Positions 1-64,000 are shown, numbered from the stretch's first letter. The stretch: 64,000 nucleotides of DNA from Auanema rhodensis (GCA_964057225.1 OZ059899.1:9238001-9302000); one strand, 5' to 3'. The notes: a model not told the origin generated them from the sequence alone. Numbers and translations: made by a program.

Positions 1-254
1 CTATTAGTTTGAAATTTTATGTCTTACAGTTCTCCAACAGAACAGACTGATCCTGATTTTTCTACGATTACATAAAACTCTCGTTTGATATAAAAAAAGG
101 AGAGGAATAACGTTTCCAGGATGTCAAGGATATCGAATCTAGTGATATTGTAGAAAAATGTAATGTCAGCTCCATAGGTTTTCTCCTAATTTCTCTCATC
201 ACAATTGTCTTAGTTTTTTTCCTCATAAGAGTTTCTGAAATCTTAGTTGAACAA

Positions 255-327
255 GGCCGCGTGGCGCAATGGATAACGCGTCTGCCTACGGAGCAGAAGA
301 TTGTAGGTTCGAATCCTGCCGTGGTCG
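255..327 (+). tRNA. tRNA-Arg(ACG)
   Basis: Cloverleaf: acceptor GGCCGCG/CGTGGTC, anticodon stem TCTGC/GCAGA with loop CT-ACG-GA, T arm GTAGG-TTCGAAT-CCTGC, A and B boxes; nematode-type Arg(ACG) sequence. Confidence 0.97.
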
Positions 328-331
328 TAAA

Positions 332-339
332 TTTTTTTT
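332..339 (+). terminator. Pol III oligo-T terminator (representative; a T run follows every tRNA copy)
   Basis: T8 starting 5 nt after tRNA 3' end. Confidence 0.85.
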
Positions 340-1633
340 ATTTCACTTGTCATTCATAAAAATCGAATTTATTTTTTTCAATGATTTTTTTTGCAATGTT
401 TCATAAGAATTACACAGTTGAACAAAACGTTTTTTAAGAATTTTCTTTGTTGTCAACATATATATTTTCCTGGAATTCGAAAGCATTTGGGATGGAAATT
501 AGAAAGAAAAGAACTAGTTTTTCCTACTTTAAAACAAACAATAAGAAATAAAATGAAAAAGATTGTTAGATATCCAATTTAAACTTATACATTTACTTCG
601 ATAAAGAGCCTATTAGATTGAAATTTTATGTCTTACAGTTCTCCAACAGAACAGACTGATCCTGATTTCTCTATGATTACATAAAACAATATCGAATCTA
701 GTGATATTGTAGAGAAATGTAATGTCAGCTTCATAGCTTTTCTCTTGATTTCTCTCATCACAATTGTCTTAGTTTTTTTCTCATAAGAGTTTCTGAAATC
801 TCAGTTAAACAAGGCCGTATATAATTTCCTGGAATTCGAAAGCATTTGGGATGGAATTTAGAAAAAAAAGAACTAGTTTTTCCTACTTTAAAACAAACAA
901 TAAGAAATAAAATGAAAAAGATTGTTAGATATCCAATTTAAACTTATACATTTACTTCGATAAAGAGCCTATTAGATTGAAATTTTATGTCTTACAGTTC
1001 TCCAACAGAACAGACTGATCTTGATTTTTGTACGATTACATAAAACTCTCGTTTGATATAAAAAAAGGAGAGGAATAACGTTTCCAGGATGTCAAGGATA
1101 TCGAATCTAGTGATATTGTAGAAAAATGTAATGTCAGCTCCATAGGTTTTCTCCTAACTTCTCTCATCACAATTGTTTTAGTTTTTTTTCTCATAAGAGT
1201 TTCTGAAATCTTAGGCGAACAAGGCCGTATATAATTTCCTGGAATTCGAAAGCATTTGGGATGGAATTTAGAAAAAAAAGAACTAGTTTTTCCTACTTTA
1301 AAACAAACAATAAGAAATAAAATGAAAAAGATTGTTAGATATCCAATTTAAACTTATACATTTACTTCGATAAAGAGCCTATTAGTTTGAAATTTTATGT
1401 CTTACAGTTCTCCAACAGAACAGACTGATCCTGATTTTTCTACGATTACATAAAACTCTCGTTTGATATAAAAAAAGGAGAGGAATAACGTTTCCAGGAT
1501 GTCAAGGATATCGAATCTAGTGATATTGTAGAAAAATGTAATGTCAGCTCCATAGGTTTTCTCCTAATTTCTCTCATCACAATTGTCTTAGTTTTTTTTT
1601 CTCATAAGAGTTTCTGAAATCTTAGTTGAACAA

Positions 1634-1706
1634 GGCCGCGTGGCGCAATGGATAACGCGTCTGCCTACGGAGCAGAAGATTGTAGGTTCGAATCCTGCCG
1701 TGGTCG
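1634..1706 (+). tRNA. tRNA-Arg(ACG)
   Basis: Consensus copy. Confidence 0.95.
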
Positions 1707-3422
1707 TAAATTTTTTTTATTTCACTTGTCATTCATAAAAATCGAATTTATTTTTTTCAATGATTTTTTTTTGCAATGTTTCATAAGAATTACACAGTTG
1801 AACAAAACGTTTTTTAAGAATTTTCTTTGTTGTCAACATATATATTTTCCTGGAATTCGAAAGCATTTGGGATGGAATTTAGAAAAAAAAGAACTAGTTT
1901 TTCCTACTTTAAAACAAACAATAAGAAATAAAATGAAAAAGATTGTTAGATATCCAATTTAAACTTATACATTTACTTCGATAAAGAGCCTATTAGTTTG
2001 AAATTTTATGTCTTACAGTTCTCCAACAGAACAGACTGATCCTGATTTTTCTACGATTACATAAAACTCTCGTTTGATATAAAAAAAGGAGAGGAATAAC
2101 GTTTCCAGGATGTCAAGGATATCGAATCTAGTGATATTGTAGAGAAATGTAATGTCAGCTTCATAGCTTTTCTCTTGATTTCTCTCATCACAATTGTCTT
2201 AGTTTTTTTCTCATAAGAGTTTCTGAAATCTCAGTTAAACAAGGCCGTATATAATTTCCTGGAATTCGAAAGCATTTGGGATGGAATTTAGAAAAAAAAG
2301 AACTAGTTTTTCATACTTTAAAACAAACAATAAGAAATAAAATGAAAAAGATTGTTAGATATCCAATTTAAACTTATACATTTACTTCGATAAAGAGCCT
2401 ATTAGATTGAAATTTTATGTCTTACAGTTCTCCAACAGAACAGACTGATCCTGATTTCTCTATGATTACATAAAACGATATCGAATCTAGTGATATTGTA
2501 GAGAAATGTAATGTCAGCTTCATAGTTTTTCTCTTGATTTCTCTCATCAGAATTGTCTTAGTTTTTTTCTCCTAAGAGTTTCTGAAATCTCAGTTAAACA
2601 AGGCCGTATATAATTTCCTGGAATTCGAAAGCATTTGGGATGGAATTTAGAAAAAAAAGAACTAGTTTTTCCTACTTTAAAACAAACAATAAGAAATAAA
2701 ATGAAAAAGATTGTTAGATATCCAATTTAAACTTATACATTTACTTCGATAAAGAGCCTATTAGATTGATATTTTATGTCTTACAGTTCTCCAACAGAAC
2801 AGACTGATCCTGATTTTTCTACGATTACATAAAACTCTCGTTTGATATAAAAAAAGGAGAGGAATAACGTTTCCAGGATGTCAAGGATATCGAATCTAGT
2901 GATATTGTAGAAAAATGTAATGTCAGCTCCATAGGTTTTCTCCTAACTTCTCTCATCACAATTGTTTTAGTTTTTTTTCTCATAAGAGTTTCTGAAATCT
3001 TAGGCGAACAAGGCCGTATATAATTTCCTGAAATTCGAAAGCATTTGGGATGGAATTTAGAAAAAAAAGAACTAGTTTTTCCTACTTTAAAACAAACAAT
3101 AAGAAATAAAATGAAAAAGATTGTTAGATATCCAATTTAAACTTATACATTTACTTCGATAAAGAGCCTATTAGTTTGAAATTTTATGTCTTACAGTTCT
3201 CCAACAGAACAGACTGATCCTGATTTTTCTACGATTACATAAAACTCTCGTTTGATATAAAAAAAGGAGAGGAATAACGTTTCCAGGATGTCAAGGATAT
3301 CGAATCTAGTGATATTGTAGAAAAATGTAATGTCAGCTCCATAGGTTTTCTCCTAATTTCTCTCATCACAATTGTCTTAGTTTTTTTTTCTCATAAGAGT
3401 TTCTGAAATCTTAGTTGAACAA

Positions 3423-3495
3423 GGCCGCGTGGCGCAATGGATAACGCGTCTGCCTACGGAGCAGAAGATTGTAGGTTCGAATCCTGCCGTGGTCG
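3423..3495 (+). tRNA. tRNA-Arg(ACG)
   Basis: Consensus copy. Confidence 0.95.
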
Positions 3496-4802
3496 TAAAT
3501 TTTTTTTATTTCACTTGTCATTCATAAAAATCGAATTTATTTTTTTCAATGATTTTTTTTGCAATGTTTCATAAGAATTACACAGTTGAACAAAACGTTT
3601 TTTAAGAATTTTCTTTGTTGTCAACATATATATTTTCCTGGAATTCGAAAGCATTTGGGATGGAAATTAGAAAGAAAAGAACTAGTTTTTCCTACTTTAA
3701 AACAAACAATAAGAAATAAAATGAAAAAGATTGTTAGATATCCAATTTAAACTTATACATTTACTTCGATAAAGAGCCTATTAGATTGAAATTTTATGTC
3801 TTACAGTTCTCCAACAGAACAGACTGATCCTGATTTCTCTATGATTACATAAAACAATATCGAATCTAGTGATATTGTAGAGAAATGTAATGTCAGCTTC
3901 ATAGCTTTTCTCTTGATTTCTCTCATCACAATTGTCTTAGTTTTTTTCTCATAAGAGTTTCTGAAATCTCAGTTAAACAAGGCCGTATATAATTTCCTGG
4001 AATTCGAAAGCATTTGGGATGGAATTTAGAAAAAAAAGAACTAGTTTTTCCTACTTTAAAACAAACAATAAGAAATAAAATGAAAAAGATTGTTAGATAT
4101 CCAATTTAAACTTATACATTTACTTCGATAAAGAGCCTATTAGATTGAAATTTTATGTCTTACAGTTCTCCAACAGAACAGACTGATCCTGATTTTTCTA
4201 CGATTACATAAAACTCTCGTTTGATATAAAAAAAGGAGAGGAATAACGTTTCCAGGATGTCAAGGATATCGAATCTAGTGATATTGTAGAAAAATGTAAT
4301 GTCAGCTCCATAGGTTTTCTCCTAACTTCTCTCATCACAATTGTTTTAGTTTTTTTTTCTCATAAGAGTTTCTGAAATCTTAGGCGAACAAGGCCGTATA
4401 TAATTTCCTGGAATTCGAAAGCATTTGGGATGGAATTTAGAAAAAAAAGAACTAGTTTTTCCTACTTTAAAACAAACAATAAGAAATAAAATGAAAAAGA
4501 TTGTTAGATATCCAATTTAAACTTATACATTTACTTCGATAAAGAGCCTATTAGTTTGAAATTTTATGTCTTACAGTTCTCCAACAGAACAGACTGATCC
4601 TGATTTTTCTACGATTACATAAAACTCTCGTTTGATATAAAAAAAGGAGAGGAATAACGTTTCCAGGATGTCAAGGATATCGAATCTAGTGATATTGTAG
4701 AAAAATGTAATGTCAGCTCCATAGGTTTTCTCCTAATTTCTCTCATCACAATTGTCTTAGTTTTTTTTTCTCATAAGAGTTTCTGAAATCTTAGTTGAAC
4801 AA

Positions 4803-4875
4803 GGCCGCGTGGCGCAATGGATAACGCGTCTGCCTACGGAGCAGAAGATTGTAGGTTCGAATCCTGCCGTGGTCG
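4803..4875 (+). tRNA. tRNA-Arg(ACG)
   Basis: Consensus copy. Confidence 0.95.
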
Positions 4876-6131
4876 TAAATTTTTTTTATTTCACTTGTCA
4901 TTCATAAAAATCGAATTTATTTTTTTCAATGATTTTTTTTTGCAATGTTTCATAAGAATTACACAGTTGAACAAAACGTTTTTTAAGAATTTTCTTTGTT
5001 GTCAACATATATATTTTCCTGGAATTCGAAAGCATTTGGGATGGAAATTAGAAAGAAAAGAACTAGTTTTTCCTACTTTAAAACAAACAATAAGAAATAA
5101 AATGAAAAAGATTGTTAGATATCCAATTTAAACTTATACATTTACTTCGATAAAGAGCCTATTAGATTGAAATTTTATGTCTTACAGTTCTCCAACAGAA
5201 CAGACTGATCCTGATTTCTCTATGATTACATAAAACAATATCGAATCTAGTGATATTGTAGAGAAATGTAATGTCAGCTTCATAGCTTTTCTCTTGATTT
5301 CTCTCATCACAATTGTCTTAGTTTTTTTCTCATAAGAGTTTCTGAAATCTCAGTTAAACAAGGCCGTATATAATTTCCTGGAATTCGAAAGCATTTGGGA
5401 TGGAATTTAGAAAAAAAAGAACTAGTTTTTCATACTTTAAAACAAACAATAAGAAATAAAATGAAAAAGATTGTTAGATATCCAATTTAAACTTATACAT
5501 TTACTTCGATAAAGAGCCTATTAGATTGAAATTTTATGTCTTACAGTTCTCCAACAGAACAGACTGATCCTGATTTCTCTATGATTACATAAAACGATAT
5601 CGAATCTAGTGATATTGTAGAGAAATGTAATGTCAGCTTCATAGTTTTTCTCTTGATTTCTCTCATCAGAATTGTCTTAGTTTTTTTCTCATAAGAGTTT
5701 CTGAAATCTCAGTTAAACAAGGCCGTATATAATTTCCTGGAATTCGAAAGCATTTGGGATGGAATTTAGAAAAAAAAGAACTAGTTTTTCCTACTTTAAA
5801 ACAAACAATAAGAAATAAAATGAAAAAGATTGTTAGATATCCAATTTAAACTTATACATTTACTTCGATAAAGAGCCTATTAGATTGAAATTTTATGTCT
5901 TACAGTTCTCCAACAGAACAGACTGATCCTGATTTTTCTACGATTACATAAAACTCTCGTTTGATATAAAAAAAGGAGAGGAATAACGTTTCCAGGATGT
6001 CAAGGATATCGAATCTAGTGATATTGTAGAAAAATGTAATGTCAGCTCCATAGGTTTTCTCCTAATTTCTCTCATCACAATTGTCTTAGTTTTTTTTTCT
6101 CATAAGAGTTTCTGAAATCTTAGTTGAACAA

Positions 6132-6204
6132 GGCCGCGTGGCGCAATGGATAACGCGTCTGCCTACGGAGCAGAAGATTGTAGGTTCGAATCCTGCCGTG
6201 GTCG
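6132..6204 (+). tRNA. tRNA-Arg(ACG)
   Basis: Consensus copy. Confidence 0.95.
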
Positions 6205-7101
6205 TAAATTTTTTTTATTTCACTTGTCATTCATAAAAATCGAATTTATTTTTTTCAATGATTTTTTTTTGCAATGTTTCATAAGAATTACACAGTTGAA
6301 CAAAACGTTTTTTAAGAATTTTCTTTGTTGTCAACATATATATTTTCCTGGAATTCGAAAGCATTTGGGATGGAAATTAGAAAGAAAAGAACTAGTTTTT
6401 CCTACTTTAAAACAAACAATAAGAAATAAAATGAAAAAGATTGTTAGATATCCAATTTAAACTTATACATTTACTTCGATAAAGAGCCTATTAGATTGAA
6501 ATTTTATGTCTTACAGTTCTCCAACAGAACAGACTGATCCTGATTTCTCTATGATTACATAAAACAATATCGAATCTAGTGATATTGTAGAGAAATGTAA
6601 TGTCAGCTTCATAGCTTTTCTCTTGATTTCTCTCATCACAATTGTCTTAGTTTTTTTCTCATAAGAGTTTCTGAAATCTCAGTTAAATAAGGCCGTATAT
6701 AATTTCCTGGAATTCGAAAGCATTTGGGATGGAATTTAGAAAAAAAAGAACTAGTTTTTCCTACTTTAAAACAAACAATAAGAAATAAAATGAAAAAGAT
6801 TGTTAGATATCCAATTTAAACTTATACATTTACTTCGATAAAGAGCCTATTAGTTTGAAATTTTATGTCTTACAGTTCTTCAACAGAACAGACTGATCCT
6901 GATTTTTCTACGATTACATAAAACTCTCGTTTGATATAAAAAAAGGAGAGGAATAACGTTTCCAGGATGTCAAGGATATCGAATCTAGTGATATTGTAGA
7001 AAAATGTAATGTCAGCTCCATAGGTTTTCTCCTAATTTCTCTCATCACAATTGTCTTAGTTTTTTTTTCTCATAAGAGTTTCTGAAATCTTAGTTGAACA
7101 A

Positions 7102-7174
7102 GGCCGCGTGGCGCAATGGATAACGCGTCTGCCTACGGAGCAGAAGATTGTAGGTTCGAATCCTGCCGTGGTCG
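7102..7174 (+). tRNA. tRNA-Arg(ACG)
   Basis: Consensus copy. Confidence 0.95.
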
Positions 7175-8072
7175 TAAATTTTTTTTATTTCACTTGTCAT
7201 TCATAAAAATCGAATTTATTTTTTTCAATGATTTTTTTTTTCAATGTGTCATGAGAATTACACAGTTGAACAAAACGTTTTTTAAGAATTTTCTTTGTTG
7301 TCAACATATATATTTTCCTGGAATTCGAAAGCATTTGGGATGGAAATTAGAAAGAAAAGAACTAGTTTTTCCTACTTTAAAACAAACAATAAGAAATAAA
7401 ATGAAAAAGATTGTTAGATATCCAATTTAAACTTATACATTTACTTCGATAAAGAGCCTATTAGATTGAAATTTTATGTCTTACAGTTCTCCAACAGAAC
7501 AGACTGATCCTGATTTCTCTATGATTACATAAAACGATATCGAATCTAGTGATATTGTAGAGAAATGTAATGTCAGCTTCATAGCTTTTCTCTTGATTTC
7601 TCTCATCACAATTGTCTTAGTTTTTTTCTCATAAGAGTTTCTGAAATCTCAGTTAAACAAGGCCGTATAAAATTTCCTGTAATTCGAAAGCATTTGGGAT
7701 GGAATTTAGAAAGAAAAGAACTAGTTTTTCCTACTTTAAAACAAACAATAAGAAATAAAATGAAAAAGATTGTTAGATATCCAATTTAAACTTATACATT
7801 TACTTCGATAAAGAGCCTATTAGTTTGAAATTTTATGTCTTACAGTTCTCCAACAGAACAGACTGATCCTGATTTTTCTACGATTACATAAAACTCTCGT
7901 TTGATATAAAAAAAAGGAGAGGAATAACGTTTCCAGGATGTCAAGGATATCGAATCTAGTGATATTGTAGAAAAATGTAATGTCAGCTCCATAGGTTTTC
8001 TCCTAATTTCTCTCATCACAATTGTCTTAGTTTTTTTTTCTCATAAGAGTTTCTGAAATCTTAGTTGAACAA

Positions 8073-8145
8073 GGCCGCGTGGCGCAATGGATAACGCGTC
8101 TGCCTACGGAGCAGAAGATTGTAGGTTCGAATCCTGCCGTGGTCG
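8073..8145 (+). tRNA. tRNA-Arg(ACG)
   Basis: Consensus copy. Confidence 0.95.
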
Positions 8146-9043
8146 TAAATTTTTTTTATTTCACTTGTCATTCATAAAAATCGAATTTATTTTTTTCAAT
8201 GATTTTTTTTTTGCAATGTTTCATAAGAATTACACAGTTGAACAAAACGTTTTTTAAGAATTTTCTTTGTTGTCAACATATATATTTTCCTGGAATTCGA
8301 AAGCATTTGGGATGGAAATTAGAAAGAAAAGAACTAGTTTTTTCTACTTTAAAACAAACAATAAGAAATAAAATGAAAAAGATTGTTAGATATCCAATTT
8401 AAACTTATACATTTACTTCGATAAAGAGCCTATTAGATTGAAATTTTATGTCTTACAGTTCTCCAACAGAACAGACTGATCCTGATTTCTCTATGATTAC
8501 ATAAAACAATATCGAATCTAGTGATATTGTAGAAAAATGTAATGTCAGCTTCATAGCTTTTCTCTTGATTTCTCTCATCACAATTGTCTTAGTTTTTTTC
8601 TCATAAGAGTTTCTGAAATCTCAGTTAAACAAGGCCGTATATAATTTCCTGGAATTCGAAAGCATTTGGGATGGAATTTAGAAAAAAAAGAACTAGTTTT
8701 TCCTACTTTAAAACAAACAATAAGAAATAAAATGAAAAAGATTGTTAGATATCCAATTTAAACTTATACATTTACTTCGATAAAGAGCCTATTAGTTTGA
8801 AATTTTATGTCTTACAGTTCTTCAACAGAACAGACTGATCCTGATTTTTCTACGATTACATAAAACTCTCGTTTGATATAAAAAAAGGAGAGGAATAACG
8901 TTTCCAGGATGTCAAGGATATCGAATCTAGTGATATTGTAGAAAAATGTAATGTCAGCTCCATAGGTTTTCTCCTAATTTCTCTCATCACAATTGTCTTA
9001 GTTTTTTTTTCTCATAAGAGTTTCTGAAATCTTAGTTGAACAA

Positions 9044-9116
9044 GGCCGCGTGGCGCAATGGATAACGCGTCTGCCTACGGAGCAGAAGATTGTAGGTTCG
9101 AATCCTGCCGTGGTCG
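9044..9116 (+). tRNA. tRNA-Arg(ACG)
   Basis: Consensus copy. Confidence 0.95.
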
Positions 9117-10013
9117 TAAATTTTTTTTATTTCACTTGTCATTCATAAAAATCGAATTTATTTTTTTCAATGATTTTTTTTTTCAATGTGTCATGAGAAT
9201 TACACAGTTGAACAAAACGTTTTTTAAGAATTTTCTTTGTTGTCAACATATATATTTTCCTGGAATTCGAAAGCATTTGGGATGGAAATTAGAAAGAAAA
9301 GAACTAGTTTTTCCTACTTTAAAACAAACAATAAGAAATAAAATGAAAAAGATTGTTAGATATCCAATTTAAACTTATACATTTACTTCGATAAAGAGCC
9401 TATTAGATTGAAATTTTATGTCTTACAGTTCTCCAACAGAACAGACTGATCCTGATTTCTCTATGATTACATAAAACGATATCGAATCTAGTGATATTGT
9501 AGAGAAATGTAATGTCAGCTTCATAGCTTTTCTCTTGATTTCTCTCATCACAATTGTCTTAGTTTTTTTCTCATAAGAGTTTCTGAAATCTCAGTTAAAC
9601 AAGGCCGTATAAAATTTCCTGTAATTCGAAAGCATTTGGGATGGAATTTAGAAAGAAAAGAACTAGTTTTTCCTACTTTAAAACAAACAATAAGAAATAA
9701 AATGAAAAAGATTGTTAGATATCCAATTTAAACTTATACATTTACTTCGATAAAGAGCCTATTAGTTTGAAATTTTATGTCTTACAGTTCTCCAACAGAA
9801 CAGACTGATCCTGATTTTTCTACGATTACATAAAACTCTCGTTTGATATAAAAAAAGGAGAGGAATAACGTTTCCAGGATGTCAAGGATATCGAATCTAG
9901 TGATATTGTAGAAAAATGTAATGTCAGCTCCATAGGTTTTCTCCTAATTTCTCTCATCACAATTGTCTTAGTTTTTTTTTCTCATAAGAGTTTCTGAAAT
10001 CTTAGTTGAACAA

Positions 10014-10086
10014 GGCCGCGTGGCGCAATGGATAACGCGTCTGCCTACGGAGCAGAAGATTGTAGGTTCGAATCCTGCCGTGGTCG
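10014..10086 (+). tRNA. tRNA-Arg(ACG)
   Basis: Consensus copy. Confidence 0.95.
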
Positions 10087-10984
10087 TAAATTTTTTTTAT
10101 TTCACTTGTCATTCATAAAAATCGAATTTATTTTTTTCAATGATTTTTTTTTGCAATGTTTCATAAGAATTACACAGTTGAACAAAACGTTTTTTAAGAA
10201 TTTTCTTTGTTGTCAACATATATATTTTCCTGGAATTCGAAAGCATTTGGGATGGAAATTAGAAAGAAAAGAACTAGTTTTTCCTACTTTAAAACAAACA
10301 ATAAGAAATAAAATGAAAAAGATTGTTAGATATCCAATTTAAACTTATACATTTACTTCGATAAAGAGCCTATTAGATTGAAATTTTATGTCTTACAGTT
10401 CTCCAACAGAACAGACTGATCCTGATTTCTCTATGATTACATAAAACAATATCGAATCTAGTGATATTGTAGAGAAATGTAATGTCAGCTTCATAGCTTT
10501 TCTCTTGATTTCTCTCATCACAATTGTCTTAGTTTTTTTCTCATAAGAGTTTCTGAAATCTCAGTTAAACAAGGCCGTATATAATTTCCTGGAATTCGAA
10601 AGCATTTGGGATGGAATTTAGAAAAAAAAAGAACTAGTTTTTCCTACTCTAAAACAAACAATAAGAAATAAAATGAAAAAGATTGTTAGATATCCAATTT
10701 AAACTTATACATTTACTTCGATAAAGAGCCTATTAGTTTGAAATTTTATGTCTTACAGTTCTTCAACAGAACAGACTGATCCTGATTTTTCTACGATTAC
10801 ATAAAACTCTCGTTTGATATAAAAAAAGGAGAGGAATAACGTTTCCAGGATGTCAAGGATATCGAATCTAGTGATATTGTAGAAAAATGTAATGTCAGCT
10901 CCATAGGTTTTCTCCTAATTTCTCTCATCACAATTGTCTTAGTTTTTTTTTCTCATAAGAGTTTCTGAAATCTTAGTTGAACAA

Positions 10985-11057
10985 GGCCGCGTGGCGCAAT
11001 GGATAACGCGTCTGCCTACGGAGCAGAAGATTGTAGGTTCGAATCCTGCCGTGGTCG
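10985..11057 (+). tRNA. tRNA-Arg(ACG)
   Basis: Consensus copy. Confidence 0.95.
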
Positions 11058-11953
11058 TAAATTTTTTTTATTTCACTTGTCATTCATAAAAATCGAATTT
11101 ATTTTTTTCAATGATTTTTTTTTTCAATGTGTCATGAGAATTACACAGTTGAACAAAACGTTTTTTAAGAATTTTCTTTGTTGTCAACATATATATTTTC
11201 CTGGAATTCGAAAGCATTTGGGATGGAAATTAGAAAGAAAAGAACTAGTTTTTCCTACTTTAAAACAAACAATAAGAAATAAAATGAAAAAGATTGTTAG
11301 ATATCCAATTTAAACTTATACATTTACTTCGATAAAGAGCCTATTAGATTGAAATTTTATGTCTTACAGTTCTCCAACAGAACAGACTGATCCTGATTTC
11401 TCTATGATTACATAAAACGATATCGAATCTAGTGATATTGTAGAGAAATGTAATGTCAGCTTCATAGCTTTTCTCTTGATTTCTCTCATCACAATTGTCT
11501 TAGTTTTTTTCTCATAAGAGTTTCTGAAATCTCAGTTAAACAAGGCCGTATAAAATTTCCTGTAATTCGAAAGCATTTGGGATGGAATTTAGAAAGAAAA
11601 GAACTAGTTTTTCCTACTTTAAAACAAACAATAAGAAATAAAATGAAAAAGATTGTTAGATATCCAATTTAAACTTATACATTTACTTCGATAAAGAGCC
11701 TATTAGTTTGAAATTTTATGTCTTACAGTTCTCCAACAGAACAGACTGATCCTGATTTTTCTACGATTACATAAAACTCTCGTTTGATATAAAAAAAGGA
11801 GAGGAATAACGTTTCCAGGATGTCAAGGATATCGAATCTAGTGATATTGTAGAAAAATGTAATGTCAGCTCCATAGGTTTTCTCCTAATTTCTCTCATCA
11901 CAATTGTCTTAGTTTTTTTTCTCATAAGAGTTTCTGAAATCTTAGTTGAACAA

Positions 11954-12026
11954 GGCCGCGTGGCGCAATGGATAACGCGTCTGCCTACGGAGCAGAAGAT
12001 TGTAGGTTCGAATCCTGCCGTGGTCG
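11954..12026 (+). tRNA. tRNA-Arg(ACG)
   Basis: Consensus copy. Confidence 0.95.
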
Positions 12027-12924
12027 TAAATTTTTTTTATTTCACTTGTCATTCATAAAAATCGAATTTATTTTTTTCAATGATTTTTTTTTGCAATGTT
12101 TCATAAGAATTACACAGTTGAACAAAACGTTTTTTAAGAATTTTCTTTGTTGTCAACATATATATTTTCCTGGAATTCGAAAGCATTTGGGATGGAAATT
12201 AGAAAGAAAAGAACTAGTTTTTCCTACTTTAAAACAAACAATAAGAAATAAAATGAAAAAGATTGTTAGATATCCAATTTAAACTTATACATTTACTTCG
12301 ATAAAGAGCCTATTAGATTGAAATTTTATGTCTTACAGTTCTCCAACAGAACAGACTGATCCTGATTTCTCTATGATTACATAAAACAATATCGAATCTA
12401 GTGATATTGTAGAGAAATGTAATGTCAGCTTCATAGCTTTTCTCTTGATTTCTCTCATCACAATTGTCTTAGTTTTTTTCTCATAAGAGTTTCTGAAATC
12501 TCAGTTAAACAAGGCCGTATATAATTTCCTGGAATTCGAAAGCATTTGGGATGGAATTTAGAAAAAAAAAGAACTAGTTTTTCCTACTCTAAAACAAACA
12601 ATAAGAAATAAAATGAAAAAGATTGTTAGATATCCAATTTAAACTTATACATTTACTTCGATAAAGAGCCTATTAGTTTGAAATTTTATGTCTTACAGTT
12701 CTTCAACAGAACAGACTGATCCTGATTTTTCTACGATTACATAAAACTCTCGTTTGATATAAAAAAAGGAGAGGAATAACGTTTCCAGGATGTCAAGGAT
12801 ATCGAATCTAGTGATATTGTAGAAAAATGTAATGTCAGCTCCATAGGTTTTCTCCTAATTTCTCTCATCACAATTGTCTTAGTTTTTTTTTCTCATAAGA
12901 GTTTCTGAAATCTTAGTTGAACAA

Positions 12925-12997
12925 GGCCGCGTGGCGCAATGGATAACGCGTCTGCCTACGGAGCAGAAGATTGTAGGTTCGAATCCTGCCGTGGTCG
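12925..12997 (+). tRNA. tRNA-Arg(ACG)
   Basis: Consensus copy. Confidence 0.95.
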
Positions 12998-13894
12998 TAA
13001 ATTTTTTTTATTTCACTTGTCATTCATAAAAATCGAATTTATTTTTTTCAATGATTTTTTTTTTCAATGTGTCATGAGAATTACACAGTTGAACAAAACG
13101 TTTTTTAAGAATTTTCTTTGTTGTCAACATATATATTCTCCTGGAATTCGAAAGCATTTGGGATGGAAATTAGAAAGAAAAGAACTAGTTTTTCCTACTT
13201 TAAAACAAACAATAAGAAATAAAATGAAAAAGATTGTTAAATATCCAATTTAAACTTATACATTTACTTCGATAAAGAGCCTATTAGATTGAAATTTTAT
13301 GTCTTACAGTTCTCCAACAGAACAGACTGATCCTGATTTCTCTATGATTACATAAAACGATATCGAATCTAGTGATATTGTAGAGAAATGTAATGTCAGC
13401 TTCATAGCTTTTCTCTTGATTTCTCTCATCACAATTGTCTTAGTTTTTTTCTCATAAGAGTTTCTGAAATCTCAGTTAAACAAGGCCGTATAAAATTTCC
13501 TGTAATTCGAAAGCATTTGGGATGGAATTTAGAAAGAAAAGAACTAGTTTTTCCACCTTTAAAACAAACAATAAGAAATAAAATGAAAAAGATTGTTAGA
13601 TATCCAATTTAAACTTATACATTTACTTCGATAAAGAGCCTATTAGTTTGAAATTTTATGTCTTACAGTTCTCCAACAGAACAGACTGATCCTGATTTTT
13701 CTACGATTACATAAAACTCTCGTTTGATATAAAAAAAGGAGAGGAATAACGTTTCCAGGATGTCAAGGATATCGAATCTAGTGATATTGTAGAAAAATGT
13801 AATGTCAGCTCCATAGGTTTTCTCCTAATTTCTCTCATCACAATTGTCTTAGTTTTTTTTTCTCATAAGAGTTTCTGAAATCTTAGTTGAACAA

Positions 13895-13967
13895 GGCCGC
13901 GTGGCGCAATGGATAACGCGTCTGCCTACGGAGCAGAAGATTGTAGGTTCGAATCCTGCCGTGGTCG
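13895..13967 (+). tRNA. tRNA-Arg(ACG)
   Basis: Consensus copy. Confidence 0.95.
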
Positions 13968-14865
13968 TAAATTTTTTTTATTTCACTTGTCATTCATAAA
14001 AATCGAATTTATTTTTTTCAATGATTTTTTTTTGCAATGTTTCATAAGAATTACACAGTTGAACAAAACGTTTTTTAAGAATTTTCTTTGTTGTCAACAT
14101 ATATATTTTCCTGGAATTCGAAAGCATTTGGGATGGAAATTAGAAAGAAAAGAACTAGTTTTTCCTACTTTAAAACAAACAATAAGAAATAAAATGAAAA
14201 AGATTGTTAGATATCCAATTTAAACTTATACATTTACTTCGATAAAGAGCCTATTAGATTGAAATTTTATGTCTTACAGTTCTCCAACAGAACAGACTGA
14301 TCCTGATTTCTCTATGATTACATAAAACAATATCGAATCTAGTGATATTGTAGAGAAATGTAATGTCAGCTTCATAGCTTTTCTCTTGATTTCTCTCATC
14401 ACAATTGTCTTAGTTTTTTTCTCATAAGAGTTTCTGAAATCTCAGTTAAACAAGGCCGTATATAATTTCCTGGAATTCGAAAGCATTTGGGATGGAATTT
14501 AGAAAAAAAAAGAACTAGTTTTTCCTACTCTAAAACAAACAATAAGAAATAAAATGAAAAAGATTGTTAGATATCCAATTTAAACTTATACATTTACTTC
14601 GATAAAGAGCCTATTAGTTTGAAATTTTATGTCTTACAGTTCTTCAACAGAACAGACTGATCCTGATTTTTCTACGATTACATAAAACTCTCGTTTGATA
14701 TAAAAAAAGGAGAGGAATAACGTTTCCAGGATGTCAAGGATATCGAATCTAGTGATATTGTAGAAAAATGTAATGTCAGCTCCATAGGTTTTCTCCTAAT
14801 TTCTCTCATCACAATTGTCTTAGTTTTTTTTTCTCATAAGAGTTTCTGAAATCTTAGTTGAACAA

Positions 14866-14938
14866 GGCCGCGTGGCGCAATGGATAACGCGTCTGCCTAC
14901 GGAGCAGAAGATTGTAGGTTCGAATCCTGCCGTGGTCG
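14866..14938 (+). tRNA. tRNA-Arg(ACG)
   Basis: Consensus copy. Confidence 0.95.
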
Positions 14939-15835
14939 TAAATTTTTTTTATTTCACTTGTCATTCATAAAAATCGAATTTATTTTTTTCAATGATTTTT
15001 TTTTTCAATGTGTCATGAGAATTACACAGTTGAACGAAACGTTTTTTAAGAATTTTCTTTGTTGTCAACATATATATTCTCCTGGAATTCGAAAGCATTT
15101 GGGATGGAAATTAGAAAGAAAAGAACTAGTTTTTCCTACTTTAAAACAAACAATAAGAAATAAAATGAAAAAGATTGTTAAATATCCAATTTAAACTTAT
15201 ACATTTACTTCGATAAAGAGCCTATTAGATTGAAATTTTATGTCTTACAGTTCTCCAACAGAACAGACTGATCCTGATTTCTCTATGATTACATAAAACG
15301 ATATCGAATCTAGTGATATTGTAGAGAAATGTAATGTCAGCTTCATAGCTTTTCTCTTGATTTCTCTCATCACAATTGTCTTAGTTTTTTTCTCATAAGA
15401 GTTTCTGAAATCTCAGTTAAACAAGGCCGTATAAAATTTCCTGTAATTCGAAAGAATTTGGGATGGAATTTAGAAAGAAAAGAACTAGTTTTTCCACCTT
15501 TAAAACAAACAATAAGAAATAAAATGAAAAAGATTGTTAGATATCCAATTTAAACTTATACATTTACTTCGATAAAGAGCCTATTAGTTTGAAATTTTAT
15601 GTCTTACAGTTCTCCAACAGAACAGACTGATCCTGATTTTTCTACGATTACATAAAACTCTCGTTTGATATAAAAAAAGGAGAGGAATAACGTTTCCAGG
15701 ATGTCAAGGATATCGAATCTAGTGATATTGTAGAAAAATGTAATGTCAGCTCCATAGGTTTTCTCCTAATTTCTCTCATCACAATTGTCTTAGTTTTTTT
15801 TTCTCATAAGAGTTTCTGAAATCTTAGTTGAACAA

Positions 15836-15908
15836 GGCCGCGTGGCGCAATGGATAACGCGTCTGCCTACGGAGCAGAAGATTGTAGGTTCGAATCCTGC
15901 CGTGGTCG
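15836..15908 (+). tRNA. tRNA-Arg(ACG)
   Basis: Consensus copy. Confidence 0.95.
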
Positions 15909-16856
15909 TAAATTTTTTTCATTTCACTTGTCATTCATAAAAATCGAATTTATTTTTTTCAATGATTTTTTTTTGCAATGTGTCATAAAAATTACACAGT
16001 TGAACAAAACGTTTTTTAAGTGTTTTCTTTGTTGTCAACATATATATTTTCCTGGAATTCGAAAGCATTTAGGATGGAAATTAGAAAGAAAAGAACTAGT
16101 TTTTCCTACTTTAAAACAAACAATAAGAAATAAAATGAAAAAGATTGTTAGATATCCAATTTAAACTTATACATTTACTTCGATAAAGAGCCTATTAGAT
16201 TGAAATTTTATGTCTTACAGTTCTCCAACAGAACAGACTGATCCTGATTTCTCTATGATTACATAAAACTCCCGTTTGATATAAAAAAAGGAGAGGAATA
16301 ACGTTTCCAGGATGTCAAGGATATCGAATCTAGTGATATTGTAGAAAAATGTAATGTCAGCTCCATAGGTTTTCACCTAACTTCTCTCATCACAATTGTT
16401 TTAGTTTTTTTTCTCATAAGAGTTTCTGAAATCTTAGGTGAACAAGGCCGTATATAATTTCCTGGAATTCGAAAGCATTTGGGATGGAATTTAGAAAAAA
16501 AAGAACTAGTTTTTCCTACTTTAAAACAAACAATAAGAAATAAAATGAAAAAGATTGTTAGATATCCAATTTAAACTTATACATTTACTTCGATAAAGAG
16601 CCTATTAGTTTGAAATTTTATGTCTTACAGTTCTCCAACAGAACAGACTGATCCTGATTTTTCTACGATTACATAAAACTCTCGTTTGATATAAAAAAAG
16701 GAGAGGAATAACGTTTCCAGGATGTCAAGGATATCGAATCTAGTGATATTGTAGAAAAATGTAATGTCAGCTCCATAGGTTTTCTCCTAATTTCTCTCAT
16801 CACAATTGTCTTAGTTTTTTTTTCTCATAAGAGTTTCTGAAATCTTAGTTGAACAA

Positions 16857-16929
16857 GGCCGCGTGGCGCAATGGATAACGCGTCTGCCTACGGAGCAGAA
16901 GATTGTAGGTTCGAATCCTGCCGTGGTCG
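16857..16929 (+). tRNA. tRNA-Arg(ACG)
   Basis: Consensus copy. Confidence 0.95.
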
Positions 16930-17826
16930 TAAATTTTTTTTATTTCACTTGTCATTCATAAAAATCGAATTTATTTTTTTCAATGATTTTTTTTTGCAAT
17001 GTTTCATAAGAATTACACAGTTGAACAAAACGTTTTTTAAGAATTTTCTTTGTTGTCAACATATATATTTTCCTGGAATTCGAAAGCATTTGGGATGGAA
17101 ATTAGAAAGAAAAGAACTAGTTTTTCCTACTTTAAAACAAACAATAAGAAATAAAATGAAAAAGATTGTTAGATATCCAATTTAAACTTATACATTTACT
17201 TCGATAAAGAGCCTATTAGATTGAAATTTTATGTCTTACAGTTCTCCAACAGAACAGACTGATCCTGATTTCTCTATGATTACATAAAACAATATCGAAT
17301 CTAGTGATATTGTAGAGAAATGTAATGTCAGCTTCATAGCTTTTCTCTTGATTTCTCTCATCACAATTGTCTTAGTTTTTTTCTCATAAGAGTTTCTGAA
17401 ATCTCAGTTAAACAAGGCCGTATATAATTTCCTGGAATTCGAAAGCATTTGGGATGGAATTTAGAAAAAAAAGAACTAGTTTTTCCTACTTTAAAACAAA
17501 CAATAAGAAATAAAATGAAAAAGATTGTTAGATATCCAATTTAAACTTATACATTTACTTCGATAAAGAGCCTATTAGTTTGAAATTTTATGTCTTACAG
17601 TTCTTCAACAGAACAGACTGATCCTGATTTTTCTACGATTACATAAAACTCTCGTTTGATATAAAAAAAGGAGAGGAATAACGTTTCCAGGATGTCAAGG
17701 ATATCGAATCTAGTGATATTGTAGAAAAATGTAATGTCAGCTCCATAGGTTTTCTCCTAATTTCTCTCATCACAATTGTCTTAGTTTTTTTTTCTCATAA
17801 GAGTTTCTGAAATCTTAGTTGAACAA

Positions 17827-17899
17827 GGCCGCGTGGCGCAATGGATAACGCGTCTGCCTACGGAGCAGAAGATTGTAGGTTCGAATCCTGCCGTGGTCG
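17827..17899 (+). tRNA. tRNA-Arg(ACG)
   Basis: Consensus copy. Confidence 0.95.
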
Positions 17900-18437
17900 T
17901 AAATTTTTTTTATTTCACTTGTCATTCATAAAAATCGAATTTATTTTTTTCAATGATTTTTTTTTGCAATGTGTCATAAGAATTACACAGTTGAACAAAA
18001 CGTTTTTTAAGAATTTTCTTTGTTGTCAACATATATATTTTCCTGGAATTCGAAAGCATTTGGGATGGAAATTAGAAAGAAAAGAACTAGTTTTTCCTAC
18101 TTTAAAACAAACAATAAGAAATAAAATGAAAAAGATTGTTAGATATCCAATTTAAACTTATACATTTACTTCGATAAAGAGCCTATTAGATTGAAATTTT
18201 ATGTCTTACAGTTCTCCAACAGAACAGACTGATCCTGATTTCTCTATGATTACATAAAACTCCCGTTTTATATGAAAAAAGGAGAGGAATAACGTTTCCA
18301 GGATGTCAAGGATATCGAATCTAGTGATATTATAGAGAAATGTAATGTCAGCTTCATAGCTTTTCTCTTGATTTCTCTCATCACAATTGTCTTAGTTTTT
18401 TTTCCTCATAAGAGTTTCTGAAATCTTAGTTGAACAA

Positions 18438-18510
18438 GGCCGCGTGGCGCAATGGATAACGCGTCTGCCTACGGAGCAGAAGATTGTAGGTTCGATTCCT
18501 GCCGTGGTCG
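18438..18510 (+). tRNA. tRNA-Arg(ACG), A59T variant
   Basis: T loop GGTTCGATTCC, still B-box compatible. Confidence 0.93.
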
Positions 18511-19385
18511 TAAATTTTTTTTATTTCACTTGTCATTCATAAAAATCGAATTTATTTTTTTCAATGATTTTTTTTTGCAATGTGTCATAAGAATTTCACA
18601 GTTTAACAAAACGTTTTTTAAGAAGTTTTTTTGTTGTCAACATATATATTTTGCTGGAATTCGGAAGCATTTGGGATGGAAATTAGAAAGAAAAGAACTA
18701 GTTTTTCCTACTTTAAAACAAACAATAAGAAATAAAATGAAAAAGATTGTTAGATATCCAATTTGAACTTATACATTTACTTCGATAAAGAGCCTATTAG
18801 ATTGAAATTTTATGTCTTACAGTTCTCCAACAGAACAGACTGATCCTGATTTTTCTACGATTACATAAAACTCTCGTTTGATATAAAAAAAGGAGAGGAA
18901 TAACGTTTCCAGGATGTCAAGGATATCGAATCTAGTGATATTGTAGAAAAATGTAATGTCAGCTCCATAGGTTTTCACCTAACTTCTCTCATCACAATTG
19001 TTTTAGTTTTTTTTCTCATAAGAGTTTCTGAAATCTTAGGTGAACAAGGCCGTATATAATTTCCTGGAATTCGAAAGCATTTGGGATGGAATTTAGAAAA
19101 AAAAGAACTAGTTTTTCCTACTTTAAAACAAACAATAAGAAATAAAATGAAAAAGATTGTTAGATATCCAATTTAAACTTATACATTTACTTCGATAAAG
19201 AGCCTATTAGTTCGAAATTTTATGTCTTACAGTTCTCCAACAGAACAGACTGATCCTGATTTTTCTACGATTACATAAAACTCTCGTTTGATATAAAAAA
19301 AGGAGAGGAATAACGTTTCCAGGATGTCAAGGATATCGAATCTAGTGATATTGTAGAAAAATGTAATGTCAGCTCTATAGGTTTT

Positions 19386-19390
19386 CTCCT
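19386..19390 (+). other. Target-site duplication CTCCT (left copy; right copy 29161-29165)
   Basis: Uninterrupted units read GTTTTCTCCTAATTT; here CTCCT flanks both LTRs. Confidence 0.95.
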
Positions 19391-19457
19391 TGTCGCGATA
19401 AGCGAGTGAGTTTGTATAAATTTTATCTTCAACAATTGTTTTATTTGTCTCTCCTGT

Positions 19458-19490
<33 letters not shown>

Positions 19491-19743
19491 TCTTTCTTCT
19501 TTCTTCTAACTTCCTAAGTAATTTTTATCCATACCACATGTTGTGTTATACATGTGGCATGACTAACTCTTTGTTTCAGGCTGACGACCGCCCACGAGAA
19601 GAGACCAGTCTTACATTTTCAACGTTCGCAGTCAGTGATTTTATTCCGTGCTTGTCTTGTTAATTCATCAATAAACCCTTTTCTACATATTCGCTTTGTG
19701 TTTTACTTCCAACCATACTATACACTTGTGGTATATCGCCACA
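19391..19743 (+). repeat. 5' LTR (353 bp)
   Basis: Begins TGTCGCGATA, ends TATCGCCACA (9/10 terminal inverted repeat); direct repeat of 28802-29160; (CT)13 at 19465-19490. Confidence 0.97.
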
Positions 19744-19746
19744 AAT

Positions 19747-19758
19747 TGGTGCATCGGC
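19747..19758 (+). promoter_or_regulatory. Primer-binding site, complementary to tRNA-Gly(GCC) 3' end
   Basis: TGGTGCATCGGC 3 nt after the LTR; reverse complement of ...GCCGATGCACCA, the invertebrate tRNA-Gly(GCC) 3' end as recalled; does not match the array's tRNA-Arg (would be TGGCGACCACGG). Confidence 0.85.
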
Positions 19759-20031
19759 TAGTTTAGATCTTAGCCGCTTTAAGTCCCGCGTGGCAGGTGA
19801 GATACAAGTCGAACCAAGCGTGTTTGTGCAAAAAACATACTTAATAAAAATCGTGGCGATCATAAGTCCACGTCAAGTCACACCAAACAGACTTGAACAA
19901 TAAGCAAACTCTGAAATTAGAAACAGAGGTTTCAATTTCCTTACGTTCACATATACTGTGATCACCAAACAAACAAAGAAAAAAGAAAACAAAAAAGGAA
20001 TATAAGCATTATTCCTACATCTACAACAAAA

Positions 20032-21377
20032 ATGTCACTCCTTTTTGTCAATCATATCAAACAATCTAACCAGTTTCTTGGAGAACTGCTTACACGATAC
20101 GAGATGGAAGTGAAGGACCTTCCTGGTATTCTGGTAGATTGCGACTTCCACACTGAGGAAGAAGAGGAAACCCTCTCTTGCCTTATCATTCGCTGGACAA
20201 AAGTCCAACACCAATTCAAAGAATCGTTGAAAAATCATCAAGATAACAAGAAAAAATTCCAAAAATTTTAAGAAGCATCAAACAAAACGCTTCGTAAAGC
20301 ATTAGACGAACAGTACATCGCCTTCACATCCGATGAAGACTTTGAACCCAACATTAAAAAGGTTCAAAACGCCATTATTGAGCTTGACGAACACATCATG
20401 AAAGCCGAACGCATACTTAGAAAGCTGAGAAAAACGCTTCATAAGAATGAATCTGAGCACAACAGCAATTGCTCAACAGAAAACAATGAAACAGAAAACA
20501 AATCGAATGATCAATTTCTGGAAATTATCAAGTCATTCCTACACATCCAACAAACTAGCATCCAAAAACCAGCGATGTCGCTACCTACATTTGATGGCAA
20601 ACCAGAGAACTTCAAATCATTCTGGGGCCGTTTTGATAGACTTGTTCATGATAATGAACAGTTTACAACCTTAGAAAAGGTAAACCTACTCTGTGAAAGC
20701 CTCAAAGGCGATTCACAAATAGCAATCAGAGGAATAGAACCCTCTGCTCAAAATTATGAGCTCATGCGTGAAGCATTAGTTTCTGAATTTGGAGACTATT
20801 CGTCGGATATCAACTCTCTTTTAACACAACTACGTAATTTGAGATTTGCAAGCAATAATGCAAAATCATGTAAAGAAACATTTGGGGAAACCAAGGCACT
20901 TATCAGGCAAATTGAAGCAGCCGGAGCTACAGTATCCCGCGAAATGTGTACCGCGATGATTCTCAACAAATTCCCATACCACATCGTGGAAGACATTCTA
21001 ATTTATCCAAACAACTACCATTCCACTAAAGAAATGCTGACAGCTGTAGACCACAAAATCTATTCCTTTTTTCTAAAAGAACAAACAAGAAATAGTCATG
21101 AACAAAAGTTTCGAAATCCCAAAGAGAATGTCACATCTGTAGCACATAAAGAAAACTCCGTAGAACAACGGAAAACCCAAACTGGCCATGTGTTTTCTGC
21201 GACTCATCCGAACATCGCTTTTATCATTGCACCACATTTGAAACACCAGAGAAAAGAAGACACCGCATCCGCGGAAAGGCCATCTGTTGGATTTGTTTTT
21301 CCGAGAAACACAAAAGTTCCGAATGCAGAAAACAAAAATGTCGAAATTGCCAAGGAGACCATAATTCCTCCTTGTGC
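20032..21377 (+). pseudogene. gag: BEL/Pao gag, disrupted (in-frame TAA 20269-20271; -1 frame change between ~21150 and 21183)
   Basis: AAAATG start; ORFs 20032-20271 and 20398-21456 are in the same frame with open codons between; LPTFDGKPENFKSFWGRF...EKVNLLCESLKG = DUF1759-type capsid; Zn knuckles CVFC-H-C/CWIC-H-C/CRNC-H-C (21189-21377) lie in the pol frame. Confidence 0.85.
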
Positions 21378-24300
21378 TCACAAGGAAGAAAAAACGTGCA
21401 AAATATCCAAAAAGATAAAGAAACTCCCACAATTAAAAAAGATCAGGCTTTACTGATCACCACAGAAGAATTATTGAATAAAAAAACAACAGAATATAAA
21501 CAAGAATCTGACACTAATAATCGAATCCCTACTGAGGCACTTAATGCACCAGTATCGCTTAATCACATTGCCGACACACATAATATTGAAGAAAGTCAAG
21601 TAATATTACGAACAGCAATGGCGAACATATACAACCACAATAGTAAAAAATATGAGCAAGTACGCATGCTCATAGATGAAGGATCCATGAGATCTTTTAT
21701 ATCCAAGGACTTATCCACTAAGTTAGGATTGCCCATCCTTGGTTCTCAAAAGAAAACCTTTTACGGTATCGGAGCATTGTCCGAAACGCACGAAGTTCAG
21801 GACGTAAAGGTAATTATTGGAACCTCAAGTGGATCCCTTATCGTAACAAAACTATTCACCAAACCCATGTTAACCACACCCATACGTTGTCCAAAACTAT
21901 CTAAAGAAGACTTGAAATTTATAAAGACAAGAAAAATAAAATTAGCCAATCCACAAACAAACGGAGAATCATTTACTCCGGATATACTGATAGGTATGGA
22001 TAGATACAAACTGTTCATGCATTTAAACGAAGAAACCGAACTCCCCTCACGTATGAGATTGAAAAATTCGGTATTCGGCCACATGATACATGGAGAAGCT
22101 CCTCTTCCCGATGATAATACACAACAAGAAGTAATATTATGCTCTACAGTAGAAGAAATAACAAAAGAAACCTCTCATAAAGAACTCCTCACTAATCTGT
22201 TTGAACTGGATTCTATCGGCATCAATACAGAAAATGCCAACGCAGACCGCACTATTGATTACTATGAAGAATACTCAAAAGATATAAAAATTGAGAACAA
22301 CCGCATTATTGCACCGTTCCCGTTAAAAAATAACTTCAAAAATCTTAAAAACAACAAAATGCCCGCGTACCATAGATTCGTATCCCTATGGCGAAAGTTA
22401 CTGCACAATCCAGAAATGCTCTCACACTATACTACAACCATTGAAAGTTACCTCAAAGATAACATTGTCGAACAAATTCCCAACAATCACCAGGAGCCTT
22501 TAGAGTTTTATATGCCCCACCATGGGGTTTGGAAGCCCAGCAAGGCTAACCCTCTCAGAATCGTTTTTGACGCCTCCGCTAAACAGAAAGACAGCCCATC
22601 GTTGAATGAGATAATACACACAGGACGATCATTTATCACATATATACACGACATCATGATCTCCTGCAGAACAAGACCAATATTAATAACATGCGATATC
22701 AAAGCCGCATTTTTACAAATACAACTGACAGAGAATCACAAAAATCTATGCAAATTCTTTTGGATAAAAAACAAAGAATACCCAATATCTCACAATAATA
22801 TCATAACCCTTCGATTCAACAGATTACCGTTCGGTATCACTGCATCCCCCAGCGTATTGAACATGGGCATAAAATGGTTCTTAGAATCAAAAGTAGACAA
22901 CCCATTAGCTATGGAAATACTGAACAACTTATACGTTGACAATATCATTCTTACAGCAAATACAACAGCAGAAGCTATAAAGAAATGTAAAGAAACCCAA
23001 AAACTATTTACAGAAATAAACATGCATGTTCGCGAATTCTTGTCAAACGACGAACAAGTAATACAGAACCTTCCTGAAGAAGACAGATATCCGAACATGA
23101 CAACCAAAATACTTGGCATATCTTTTAATAAAGAACACGACTCCTTCATTATCCCAATAAAAATAACAACGACTCACACAAGTTACACCAAGAGAATTCT
23201 ACTCAGTCAGCTACACTCAATATTTGATCCCATTGGATTAGCAGCACCATTACTGTTACCTCTGAAACTTATCTTGCGAGAAATCATAAACACAAAATTA
23301 TCATGGGACCAACCCATTGAATCAGATAATATCAAACAATGGGAACAACATATTAATCACATTAACAATCAGCAATTGACCATGAAAAGATATTTTAAAT
23401 TCTCTGAACATAAAACACAGTTATGGGTCTTTGCTGACGCAAGCAACCAAGCCATGGCCGCATGTTCATATTTCCAAACAAACGAGCAGATTAGTTCTCT
23501 GCTCAACGGTAAATCCCGCGTAGCACCCAAAAATAAGACCACAATTCCTCGATTAGAATTATTAGCCATCCGCTTAGCAGTACGAATGGCATTAGCTATT
23601 GTAACCATATGCCCGAAAGTGGCAAAAGTCAACATTGTAAGCGATAGCAACATCGCGCTATCATGGATTATTTCTCTAAAATCCCTCCCACTGTTCATTA
23701 AAAATCAAACAAACATTATAAATAAACAGCTACACCAAATCAAACAAGTATGTTGCAATGTAGAATTACATCATGTACAAACCTCGTACAATACTGCAGA
23801 CATCGGATCCCGAGGTGCAGACATCGAGAAACTACAAGATTCCGACTGGATAAAGGGTCCACATTGGTTAACTAAACTTTCCGCTCATAACCCTCTGACA
23901 TCATTCGGCTCGCCTAAGAACTCTAACAGGAATAACGCAGAATCAGAATCGGAGCATCACAATGTGGTCCACATAATTATAGACAATCTTCCAACCGATG
24001 ATATTTGGAACATTCGTGAAAACTATGATGATGTGATCAAAACAATGACAACCGTAGGAAAATTATTCAAAAAATGGTTTCTTAAAGTCCATCCTAACAA
24101 CGCCAACAAGTTGCAAAAAATAAAACATCTCACATCAACAGACACGAATACTGTTGAAGACATCAACATAATTGAAAAAATTTTGATCAGTAACAGCCAA
24201 TCTAATATGAGCCTCGATGAGCTACAGCAAAGAAATATAAATTTAAAATTCTTCAAAGATACATGGGACATTTATCGCGTAAGAAGTCGTGTACAAAATA

Positions 24301-27300
24301 CTCTTCTTCCCGAAGAGACAAAAAACCCTATATTCCTTCTCAAAACAAACCCCATAGTTAAAAAACTGATCAACAAAATACACAAAGATAATAATCATCA
24401 AGGCAAAAATTTCACGCTTATTCAACTCAGACAAAAGTTCTATATACCAAAAATAACCGGAGTCATTAAGCAAACATTGAAAAACTGTGTGACATGTAAA
24501 AGATTTCAATCACATCCTTATGAATTACCAGATATGCCATCGCTACCAAAAGACAGAGCAATTCTTACAAGAGCATTCTTTTCAACAGGGTGTGATCTTA
24601 TGGGCCCCTTCACCCTTCGAAATGGGTCTAAAGTCCATATTTGTCTGTTTACATGCATGACAACTAGAGCGGTTCACTTAGAGGTAGTCACCAATCAATC
24701 CACAGTTGCCTTTATGAATGCATTTAATAGATTTATTTCACGCAGAGGTACTCCAGAAATAATGCGCAGTGACTGCGCAGGAAACTTTATTCTGAGCTCA
24801 AAAATATTAGAAACCCTTGAAAAAACCTCGGATTACAATGAAAGTAGCATACTAAACACATTAGCTCAAAGAAAAATTAAATGGATATACAACACTCCGC
24901 TATCTCCTTGGAAAGGAGGTTGTTGGGAACGCTTAGTAGGTGTCACCAAATCATCCCTCAAAAAATGCTTCGTTCCTAGTCAAATGTCACTAGATGATTT
25001 ACACACAGCTATTGTAAAAATAGAAGCCATAATTAATACACGCCCACTCACTCATCCACACCCAGATAATTTAGATGCTTTACCCATAAGACCAATTGAT
25101 TTTTTAACATCAGCAATAAAGTTTTCATTACCAGAAAACAATGATAACACTCATATATTCGATATTCACAGCGATATCCAAACGATTCAATCGACAGAAC
25201 AAGCGCTAGAAGCACTTCAGTTATCAGAAGACTCAGCGTCTAAATTCTGGACACGTTTCCAGGAGGAGTATCTAACTAGTTTAAAAGACATTTTCAAACA
25301 TAAAAACAAGAGAAAAAATCACACAAATCTCTTTCCTCACAAGGATGAAATAGTAATAATACAAAACGACATGTCGCCACGAGGAACATGGAAACTAGGT
25401 CGCATTATTGAAACAATTACTAGTTCAGATGGCAACATACGTTCAGCAAAAGTTGCAACAAGCAACGGAAACATAATTACTCGATCCATCAATCAGCTCT
25501 ATCCACTAGAGATAAGATGCAACACTAGCAACAACAAAATCATAGAAGACAACTCACACATAGTCCAAGAAAATAATAGCTCAACAGATAGAATAGCACA
25601 TACTGATACCGTATTAGACAACATACACTCCGATCATCATATAGAACATACAGATGAAACAATACATGAGAACAATAACATAAATGATAGCAACCATAAT
25701 TACGATATTGCATATGAATCAGACAACTCTCAACATGATAATACATACACTCCAGAAACAGAGAATAATGAGGATGCAACAAACGATCGACCTCAAAATA
25801 AAACAAAACTATCATCAGTGAAAACAGCAAAATATACAGAACAAGATAAGGTCACTGAGAAGGAAAATATAAAAGCCTTCCCACTAAAAATGTCCTATGC
25901 CACACACCAAAGAAAAAATAAAATAAACCCAAAAATAGCAGCTGACATAATGAAAGCCCTTTCATTACCGATTATAATTACTTCGACATATGCCGAAGAA
26001 ATCAATAGTTGCAAGGACTCTAACATGTTCACCACAAAACTTATAGCGAATCCTCATTGCTCCCCAGAAATGGCAACATGGACAGTGCTAATAACCATTA
26101 TGGCAGTTACCCTCATAGTCTCTTGTCTATGCCGCATGGGCTACAGCCAATATAGATATAAGACATGGTCCAAAAACACTCAAACCATGCTCAACATCAT
26201 GAAATTAAAACATAAAACAATCTCCGAACAAGAAGATCATGAAACTGATCAAAAAATAACAGAAGACCACAATGATACGTTGCAATTAAAACAAACGAAC
26301 ACACAAGACGCTAATATTGTGGATCATGAAACCTTTCAAAAGCATATTTACCCTATTTTAAACCATACGAGAAAGCCACCAAAATTCTCTCTCTTTACTA
26401 GAGGGTCGCAAACATCTTTACCATCGTTACTGGCAATCATCTTGGCTTTATGTATTGGAAGCTGCAGTTCATGTTCCGATGTTCATGTTCAACACTTCGT
26501 TAACATACGATGCGATGACAACTTAGCTTGTTATCACGAATACAGTCAAGATATCATATTTTCTCCCGGAACAAAACAATTATGCATTACCATAACGCAT
26601 TCTAATCATGAAATTGGTCAATTTAAAATAACTAAACTATATACTGAACATGTCTGCCAAAAGAATACTAGATACTTCACTAGACAGACAACCGTCAACA
26701 TATTGAGCATATTACGATGCCGTCACCGGGGCTCGTGTGACGGAACATGTGAAACTAACTCGCTCCATAATAAAATCGAGGAACTACAACCATATACGTT
26801 CCCTTCACAATCAGGTTGCTTCACATCGTCAGCGAGATTTTACACATGTCCTATGATTTGGACAGATCCTTGTCTTTTCTACAAAATAGAGCATATACCC
26901 GTCACTGAGGAAGTATACGAAGTCTATACTTGTGATAGTTGGTCCACCCAAACCGTATTTAATATAGAAACAACATTACTCCAGCAGAAAAATAATTACA
27001 ATATCACTCTACAACCTTACACGAAAAATCGTGAACAACTTTTCAATATAACAACGTTATCACAATCACAACCTCCTCCAGAAATGTACACAAAATTATT
27101 TTTTTCCTCCAAAGAAAACACGTACATTACGGATATACACACAAAGGGAATAATTCAATGTGCAACAGAGGAAGCCGCATTAAAACATTTTAATAACTGT
27201 ACAGTATCCTCATTCTGCCCTTGCACATTCAATAGATTTGATGAAATAAAATGTAGGTGTGATACCCCTACTTTTGAAAAAATGTCCAATACATCAGACA

Positions 27301-27962
27301 TAAAATCTCCTAACCAAAACTTTAAAACTAAAGATAACACGTTATCATTCTCTACGAATTTAGACGAAAATTTAGTTACGGTCGATTCATCCCTATTCTT
27401 AAACTCAGTGATTTTCTCCAACAATTTGCCTTGCGCACCTGCCCTGACAAAACTATCAGGTTGCTACTCCTGCGGGCAGGGTGCATTCGCAGAATTCCAA
27501 TGCCTTACGGCAGAAGAAACATGGATTTCTATCGAATGTCAAAAAGAAGTATTCATGATAAAATGCTCTCCAAAAGTAGCAATCACAAAAGTAACAATGA
27601 AAAGAGAAAATTCTCAGATTGATGAATTATGCTATACCACATGCGACAATAAAAAAATTAAGATCATTATTAAAGGAATATTACATCACATAGCAAGCAT
27701 AGATGAAATAAACGAAAGTGACTCAAGTAAGGGTACAGAATCCAAATCCATTGACTTCGCTCCAATCTTCAAGTTAATTTTATCAAAGTTGGGAATCATA
27801 TTGATAGGCGTTGCAATAACCGCCACCATAGGATATGTGGCATGTACACCCATCATGTACTGTGTAGTTTTGAATACAGTCTTAACCACACAATGGATAG
27901 CTACCAGGATATTCACACTGTGGATAAAATCAAAAGCCTTATTTCGGGATCAAAGATTTTAA
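21150..27962 (+). CDS. pol: Pol-Env polyprotein frame (Zn knuckles, aspartic protease, RT, RNase H, integrase, DUF5641-type C-terminus, env); open from 21150, ORF track start 21372 is an internal TTG
   Basis: LIDEGS (21675), RLPFG, YVDN (22932-22943), FADAS/TIPRLELLA/SDS/NTADIGSRG, H-H-CVTC, D(24594)-D(24771)-E(24927), PRGTWKLGRI...RSINQLYPLE. Confidence 0.95.
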   Translation, partial: RKLRRTTENPNWPCVFCDSSEHRFYHCTTFETPEKRRHRIRGKAICWICFSEKHKSSECRKQKCRNCQGDHNSSLCSQGRKNVQNIQKDKETPTIKKDQALLITTEELLNKKTTEYKQESDTNNRIPTEALNAPVSLNHIADTHNIEESQVILRTAMANIYNHNSKKYEQVRMLIDEGSMRSFISKDLSTKLGLPILGSQKKTFYGIGALSETHEVQDVKVIIGTSSGSLIVTKLFTKPMLTTPIRCPKLSKEDLKFIKTRKIKLANPQTNGESFTPDILIGMDRYKLFMHLNEETELPSRMRLKNSVFGHMIHGEAPLPDDNTQQEVILCSTVEEITKETSHKELLTNLFELDSIGINTENANADRTIDYYEEYSKDIKIENNRIIAPFPLKNNFKNLKNNKMPAYHRFVSLWRKLLHNPEMLSHYTTTIESYLKDNIVEQIPNNHQEPLEFYMPHHGVWKPSKANPLRIVFDASAKQKDSPSLNEIIHTGRSFITYIHDIMISCRTRPILITCDIKAAFLQIQLTENHKNLCKFFWIKNKEYPISHNNIITLRFNRLPFGITASPSVLNMGIKWFLESKVDNPLAMEILNNLYVDNIILTANTTAEAIKKCKETQKLFTEINMHVREFLSNDEQVIQNLPEEDRYPNMTTKILGISFNKEHDSFIIPIKITTTHTSYTKRILLSQLHSIFDPIGLAAPLLLPLKLILREIINTKLSWDQPIESDNIKQWEQHINHINNQQLTMKRYFKFSEHKTQLWVFADASNQAMAACSYFQTNEQISSLLNGKSRVAPKNKTTIPRLELLAIRLAVRMALAIVTICPKVAKVNIVSDSNIALSWIISLKSLPLFIKNQTNIINKQLHQIKQVCCNVELHHVQTSYNTADIGSRGADIEKLQDSDWIKGPHWLTKLSAHNPLTSFGSPKNSNRNNAESESEHHNVVHIIIDNLPTDDIWNIRENYDDVIKTMTTVGKLFKKWFLKVHPNNANKLQKIKHLTSTDTNTVEDINIIEKILISNSQSNMSLDELQQRNINLKFFKDTWDIYRVRSRVQNTLLPEETKNPIFLLKTNPIVKKLINKIHKDNNHQGKNFTLIQLRQKFYIPKITGVIKQTLKNCVTCKRFQSHPYELPDMPSLPKDRAILTRAFFSTGCDLMGPFTLRNGSKVHICLFTCMTTRAVHLEVVTNQSTVAFMNAFNRFISRRGTPEIMRSDCAGNFILSSKILETLEKTSDYNESSILNTLAQRKIKWIYNTPLSPWKGGCWERLVGVTKSSLKKCFVPSQMSLDDLHTAIVKIEAIINTRPLTHPHPDNLDALPIRPIDFLTSAIKFSLPENNDNTHIFDIHSDIQTIQSTEQALEALQLSEDSASKFWTRFQEEYLTSLKDIFKHKNKRKNHTNLFPHKDEIVIIQNDMSPRGTWKLGRIIETITSSDGNIRSAKVATSNGNIITRSINQLYPLEIRCNTSNNKIIEDNSHIVQENNSSTDRIAHTDTVLDNIHSDHHIEHTDETIHENNNINDSNHNYDIAYESDNSQHDNTYTPETENNEDATNDRPQNKTKLSSVKTAKYTEQDKVTEKENIKAFPLKMSYATHQRKNKINPKIAADIMKALSLPIIITSTYAEEINSCKDSNMFTTKLIANPHCSPEMATWTVLITIMAVTLIVSCLCRMGYSQYRYKTWSKNTQTMLNIMKLKHKTISEQEDHETDQKITEDHNDTLQLKQTNTQDANIVDHETFQKHIYPILNHTRKPPKFSLFTRGSQTSLPSLLAIILALCIGSCSSCSDVHVQHFVNIRCDDNLACYHEYSQDIIFSPGTKQLCITITHSNHEIGQFKITKLYTEHVCQKNTRYFTRQTTVNILSILRCRHRGSCDGTCETNSLHNKIEELQPYTFPSQSGCFTSSARFYTCPMIWTDPCLFYKIEHIPVTEEVYEVYTCDSWSTQTVFNIETTLLQQKNNYNITLQPYTKNREQLFNITTLSQSQPPPEMYTKLFFSSKENTYITDIHTKGIIQCATEEAALKHFNNCTVSSFCPCTFNRFDEIKCRCDTPTFEKMSNTSDIKSPNQNFKTKDNTLSFSTNLDENLVTVDSSLFLNSVIFSNNLPCAPALTKLSGCYSCGQGAFAEFQCLTAEETWISIECQKEVFMIKCSPKVAITKVTMKRENSQIDELCYTTCDNKKIKIIIKGILHHIASIDEINESDSSKGTESKSIDFAPIFKLILSKLGIILIGVAITATIGYVACTPIMYCVVLNTVLTTQWIATRIFTLWIKSKALFRDQRF
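26472..27962 (+). other. env: Phlebovirus G2/Gc-like class II fusion glycoprotein domain (~496 aa) of env
   Basis: Hydrophobic signal LLAIILALCIGSCSS before CSD; Cys-rich motifs RYFTR, RCRHRGSC, CLFYK, YEVYTC.SW, LSGCYSCGQGA; C-terminal TM LGIILIGVAITATIGYVAC; family known in nematode BEL elements. Confidence 0.85.
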
Positions 27963-28266
27963 AAGCATAAGAGAAGAATTTCTTGTGGAGATTAAATTTA
28001 AAATTAAAAATTGAAATAATAATGAAACAAAAGAAAAAGAAAGCATTATGTACGAATATAACCATTGTAATAAAACAATATCATTGTTTTTCTTTCTTTT
28101 CAATTTATGGTAGTATCAAGTTTCTTTTATCCAACTCAGTTACATAACACATAACCTTTTGTACAGGCTCTAAAATTCATTGTATCTGTAACAAGATAAC
28201 CTAAACACACCATTGTACAATAAACTAATAGATGTTAATCAGCGTTTAAAGTCCAGATGTGAACAT

Positions 28267-28275
28267 GTATATAAG
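28267..28275 (+). promoter_or_regulatory. Putative internal TATA box GTATATAAG for accessory ORF
   Basis: Fits nematode extended TATA GTATAWWAG, ~35-43 nt upstream of ATG 28310. Confidence 0.4.
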
Positions 28276-28309
28276 GATGCAGCTCATGTTTCTCCTATAT
28301 TCCATGAAA

Positions 28310-28771
28310 ATGGAAGATATTGTCTCGAATATAATTGAGAATGCTTCCTTTGAGGAAGAGCTCAAAAAATATTCCCATCTACCTAACACTGCTGCCAATC
28401 TGAGGCAACTAATTGTGCTTGAAAAGAGGCTCTACGAGCACCTAGCTAGCGCGGTGAACCATCTATCCGAACGACTGGACAATATTCAACATTCGTTAAA
28501 TCTGAAACTAGACAATTTGACCATTCAGACTGCTCCTAAAGCTTCATGTGTATTCTGCAATAAACCGACAGCTGATGGGCACCGTACTGCGGCCTGTCCG
28601 ATTTATCCTTCCTCACCGGAACGCACTCTCCGTCTTCATGAACTGGGGTTATGCATCAGATGTTTGAATCAAAAACATCCAGCGATTTGCGAGGTATCCT
28701 GCTATAGATGTAAGGCGGATACGCATCATGGAGTGGTTTGTGGTGATATAAAACGTAAAAGACCTTTGTAG
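28310..28771 (+). CDS. Accessory protein downstream of env: coiled coil + triple CCHC zinc knuckle + basic C-terminus (likely start 28310 or 28304; frame open from 28259)
   Basis: CVFC-x6-H-x4-C, CIRC-x4-H-x3-C, CYRC-x4-HH-x3-C; heptad-like LASAVNHLSERLDNIQHSL; KRKRP end; AAAATG context. Confidence 0.8.
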   Translation: MEDIVSNIIENASFEEELKKYSHLPNTAANLRQLIVLEKRLYEHLASAVNHLSERLDNIQHSLNLKLDNLTIQTAPKASCVFCNKPTADGHRTAACPIYPSSPERTLRLHELGLCIRCLNQKHPAICEVSCYRCKADTHHGVVCGDIKRKRPL

Positions 28772-28801
28772 GCCTTCTTCTCATTCCCGCATTGCCGGGA
28801 G

Positions 28802-28868
28802 TGTCGCGATAAGCGAGTGAGTTTGTATAAATTTTATCTTCAACAATTGTTTTATTTGTCTCTCCTGT

Positions 28869-28910
<42 letters not shown>

Positions 28911-29160
28911 TTCTTCTTTCTTCTAACTTCCTAAGTAATTTTTATCCATACCACATGTTGTGTTATACATGTGGCATGACTAACTCTTTGTTTCAGGCTG
29001 ACGACCGCCCACGAGAAGAGACCAGTCTTACATTTTCAACGTTCGCAGTCAGTGATTTTATTCCGTGCTTGTCTTGTTAATTCATCAATAAACCCTTTTC
29101 TACATATTCGCTTTGTGTTTTACTTCCAACCATACTATACACTTGTGGTATATCGCCACA
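28802..29160 (+). repeat. 3' LTR (359 bp)
   Basis: Matches 5' LTR except (CT)16 at 28876-28907; followed by TSD. Confidence 0.97.
29087..29092 (+). promoter_or_regulatory. Polyadenylation signal AATAAA in 3' LTR (copy at 19670-19675)
   Basis: AATAAA followed by T/GT-rich sequence ~70 nt from LTR end. Confidence 0.6.
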
Positions 29161-29233
29161 CTCCTAATTTCTCTCATCACAATTGTCTTAGTTTTTTTTT
29201 CTCATAAGAGTTTCTGAAATCTTAGTTGAACAA

Positions 29234-29306
29234 GGCCGCGTGGCGCAATGGATAACGCGTCTGCCTACGGAGCAGAAGATTGTAGGTTCGAATCCTGCCG
29301 TGGTCG
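29234..29306 (+). tRNA. tRNA-Arg(ACG), 73 bp downstream of 3' LTR
   Basis: Consensus copy. Confidence 0.95.
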
Positions 29307-30613
29307 TAAATTTTTTTTATTTCACTTGTCATTCATAAAAATCGAATTTATTTTTTTCAATGATTTTTTTTTGCAATGTGTCATAAGAATTACACAGTTG
29401 AACAAAACGTTTTTTAAGAATTTTCTTTGTTGTCAACATATATATTTTCCTGGAATTCGAAAGCATTTGGGATGGAAATTAGAAAGAAAAGAACTAGTTT
29501 TTCCTACTTTAAAACAAACAATAAGAAATAAAATGAAAAAGATTGTTAGATATCCAATTTAAACTTATACATTTACTTCGATAAAGAGCCAATTAGATTG
29601 AAATTTTATGTCTTACAGTTCTCCAACAGAACAGACTGATCCTGATTTCTCTATGATTACATAAAACGATATCGAATCTAGTGATATTGTAGAGAAATGT
29701 AATGTCAGCTTCATAGCTTTTCTCTTGATTTCTCTCATCACAATTGTCTTAGTTTTTTTCTCATAAGAGTTTCTGAAATCTCAGTTAAACAAGGCCGTAT
29801 ATAATTTCCTGGAATTCGAAAGCATTTGGGATGGAATTTAGAAAAAAAAGAACTAGTTTTTCCTACTTTAAAACAAACAATAAGAAATAAAATGAAAAAG
29901 ATTGTTAGATATTCAATTTAAACTTATACATTTACTTCGATAAAGAGCCTATTAGTTTGAAATTTTATGTCTTACAGTTCTCCAACAGAACAGACTGATC
30001 CTGATTTTTCTACGATTACATAAAACTCTCGTTTGATATAAAAAAAGGAGAGGAATAACGTTTCCAGGATGTCAAGGATATCGAATCTAGTGATATTGTA
30101 GAAAAATGTAATGTCAGCTCCATAGGTTTTCACCTAACTTCTCTCATCACAATTGTTTTAGTTTTTTTTCTCATAAGAGTTTCTGAAATCTTAGGTGAAC
30201 AAGGCCGTATATAATTTCCTGGAATTCGAAAGCATTTGGGATGGAATTTAGAAAAAAAAGAACTAGTTTTTCCTACTTTAAAACAAACAATAAGAAATAA
30301 AATGAAAAAGATTGTTAGATATCCAATTTAAACTTATACATTTACTTCGATAAAGAGCCTATTAGTTTGAAATTTTATGTCTTACAGTTCTCCAACAGCA
30401 CAGACTGATCCTGATTTTTCTACGATTACATAAAACTCTCGTTTGATATAAAAAAAGGAGAGGAATAACGTTTCCAGGATGTCAAGGATATCGAATCTAG
30501 TGATATTGTAGAAAAATGTAATGTCAGCTCCATAGGTTTTCTCCTAATTTCTCTCATCACAATTGTCTTAGTTTTTTTTTCTCATAAGAGTTTCTGAAAT
30601 CTTAGTTGAACAA

Positions 30614-30686
30614 GGCCGCGTGGCGCAATGGATAACGCGTCTGCCTACGGAGCAGAAGATTGTAGGTTCGAATCCTGCCGTGGTCG
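30614..30686 (+). tRNA. tRNA-Arg(ACG)
   Basis: Consensus copy. Confidence 0.95.
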
Positions 30687-31582
30687 TAAATTTTTTTTAT
30701 TTCACTTGTCATTCATAAAAATCGAATTTATTTTTTTCAATGATTTTTTTTTGCAATGTGTCATAAGAATTACACAGTTGAACAAAACGTTTTTTAAGAA
30801 TTTTCTTTGTTGTCAACATATATATTTTCCTGGAATTCGAAAGCATTTGGGATGGAAATTAGAAAGAAAAGAACTAGTTTTTCCTACTTTAAAACAAACA
30901 ATAAGAAATAAAATGAAAAAGATTGTTAGATATCCAATTTAAACTTATACATTTACTTCGATAAAGAGCCAATTAGATTGAAATTTTATGTCTTACAGTT
31001 CTCCAACAGAACAGACTGATCCTGATTTCTCTATGATTACATAAAACGATATCGAATCTAGTGATATTGTAGAGAAATGTAATGTCAGCTTCATAGCTTT
31101 TCTCTTGATTTCTCTCATCACAATTGTCTTAGTTTTTTTCTCATAAGAGTTTCTGAAATCTCAGTTAAACAAGGCCGTATATAATTTCCTGGAATTCGAA
31201 AGCATTTGGGATGGAATTTAGAAAAAAAAGAACTAGTTTTTCCTACTTTAAAACAAACAATAAGAAATGAAATGAAAAAGATTGTTAGATATTCAATTTA
31301 AACTTATACATTTACTTCGATAAAGAGCCTATTAGTTTGAAATTTTATGTCTTACAGTTCTCCAACAGAACAGACTGATCCTGATTTTTCTACGATTACA
31401 TAAAACTCTCGTTTGATATAAAAAAAGGAGAGGAATAACGTTTCCAGGATGTCAAGGATATCGAATCTAGTGATATTGTAGAAAAATGTAATGTCAGCTC
31501 CATAGGTTTTCTCCTAATTTCTCTCAACACAATTGTCTTAGTTTTTTTTCTCATAAGAGTTTCTGAAATCTTAGTTGAACAA

Positions 31583-31655
31583 GGCCGCGTGGCGCAATGG
31601 ATAACGCGTCTGCCTACGGAGCAGAAGATTGTAGGTTCGAATCCTGCCGTGGTCG
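31583..31655 (+). tRNA. tRNA-Arg(ACG)
   Basis: Consensus copy. Confidence 0.95.
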
Positions 31656-32193
31656 TAACTTTTTTTTATTTCACTTGTCATTCATAAAAATCGAATTTAT
31701 TTTTTTCAATGATTTTTTTTTACAATGTGTCATAAGAATTACACAGTTGAACAAAACGTTTTTTAAGAATTTTCTTTGTTGTCAACATATATATTTTCCT
31801 GGAATTCGAAAGCATTTGGGATGGAAATTAGAAAGAAAAGAACTAGTTTTTCCTACTTTAAAACAAACAATAAGAAATAAAATGACAAAGATTGTTAGAT
31901 ATCCAATTTAAACTTATACATTTACTTCGATAAAGAGCCTATTAGTTTGAAATTTTATGTCTTACAGTTCTCCAACAGAACAGACTGATCCTGATTTTTC
32001 TACGATTACATAAAACTCTCGTTTGATATAAAAAAAGGAGAGGAATAACGTTTCCAGGATGTCAAGGATATCGAATCTAGTGATATTGTAGAAAAATGTA
32101 ATGTCAGCTCCATAGGTTTTCTCCTAATTTCTCTCATCACAATTGTCTTAGTTTTTTTTTCTCATAAGAGTTTCTGAAATTTTAGTTGAACAA

Positions 32194-32266
32194 GGCCGCG
32201 TGGCGCAATGGATAACGCGTCTGCCTACGGAGCAGAAGATTGTAGGTTCGAATCCTGCCGTGGTCG
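32194..32266 (+). tRNA. tRNA-Arg(ACG)
   Basis: Consensus copy. Confidence 0.95.
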
Positions 32267-32803
32267 TAAATTTTTTTTATTTCACTTGTCATTCATAAAA
32301 ATCGAATTTATTTTTTTCAATGATTTTTTTTTGCAATGTGTCATAAGAATTACACAGTTGAACAAAACGTTTTTTAAGAATTTTCTTTGTTGTCAACATA
32401 TATATTTTTCCTGGAATTCGAAAGCATTTGGGATGGAAATTAGAAAGAAAAGAACTAGTTTTTCCTACTTTAAAACAAACAATAAGAAATAAAATGAAAA
32501 AGATTGTTAGATATCCAATTTAAACTTATACATTTACTTCGATAAAGAGCCTATTAGATTGAAATTTTATGTCTTACAGTTCTCCAACAGAACAGACTGA
32601 TCCTGATTTCTCTATGATTACATAAAACTCATGTTTGATACAAAAAAAGGAGAGGAATAACGTTTCCAGGATGTCAAGGATATCGAATCTAGTGATATTA
32701 TAGAGAAATGTAATGTCAGCTTCATAGCTTTTCTCTTGATTTCTCTCATCACAATTGTCTTAGTTTTTTTCTCATAAGAGTTTCTGAAATCTCAGTTAAA
32801 CAA

Positions 32804-32876
32804 GGCCGCGTGGCGCAATGGATAACGCGTCTGCCTACGGAGCAGAAGATTGTAGGTTCGAATCCTGCCGTGGTCG
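32804..32876 (+). tRNA. tRNA-Arg(ACG)
   Basis: Consensus copy. Confidence 0.95.
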
Positions 32877-33824
32877 TAACTTTTTTTTATTTCACTTGTC
32901 ATTCATAAAAATCGAATTTATTTTTTTCAATGATTTTTTTTTACAATGTGTCATAAGAATTACACAGTTGAACAAAACGTTTTTTAAGAATTTTCTTTGT
33001 TGTCAACATATATATTTTCCTGGAATTCGAAAGCATTTGGGATGGAAATTAGAAAGAAAAGAACTAGTTTTTCCTACTTTAAAACAAACAATAAGAAATA
33101 AAATGAAAAAGATTGTTAGATATCCAATTTAAACTTATACATTTACTTCGATAAAGAGCCTATTAGATTGAAATTTTATGTCTTACAGTTCTCCAACAGA
33201 ACAGACTGATCCTGATTTTTCTACGATTACATAAAACTCTCGTTTGATATAAAAAAAGGAGAGGAATAACGTTTCCAGGATGTCAAGGATATCGAATCTA
33301 GTGATATTGTAGAAAAATGTAATGTCAGCTCCATAGGTTTTCACCTAACTTCTCTCATCACAATTGTTTTAGTTTTTTTTCTCATAAGAGTTTCTGAAAT
33401 CTTAGGTGAACAAGGCCGTATATAATTTCCTGGAATTCGAAAGCATTTGGGATGGAATTTAGAAAAAAAAGAACTAGTTTTTCCTACTTTAAAACAAACA
33501 ATAAGAAATAAAATGAAAAAGATTGTTAGATATCCAATTTAAACTTATACATTTACTTCGATAAAGAGCCTATTAGTTTGAAATTTTATGTCTTACAGTT
33601 CTCCAACAGAACAGACTGATCCTGATTTTTCTACGATTACATAAAACTCTCGTTTGATATAAAAAAAGGAGAGGAATAACGTTTCCAGGATGTCAAGGAT
33701 ATCGAATCTAGTGATATTGTAGAAAAATGTAATGTCAGCTCCATAGGTTTTCTCCTAATTTCTCTCATCACAATTGTCTTAGTTTTTTTTTCTCATAAGA
33801 GTTTCTGAAATTTTAGTTGAACAA

Positions 33825-33897
33825 GGCCGCGTGGCGCAATGGATAACGCGTCTGCCTACGGAGCAGAAGATTGTAGGTTCGAATCCTGCCGTGGTCG
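33825..33897 (+). tRNA. tRNA-Arg(ACG)
   Basis: Consensus copy. Confidence 0.95.
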
Positions 33898-34795
33898 TAA
33901 ATTTTTTTTATTTCACTTGTCATTCATAAAAATCGAATTTATTTTTTTCAATGATTTTTTTTTGCAATGTGTCATAAGAATTACACAGTTGAACAAAACG
34001 TTTTTTAAGAATTTTCTTTGTTGTCAACATATATATTTTTCCTGGAATTCGAAAGCATTTGGGATGGAAATTAGAAAGAAAAGAACTAGTTTTTCCTACT
34101 TTAAAACAAACAATAAGAAATAAAATGAAAAAGATTGTTAGATATCCAATTTAAACTTATACATTTACTTCGATAAAGAGCCTATTAGATTGAAATTTTA
34201 TGTCTTACAGTTCTCCAACAGAACAGACTGATCCTGATTTCTCTATGATTACATAAAACGATATCGAATCTAGTGATATTGTAGAGAAATGTAATGTCAG
34301 CTTCATAGCTTTTCTCTTGATTTCTCTCGTCACAATTGTCTTAGTTTTTTTCTCATAAGAGTTTCTGAAATCTCAGTTAAACAAGGCCGTATATAATTTC
34401 CTGGAATTCGAAAGCATTTGGGATGGAATTTAGAAAAAAAAGAACTAGTTTTTTCTACTTTAAAACAAACAATAAGAAATAAAATGAAAAAGATTGTTAG
34501 ATATTCAATTTAAACTTATACATTTACTTCGATAAAGAGCCTATTAGTTTGAAATTTTATGTCTTACAGTTCTCCAACAGAACAGACTGATCCTGATTTC
34601 TCTATGATTACATAAAACTCTCGTTTGATATAAAAAAAGGAGAGGAATAACGTTTCCAGGATGTCAAGGATATCGAATCTAGTGATATTGTAGAAAAATG
34701 TAATGTCAGCTCCATAGGTTTTCTCCTAATTTCTCTCATCACAATTGTCTTAGTTTTTTTTTCTCATAAGAGTTTCTGAAATCTCAGTTAAACAA

Positions 34796-34868
34796 GGCCG
34801 CGTGGCGCAATGGATAACGCGTCTGCCTACGGAGCAGAAGATTGTAGGTTCGGATCCTGCCGTGGTCG
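34796..34868 (+). tRNA. tRNA-Arg(ACG), A58G variant (probably impaired)
   Basis: GGTTCGGATCC alters invariant A58/B box. Confidence 0.8.
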
Positions 34869-35404
34869 TAAATTTTTTTTATTTCACTTGTCATTCATAA
34901 AAATCGAATTTATTTTTTTCAATGATTTTTTTTTGCAATGTGTCATAAGAATTACACAGTTGAACAAAACGTTTTTTAAGAATTTTCTTTGTTGTCAACA
35001 TATATATTTTCCTGGAATTCGAAAGCATTTGGGATGGAAATTAGAAAGAAAAGAACTAGTTTTTCCTACTTTGAAACAAACAATAAGAAATAAAATGAAA
35101 AAGATTGTTAGATATCCAATTTAAACTTATACATTTACTTCGATAAAGAGCCTATTAGATTGAAATTTTATGTCTTACAGTTCTCCAACAGAACAGACTG
35201 ATCCTGATTTCTCTATGATTACATAAAACTCCCGTTTGATATAAAAAAAGGAGAGGAATAACGTTTCCAGGATGTCACGGATATCGAATCTAGTGATATT
35301 ATAGAGAAATGTAATGTCAGCTTCATAGCTTTTCTCTTGATTTCTCTCATCACAATTGTCTTAGTTTTTTTCTCATAAGAGTTTCTGAAATCTCAGTTAA
35401 ACAA

Positions 35405-35477
35405 GGCCGCGTGGCGCAATGGATAACGCGTCTGCCTACGGAGCAGAAGATTGTAGGTTCGAATCCTGCCGTGGTCG
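35405..35477 (+). tRNA. tRNA-Arg(ACG)
   Basis: Consensus copy. Confidence 0.95.
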
Positions 35478-36783
35478 TAACTTTTTTTTATTTCACTTGT
35501 CATTCATAAAAATCGAATTTATTTTTTTCAATGATTTTTTTTACAATGTGTCATAAGAATTACACAGTTGAACAAAACGTTTTTTAAGAATTTTCTTTGT
35601 TGTCAACATATATATTTTCCTGGAATTCGAAAGCATTTGGGATGGAAATTAGAAAGAAAAGAACTAGTTTTTCCTACTTTAAAACAAACAATAAGAAATA
35701 AAATGAAAAAGATTGTTAGATATCCAATTTAAACTTATACATTTACTTCGATAAAGAGCCTATTAGATTGAAATTTTATGTCTTACAGTTCTCCAACAGA
35801 ACAGACTGATCCTGATTTTTCTACGATTACATAAAACTCTCGTTTGATATAAAAAAAGGAGAGGAATAACGTTTCCAGGATGTCAAGGATATCGAATCTA
35901 GTGATATTGTAGAAAAATGTAATGTCAGCTCCATAGGTTTTCACCTAACTTCTCTCATCACAATTGTTTTAGTTTTTTTTCTCATAAGAGTTTCTGAAAT
36001 CTTAGGTGAACAAGGCCGTATATAATTTCCTGGAATTCGAAAGCATTTGGGATGGAATTTAGAAAAAAAAGAACTAGTTTTTCCTACTTTAAAACAAACA
36101 ACAAGAAATAAAATGAAAAAGATTGTTAGATATCCAATTTAAACTTATACATTTACTTCGATAAAGAGCCTATTAGATTGAAATTTTATGTCTTACAGTT
36201 CTCCAACAGAACAGACTGATCCTGATTTCTCTATGATTACATAAAACGATATCGAATCTAGTGATATTGTAGAGAAATGTAATGTCAGCTTCATAGCTTT
36301 TCTCTTGATTTCTCTCGTCACAATTGTCTTAGTTTTTTTCTCATAAGAGTTTCTGAAATCTCAGTTAAACAAGGCCGTATATAATTTCCTGGAATTCGAA
36401 AGCATTTGGGATGGAATTTAGAAAAAAAAGAACTAGTTTTTCCTACTTTAAAACAAACAATAAGAAATAAAATGAAAAAGATTGTTAGATATTCAATTTA
36501 AACTTATACATTTACTTCGATAAAGAGCCTATTAGTTTGAAATTTTATGTCTTACAGTTCTCCAACAGAACAGACTGATCCTGATTTCTCTATGATTACA
36601 TAAAACTCTCGTTTGATATAAAAAAAGGAGAGGAATAACGTTTCCAGGATGTCAAGGATATCGAATCTAGTGATATTGTAGAAAAATGTAATGTCAGCTC
36701 CATAGGTTTTCTCCTAATTTCTCTCATCACAATTGTCTTAGTTTTTTTTTCTCATAAGAGTTTCTGAAATCTTAGTTGAACAA

Positions 36784-36856
36784 TGCCGCGTGGCGCAATG
36801 GATAACGCGTCTGCCTACGGAGCAGAAGATTGTAGGTTCGAATCCTGCCGTGGTCG
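36784..36856 (+). tRNA. tRNA-Arg(ACG), G1T variant
   Basis: Starts TGCCGCG, breaks 1:72 pair. Confidence 0.85.
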
Positions 36857-37752
36857 TAAATTTTTTTAATTTCACTTGTCATTCATAAAAATCGAATTTA
36901 TTTTTTTCAATGATTTTTTTTTGCAATGTGTCATAAGAATTACACAGTTGAACAAAACGTTTTTTAAGAATTTTCTTTGTTGTCAACATATATATTTTCC
37001 TGGAATTCGAAAGCATTTGGGATGGAAATTAGAAAGAAAAGAACTAGTTTTTCCTACTTTAAAACAAACAATAAGAAATAAAATAAAAAAGATTGTTAGA
37101 TATCCAATTTAAACTTATACATTTACTACGATAAAGAGCCTATTAGATTGAAATTTTATGTCTTACAGTTCTCCAACAGAACAGACTGATCCTGATTTCT
37201 CTATGATTACATAAAACGATATCGAATCTAGTGATATTGTAGAGAAATGTAATGTCAGCTTCATAGCTTTTCTCTTGATTTCTCTCATCACAATTGTCTT
37301 AGTTTTTTCTCATAAGAGTTTCTGAAATCTCAGTTAAACAAGGCCGTATATAATTTCCTGGAATTCGAAAGCATTTGGGATGGAATTTAGAAAAAAAAGA
37401 ACTAGTTTTTCCTACTTTAAAACAAACAATAAAAAATAAAATGAAAAAGATTGTTAGATATTCAATTTAAACTTATACATTTACTTCGATAAAGAGCCTA
37501 TTAGTTTGAAATTTTATGTCTTACAGTTCTCCAACAGAACAGACTGATCCTGATTTTTCTACGATTACATAAAACTCTCGTTTGATATAAAAAAAGGAGA
37601 GGAATAACGTTTCCAGGATGTCAAGGATATCGAATCTAGTGATATTGTAGAAAAATGTAATGTCAGCTCCATAGGTTTTCTCCTAATTTCTCTCATCACA
37701 ATTGTCTTAGTTTTTTTTTCTCATAAGAGTTTCTGAAATCTTAGTTGAACAA

Positions 37753-37825
37753 GGCCGCGTGGCGCAATGGATAACGCTTCTGCCTACGGAGCAGAAGATT
37801 GTAGGTTCGAATCCTGCCGTGGTCG
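37753..37825 (+). tRNA. tRNA-Arg(ACG), G26T variant
   Basis: AACGCTTCTGCC. Confidence 0.9.
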
Positions 37826-38722
37826 TAAATTTTTTTTATTTCACTTGTCATTCATAAAAATCGAATTTATTTTTTTCAATGATTTTTTTTTGCAATGTGT
37901 CATAAGAATTACACAGTTGAACAAAACGTTTTTTAAGAATTTTCTTTGTTGTCAACATATATATTTTCCTGGAATTCGAAAGCATTTGGGATGGAAATTA
38001 GAAAGAAAAGAACTAGTTTTTCCTACTTTAAAACAAACAATAAGAAATAAAATGAAAAAGATTGTTAGATATCCAATTTAAACTTATACATTTACTTCGA
38101 TAAAGAGCCTATTAGATTGAAATTTTATGTCTTACAGTTCTCCAACAGAACAGACTGATCCTGATTTCTCTATGATTACATAAAACGATATCGAATCTAG
38201 TGATATTGTAGAGAAATGTAATGTCAGCTTCATAGCTTTTCTCTTGATTTCTCTCATCACAATTGTCTTAGTTTTTTTCTCATAAGAGTTTCTGAAATCT
38301 CAGTTAAACAAGGCCGTATAAAATTTCCTGTAATTCGAAAGCATTTGGGATGGAATTTAGAAAGAAAAGAACTAGTTTTTCCTACTTTAAAACAAACAAT
38401 AAAAAATAAAATGAAAAAGATTGTTAGATATCCAATTTAAACTTATACATTTACTTCGATGAAGAGCCTGTTAGTTTGAAATTTTATGTCTTACAGTTCT
38501 CCAACAGAACAGACTGATCCTGATTTTTCTACGATTACATAAAACTCTCGTTTGATATAAAAAAAAGAGAGGAATAACGTTTCCAGGATGTCAAGGATAT
38601 CGAATCTAGTGATATTGTAGAAAAATGTAATGTCAGCTCCATAGGTTTTCTCCTAATTTCTCTCATCACAATTGTCTTAGTTTTTTTTTCTCATAAGAGT
38701 TTCTGAAATCTTAGTTGAACAA

Positions 38723-38795
38723 GGCCGCGTGGCGCAATGGATAACGCGTCTGCCTACGGAGCAGAAGATTGTAGGTTCGAATCCTGCCGTGGTCG
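38723..38795 (+). tRNA. tRNA-Arg(ACG)
   Basis: Consensus copy. Confidence 0.95.
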
Positions 38796-39332
38796 TAAAT
38801 TTTTTTCATTTCACTTGTCATTCATAAAAATCGAATTTATTTTTTTCAATAATTTTTTTTTGCAATGTGTCATAAAAATTACACAGTTGAACAAAACGTT
38901 TTTCAAGTATTTTCTTTGTTGTCAACATATATATTTTCCTGGAATTCGAAAGCATTTGGGATGGAAATTAGAAAGAAAATAACTAGTTTTTCCTACTTTA
39001 AAACAAACAATAAGAAATAAAATGAAAAAGATTGTTAGATATCCAATTTAAACTTATACATTTACTTCGATAAAAAGCCTGTTAGTTTGAAATTTTATGT
39101 CTTACAGTTCTCCAACAGAACAGACTGATCCTGATTTTTCTACGATTACATAAAACTCTCGTTTGATATAAAAAAAAGAGAGGAATAACGTTTCCAGGAT
39201 GTCAAGGATATCGAATCTAGTGATATTGTAGAGAAATGTAATGTCAGCTCCATAGGTTTTCTCCTAATTTCTCTCATCACAATTGTCTTAGTTTTTTTTC
39301 TCATAAGAGTTTCTGAAATCTTAGGTGAACAA

Positions 39333-39405
39333 GGCCGCGTGGCGCAATGGATAACGCGTCTGCCTACGGAGCAGAAGATTGTAGGTTCGAATCCTGCCGT
39401 GGTCG
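39333..39405 (+). tRNA. tRNA-Arg(ACG)
   Basis: Consensus copy. Confidence 0.95.
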
Positions 39406-39941
39406 TAAATTTTTTTTATTTCACTTGTCATTCATAAAAATTGAATTTATTTTTTTCAATGATTTTTTTTTGCAATGTGTCATAAGAATTACACAGTTGA
39501 ACAAAACGTTTTTTAAGAATTTTCTTTGTTGTCAACATATATATTTTCCCGGAATTCTAAAGCATTTGGGATGGAAATTAGAAAGAAAAGAACTAGTTTT
39601 TCCTACTTTAAAACAAACAATAAGAAATAAAATGAAAAAGATTGTTAGATATCCAATTTAAACTTATACATTTACTTCGATGAAGAGCCTATTAGATTGA
39701 AATTTTATGTCTTACAGTTCTCCAACAGAACAGACTGATCCTGATTTCTCTATGATTACATAAAACTCCCGTTTGATATAAAAAAAGGAGAGGAATAACG
39801 TTTCCAGGATGTCAAGGATATCGAATCTAGTGATATTGTAGAGAAATGTAATGTCAGCTTCATAGCTTTTCTCTTGATTTCTCTCATCACAATTGTCTTA
39901 GTTTTTTTCTCATAAGAGTTTCTGAAATCTCAGTTAAACAA

Positions 39942-40014
39942 GGCCGCGTGGCGCAATGGATAACGCGTCTGCCTACGGAGCAGAAGATTGTAGGTTCGAA
40001 TCCTGCCGTGGTCG
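39942..40014 (+). tRNA. tRNA-Arg(ACG)
   Basis: Consensus copy; terminator TTTTCTTT. Confidence 0.95.
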
Positions 40015-41516
40015 TAAATTTTCTTTATTTCACTTGTCATTCATAAAAATCGAATTTATTTTTTTCAACGACTATTTTTGCAATGTGTCATAAGAATTTC
40101 ACAGTTTAACAAAACGTTTTTTAAGAAGTTTTTTTGTTGTCAACATATATATTTTGCTGGAATTCGAAAGCATTTGGGATGGAAATTAAAAAGAAAAGAA
40201 CTAGTTTTTCCTACTTTAAAACAAACAATAAGAAATAAAATGAAAAAAATTGTTAGATATCCAATTTAAACTTATACATTTACTTCGATAAAGAGCCTAT
40301 TAGATTGAAATTTTATGTCTTACAGTTCTCCAACAGAACAGACTGATCCTGATTTCTCTATGATTACATAAAACTCCCGTTTGATATATAAAAAGGAGAG
40401 GAATAACGTTTCCAGGATGTCAAGGATATCGAATCTAGTGATATTGTAGAGAAATGTAATGTCAGCTCCATAGGTTTTCTCTTAATTTCTCTCATCACAA
40501 TTGTCTTAGTTTTTTTCTCATAAGAGTTTCTGAAATCTTAGGTGAACAAGGCCGTATATAATTTCCTGTAATTCGAAAGCATTTGGGATGGAATTTAGAA
40601 AGAAACGAACTAGTTTTTCCCACTTTAAAACAAACAATAAGAAATAAAATGAAAAAGATTGTTAGATATCCAATTTAAACTTATACATTTACTTCGATAA
40701 AGAGCCTATTAGATTGAAATTTTATGTCTTACAGTTCTCCAACAGAAGAGACTGATCCTGATTTTTCTACGATTACATAAAACTCTCGTTTGATATAAAA
40801 AAAGGAGAGGAATAACGTTTCCAGGATGTCAAGGATATCGAATCTAGTGATATTGTAGAGAAATGTAATGTCAGCTCCATAGGTTTTCTCTTAATTTCTC
40901 TCATCACAATTGTCTTAGTTTTTTTCTCATAAGAGTTTCTGAAATCTTAGGTGAACAAGGCCGTATATAATTTCCTGTAATTCGAAAGCATTTAGGATGG
41001 AATTTAGAAAGAAAAGAACTAGTTTTTCCTACTTTAAAACAAACAATAAGAAATAAAATGAAAAAGATTGTTAGATATCCAATTTAAACTTATACATTTA
41101 CTTCGATAAAGAGCCTATTAGATTGAAATTTTATGTCTTACAGTTCTCCAACAGAACAGACTGATCCTGATTTTTCCTACTTTAAAACAAACAATAAGAA
41201 ATAAAATGAAAAAGATTGTTAGATATCCAATTTAAACTTATACATTTACTTCGATAAAGAGCCTATTAGTTTGAAATTTTATGTCTTACAGTTCTCCAAC
41301 AGAACAGACTGATCCTGATTTTTCTACGATTACATAAAACTCTCGTTTGATATAAAAAAAGGAGAGGAATAACGTTTCCAGGATGTCAAGGATATCGAAT
41401 CTAGTGATATTGTAGAAAAATGTAATGTCAGCTCCATAGGTTTTCACCTAACTTCTCTCATCACAATTGTTTTAGTTTTTTTTCTCATAAGAGTTTCTGA
41501 AATCTTAGGTGAACAA

Positions 41517-41589
41517 GGCCGCGTGGCGCAATGGATAACGCGTCTGCCTACGGAGCAGAAGATTGTAGGTTCGAATCCTGCCGTGGTCG
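41517..41589 (+). tRNA. tRNA-Arg(ACG)
   Basis: Consensus copy. Confidence 0.95.
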
Positions 41590-42844
41590 TAAATTTTTTT
41601 TATTTCACTTGTCATTCATAAAAATCGAATTTATTTTTTTCAATGATTTTTTTTTGCAATGTGTCATAAGAATTACACAGTTGAACAAAACGTTTTTTAA
41701 GAATTTTCTTTGTTGTCAACATATATATTTTCCTGGAATTCGAAAGCATTTGGGATGGAAATTAGAAAGAAAAGAACTAGTTTTTCCTTCTTTAAAACAA
41801 ACAATAAGAAATAAAATGAAAAAGATTGTTAGATATCCAATTTAAACTTATACATTTACTTCGATAAAGAGCCTATTAGATTGAAATTTTATGTCTTACA
41901 GTTCTCCAACAGAACAGACTGATCCTGATTTCTCTATGATTACATAAAATGATATCGAATCTAGTGATATTGTAGAGAAATGTAATGTCAGCTTCATAGC
42001 TTTTCTCTTGATTTCTCTCATCACAATTGTCTTAGTTTTTCTCTCATAAGAGTTTCTGAAATCTCAGTTAAACAAGGCCGTATAAAATTTCCTGTAATTC
42101 GAAAGCATTTGGGATGGAATTTAGAAAGAAAAGAACTAGTTTTTCCTACTTTAAAACAAACAATAAGAAATAAAATGAAAAAGATTGTTAGATATCCAAT
42201 TTAAACTTATACATTTACTTCGATGAAGAGCCTGTTAGATTGAAATTTTATGTCTAACAGTTCTCCAACAGAACAGACTGATCCTGATTTCTCTATGATT
42301 ACATAAAACGATATCGAATCTAGTGATATTGTAGAGAAATGTAATGTCAGCTTCATAGCTTTTCTCTTGACTTCTCTCATCACAATTGTCTTAGTTTTTT
42401 TCTCATAAGAGTTTCTGAAATCTCAGTTAAACAAGGCCGTATATAATTTCCTGGAATTCGAAAGCATTTGGGATGGAATTTAGAAAAAAAAAACTAGTTT
42501 TTCCTACTTTAAAACAAACAGTAAGAAATAAAATGAAAAAGATTAATAGATATCCAATTTAAACTTATACATTTACTTCGATAAAGAGCCTATTAGTTTG
42601 AAATTTTATGTCTTACAGTTCTCCAACAGAACAGACTGATCCTGATTTTTCTACGATTACATAAAACTCTCGTTTGATATAAAAAAAGGAGAGGAATAAC
42701 GTTTCCAGGATGTCAAGGATATCGAATCTAGTGATATTGTAGAAAAATGTAATGTCAGCTCCATAGGTTTTCTCCTAATTTCTCTCATCACAAATGTCTT
42801 AGTTTTTTTTTCTCATAAGAGTTTCTGAAATCTTAGTTGAACAA

Positions 42845-42917
42845 GGCCGCGTGGCGCAATGGATAACGCGTCTGCCTACGGAGCAGAAGATTGTAGGTTC
42901 GAATCCTGCCGTGGTCG
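42845..42917 (+). tRNA. tRNA-Arg(ACG)
   Basis: Consensus copy. Confidence 0.95.
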
Positions 42918-44223
42918 TAAATTTTTTTTATTTCACTTGTCATTCATAAAAATCGAATTTATTTTTTTCAATGATTTTTTTTTGCAATGTGTCATAAGAA
43001 TTACACAGTTGAACAAAACGTTTTTTAAGAATTTTCTTTGTTGTCAACATATATATTTTCCTGGAATTCGAAAGCATTTGGGATGGAAATTAGAAAGAAA
43101 AGAACTAGTTTTTCCTTCTTTAAAACAAACAATAAGAAATAAAATGAAAAAGATTGTTAGATATCCAATTTAAACTTATACATTTACTTCGATAAAGAGC
43201 CTATTAGATTGAAATTTTATGTCTAACAGTTCTCCAACAGAACAGACTGATCCTGATTTCTCTATGATTACATAAAACGATATCGAATCTAGTGATATTG
43301 TAGAGAAATGTAATGTCAGCTTCATAGCTTTTCTCTTGACTTCTCTCATCACAATTGTCTTAGTTTTTTTCTCATAAGAGTTTCTGAAATCTCAGTTAAA
43401 CAAGGCCGTATAAAATTTCCTGTAATTCGAAAGCATTTGGGATGGAATTTAGAAAGAAAAGAACTATTTTTTCCTACTTTAAAACAAACAATAAGAAATA
43501 AAATGAAAAAGATTGTTAGATATCCAATTTAAACTTATACATTTACTTCGATGAAGAGCCTGTTAGATTGAAATTTTATGTCTTACAGTTCTGCAACAGA
43601 ACAGACTGATCCTGATTTCTCTATGATTACATAAAACTCCCGTTTGATATATAAAAAGGAGAGGAATAACGTTTCCAGGATGTCAAGGATATCGAATCTA
43701 GTGATATTGTAAAGAAATGTAATGTCAGCTCCATAGGTTTTCTCTTAATTTCTCTCATCACAATTGTCTTAGTTTTTTTCTCATAAGAGTTTCTGAAATC
43801 TTAGGTGAACAAGGCCGTATATAATTTCCTGTAATTCGAAAGCATTTGGGATGGAATTTAGAAAGAAACGAACTAGTTTTTCCCACTTTAAAACAAACAA
43901 TAAGAAATAAAATGAAAAAGATTGTTAGATATCCAATTTAAACTTATACATTTACTTCGATAAAGAGCCTATTAGATTGAAATTTTATGTCTTACAGTTC
44001 TCCAACAGAACAGACTGATCCTGATTTTTCTACGATTACATAAAACTCTCGTTTGATATAAAAAAAGGAGAGGAATAACGTTTCCAGGATGTCAAGGATA
44101 TCGAATCTAGTGATATTGTAGAAAAATGTAATGTCAGCTCCATAGGTTTTCTCTTAATTTCTCTCATCACAATATTCTTAGTTTTTTTTTCCCATAAGAG
44201 TTTCTGAAATCTTAGGTGAACAA

Positions 44224-44296
44224 GGCCGCGTGGCGCAATGGATAACGCGTCTGCCTACGGAGCAGAAGATTGTAGGTTCGAATCCTGCCGTGGTCG
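44224..44296 (+). tRNA. tRNA-Arg(ACG)
   Basis: Consensus copy. Confidence 0.95.
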
Positions 44297-44833
44297 TAAC
44301 TTTTTTTTATTTCACTTGTCATTCATAAAAATCGAATTTATTTTTTTCAATGATTTTTTTTTGCAATGTGTCATAAGAATTACACAGTTGAACAAAACGT
44401 TTTTTAAGAATTTTCTTTGTTGTCAACATATATATTTTCCTGGAATTCGAAAGCATTTGGGATGGAAATTAGAAAGAAAAGAACTAGTTTTTCCTACTTT
44501 AAAAAAAACAATAAGAAATAAAATGAAAAAGATTGTTAGATATCCAATTTAAACTTATACATTTACTTCGATAAAGAGCCTATTAGATTGAAATTTTATG
44601 TCTTACAGTTCTCCAACAGAACAGACTGATCCTGATTTCTCTATGATTACATAAAACTCTCGTTTGATATGAAAAAAGGAGAGGAATAACGTTTCCAGGA
44701 TGTCAAGGATATCGAATCTAGTGATATTGTAGAAAAATGTAATGTCAGCTCCATAGGTTTTCTCCTAATTTCTCTCATCACAATTGTCTTAGTTTTTTTT
44801 CTCATAAGAGTTTCTGAAATCTTAGTTGAACAA

Positions 44834-44906
44834 GGCCGCGTGGCGCAATGGATAACGCGTCTGCCTACGGAGCAGAAGATTGTAGGTTCGAATCCTGCCG
44901 TGGTCG
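44834..44906 (+). tRNA. tRNA-Arg(ACG)
   Basis: Consensus copy. Confidence 0.95.
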
Positions 44907-45443
44907 TAACTTTTTTTTATTTCACTTGTCATTCATAAAAATCGAATTTATTTTTTTCAATGATTTTTTTTTGCAATGTGTCATAAGAATTACACAGTTG
45001 AACAAAACGTTTTTTAAGAATTTTCTTTGTTGTCAACATATATATTTTCCTGGAATTCGAAAGCATTTGGGATGGAAATTAGAAAGAAAAGAACTAGTTT
45101 TTCCTACTTTAAAAAAAACAATAAGAAATAAAATGAAAAAGATTGTTAGATATCCAATTTAAACTTATACATTTACTTCGATAAAGAGCCTATTAGATTG
45201 AAATTTTATGTCTTACAGTTCTCCAACAGAACAGACTGATTCTGATTTCTCTATGATTACATAAAACTCCCGTTTGATATAAAAAAAGGAGAGGAATAAC
45301 GTTTCCAGGATGTCAAGGATATCGAATCTAGTGATATTGTAGAGAAATGTAATGTCAGCTCCATAGGTTTTCTCCTAATTTCTCTCATCACAATTGTCTT
45401 AGTTTTTTTTCTCATGAGAGTTTCTGAAATCTTAGGTGAACAA

Positions 45444-45516
45444 GGCCGCGTGGCGCAATGGATAACGCGTCTGCCTACGGAGCAGAAGATTGTAGGTTCG
45501 AATCCTGCCGTGGTCG
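45444..45516 (+). tRNA. tRNA-Arg(ACG)
   Basis: Consensus copy. Confidence 0.95.
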
Positions 45517-46051
45517 TAAATTTTTTTTATTTCACTTGTCATTCATAAAAATCGAATTTATTTTTTTCAATGATTTTTTTTGCAATGTGTCATAAGAATT
45601 ACACAGTTGAACAAAACGTTTTTTAAGAATTTTCTTTGTTGTCAACATATATATTTTCCTGGAATTCTAAAGCATTTGGGATGGAAATTAGAAAGAAAAG
45701 AACTAGTTTTTCCTACTTTAAAACAAACAATAAGAAATAAAATGAAAAAGATTGTTAGATATCCAATTTAAACTTATACATTTACTTCGATAAAGAGCCT
45801 ATTAGATTGAAATTTTATGTCTTACAGTTCTCCAACAGAACAGACTGATCCTGATTTCTCTATGATTACATAAAACTCCCGTTTGATATAAAAAAAGGAG
45901 AGGAATAACGTTTCCAGGATGTCAAGGATATCGAATCTAGTGATATCGTAGAGAAATGTAATGTCAGCTTCATAGCTTTTCTCTTGATTTCTCTCATCAC
46001 AATTTTCTTAGTTTTTTTCTCATAAGAGTTTCTGAAATCTCAGTTAAACAA

Positions 46052-46124
46052 GGCCGCGTGGCGCAATGGATAACGCGTCTGCCTACGGAGCAGAAGATTG
46101 TAGGTTCGAATCCTGCCGTGGTCG
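46052..46124 (+). tRNA. tRNA-Arg(ACG)
   Basis: Consensus copy. Confidence 0.95.
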
Positions 46125-47070
46125 TAAATTTTTTTTATTTCACTTGTCATTCATAAAAATCGAATTTATTTTTTTCAACGACTATTTTTGCAATGTGTCA
46201 TAAGAATTTCACAGTTTAACAAAACGTTTTTTAAGAAGTTTTTTTGTTGTCAACATATATATTTTGCTGGAATTCGAAAGCATTTGGGATGGAAATTAGA
46301 AAGAAAAGAACTAGTTTTTCCTACTTTAAAACAAACAATAAGAAATAAAATGACAAAGATTGTTAGATATCCAATTTAAACTTATACATTTACTTCGATA
46401 AAGAGCCTATTAGATTAAAATTTTATGTCTTACAGTTCTCCAACAGAACAGACTGATCCTGATTTTTCTACGATTACATAAAACTCTCGTTTGATATGAA
46501 AAAAGGAGAGGAATAACGTTTCCAGGATGTCAAGGATATCGAATCTAGTGATATTGTAGAGAAATGTAATGTCAGCTCCATAGGTTTTCTCTTAATTTCT
46601 CTCATCACAATTGTCTTAGTTTTTTTCTCATAAGAGTTTCTGAAATCTTAGGTGAACAAGGCCGTATATAATTTCCTGTATTTCGAAAGCATTTGGGATG
46701 GAATTTAGAAAGAAAAGAACTAGTTTTTCCTACTTTAAAACAAACAATAAGAAATAAAATGAAAAAGATTGTTAGATATCCAATTTAAACTTATACATTT
46801 ACTTCGATAAAGAGCCTATTAGATTGAAATTTTATGTCTTACAGTTCTCCAACAGAACAGACTGATCCTGATTTTTCTACGATTACATAAAACTCTCGTT
46901 TGATATAAAAAAAGGAGAGGAATAACGTTTCCAGGATGTCAAGGATATCGAATCTAGTGATATTGTAGAAAAATGTAATGTCAGCTCCATAGGTTTTCTC
47001 TTAATTTCTCTCATCACAATATTCTTAGTTTTTTTTTCCCATAAGAGTTTCTGAAATCTTAGGTGAACAA

Positions 47071-47143
47071 GGCCGCGTGGCGCAATGGATAACGCGTCTG
47101 CCTACGGAGCAGAAGATTGTAGGTTCGAATCCTGCCGTGGTCG
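47071..47143 (+). tRNA. tRNA-Arg(ACG)
   Basis: Consensus copy. Confidence 0.95.
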
Positions 47144-47680
47144 TAAATTTTTTTTATTTCACTTGTCATTCATAAAAATCGAATTTATTTTTTTCAATGA
47201 TTTTTTTTTGCAATGTGTCATAAGAATTACACAGTTGAACAAAACGTTTTTTAAGAATTTTCTTTGTTGTCAACATATATATTTTCCTGGAATTCGAAAG
47301 CATTTGGGATGGAAATTAGAAAGAAAAGAACTAGTTTTTCCTACTTTAAAAAAAACAATAAGAAATAAAATGAAAAAGATTGTTAGATATCCAATTTAAA
47401 CTTATACATTTACTTCGATAAAGAGCCTATTAGATTGAAATTTTATGTCTTACAGTTCTCCAACAGAACAGACTGATCCTGATTTCTCTATGATTACATA
47501 AAACTCTCGTTTGATATGAAAAAAGGAGAGGAATAACGTTTCCAGGATGTCAAGGATATCGAATCTAGTGATATTGTAGAAAAATGTAATGTCAGCTCCA
47601 TAGGTTTTCTCCTAATTTCTCTCATCACAATTGTCTTAGTTTTTTTTCTCATAAGAGTTTCTGAAATCTTAGTTGAACAA

Positions 47681-47753
47681 GGCCGCGTGGCGCAATGGAT
47701 AACGCGTCTGCCTACGGAGCAGAATATTGTAGGTTCGAATCCTGCCGTGGTCG
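47681..47753 (+). tRNA. tRNA-Arg(ACG), G45T variant
   Basis: Variable loop ATATT instead of AGATT. Confidence 0.92.
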
Positions 47754-48290
47754 TAACTTTTTTTTATTTCACTTGTCATTCATAAAAATCGAATTTATTT
47801 TTTTCAATGATTTTTTTTTGCAATGTGTCATAAGAATTACACAGTTGAACAAAACGTTTTTTAAGAATTTTCTTTGTTGTCAACATATATATTTTCCTGG
47901 AATTCGAAAGCATTTGGGATGGAAATTAGAAAGAAAAGAACTAGTTTTTCCTACTTTAAAAAAAACAATAAGAAATAAAATGAAAAAGATTGTTAGATAT
48001 CCAATTTAAACTTATACATTTACTTCGATAAAGAGCCTATTAGATTGAAATTTTATGTCTTACAGTTCTCCAACAGAACAGACTGATCCTGATTTCTCTA
48101 TGATTACATAAAACTCCCGTTTGATATAAAAAAAGGAGAGGAATAACGTTTCCAGGATGTCAAGGATATCGAATCTAGTGATATTGTAGAGAAATGTAAT
48201 GTCAGCTCCATAGGTTTTCTCCTAATTTCTCTCATCACAATTGTCTTAGTTTTTTTTCTCATAAGAGTTTCTGAAATCTTAGGTGAACAA

Positions 48291-48363
48291 GGCCGCGTGG
48301 CGCAATGGATAACGCGTCTGCCTACGGAGCAGAAGATTGTAGGTTCGAATCCTGCCGTGGTCG
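48291..48363 (+). tRNA. tRNA-Arg(ACG)
   Basis: Consensus copy. Confidence 0.95.
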
Positions 48364-48898
48364 TAAATTTTTTTTATTTCACTTGTCATTCATAAAAATC
48401 GAATTTATTTTTTTCAATGATTTTTTTTGCAATGTGTCATAAGAATTACACAGTTGAACAAAACGTTTTTTAAGAATTTTCTTTGTTGTCAACATATATA
48501 TTTTCCTGGAATTCTAAAGCATTTGGGATGGAAATTAGAAAGAAAAGAACTAGTTTTTCCTACTTTAAAACAAACAATAAGAAATAAAATGAAAAAGATT
48601 GTTAGATATCCAATTTAAACTTATACATTTACTTCGATAAAGAGCCTATTAGATTGAAATTTTATGTCTTACAGTTCTCCAACAGAACAGACTGATCCTG
48701 ATTTCTCTATGATTACATAAAACTCCCGTTTGATATAAAAAAAGGAGAGGAATAACGTTTCCAGGATGTCAAGGATATCGAATCTAGTGATATCGTAGAG
48801 AAATGTAATGTCAGCTTCATAGCTTTTCTCTTGATTTCTCTCATCACAATTTTCTTAGTTTTTTTCTCATAAGAGTTTCTGAAATCTCAGTTAAACAA

Positions 48899-48971
48899 GG
48901 CCGCGTGGCGCAATGGATAACGCGTCTGCCTACGGAGCAGAAGATTGTAGGTTCGAATCCTGCCGTGGTCG
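48899..48971 (+). tRNA. tRNA-Arg(ACG)
   Basis: Consensus copy. Confidence 0.95.
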
Positions 48972-49917
48972 TAAATTTTTTTTATTTCACTTGTCATTCA
49001 TAAAAATCGAATTTATTTTTTTCAACGACTATTTTTGCAATGTGTCATAAGAATTTCACAGTTTAACAAAACGTTTTTTAAGAAGTTTTTTTGTTGTCAA
49101 CATATATATTTTGCTGGAATTCGAAAGCATTTGGGATGGAAATTAGAAAGAAAAGAACTAGTTTTTCCTACTTTAAAACAAACAATAAGAAATAAAATGA
49201 AAAAGATTGTTAGATATCCAATTTAAACTTATACATTTACTTCGATAAAGAGCCTATTAGATTAAAATTTTATGTCTTACAGTTCTCCAACAGAACAGAC
49301 TGATCCTGATTTTTCTACGATTACATAAAACTCTCGTTTGATATGAAAAAAGGAGAGGAATAACGTTTCCAGGATGTCAAGGATATCGAATCTAGTGATA
49401 TTGTAGAGAAATGTAATGTCAGCTCCATAGGTTTTCTCTTAATTTCTCTCATCACAATTGTCTTAGTTTTTTTCTCATAAGAGTTTCTGAAATCTTAGGT
49501 GAACAAGGCCGTATATAATTTCCTGTATTTCGAAAGCATTTGGGATGGAATTTAGAAAGAAAAGAACTAGTTTTTCCTACTTTAAAACAAACAATAAGAA
49601 ATAAAATGAAAAAGATTGTTAGATATCCAATTTAAACTTATACATTTACTTCGATAAAGAGCCTATTAGATTGAAATTTTATGTCTTACAGTTCTCCAAC
49701 AGAACAGACTGATCCTGATTTTTCTACGATTACATAAAACTCTCGTTTGATATAAAAAAAGGAGAGGAATAACGTTTCCAGGATGTCAAGGATATCGAAT
49801 CTAGTGATATTGTAGAAAAATGTAATGTCAGCTCCATAGGTTTTCTCTTAATTTCTCTCATCACAATATTCTTAGTTTTTTTTTCCCATAAGAGTTTCTG
49901 AAATCTTAGGTGAACAA

Positions 49918-49990
49918 GGCCGCGTGGCGCAATGGATAACGCGTCTGCCTACGGAGCAGAAGATTGTAGGTTCGAATCCTGCCGTGGTCG
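49918..49990 (+). tRNA. tRNA-Arg(ACG)
   Basis: Consensus copy. Confidence 0.95.
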
Positions 49991-50527
49991 TAAATTTTTT
50001 TTATTTCACTTGTCATTCATAAAAATCGAATTTATTTTTTTCAATGATTTTTTTTTGCAATGTGTCATAAGAATTACACAGTTGAACAAAACGTTTTTTA
50101 AGAATTTTCTTTGTTGTCAACATATATATTTTCCTGGAATTCGAAAGCATTTGGGATGGAAATTAGAAAGAAAAGAACTAGTTTTTCCTACTTTAAAAAA
50201 AACAATAAGAAATAAAATGAAAAAGATTGTTAGATATCCAATTTAAACTTATACATTTACTTCGATAAAGAGCCTATTAGATTGAAATTTTATGTCTTAC
50301 AGTTCTCCAACAGAACAGACTGATCCTGATTTCTCTATGATTACATAAAACTCCCGTTTGATATAAAAAAAGGAGAGGAATAACGTTTCCAGGATGTCAA
50401 GGATATCGAATCTAGTGATATTGTAGAGAAATGTAATGTCAGCTCCATAGGTTTTCTCCTAATTTCTCTCATCACAATTGTCTTAGTTTTTTTTCTCATA
50501 AGAGTTTCTGAAATCTTAGGTGAACAA

Positions 50528-50600
50528 GGCCGCGTGGCGCAATGGATAACGCGTCTGCCTACGGAGCAGAAGATTGTAGGTTCGAATCCTGCCGTGGTCG
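50528..50600 (+). tRNA. tRNA-Arg(ACG)
   Basis: Consensus copy. Confidence 0.95.
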
Positions 50601-51136
50601 TAAATTTTTTTTATTTCACTTGTCATTCATAAAAATCGAATTTATTTTTTTCAATGATTTTTTTTTGCAATGTGTCATAAGAATTACACAGTTGAACAAA
50701 ACGTTTCTTAAGAATTTTCTTTGTTGTCAACATATATATTTTCCTGGAATTCTAAAGCATTTGGGATGGAAATTAGAAAGAAAAGAACTAGTTTTTCCTA
50801 CTTTAAAACAAACAATAAGAAATAAAATGAAAAAGATTGTTAGATATCCAATTTAAACTTATACATTTACTTCGATAAAGAGCCTATTAGATTGAAATTT
50901 TATGTCTTACAGTTCTCCAACAGAACAGACTGATCCTGATTTCTCTATGATTACATAAAACTCCCGTTTGATATAAAAAAAGGAGAGGAATAACGTTTCC
51001 AGGATGTCAAGGATATCGAATCTAGTGATATCGTAGAGAAATGTAATGTCAGCTTCATAGCTTTTCTCTTGATTTCTCTCATCACAATTGTCTTAGTTTT
51101 TTTCTCATAAGAGTTTCTGAAATCTCAGTTAAACAA

Positions 51137-51209
51137 GGCCGCGTGGCGCAATGGATAACGCGTCTGCCTACGGAGCAGAAGATTGTAGGTTCGAATCCTG
51201 CCGTGGTCG
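51137..51209 (+). tRNA. tRNA-Arg(ACG)
   Basis: Consensus copy. Confidence 0.95.
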
Positions 51210-52155
51210 TAAATTTTTTTTATTTCACTTGTCATTCATAAAAATCGAATTTATTTTTTTCAACGACTATTTTTGCAATGTGTCATAAGAATTTCACAGT
51301 TTAACAAAACGTTTTTTAAGAAGTTTTTTTGTTGTCAACATATATATTTTGCTGGAATTCGAAAGCATTTGGGATGGAAATTAGAAAGAAAAGAACTAGT
51401 TTTTCCTACTTTAAAACAAACAATAAGAAATAAAATGAAAAAGATTGTTAGATATCCAATTTAAACTTATACATTTACTTCGATAAAGAGCCTATTAGAT
51501 TAAAATTTTATGTCTTACAGTTCTCCAACAGAACAGACTGATCCTGATTTTTCTACGATTACATAAAACTCTCGTTTGATATGAAAAAAGGAGAGGAATA
51601 ACGTTTCCAGGATGTCAAGGATATCGAATCTAGTGATATTGTAGAGAAATGTAATGTCAGCTCCATAGGTTTTCTCTTAATTTCTCTCATCACAATTGTC
51701 TTAGTTTTTTTCTCATAAGAGTTTCTGAAATCTTAGGTGAACAAGGCCGTATATAATTTCCTGTATTTCGAAAGCATTTGGGATGGAATTTAGAAAGAAA
51801 AGAACTAGTTTTTCCTACTTTAAAACAAACAATAAGAAATAAAATGAAAAAGATTGTTAGATATCCAATTTAAACTTATACATTTACTTCGATAAAGAGC
51901 CTATTAGATTGAAATTTTATGTCTTACAGTTCTCCAACAGAACAGACTGATCCTGATTTTTCTACGATTACATAAAACTCTCGTTTGATATAAAAAAAGG
52001 AGAGGAATAACGTTTCCAGGATGTCAAGGATATCGAATCTAGTGATATTGTAGAAAAATGTAATGTCAGCTCCATAGGTTTTCTCCTAATTTCTCTCATC
52101 ACAATTGTCTTAGTTTTTTTTTCTCATAAGAGTTTCTGAAATCTTAGTTGAACAA

Positions 52156-52228
52156 GGCCGCGTGGCGCAATGGATAACGCGTCTGCCTACGGAGCAGAAG
52201 ATTGTAGGTTCGAATCCTGCCGTGGTCG
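52156..52228 (+). tRNA. tRNA-Arg(ACG)
   Basis: Consensus copy. Confidence 0.95.
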
Positions 52229-53174
52229 TAAATTTTTTTCATTTCACTTGTCATTCATAAAAATCGAATTTATTTTTTTCCATGATTTTTTTTTGCAATG
52301 TGTCATAAAAATTACACAGTTGAACAAAACGTTTTTTAAGTATTTTCTTTGTTGTCAACATATATATTTTCCTGGAATTCGAAAGCATTTGGGATGGAAA
52401 TTAGAAAGGAAAGAACTAGTTTTTCCTACTTTAAAACAAACAATAAGAAATAAAATGAAAAAGATTGTCAGATATCCAATTTAAACTTATACATTTACTT
52501 CGATAAAGAGCCTATTAGATTGAAATTTTATGTCTTACAGTTCTCCAACAGAACAGACTGATCCTGATTTCTCTATGATTACATAAAACTCCCGTTTGAT
52601 ATAAAAAAAGGAGAGGAATAACGTTTCCAGGATGTCAAGGATATCGAATCTAGTGATATTGTAGAGAAATGTAATGTCAGCTTCATAGGTTTTCTCTTAA
52701 TTTCTCTCATCACAATTGTCTTAGTTTTTTTCTCATAAGAGTTTCTGAAATCTTAGGTGAACAAGGCCGTATATAATTTCCTGTAATTCGAAAGCATTTG
52801 GGATGGAATTTAGAAAGAAAAGAACTAGTTTTTCCTACTTTAAAACAAACAATAAGAAATAAAATGAAAAAGATTGTTAGATATCCAATTTAAACTTATA
52901 CATTTACTTCGATAAAGAGCCTATTAGATTGAAATTTTATGTCTTACAGTTCTCCAACAGAACAGACTGATCCTGATTTTTCTACGATTACATAAAACTC
53001 TCGTTTGATATAAAAAAAGGAGAGGAATAACGTTTCCAGGATGTCAAGGATATCGAATCTAGTGATATTGTAGAAAAATGTAATGTCAGCTCCATAGGTT
53101 TTCTCCTAATTTCTCTTATCACAATTGTCTTAGTTTTTTTTCTCATAAGAGTTTCTGAAATCTTAGTTGAACAA

Positions 53175-53247
53175 GGCCGCGTGGCGCAATGGAAAACGCG
53201 TCTGCCTACGGAGCAGAAGATTGTAGGTTCGAATCCTGCCGTGGTCG
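53175..53247 (+). tRNA. tRNA-Arg(ACG), T20A D-loop variant
   Basis: ATGGAAAACG. Confidence 0.92.
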
Positions 53248-54602
53248 TAACTTTTTTTTATTTCACTTGTCATTCATAAAAATCGAATTTATTTTTTTCA
53301 ATGATTTTTTTTTGCAATGTGTCATAAGAATTACACAGTTGAACAAAACGTTTTTTAAGAAGTTTCTTTGTTGTCAACATATATATTTTCCTGGAATTCG
53401 AAAGCATTTGGGATGGAAATTAGAAAGAAAAGAACTAGTTTTTCCTACTTTAAAAAAAACAATAAGAAATAAAATGAAAAAGATTGTTAGATATCCAATT
53501 TAAACTTATACATTTACTTCGATAAAGAGCCTATTAGATTGAAATTTTATGTCTTACAGTTCTCCAACAGAACAGACTGATCCTGATTTCTCTATGATTA
53601 CATAAAACTCCCGTTTGATATAAAAAAAGGAGAGGAATAACGTTTCCAGGATGTCAAGGATATCGAATCTAGTGATATTGTAGAGAAATGTAATGTCAGC
53701 TTCATAGGTTTTCTCTTAATTTCTCTCATCACAATTGTCTTAGTTTTTTTCTCATAAGAGTTTCTGAAATCTTAGGTGAACAAGGCCGTATATAATTTCC
53801 TGTAATTCGAAAGCATTTGGGATGGAATTTAGAAAGAAAAGAACTAGTTTTTCCTACTTTAAAACAAACAATAAGAAATAAAATGAAAAAGATTGTTAGA
53901 TATCCAATTTAAACTTATACATTTACTTTGATAAAGAGCCTATTAGATTGAAATTTTATGTCTTACAGTTCTCCAACAGAACAGACTGATCCTGATTTTT
54001 CTACGATTACATAAAACTCTCGTTTGATATAAAAAAAGGAGAGGAATAACGTTTCCAGGATGTCAAGGATATCGAATCTAGTGATATTGTAGAAAAATGT
54101 AATGTCAGCTCCATAGGTTTTCTCCTAATTTCTCTCATCACAATTGTCTTAGTTTTTTTTCTCATAAGAGTTTCTGAAATCTTAGGTGAACAAGGCCGTA
54201 TATAATTTCCTGTAATTCGAAAGCATTTGGGATGGAATTTAGAAAGAAAAGAACTAGTTTTTCCTACTTTAAAACAAACAATAAGAAATAAAATGAAAAA
54301 GATTGTTAGATATCCAATTTAAACTTATACATTTACTTCGATAAAGAGCCTATTAGATTGAAATTTTATGTCTTACAGTTCTCCAACAGAACAGACTGAT
54401 CCTGATTTTTCTACGATTACATAAAACTCTCGTTTGATATAAAAAAAGGAGAGGAATAACGTTTCCAGGATGTCAAGGATATCGAATCTAGTGATATCGT
54501 AGAGAAATGTAATGTCAGCTTCATAGCTTTTCTCTTGATTTCTCTCATCACAATTGTCTTAGTTTTTTTCTCATAAGAGTTTCTGAAATCTCAGTTAAAC
54601 AA

Positions 54603-54675
54603 GGCCGCGTGGCGCAATGGATAACGCGTCTGCCTACGGAGCAGAAGATTGTAGGTTCGAATCCTGCCGTGGTCG
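54603..54675 (+). tRNA. tRNA-Arg(ACG)
   Basis: Consensus copy. Confidence 0.95.
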
Positions 54676-55621
54676 TAAATTTTTTTTATTTCACTTGTCA
54701 TTCATAAAAATCGAATTTATTTTTTTCAACGACTATTTTTGCAATGTGTCATAAGAATTTCACAGTTTAACAAAACGTTTTTTAAGAAGTTTTTTTGTTG
54801 TCAACATATATATTTTGCTGGAATTCGAAAGCATTTGGGATGGAAATTAGAAAGAAAAGAACTAGTTTTTCCTACTTTAAAACAAACAATAAGAAATAAA
54901 ATGAAAAAGATTGTTAGATATCCAATTTAAACTTATACATTTACTTCGATAAAGAGCCTATTAGATTAAAATTTTATGTCTTACAGTTCTCCAACAGAAC
55001 AGACTGATCCTGATTTTTCTACGATTACATAAAACTCTCGTTTGATATGAAAAAAGGAGAGGAATAACGTTTCCAGGATGTCAAGGATATCGAATCTAGT
55101 GATATTGTAGAGAAATGTAATGTCAGCTCCATAGGTTTTCTCTTAATTTCTCTCATCACAATTGTCTTAGTTTTTTTCTCATAAGAGTTTCTGAAATCTT
55201 AGGTGAACAAGGCCGTATATAATTTCCTGTATTTCGAAAGCATTTGGGATGGAATTTAGAAAGAAAAGAACTAGTTTTTCCTACTTTAAAACAAACAATA
55301 AGAAATAAAATGAAAAAGATTGTTAGATATCCAATTTAAACTTATACATTTACTTCGATAAAGAGCCTATTAGATTGAAATTTTATGTCTTACAGTTCTC
55401 CAACAGAACAGACTGATCCTGATTTTTCAACGATTACATAAAACTCTCGTTTGATATAAAAAAAGGAGAGGAATAACGTTTCCAGGATGTCAAGGATATC
55501 GAATCTAGTGATATTGTAGAAAAATGTAATGTCAGCTCCATAGGTTTTCTCCTAATTTCTCTCATCACAATTGTCTTAGTTTTTTTTTCTCATAAGAGTT
55601 TCTGAAATCTTAGTTGAACAA

Positions 55622-55694
55622 GGCCGCGTGGCGCAATGGATAACGCGTCTGCCTACGGAGCAGAAGATTGTAGGTTCGAATCCTGCCGTGGTCG
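55622..55694 (+). tRNA. tRNA-Arg(ACG)
   Basis: Consensus copy. Confidence 0.95.
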
Positions 55695-56640
55695 TAAATT
55701 TTTTTCATTTCACTTGTCATTCATAAAAATCGAATTTATTTTTTTCCATGATTTTTTTTTGCAATGTGTCATAAAAATTACACAGTTGAACAAAACGTTT
55801 TTTAAGTATTTTCTTTGTTGTCAACATATATATTTTCCTGGAATTCGAAAGCATTTGGGATGGAAATTAGAAAGGAAAGAACTAGTTTTTCCTACTTTAA
55901 AACAAACAATAAGAAATAAAATGAAAAAGATTGTCAGATATCCAATTTAAACTTATACATTTACTTCGATAAAGAGCCTATTAGATTGAAATTTTATGTC
56001 TTACAGTTCTCCAACAGAACAGACTGATCCTGATTTCTCTATGATTACATAAAACTCCCGTTTGATATAAAAAAAGGAGAGGAATAACGTTTCCAGGATG
56101 TCAAGGATATCGAATCTAGTGATATTGTAGAGAAATGTAATGTCAGCTTCATAGGTTTTCTCTTAATTTCTCTCATCACAATTGTCTTAGTTTTTTTCTC
56201 ATAAGAGTTTCTGAAATCTTAGGTGAACAAGGCCGTATATAATTTCCTGTAATTCGAAAGCATTTGGGATGGAATTTAGAAAGAAAAGAACTAGTTTTTC
56301 CTACTTTAAAACAAACAATAAGAAATAAAATGAAAAAGATTGTTAGATATCCAATTTAAACTTATACATTTACTTCGATAAAGAGCCTATTAGATTGAAA
56401 TTTTATGTCTTACAGTTCTCCAACAGAACAGACTGATCCTGATTTTTCTACGATTACATAAAACTCTCGTTTGATATAAAAAAAGGAGAGGAATAACGTT
56501 TCCAGGATGTCAAGGATATCGAATCTAGTGATATTGTAGAAAAATGTAATGTCAGCTCCATAGGTTTTCTCCTAATTTCTCTTATCACAATTGTCTTAGT
56601 TTTTTTTCTCATAAGAGTTTCTGAAATCTTAGTTGAACAA

Positions 56641-56713
56641 GGCCGCGTGGCGCAATGGAAAACGCGTCTGCCTACGGAGCAGAAGATTGTAGGTTCGAAT
56701 CCTGCCGTGGTCG
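56641..56713 (+). tRNA. tRNA-Arg(ACG), T20A D-loop variant
   Basis: ATGGAAAACG; duplicate of 53175 copy. Confidence 0.92.
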
Positions 56714-57659
56714 TAACTTTTTTTTATTTCACTTGTCATTCATAAAAATCGAATTTATTTTTTTCAATGATTTTTTTTTGCAATGTGTCATAAGAATTAC
56801 ACAGTTGAACAAAACGTTTTTTAAGAAGTTTCTTTGTTGTCAACATATATATTTTCCTGGAATTCGAAAGCATTTGGGATGGAAATTAGAAAGAAAAGAA
56901 CTAGTTTTTCCTACTTTAAAAAAAACAATAAGAAATAAAATGAAAAAGATTGTTAGATATCCAATTTAAACTTATACATTTACTTCGATAAAGAGCCTAT
57001 TAGATTGAAATTTTATGTCTTACAGTTCTCCAACAGAACAGACTGATCCTGATTTCTCTATGATTACATAAAACTCCCGTTTGATATAAAAAAAGGAGAG
57101 GAATAACGTTTCCAGGATGTCAAGGATATCGAATCTAGTGATATTGTAGAGAAATGTAATGTCAGCTTCATAGGTTTTCTCTTAATTTCTCTCATCACAA
57201 TTGTCTTAGTTTTTTTCTCATAAGAGTTTCTGAAATCTTAGGTGAACAAGGCCGTATATAATTTCCTGTAATTCGAAAGCATTTGGGATGGAATTTAGAA
57301 AGAAAAGAACTAGTTTTTCCTACTTTAAAACAAACAATAAGAAATAAAATGAAAAAGATTGTTAGATATCCAATTTAAACTTATACATTTACTTCGATAA
57401 AAAGCCTATTAGATTGAAATTTTATGTCTTACAGTTCTCCAACAGAACAGACTGATCCTGATTTTTCTACGATTACATAAAACTCTCGTTTGATATAAAA
57501 AAAGGAGAGGAATAACGTTTCCAGGATGTCAAGGATATCGAATCTAGTGATATTGTAGAAAAATGTAATGTCAGCTCCATAGGTTTTCTCCTAATTTCTC
57601 TCATCACAATTGTCTTAGTTTTTTTTCTCATAAGAGTTTCTGAAATCTTAGTTGAACAA

Positions 57660-57732
57660 GGCCGCGTGGCGCAATGGATAACGCGTCTGCCTACGGAGCA
57701 GAAGATTGTAGGTTCGAATCCTGCCGTGGTCG
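57660..57732 (+). tRNA. tRNA-Arg(ACG)
   Basis: Consensus copy. Confidence 0.95.
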
Positions 57733-58269
57733 TAACTTTTTTTTATTTCACTTGTCATTCATAAAAATCGAATTTATTTTTTTCAATGATTTTTTTTTAC
57801 AATGTGTCATAAGAATTACACAGTTGAACAAAACGTTTTTTAAGAATTTTCTTTGTTGTCAACATATATATTTTCCTGGAATTCGAAAGCATTTGGGATG
57901 GAAATTAGAAAGAAAAGAACTAGTTTTTCCTACTTTAAAACAAACAATAAGAAATAAAATGAAAAAGATTGTTAGATATCCAATTTAAACTTATACATTT
58001 ACTTCGATAAAGAGCCTATTAGATTGAAATTTTATGTCTTACAGTTCTCCAACAGAACAGACTGATCCTGATTTTTCTACGATTACATAAAACTCTCGTT
58101 TGATATAAAAAAAGGAGAGGAATAACGTTTCCAGGATGTCAAGGATATCGAATCTAGTGATATTGTAGAAAAATGTAATGTCAGCTCCATAGGTTTTCTC
58201 CTAATTTCTCTCATCACAATTGTCTTAGTTTTTTTTCTCATAAGAGTTTCTGAAATCTTAGTTGAACAA

Positions 58270-58342
58270 GGCCGCGTGGCGCAATGGATAACGCGTCTGC
58301 CTACGGAGCAGAAGATTGTAGGTTCGAATCCTGCCGTGGTCG
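58270..58342 (+). tRNA. tRNA-Arg(ACG)
   Basis: Consensus copy. Confidence 0.95.
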
Positions 58343-58878
58343 TAACTTTTTTTTATTTCACTTGTCATTCATAAAAATCGAATTTATTTTTTTCAATGAT
58401 TTTTTTTTGCAATGTGTCATAAGAATTACACAGTTGAACAAAACGTTTTTTAAGAAGTTTCTTTGTTGTCAACATATATATTTTCCTGGAATTCGAAAGC
58501 ATTTGGGATGGAAATTAGAAAAAAAAGAACTAGTTTTTCCTACTTTAAAAAAAACAATAAGAAATAAAATGAAAAAGATTGTTAGATATCCAATTTAAAC
58601 TTATACATATACTTCGATAAAGAGCCTATTAGATTGAAATTTTATGTCTTACAGTTCTCCAACAGAACAGACTGATCCTGATTTCTCTATGATTACATAA
58701 AACTCCCGTTTGATATAAAAAAAGGAGAGGAATAACGTTTCCAGGATGTCAAGGATATCGAATCTAGTGATATTGTAGAGAAATGTAATGTCAGCTTCAT
58801 AGCTTTTCTCTTAATTTCTCTCATCACAATTGTCTTAGTTTTTTTCTCATAAGAGTTTCTGAAATCTCAGTTAAACAA

Positions 58879-58951
58879 GGTCGCGTGGCGCAATGGATAA
58901 TGCGCCTGCCTACGGAGCAGAAGATTGTAGGTTCGAATCCTGCCGTGGTCG
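58879..58951 (+). tRNA. tRNA-Arg(ACG), triple variant C3T/C23T/T27C (possible pseudogene)
   Basis: GGTCGCG...ATAATGCGCCTGCC weakens acceptor, D and anticodon stems. Confidence 0.75.
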
Positions 58952-59486
58952 TAAATTTTTTTCATTTTACTTGTCATTTACAAAAATCGAATTTATCTTC
59001 TTCAACGATTATTTTTGCAATGTGTCATAAAAATTACACAGTTGAACAAAACGTTTTTTAAGTATTTTCTTTGTTGTCAACATATATATTTTCCTGGAAT
59101 TCGAAAGCATTTGGGATGGAAATTAGAAAGGAAAGAACTAGTTTTTCCTACTTTAAAACAAACAATAAGAAATAAAATGAAAAAGATTGTCAGATATCCA
59201 ATTTAAACTTATACATTTACTTCGATAAAGAGCCTATTAGATTGAAATTTTATGTCTTACAGTTCTCCAACAGAACAGACTGATCCTGTTTTTTCTACGA
59301 TTACATAAAACTCTCGTTTGATATAAAAAAAGGAGAGGAATAACGTTTCCAGGATGTCAAGGATATCGAATCTAGTGATATTGTAGAGAAATGTAATGTC
59401 AGCTTCATAGCTTTTCTCTTGATTTCTCTCATCACAATTGTCTTAGTTTTTTTCTCATAAGAGTTTCTGAAATCTCAGTTAAACAA

Positions 59487-59559
59487 GGCCGCGTGGCGCA
59501 ATGGATAACGCGTCTGCCTACGGAGCAGAAGATTGTAGGTTCGAATCCTGCCGTGGTCG
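59487..59559 (+). tRNA. tRNA-Arg(ACG)
   Basis: Consensus copy. Confidence 0.95.
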
Positions 59560-60504
59560 TAAATTTTTTTCATTTCACTTGTCATTCATAAAAATCGAAT
59601 TTATTTTTTTCAATGATTTTTTTTTGCAATGTGTCATAAAAATTACACAGTTGAACAAAACATTTTTTAAGTATTTTCTTTGTTGTCAACATATATATTT
59701 TCCTGGAATTCGAAAGCATTTGGGATGGAAATTAGAAAGAAAAAACTAGTTTTTCCTACTTTAAAACAAACAATAAGAAATAAAATAAAAAGATTGTTAG
59801 ATATCCAATTTAAACTTATACATTTACTTCGATAAAGAGCCTATTAGATTGAAATTTTATGTCTTACAGTTCTCCAACAGAACAGACTGATCCTGATTTT
59901 TCTACGATTACATAAAACTCTCGTTTGATATAAAAAAAGGAGAGGAACAACGTTTCCAGGATGTCAAGGATATCGAATCTAGTGATATTGTAGAAAAATG
60001 TAATGTCAGCTCCATAGGTTTTCTCCTAATTTCTCTCATCACAATTGTCTTAGTTTTTTTTCTCATAAGAGTTTCTGAAATCTTAGGTGAACAAGGCCGT
60101 ATATATTTTCCTGGAATTCGAAAGCATTCGGGATGGAAATTAGAAAGAAAAGAACTAGTTTTTCCTACTTTAAAACAAACAATAAGAATTAAAATGAAAA
60201 AGATTGTTAGATATCCAATTTAAACTTATACATTTACTTCGATAAAGAGCCTATTAGATTGAAATTTTATGTCTTACAGTTCTCCAACAGAACAGACTGA
60301 TCCTGATTTTTCTACGATTACATAAAACTCTCGTTTGATATAAAAAAAGGAGAGGAATAACGTTTCCAGGATGTCAAGGATATCGAATCTAGTGATATTG
60401 TAGAAAAATGTAATGTCAGCTCCATAGGTTTTCTCCTAATTTCTCTCATCACAATTGTCTTAGTTTTTTTTCTCATAAGAGTTTCTGAAATCTTAGTTGA
60501 ACAA

Positions 60505-60577
60505 GGCCGCGTGGCGCAATGGATAACGCGTCTGCCTACGGAGCAGAAGATTGTAGGTTCGAATCCTGCCGTGGTCG
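60505..60577 (+). tRNA. tRNA-Arg(ACG)
   Basis: Consensus copy. Confidence 0.95.
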
Positions 60578-61112
60578 TAACTTTTTTTTATTTCACTTGT
60601 CATTCATAAAAATCGAATTTATCTTCTTCAACGATTATTTTTGCAATGTGTCATAAAAATTACACAGTTGAACAAAACGTTTTTTAAGTATTTTCTTTGT
60701 TGTCAACATATATATTTTCCTGGAATTCGAAAGCATTTGGGATGGAAATTAGAAAGGAAAGAACTAGTTTTTCCTACTTTAAAACAAACAATAAGAAATA
60801 AAATGAAAAAGATTGTCAGATATCCAATTTAAACTTATACATTTACTTCGATAAAGAGCCTATTAGATTGAAATTTTATGTCTTACAGTTCTCCAACAGA
60901 ACAGACTGATCCTGTTTTTTCTACGATTACATAAAACTCTCGTTTGATATAAAAAAAGGAGAGGAATAACGTTTCCAGGATGTCAAGGATATCGAATCTA
61001 GTGATATTGTAGAGAAATGTAATGTCAGCTTCATAGCTTTTCTCTTGATTTCTCTCATCACAATTGTCTTAGTTTTTTTCTCATAAGAGTTTCTGAAATC
61101 TCAGTTAAACAA

Positions 61113-61185
61113 GGCCGCGTGGCGCAATGGATAACGCGTCTGCCTACGGAGCAGAAGATTGTAGGTTCGAATCCTGCCGTGGTCG
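61113..61185 (+). tRNA. tRNA-Arg(ACG)
   Basis: Consensus copy. Confidence 0.95.
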
Positions 61186-61720
61186 TAAATTTTTTTCATT
61201 TCACTTGTCATTCATAAAAATCGAATTTATTTTTTTCAATGATTTTTTTTTGCAATGTGTCATAAAAATTACACAGTTGAACAAAACGTTTTTTAAGTAT
61301 TTTCTTTGTTGTCAACATATATATTTTCCTGGAATTCGAAAGCATTTGGGATGGAAATTAGAAAGAAAAAACTAGTTTTTCCTACTTTAAAACAAACAAT
61401 AAGAAATAAAATAAAAAGATTGTTAGATATCCAATTTAAACTTATACATTTACTTCGATAAAGAGCCTATTAGATTGAAATTTTATGTCTTACAGTTCTC
61501 CAACAGAACAGACTGATCCTGTTTTTTCTACGATTACATAAAACTCTCGTTTGATATAAAAAAAGGAGAGGAATAACGTTTCCAGGATGTCAAGGATATC
61601 GAATCTAGTGATATTGTAGAGAAATGTAATGTCAGCTCCATAGGTTTTCTCCTAATTTCTCTCATCACAATTGTCTTAGTTTTTTTTCTCATAAGAGTTT
61701 CTGAAATCTTAGTTGAACAA

Positions 61721-61793
61721 GGCCGCGTGGCGCAATGGATAACGCGTCTGCCTACGGAGCAGAAGATTGTAGGTTCGAATCCTGCCGTGGTCG
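61721..61793 (+). tRNA. tRNA-Arg(ACG)
   Basis: Consensus copy. Confidence 0.95.
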
Positions 61794-62329
61794 TAACTTT
61801 TTTTTATTTCACTTGTCATTCATAAAAATCGAATTTATTTTTTTCAATGATTTTTTTTTGCAATGTGTCATAAGAATTACACAGTTGAACAAAACGTTTT
61901 TTAAGAAGTTTCTTTGTTGTCAACATATATATTTTCCTGGAATTCGAAAGCATTTGGGATGGAAATTAGAAAAAAAAGAACTAGTTTTTCCTACTTTAAA
62001 AAAAACAATAAGAAATAAAATGAAAAAGATTGTTAGATATCCAATTTAAACTTATACATATACTTCGATAAAGAGCCTATTAGATTGAAATTTTATGTCT
62101 TACAGTTCTCCAACAGAACAGACTGATCCTGATTTCTCTATGATTACATAAAACTCCCGTTTGATATAAAAAAAGGAGAGGAATAACGTTTCCAGGATGT
62201 CAAGGATATCGAATCTAGTGATATTGTAGAGAAATGTAATGTCAGCTTCATAGCTTTTCTCTTAATTTCTCTCATCACAATTGTCTTAGTTTTTTTCTCA
62301 TAAGAGTTTCTGAAATCTCAGTTAAACAA

Positions 62330-62402
62330 GGTCGCGTGGCGCAATGGATAATGCGCCTGCCTACGGAGCAGAAGATTGTAGGTTCGAATCCTGCCGTGGT
62401 CG
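62330..62402 (+). tRNA. tRNA-Arg(ACG), triple variant C3T/C23T/T27C (possible pseudogene)
   Basis: Duplicate of 58879 copy. Confidence 0.75.
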
Positions 62403-62937
62403 TAAATTTTTTTCATTTTACTTGTCATTTACAAAAATCGAATTTATCTTCTTCAACGATTATTTTTGCAATGTGTCATAAAAATTACACAGTTGAACAA
62501 AACGTTTTTTAAGTATTTTCTTTGTTGTCAACATATATATTTTCCTGGAATTCGAAAGCATTTGGGATGGAAATTAGAAAGGAAAGAACTAGTTTTTCCT
62601 ACTTTAAAACAAACAATAAGAAATAAAATGAAAAAGATTGTCAGATATCCAATTTAAACTTATACATTTACTTCGATAAAGAGCCTATTAGATTGAAATT
62701 TTATGTCTTACAGTTCTCCAACAGAACAGACTGATCCTGTTTTTTCTACGATTACATAAAACTCTCGTTTGATATAAAAAAAGGAGAGGAATAACGTTTC
62801 CAGGATGTCAAGGATATCGAATCTAGTGATATTGTAGAGAAATGTAATGTCAGCTTCATAGCTTTTCTCTTGATTTCTCTCATCACAATTGTCTTAGTTT
62901 TTTTCTCATAAGAGTTTCTGAAATCTCAGTTAAACAA

Positions 62938-63010
62938 GGCCGCGTGGCGCAATGGATAACGCGTCTGCCTACGGAGCAGAAGATTGTAGGTTCGAATCCT
63001 GCCGTGGTCG
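62938..63010 (+). tRNA. tRNA-Arg(ACG)
   Basis: Consensus copy. Confidence 0.95.
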
Positions 63011-63955
63011 TAAATTTTTTTCATTTCACTTGTCATTCATAAAAATCGAATTTATTTTTTTCAATGATTTTTTTTTGCAATGTGTCATAAAAATTACACA
63101 GTTGAACAAAACATTTTTTAAGTATTTTCTTTGTTGTCAACATATATATTTTCCTGGAATTCGAAAGCATTTGGGATGGAAATTAGAAAGAAAAAACTAG
63201 TTTTTCCTACTTTAAAACAAACAATAAGAAATAAAATAAAAAGATTGTTAGATATCCAATTTAAACTTATACATTTACTTCGATAAAGAGCCTATTAGAT
63301 TGAAATTTTATGTCTTACAGTTCTCCAACAGAACAGACTGATCCTGATTTTTCTACGATTACATAAAACTCTCGTTTGATATAAAAAAAGGAGAGGAACA
63401 ACGTTTCCAGGATGTCAAGGATATCGAATCTAGTGATATTGTAGAAAAATGTAATGTCAGCTCCATAGGTTTTCTCCTAATTTCTCTCATCACAATTGTC
63501 TTAGTTTTTTTTCTCATAAGAGTTTCTGAAATCTTAGGTGAACAAGGCCGTATATATTTTCCTGGAATTCGAAAGCATTCGGGATGGAAATTAGAAAGAA
63601 AAGAACTAGTTTTTCCTACTTTAAAACAAACAATAAGAATTAAAATGAAAAAGATTGTTAGATATCCAATTTAAACTTATACATTTACTTCGATAAAGAG
63701 CCTATTAGATTGAAATTTTATGTCTTACAGTTCTCCAACAGAACAGACTGATCCTGATTTTTCTACGATTACATAAAACTCTCGTTTGATATAAAAAAAG
63801 GAGAGGAATAACGTTTCCAGGATGTCAAGGATATCGAATCTAGTGATATTGTAGAAAAATGTAATGTCAGCTCCATAGGTTTTCTCCTAATTTCTCTCAT
63901 CACAATTGTCTTAGTTTTTTTTCTCATAAGAGTTTCTGAAATCTTAGTTGAACAA

Positions 63956-64000
63956 GGCCGCGTGGCGCAATGGATAACGCGTCTGCCTACGGAGCAGAAG
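63956..64000 (+). tRNA. tRNA-Arg(ACG), truncated by window end
   Basis: First 45 nt match consensus. Confidence 0.9.

What the first reader, a model, noticed from the sequence alone, without database searches (positions are those of the whole stretch)
28259..28771. Accessory gene after env: second triple zinc knuckle with coiled coil, NES-like and NLS-like motifs (Rev-like candidate)
Seen: intact ~153-aa ORF between env and 3' LTR with a knuckle array paralogous to but diverged from the Gag one (CVFC..H..C; R..R...LC..C..H..C; C..C..H..C). It also has amphipathic heptads, LNLKLDNLTI (28496-28525; fits L-x3-L-x2-L-x-I CRM1 NES) and terminal KRKRP. Known: extra 3' ORFs have been noted in some nematode BEL elements, but I know of no assigned function. 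Inference: an oligomerising, shuttling RNA-binding protein that exports or protects unspliced genomic RNA (fits the LTR intron and leader donor), a trans-acting nucleocapsid, or an anti-silencing factor. NES patterns are common in coiled coils, so the motif alone is weak.
Basis: partly seen in the sequence, partly recalled or inferred. Interest (0 to 1): 0.8.

Follow-up and report, generated by a model that had tools for sequence, protein, structure and literature searches.

The report
Fourth gene in a nematode retroelement
A young, seemingly intact retrovirus-like element in a nematode genome carries, after its envelope gene, a small gene for a zinc-knuckle protein; unannotated relatives of it occur in many nematodes, which points to an undescribed accessory protein.

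Summary
An LTR element (19391-29160, Belpaoviridae type with a phlebovirus-like env) carries an intact ORF at 28259-28771. It is 153 codons from the best-context ATG at 28310, lies 296 nt after env and ends 30 nt before the 3' LTR. It encodes an acidic N-end, a long heptad-patterned helix, three CCHC knuckles and a terminal KRKR cluster. The knuckle array is homologous to the BEL/Pao Gag nucleocapsid (hhalign 98.4%, E 6.5e-15; 26% identity to the element's own Gag array); the helical half is not. The ORF is not an orphan: an exhaustive HMMER search found 62 relatives. The best are small proteins of the same build from Auanema, Diploscapter, Heterorhabditis and at least ten strongylid species, all labelled hypothetical and without a Pfam family. 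Two Ostertagia gene models fuse a phlebovirus-G2 env part to this domain, so the gene order recurs elsewhere. The terminal basic cluster and the heptad helix are conserved. The NES-like motif is not (2 of 36 against 2.9 expected). No match to Rev, Rex or any solved or predicted viral structure was found. This is a real, undescribed fourth gene derived from the nucleocapsid. A nuclear role in RNA handling (like CERV or Rev) is the best guess but is unproven.

The parts
19386..19390 (.). Target-site duplication, left copy (CTCCT)
   Evidence: The flanks of the two LTRs share CTCCT. The host flanks joined with one copy of CTCCT match 69 places in the surrounding satellite.
19391..19743 (+). 5' LTR with TG..CA ends. 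It holds TATAAA at 19415 and a (CT)n run.
   Evidence: Self-BLAST and alignment with the 3' LTR: identical except for 6 nt of (CT)n length.
19744..20397 (+). Leader. A primer-binding-site-like TGG starts at 19747.
   Evidence: Read from the sequence. It does not match the 3' end of the neighbouring tRNA-Arg(ACG) (9 of 18).
20398..21456 (+). gag ORF (capsid-type DUF1759 domain). One frame change (-1 direction) separates it from the Gag knuckle array. This is either a programmed shift or a single frameshift. The count is 1; the place is not given.
   Evidence: Pfam DUF1759, E 5e-17. The frames of the ORF and of the knuckles differ.
21189..21377 (+). Gag nucleocapsid triple CCHC array, read in the pol frame
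   Evidence: Motif scan. BLASTP against the ORF3 array, E 4e-7.
21372..27962 (+). Uninterrupted pol-env ORF of 2196 codons as listed. Domains: Pao peptidase A17 23187-23648, integrase H2C2 24357-24512, DUF5641 25218-25508, Phlebovirus_G2 26472-27350, Phlebo_G2_C 27432-27872. The RT motif YVDN is present.
27963..28258 (+). AT-rich spacer (about 27% G+C) between env and ORF3. The best acceptor-like site ends at 28167, and two very short upstream ORFs start at 28232 and 28257.
28259..28771 (+). ORF3, the finding. It is stop-free from 28259; in-frame ATGs lie at 28265, 28277, 28286, 28304 and 28310. The likely protein is 153 aa, starting at 28310.
   Evidence: Family alignment.
28313..28531 (+). 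ORF3 N-half: an acidic start and two predicted helices (residues 2-21 and 28-74 of the 153-aa protein) with a heptad pattern.
   Evidence: AlphaFold2, mean pLDDT 84.6. Heptad score z 3.5. Only chance-level coiled-coil matches in PDB.
28547..28741 (+). ORF3 triple CCHC knuckle array (28547-28597, 28652-28690, 28700-28741), homologous to the BEL/Pao Gag nucleocapsid
   Evidence: Block-mean pLDDT is 91-96 over residues 91-140, which cover most of the array.
28751..28765 (+). Terminal basic cluster KRKRP, one residue before the C-terminal residue (NLS-like). It is conserved in the family as a cluster of the type K-[KR]-x-[KR] or K-[KR]-[KR], 0-3 residues from the C-end.
28772..28801 (+). 30-nt stretch between the ORF3 stop codon and the 3' LTR. 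It ends in a short purine run, which is where the polypurine tract should be.
28802..29160 (+). 3' LTR. It holds a donor-like GTGAGTTTG at 28817, an acceptor-like site ending at 28996 and AATAAA at 29087.
29161..29165 (.). Target-site duplication, right copy (CTCCT)

Best explanation
ORF3 is a genuine fourth gene of this belpaovirus-type element. It is a member of an undescribed family of small proteins (about 110-260 aa) carried by retroelements of rhabditine nematodes.

Shown:
- The C-half is a duplicated, diverged copy of the BEL/Pao Gag nucleocapsid triple zinc-knuckle array, so it is a domain that binds single-stranded nucleic acid.
- The N-half is a separate helical module with a heptad pattern.
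- The protein ends in a cluster of the type K-[KR]-x-[KR] or K-[KR]-[KR].
- All three features recur across the family despite only 24-38% identity.

Inferred:
- The helix makes the protein oligomeric.
- The terminal basic cluster takes it into the nucleus.
- There it binds the element's own unspliced genomic RNA through nucleocapsid-type recognition and promotes that RNA's export or protects it. That would be the role CERV plays for Cer1 and Rev plays for lentiviruses, reached independently from a different starting protein.
- Expression must come from a subgenomic (cis- or trans-spliced) mRNA, which I could not demonstrate.

My confidence that it is a real, selected, nucleocapsid-derived accessory gene is about 0.9. 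My confidence in the nuclear RNA-handling mechanism is about 0.35, and that is the figure given in the confidence field.
For: - Intact ORF, far longer than chance allows, inside an element whose LTRs show no substitutions and whose pol-env ORF is uninterrupted.
- 62 relatives at E<=1e-3 among 1.84 billion representatives. The top hits are small proteins of the same build; Gag proteins rank lower and match over the knuckles only.
- Named sources: Auanema, Diploscapter, Heterorhabditis, Ostertagia, Trichostrongylus, Ancylostoma (3 species), Nippostrongylus, Heligmosomoides, Haemonchus (2 species) and Cylicocyclus.
- All twelve zinc ligands are invariant or at least 90% conserved, with five invariant in the 33-sequence alignment and eight in the 23-sequence one.
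- hhalign of the family against a BEL/Pao Gag set: 98.4% probability, E 6.5e-15, knuckles only.
- A basic cluster lies within the last 12 residues in 22 of 36 members.
- The heptad score exceeds shuffles in most members, mean z 2.9.
- AlphaFold2 gives a confident model, mean pLDDT 84.6.
- Two Ostertagia gene models join a Phlebovirus_G2 env part to this domain, so the env-then-ORF3 order recurs.
- Precedent: CERV of Cer1 is needed for genomic RNA export and has a leucine zipper, a KRKK motif and a Cys-rich loop (PMC10309623).
Against: - The NES-like motif is not conserved (2 of 36 against 2.9 expected).
- There is no sequence or fold match to Rev, Rex, CERV or any solved or predicted viral regulator.
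- No transcript, splice donor-acceptor pair or trans-splice site for ORF3 was established. The only strict donor-like sites lie in the LTRs.
- A basic tail next to zinc knuckles can simply add to nucleic-acid binding, so nuclear targeting is a guess.
- Atlas virus proper leaves only about 175 nt of non-coding sequence (my arithmetic from PMC9094657), so elements of this kind can do without such a gene.
- ORF3's codon third-position composition differs from the rest of the element (p 2e-6). This is unexplained.
Confidence: 0.35

Rival explanations
1. Trans-acting nucleocapsid or RNA chaperone. ORF3 is made in bulk, coats or anneals the genomic RNA in the cytoplasm or inside particles, and so supplements the Gag nucleocapsid. 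In this element the Gag knuckles lie in the pol frame, so they may be present only in the minor read-through product.
For: The knuckle array is homologous to the Gag nucleocapsid. The C-half is basic, pI 9.1. The DUF1759 part of gag and the Gag knuckles are in different frames.
Against: The strongylid hosts of this family also carry elements whose continuous Gag-Pol-Env already includes the nucleocapsid (PMC9094657; bioRxiv 10.64898/2026.03.22.711591), although I did not establish whether the ORF3-bearing elements are of that kind. The conserved extreme C-terminal K-[KR]-x-[KR] cluster and the acidic N-end are not needed for a plain nucleocapsid. No capsid-binding part is evident.
Confidence: 0.2
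2. A nuclear factor with a different task. ORF3 could be a transactivator of the LTR, built from an acidic N-end, an oligomerising helix, a zinc domain and an NLS. Or it could be a cofactor that accompanies the reverse-transcribed DNA into the nucleus.
For: The N-half is acidic (pI 5.4) and the C-half basic. The terminal basic cluster is conserved. A helix is predicted.
Against: CCHC knuckles of the nucleocapsid type typically bind single-stranded RNA or DNA rather than duplex promoters (general knowledge). There is no match to any transcription-factor family.
Confidence: 0.12
3. An antagonist. ORF3 could be a nucleocapsid-like decoy that interferes with host small-RNA silencing or with competing elements, by sequestering RNA or by mixing into their assemblies.
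For: It is Gag-derived and multi-copy in many genomes. Nematode LTR elements are known targets of nuclear RNAi (abstracts of PMC4714518 and PMC4367959, seen).
Against: No feature specific to such a role was found. This is speculation that rests on the same architecture as the other readings.
Confidence: 0.1
4. A passenger or relic. ORF3 could be a captured or duplicated fragment with no present function that stays open only because the insertion is very young.
For: The LTRs are identical, so there has been little time for decay. ORF3's codon composition is foreign to the element. Atlas virus lacks room for such an ORF (PMC9094657).
Against: The same three-part build persists at 24-38% identity across free-living and parasitic rhabditine nematodes, with the zinc ligands invariant or at least 90% conserved and the end motif conserved. 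The same position after env is seen in Ostertagia.
Confidence: 0.05

Closest known systems
Nucleocapsid domain of BEL/Pao (Belpaoviridae) Gag
   Same: Three CCHC knuckles in the same order and spacing. Profile-profile match at 98.4% probability, E 6.5e-15. 26% identity to the element's own Gag array.
   Different: ORF3 is a stand-alone ORF after env, not part of Gag. It has no DUF1759 capsid part. Its first knuckle is stretched to 7 residues between CX2C and H, and to 8-9 in most relatives. It adds an N-terminal heptad helix and a terminal basic cluster.
CERV of the C. elegans Cer1 retrotransposon (PMC10309623)
   Same: An accessory protein of a nematode LTR element. [quoted passage not shown] It is the best functional precedent.
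   Different: CERV is 517 aa, comes from a 5-exon mRNA that shares its start with gag, and has H, M and G domains in a Metaviridae element. None of the named relatives of ORF3 is from Caenorhabditis, but many hits carry no source name. I made no direct comparison because no comparator was fetched.
Rev and Rex type export adaptors of complex retroviruses (named only)
   Same: Small size; a basic nucleic-acid-binding and NLS-like part; a helix fit for oligomerisation; a position in the 3' part of the genome.
   Different: No sequence or fold match was returned. RNA binding here would be through zinc knuckles rather than an arginine-rich helix. The NES-like motif is not conserved.
Atlas virus and the Atlas clade of nematode belpaoviruses (PMC9094657; bioRxiv 10.64898/2026.03.22.711591)
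   Same: At the level of the element: a pol-env fusion, a phlebovirus Gc-like env, the YVDN RT motif, three Gag knuckles and identical LTRs.
   Different: Neither paper mentions a gene after env. The published size of Atlas virus leaves about 175 nt of non-coding sequence, too little for one. Here gag and its knuckles are in two frames.
Extra ORFs captured by LTR retrotransposons of bdelloid rotifers (PMC5408684; title and abstract start only, seen)
   Same: A precedent that LTR elements of invertebrates carry additional ORFs beyond the usual ones.
   Different: A different host group. I read only the title and the start of the abstract, so I cannot say what those ORFs encode.

Membership tests
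BEL/Pao Gag nucleocapsid (triple CCHC array) | Three CCHC knuckles, collinear and homologous with the Gag arrays | tested here: met
BEL/Pao Gag nucleocapsid (triple CCHC array) | Lies at the C-end of a Gag that has the DUF1759 capsid part, upstream of the protease | tested here: not met
   ORF3 is a separate ORF after env. It has no DUF1759 match. Its N-half has no counterpart in gag (hhalign probability 1%).
Unnamed family of small nematode proteins found here (helix + triple knuckle + basic end) | Significant full-protein similarity to members | tested here: met
   E 2e-22 to 1e-8 for the top small hits. A profile search recovers further members.
Unnamed family of small nematode proteins found here (helix + triple knuckle + basic end) | Same build: heptad helix before the knuckles, stretched first knuckle, and a basic cluster (K-[KR]-x-[KR] or K-[KR]-[KR]) 0-3 residues from the C-end | tested here: met
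Unnamed family of small nematode proteins found here (helix + triple knuckle + basic end) | Location after a phlebovirus-like env inside an LTR element | tested here: inconclusive
   Met in the window. Implied by two Ostertagia env-fusion gene models. The loci of the other members were not fetched.
Rev / Rex type export adaptors | Homology in sequence or fold | tested here: not met
   No such hit in PDB by sequence, in PDB by fold or in BFVD.
Rev / Rex type export adaptors | Leucine-rich NES | tested here: inconclusive
   The pattern is present in the window but occurs in only 2 of 36 relatives against 2.9 expected by shuffling. Binding to the export receptor is not testable here.
Rev / Rex type export adaptors | Made from a spliced subgenomic mRNA; shuttles; binds a structured element in unspliced RNA | not testable with these tools
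   There are no transcript data. Only weak splice-site candidates were found.
CERV (Cer1) | Multi-exon protein that shares its start with Gag and has H, M and G domains (PMC10309623) | tested here: not met
   ORF3 is a single ORF of 153-170 codons with a different domain set. No direct comparison was made, as no comparator was fetched.
Pfam zf-CCHC and other curated zinc-finger families | Score above the family's curated threshold | tested here: not met
   No family is shared by more than one of the 33 members, and none comes near its threshold.
Belpaoviridae element with phlebovirus-like env (Atlas-like), at the level of the element | Pao peptidase, integrase, Phlebovirus_G2 env fused to pol, YVDN motif, three Gag knuckles, LTRs with a target-site duplication | tested here: met

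The most novel reading that the evidence does not exclude
A subset of nematode belpaoviruses are 'complex' retroelements. They carry a conserved fourth gene, born from a duplicate of their own nucleocapsid, whose product enters the nucleus as an oligomer and picks out the unspliced genomic RNA for export or protection. That would be an independent invention of the Rev/CERV solution, and one spread across free-living and livestock- and human-parasitic nematodes.
Probability: 0.25. Interest if true: 0.8.

Novelty: new variant of a known kind. Interest (0 to 1): 0.62.

Why it matters
[quoted passage not shown] A conserved fourth gene would change the genome map of this family.

It would also give the many 'hypothetical' CCHC proteins annotated in hookworm, Haemonchus, Ostertagia and other genomes an origin: they would be retroelement genes rather than host genes.

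Finally, it offers a second, independent case besides CERV for asking how invertebrate retroelements handle unspliced RNA. The protein is small and is confidently modelled, so it suits structural and localisation work.

Tried and rejected
- Word-index protein search with ORF3 alone: no hit. Only the exhaustive HMMER search found the family.
- Pfam on ORF3 and on 33 family members: nothing shared.
- PDB by sequence, with the single protein and with the profile: only chance-level coiled-coil or HA2 matches.
- Foldseek against PDB and BFVD: best E 2.5 and 0.33, with weak Lin28 and other CCHC matches only.
- Full-length BLASTP of ORF3 against the gag ORF: nothing, explained by the frame of the Gag knuckles.
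- hhalign of the family against the gag ORF, looking for an origin of the helical half: probability 1%.
- NJ tree of 52 knuckle arrays, to see whether ORF3 arrays form a clade apart from Gag arrays: unresolved. The deep nodes have no support, and the pairing of the window's array with P0013 has 51%.
- NES conservation: rejected.
- Strict splice-site patterns for an ORF3 mRNA: the only donor-like sites are in the LTRs, and there is one moderate acceptor-like site.
- Primer-binding site against the neighbouring tRNA-Arg(ACG): no match.
- 'Chance ORF': rejected. 'Nested second element': rejected, because there are no extra LTRs or duplications inside 19391-29160.

Left out:
- I did not fetch any genomic locus of the relatives (look-up, pattern or accession).
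- I did not fetch any comparator virus or protein.
- I tested no joined-exon model, because no tool predicted an intron.

Slips, stated as required:
- Twice in my private working I wrote sequence from memory: an illustrative Pao-type knuckle string and part of a tRNA.
- In one search I joined the two host-satellite flanks (not element sequence) to test the empty site.
- Notebook entry 4 gives 19746 for the start of the TGG after the 5' LTR; the correct position is 19747.

Full report
**What is there.** The window is almost entirely a tandem satellite of about 970 bp (sub-units of 359 and 611 bp) that carries tRNA-Arg(ACG) genes. One LTR element is inserted in it at 19391-29160. Its LTRs (19391-19743 and 28802-29160) are identical except for 6 nt of a (CT)n run. 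They end in TG..CA and are flanked by a 5-bp duplication, CTCCT. The two host flanks joined with one copy of the duplication match 69 other places in the satellite, so this is a clean insertion.

Inside the element lie:
- a gag ORF with the DUF1759 capsid-type domain (20398-21456);
- a triple CCHC array (21189-21377);
- an uninterrupted pol-env ORF (to 27962) with Pao peptidase A17, integrase H2C2, DUF5641, Phlebovirus_G2 and Phlebo_G2_C domains.

The RT has the YVDN motif reported for nematode belpaoviruses (PMC9094657). The element is therefore a Belpaoviridae member of the kind with a phlebovirus-like env, and it is very young. Breaks: at most one. The DUF1759 part of gag and the Gag knuckles are in different frames (a -1 change), which may be a programmed shift or a frameshift. 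I did not resolve this and I give no place. pol-env and ORF3 have no breaks.

**The observation.** ORF3 is stop-free over 28259-28771. It is 153 codons from the best-context ATG at 28310, starts 296 nt after the env stop and ends 30 nt before the 3' LTR. No shuffle of the region reached this length (0 of 2000). The layout of knuckles and linkers matches the Gag array. BLASTP between the two arrays gives 26% identity over 72 residues, E 4e-7.

**Relatives.** Pfam, PDB and the word-index search left the protein open, so I ran the exhaustive HMMER search. It found 62 proteins at E<=1e-3. The best hits (E 2e-22 to about 1e-8) are almost all small proteins with the same build: a variable acidic start, a helix, a motif of the type R-[ST]-x-P-[KR]-S just before the first knuckle, a stretched first knuckle, two more knuckles, and a K-[KR]-x-[KR] cluster 0-3 residues from the end. 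Gag and Gag-Pol proteins with DUF1759 rank lower and match over the knuckles only.

The named members come from:
- Auanema sp. JU1783 (closest, 38% identity), Diploscapter pachys and Heterorhabditis bacteriophora;
- the strongylids Ostertagia, Trichostrongylus, Ancylostoma ceylanicum, A. duodenale, A. caninum, Nippostrongylus, Heligmosomoides, Haemonchus placei, H. contortus and Cylicocyclus.

All are labelled 'hypothetical' or carry automatic domain names, and none has a Pfam family. Several occur per genome, as expected for element-borne genes. Two Ostertagia gene models (389 and 487 aa) consist of a Phlebovirus_G2 env part followed by this domain. This shows the same env-then-ORF3 order in a distant host.

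**Descent.** Profile-profile comparison of the family with a set of BEL/Pao Gag proteins gives 98.4% probability and E 6.5e-15 over 70 columns, which is exactly the knuckle array. The helical half has no counterpart in the element's gag ORF. A tree of 52 arrays is unresolved. I therefore cannot say whether there was one old duplication or several. ORF3's third-codon-position composition differs sharply from gag, the Gag knuckles and pol-env (chi-square 29.3, p 2e-6; no equal-sized window in pol-env comes close). That hints at a later acquisition from another lineage or at a different expression regime, but it is unexplained.

**Structure.** With the family alignment, AlphaFold2 gives mean pLDDT 84.6. 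It predicts helices at residues 2-21 and 28-74, and block-mean pLDDT is 91-96 over residues 91-140, which cover most of the knuckle array. Foldseek against PDB and BFVD returns nothing below E 0.3. The weak hits are Lin28-type and other CCHC domains. A crude heptad score is above shuffles in most members (mean z 2.9). The N-half is acidic (pI 5.4) and the C-half basic (pI 9.1).

The NES-like pattern is not conserved: class 1a is found in 2 of 36 members against 2.9 expected from shuffles. The excess of 'any class' patterns (21 against 10.5) is what an amphipathic helix gives. The basic end is conserved (22 of 36 within the last 12 residues, in register). No Rev-, Rex- or Tat-like protein came back from any search. 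I had HIV-1 Rev, HTLV Rex and Cer1 CERV in mind, fetched none of them and wrote no letters of them.

CERV (PMC10309623) shows that a nematode LTR element can encode an export factor with a zipper, a basic motif and a Cys-rich part. It is a precedent for the role, not a relative.

The ICTV profile lists only gag, pol and env for the family (PMC8742986). The two Atlas papers mention no gene after env. Atlas virus itself (9204 nt, two 271-nt LTRs, 2828 codons) has no room for one, so the gene is not universal. I found no prior description of this gene in six full-text searches and seven papers opened.

**Mechanism.** The following are shown: a conserved, nucleocapsid-derived zinc-knuckle domain, a conserved heptad helix, a conserved basic end, and the position after env. 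The following are inferred: oligomerisation, nuclear entry, and binding of the element's unspliced RNA with export or protection. I put this at 0.35. The rivals are a trans-acting nucleocapsid (0.2), another nuclear task (0.12), an antagonist of silencing or of competing elements (0.1) and a relic (0.05).

The route of expression is open. The only strict donor-like sites are in the LTRs (19406 and 28817). The best acceptor-like site before ORF3 ends at 28167. Two tiny upstream ORFs precede the first in-frame ATG.

I did not fetch the genomic loci of the relatives by look-up, pattern or accession. Synteny beyond the two fusion models and dN/dS are therefore untested. No exon-joined model was tested because no intron was predicted.

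Noticed in passing
window 1-19390 and 29161-64000: The rest of the window is a tandem satellite of about 970 bp (359 + 611 bp sub-units, some of 410 bp) with a tRNA-Arg(ACG) gene per unit. The element sits in one unit with a clean 5-bp duplication. ICTV says belpaoviruses prime from tRNA-Arg or tRNA-Gly, but the sequence after the 5' LTR does not match this tRNA-Arg (9 of 18).
   Followed up: partly
window 19406-19585 and 28817-28996: Each LTR holds a donor-like GTGAGTTTG, overlapping the TATAAA box, and about 180 nt further on a nematode-type acceptor-like TTTGTTTCAG. The acceptor could also serve trans-splicing. I did not test it.
   Followed up: no
window 20398-21456 and 21189-21377: The DUF1759 part of gag and the Gag zinc knuckles are in different frames (one -1 change). 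If the shift is programmed, the main Gag product would lack the knuckles. I did not resolve this, and I give no place.
   Followed up: partly
window 28310-28768: ORF3's third-codon-position composition (less A, more G and T) differs from every other coding part of the element (p 2e-6). No equal-sized window in pol-env is as deviant.
   Followed up: partly
proteins P0005 (439 aa) and P0037 (264 aa), unnamed, from Logan assemblies: These relatives carry three and two tandem triple-knuckle arrays respectively in one protein. P0005 also has a long knuckle-free stretch between its second and third arrays. This is an expanded version of the same domain.
   Followed up: no
protein P0039 (Ancylostoma caninum, 143 aa) against window 26040-26195: Its N-end resembles the transmembrane stretch at the start of the window's env part (E 9e-4) and is joined directly to an ORF3-like knuckle domain. 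This could be a splice form (env start joined to ORF3), a deletion derivative or a gene-model artefact.
   Followed up: partly
window 19391-19743 against 28802-29160: The two LTRs differ only by three CT units of a microsatellite. There are no substitutions in about 353 nt, so the insertion is very recent.
   Followed up: yes
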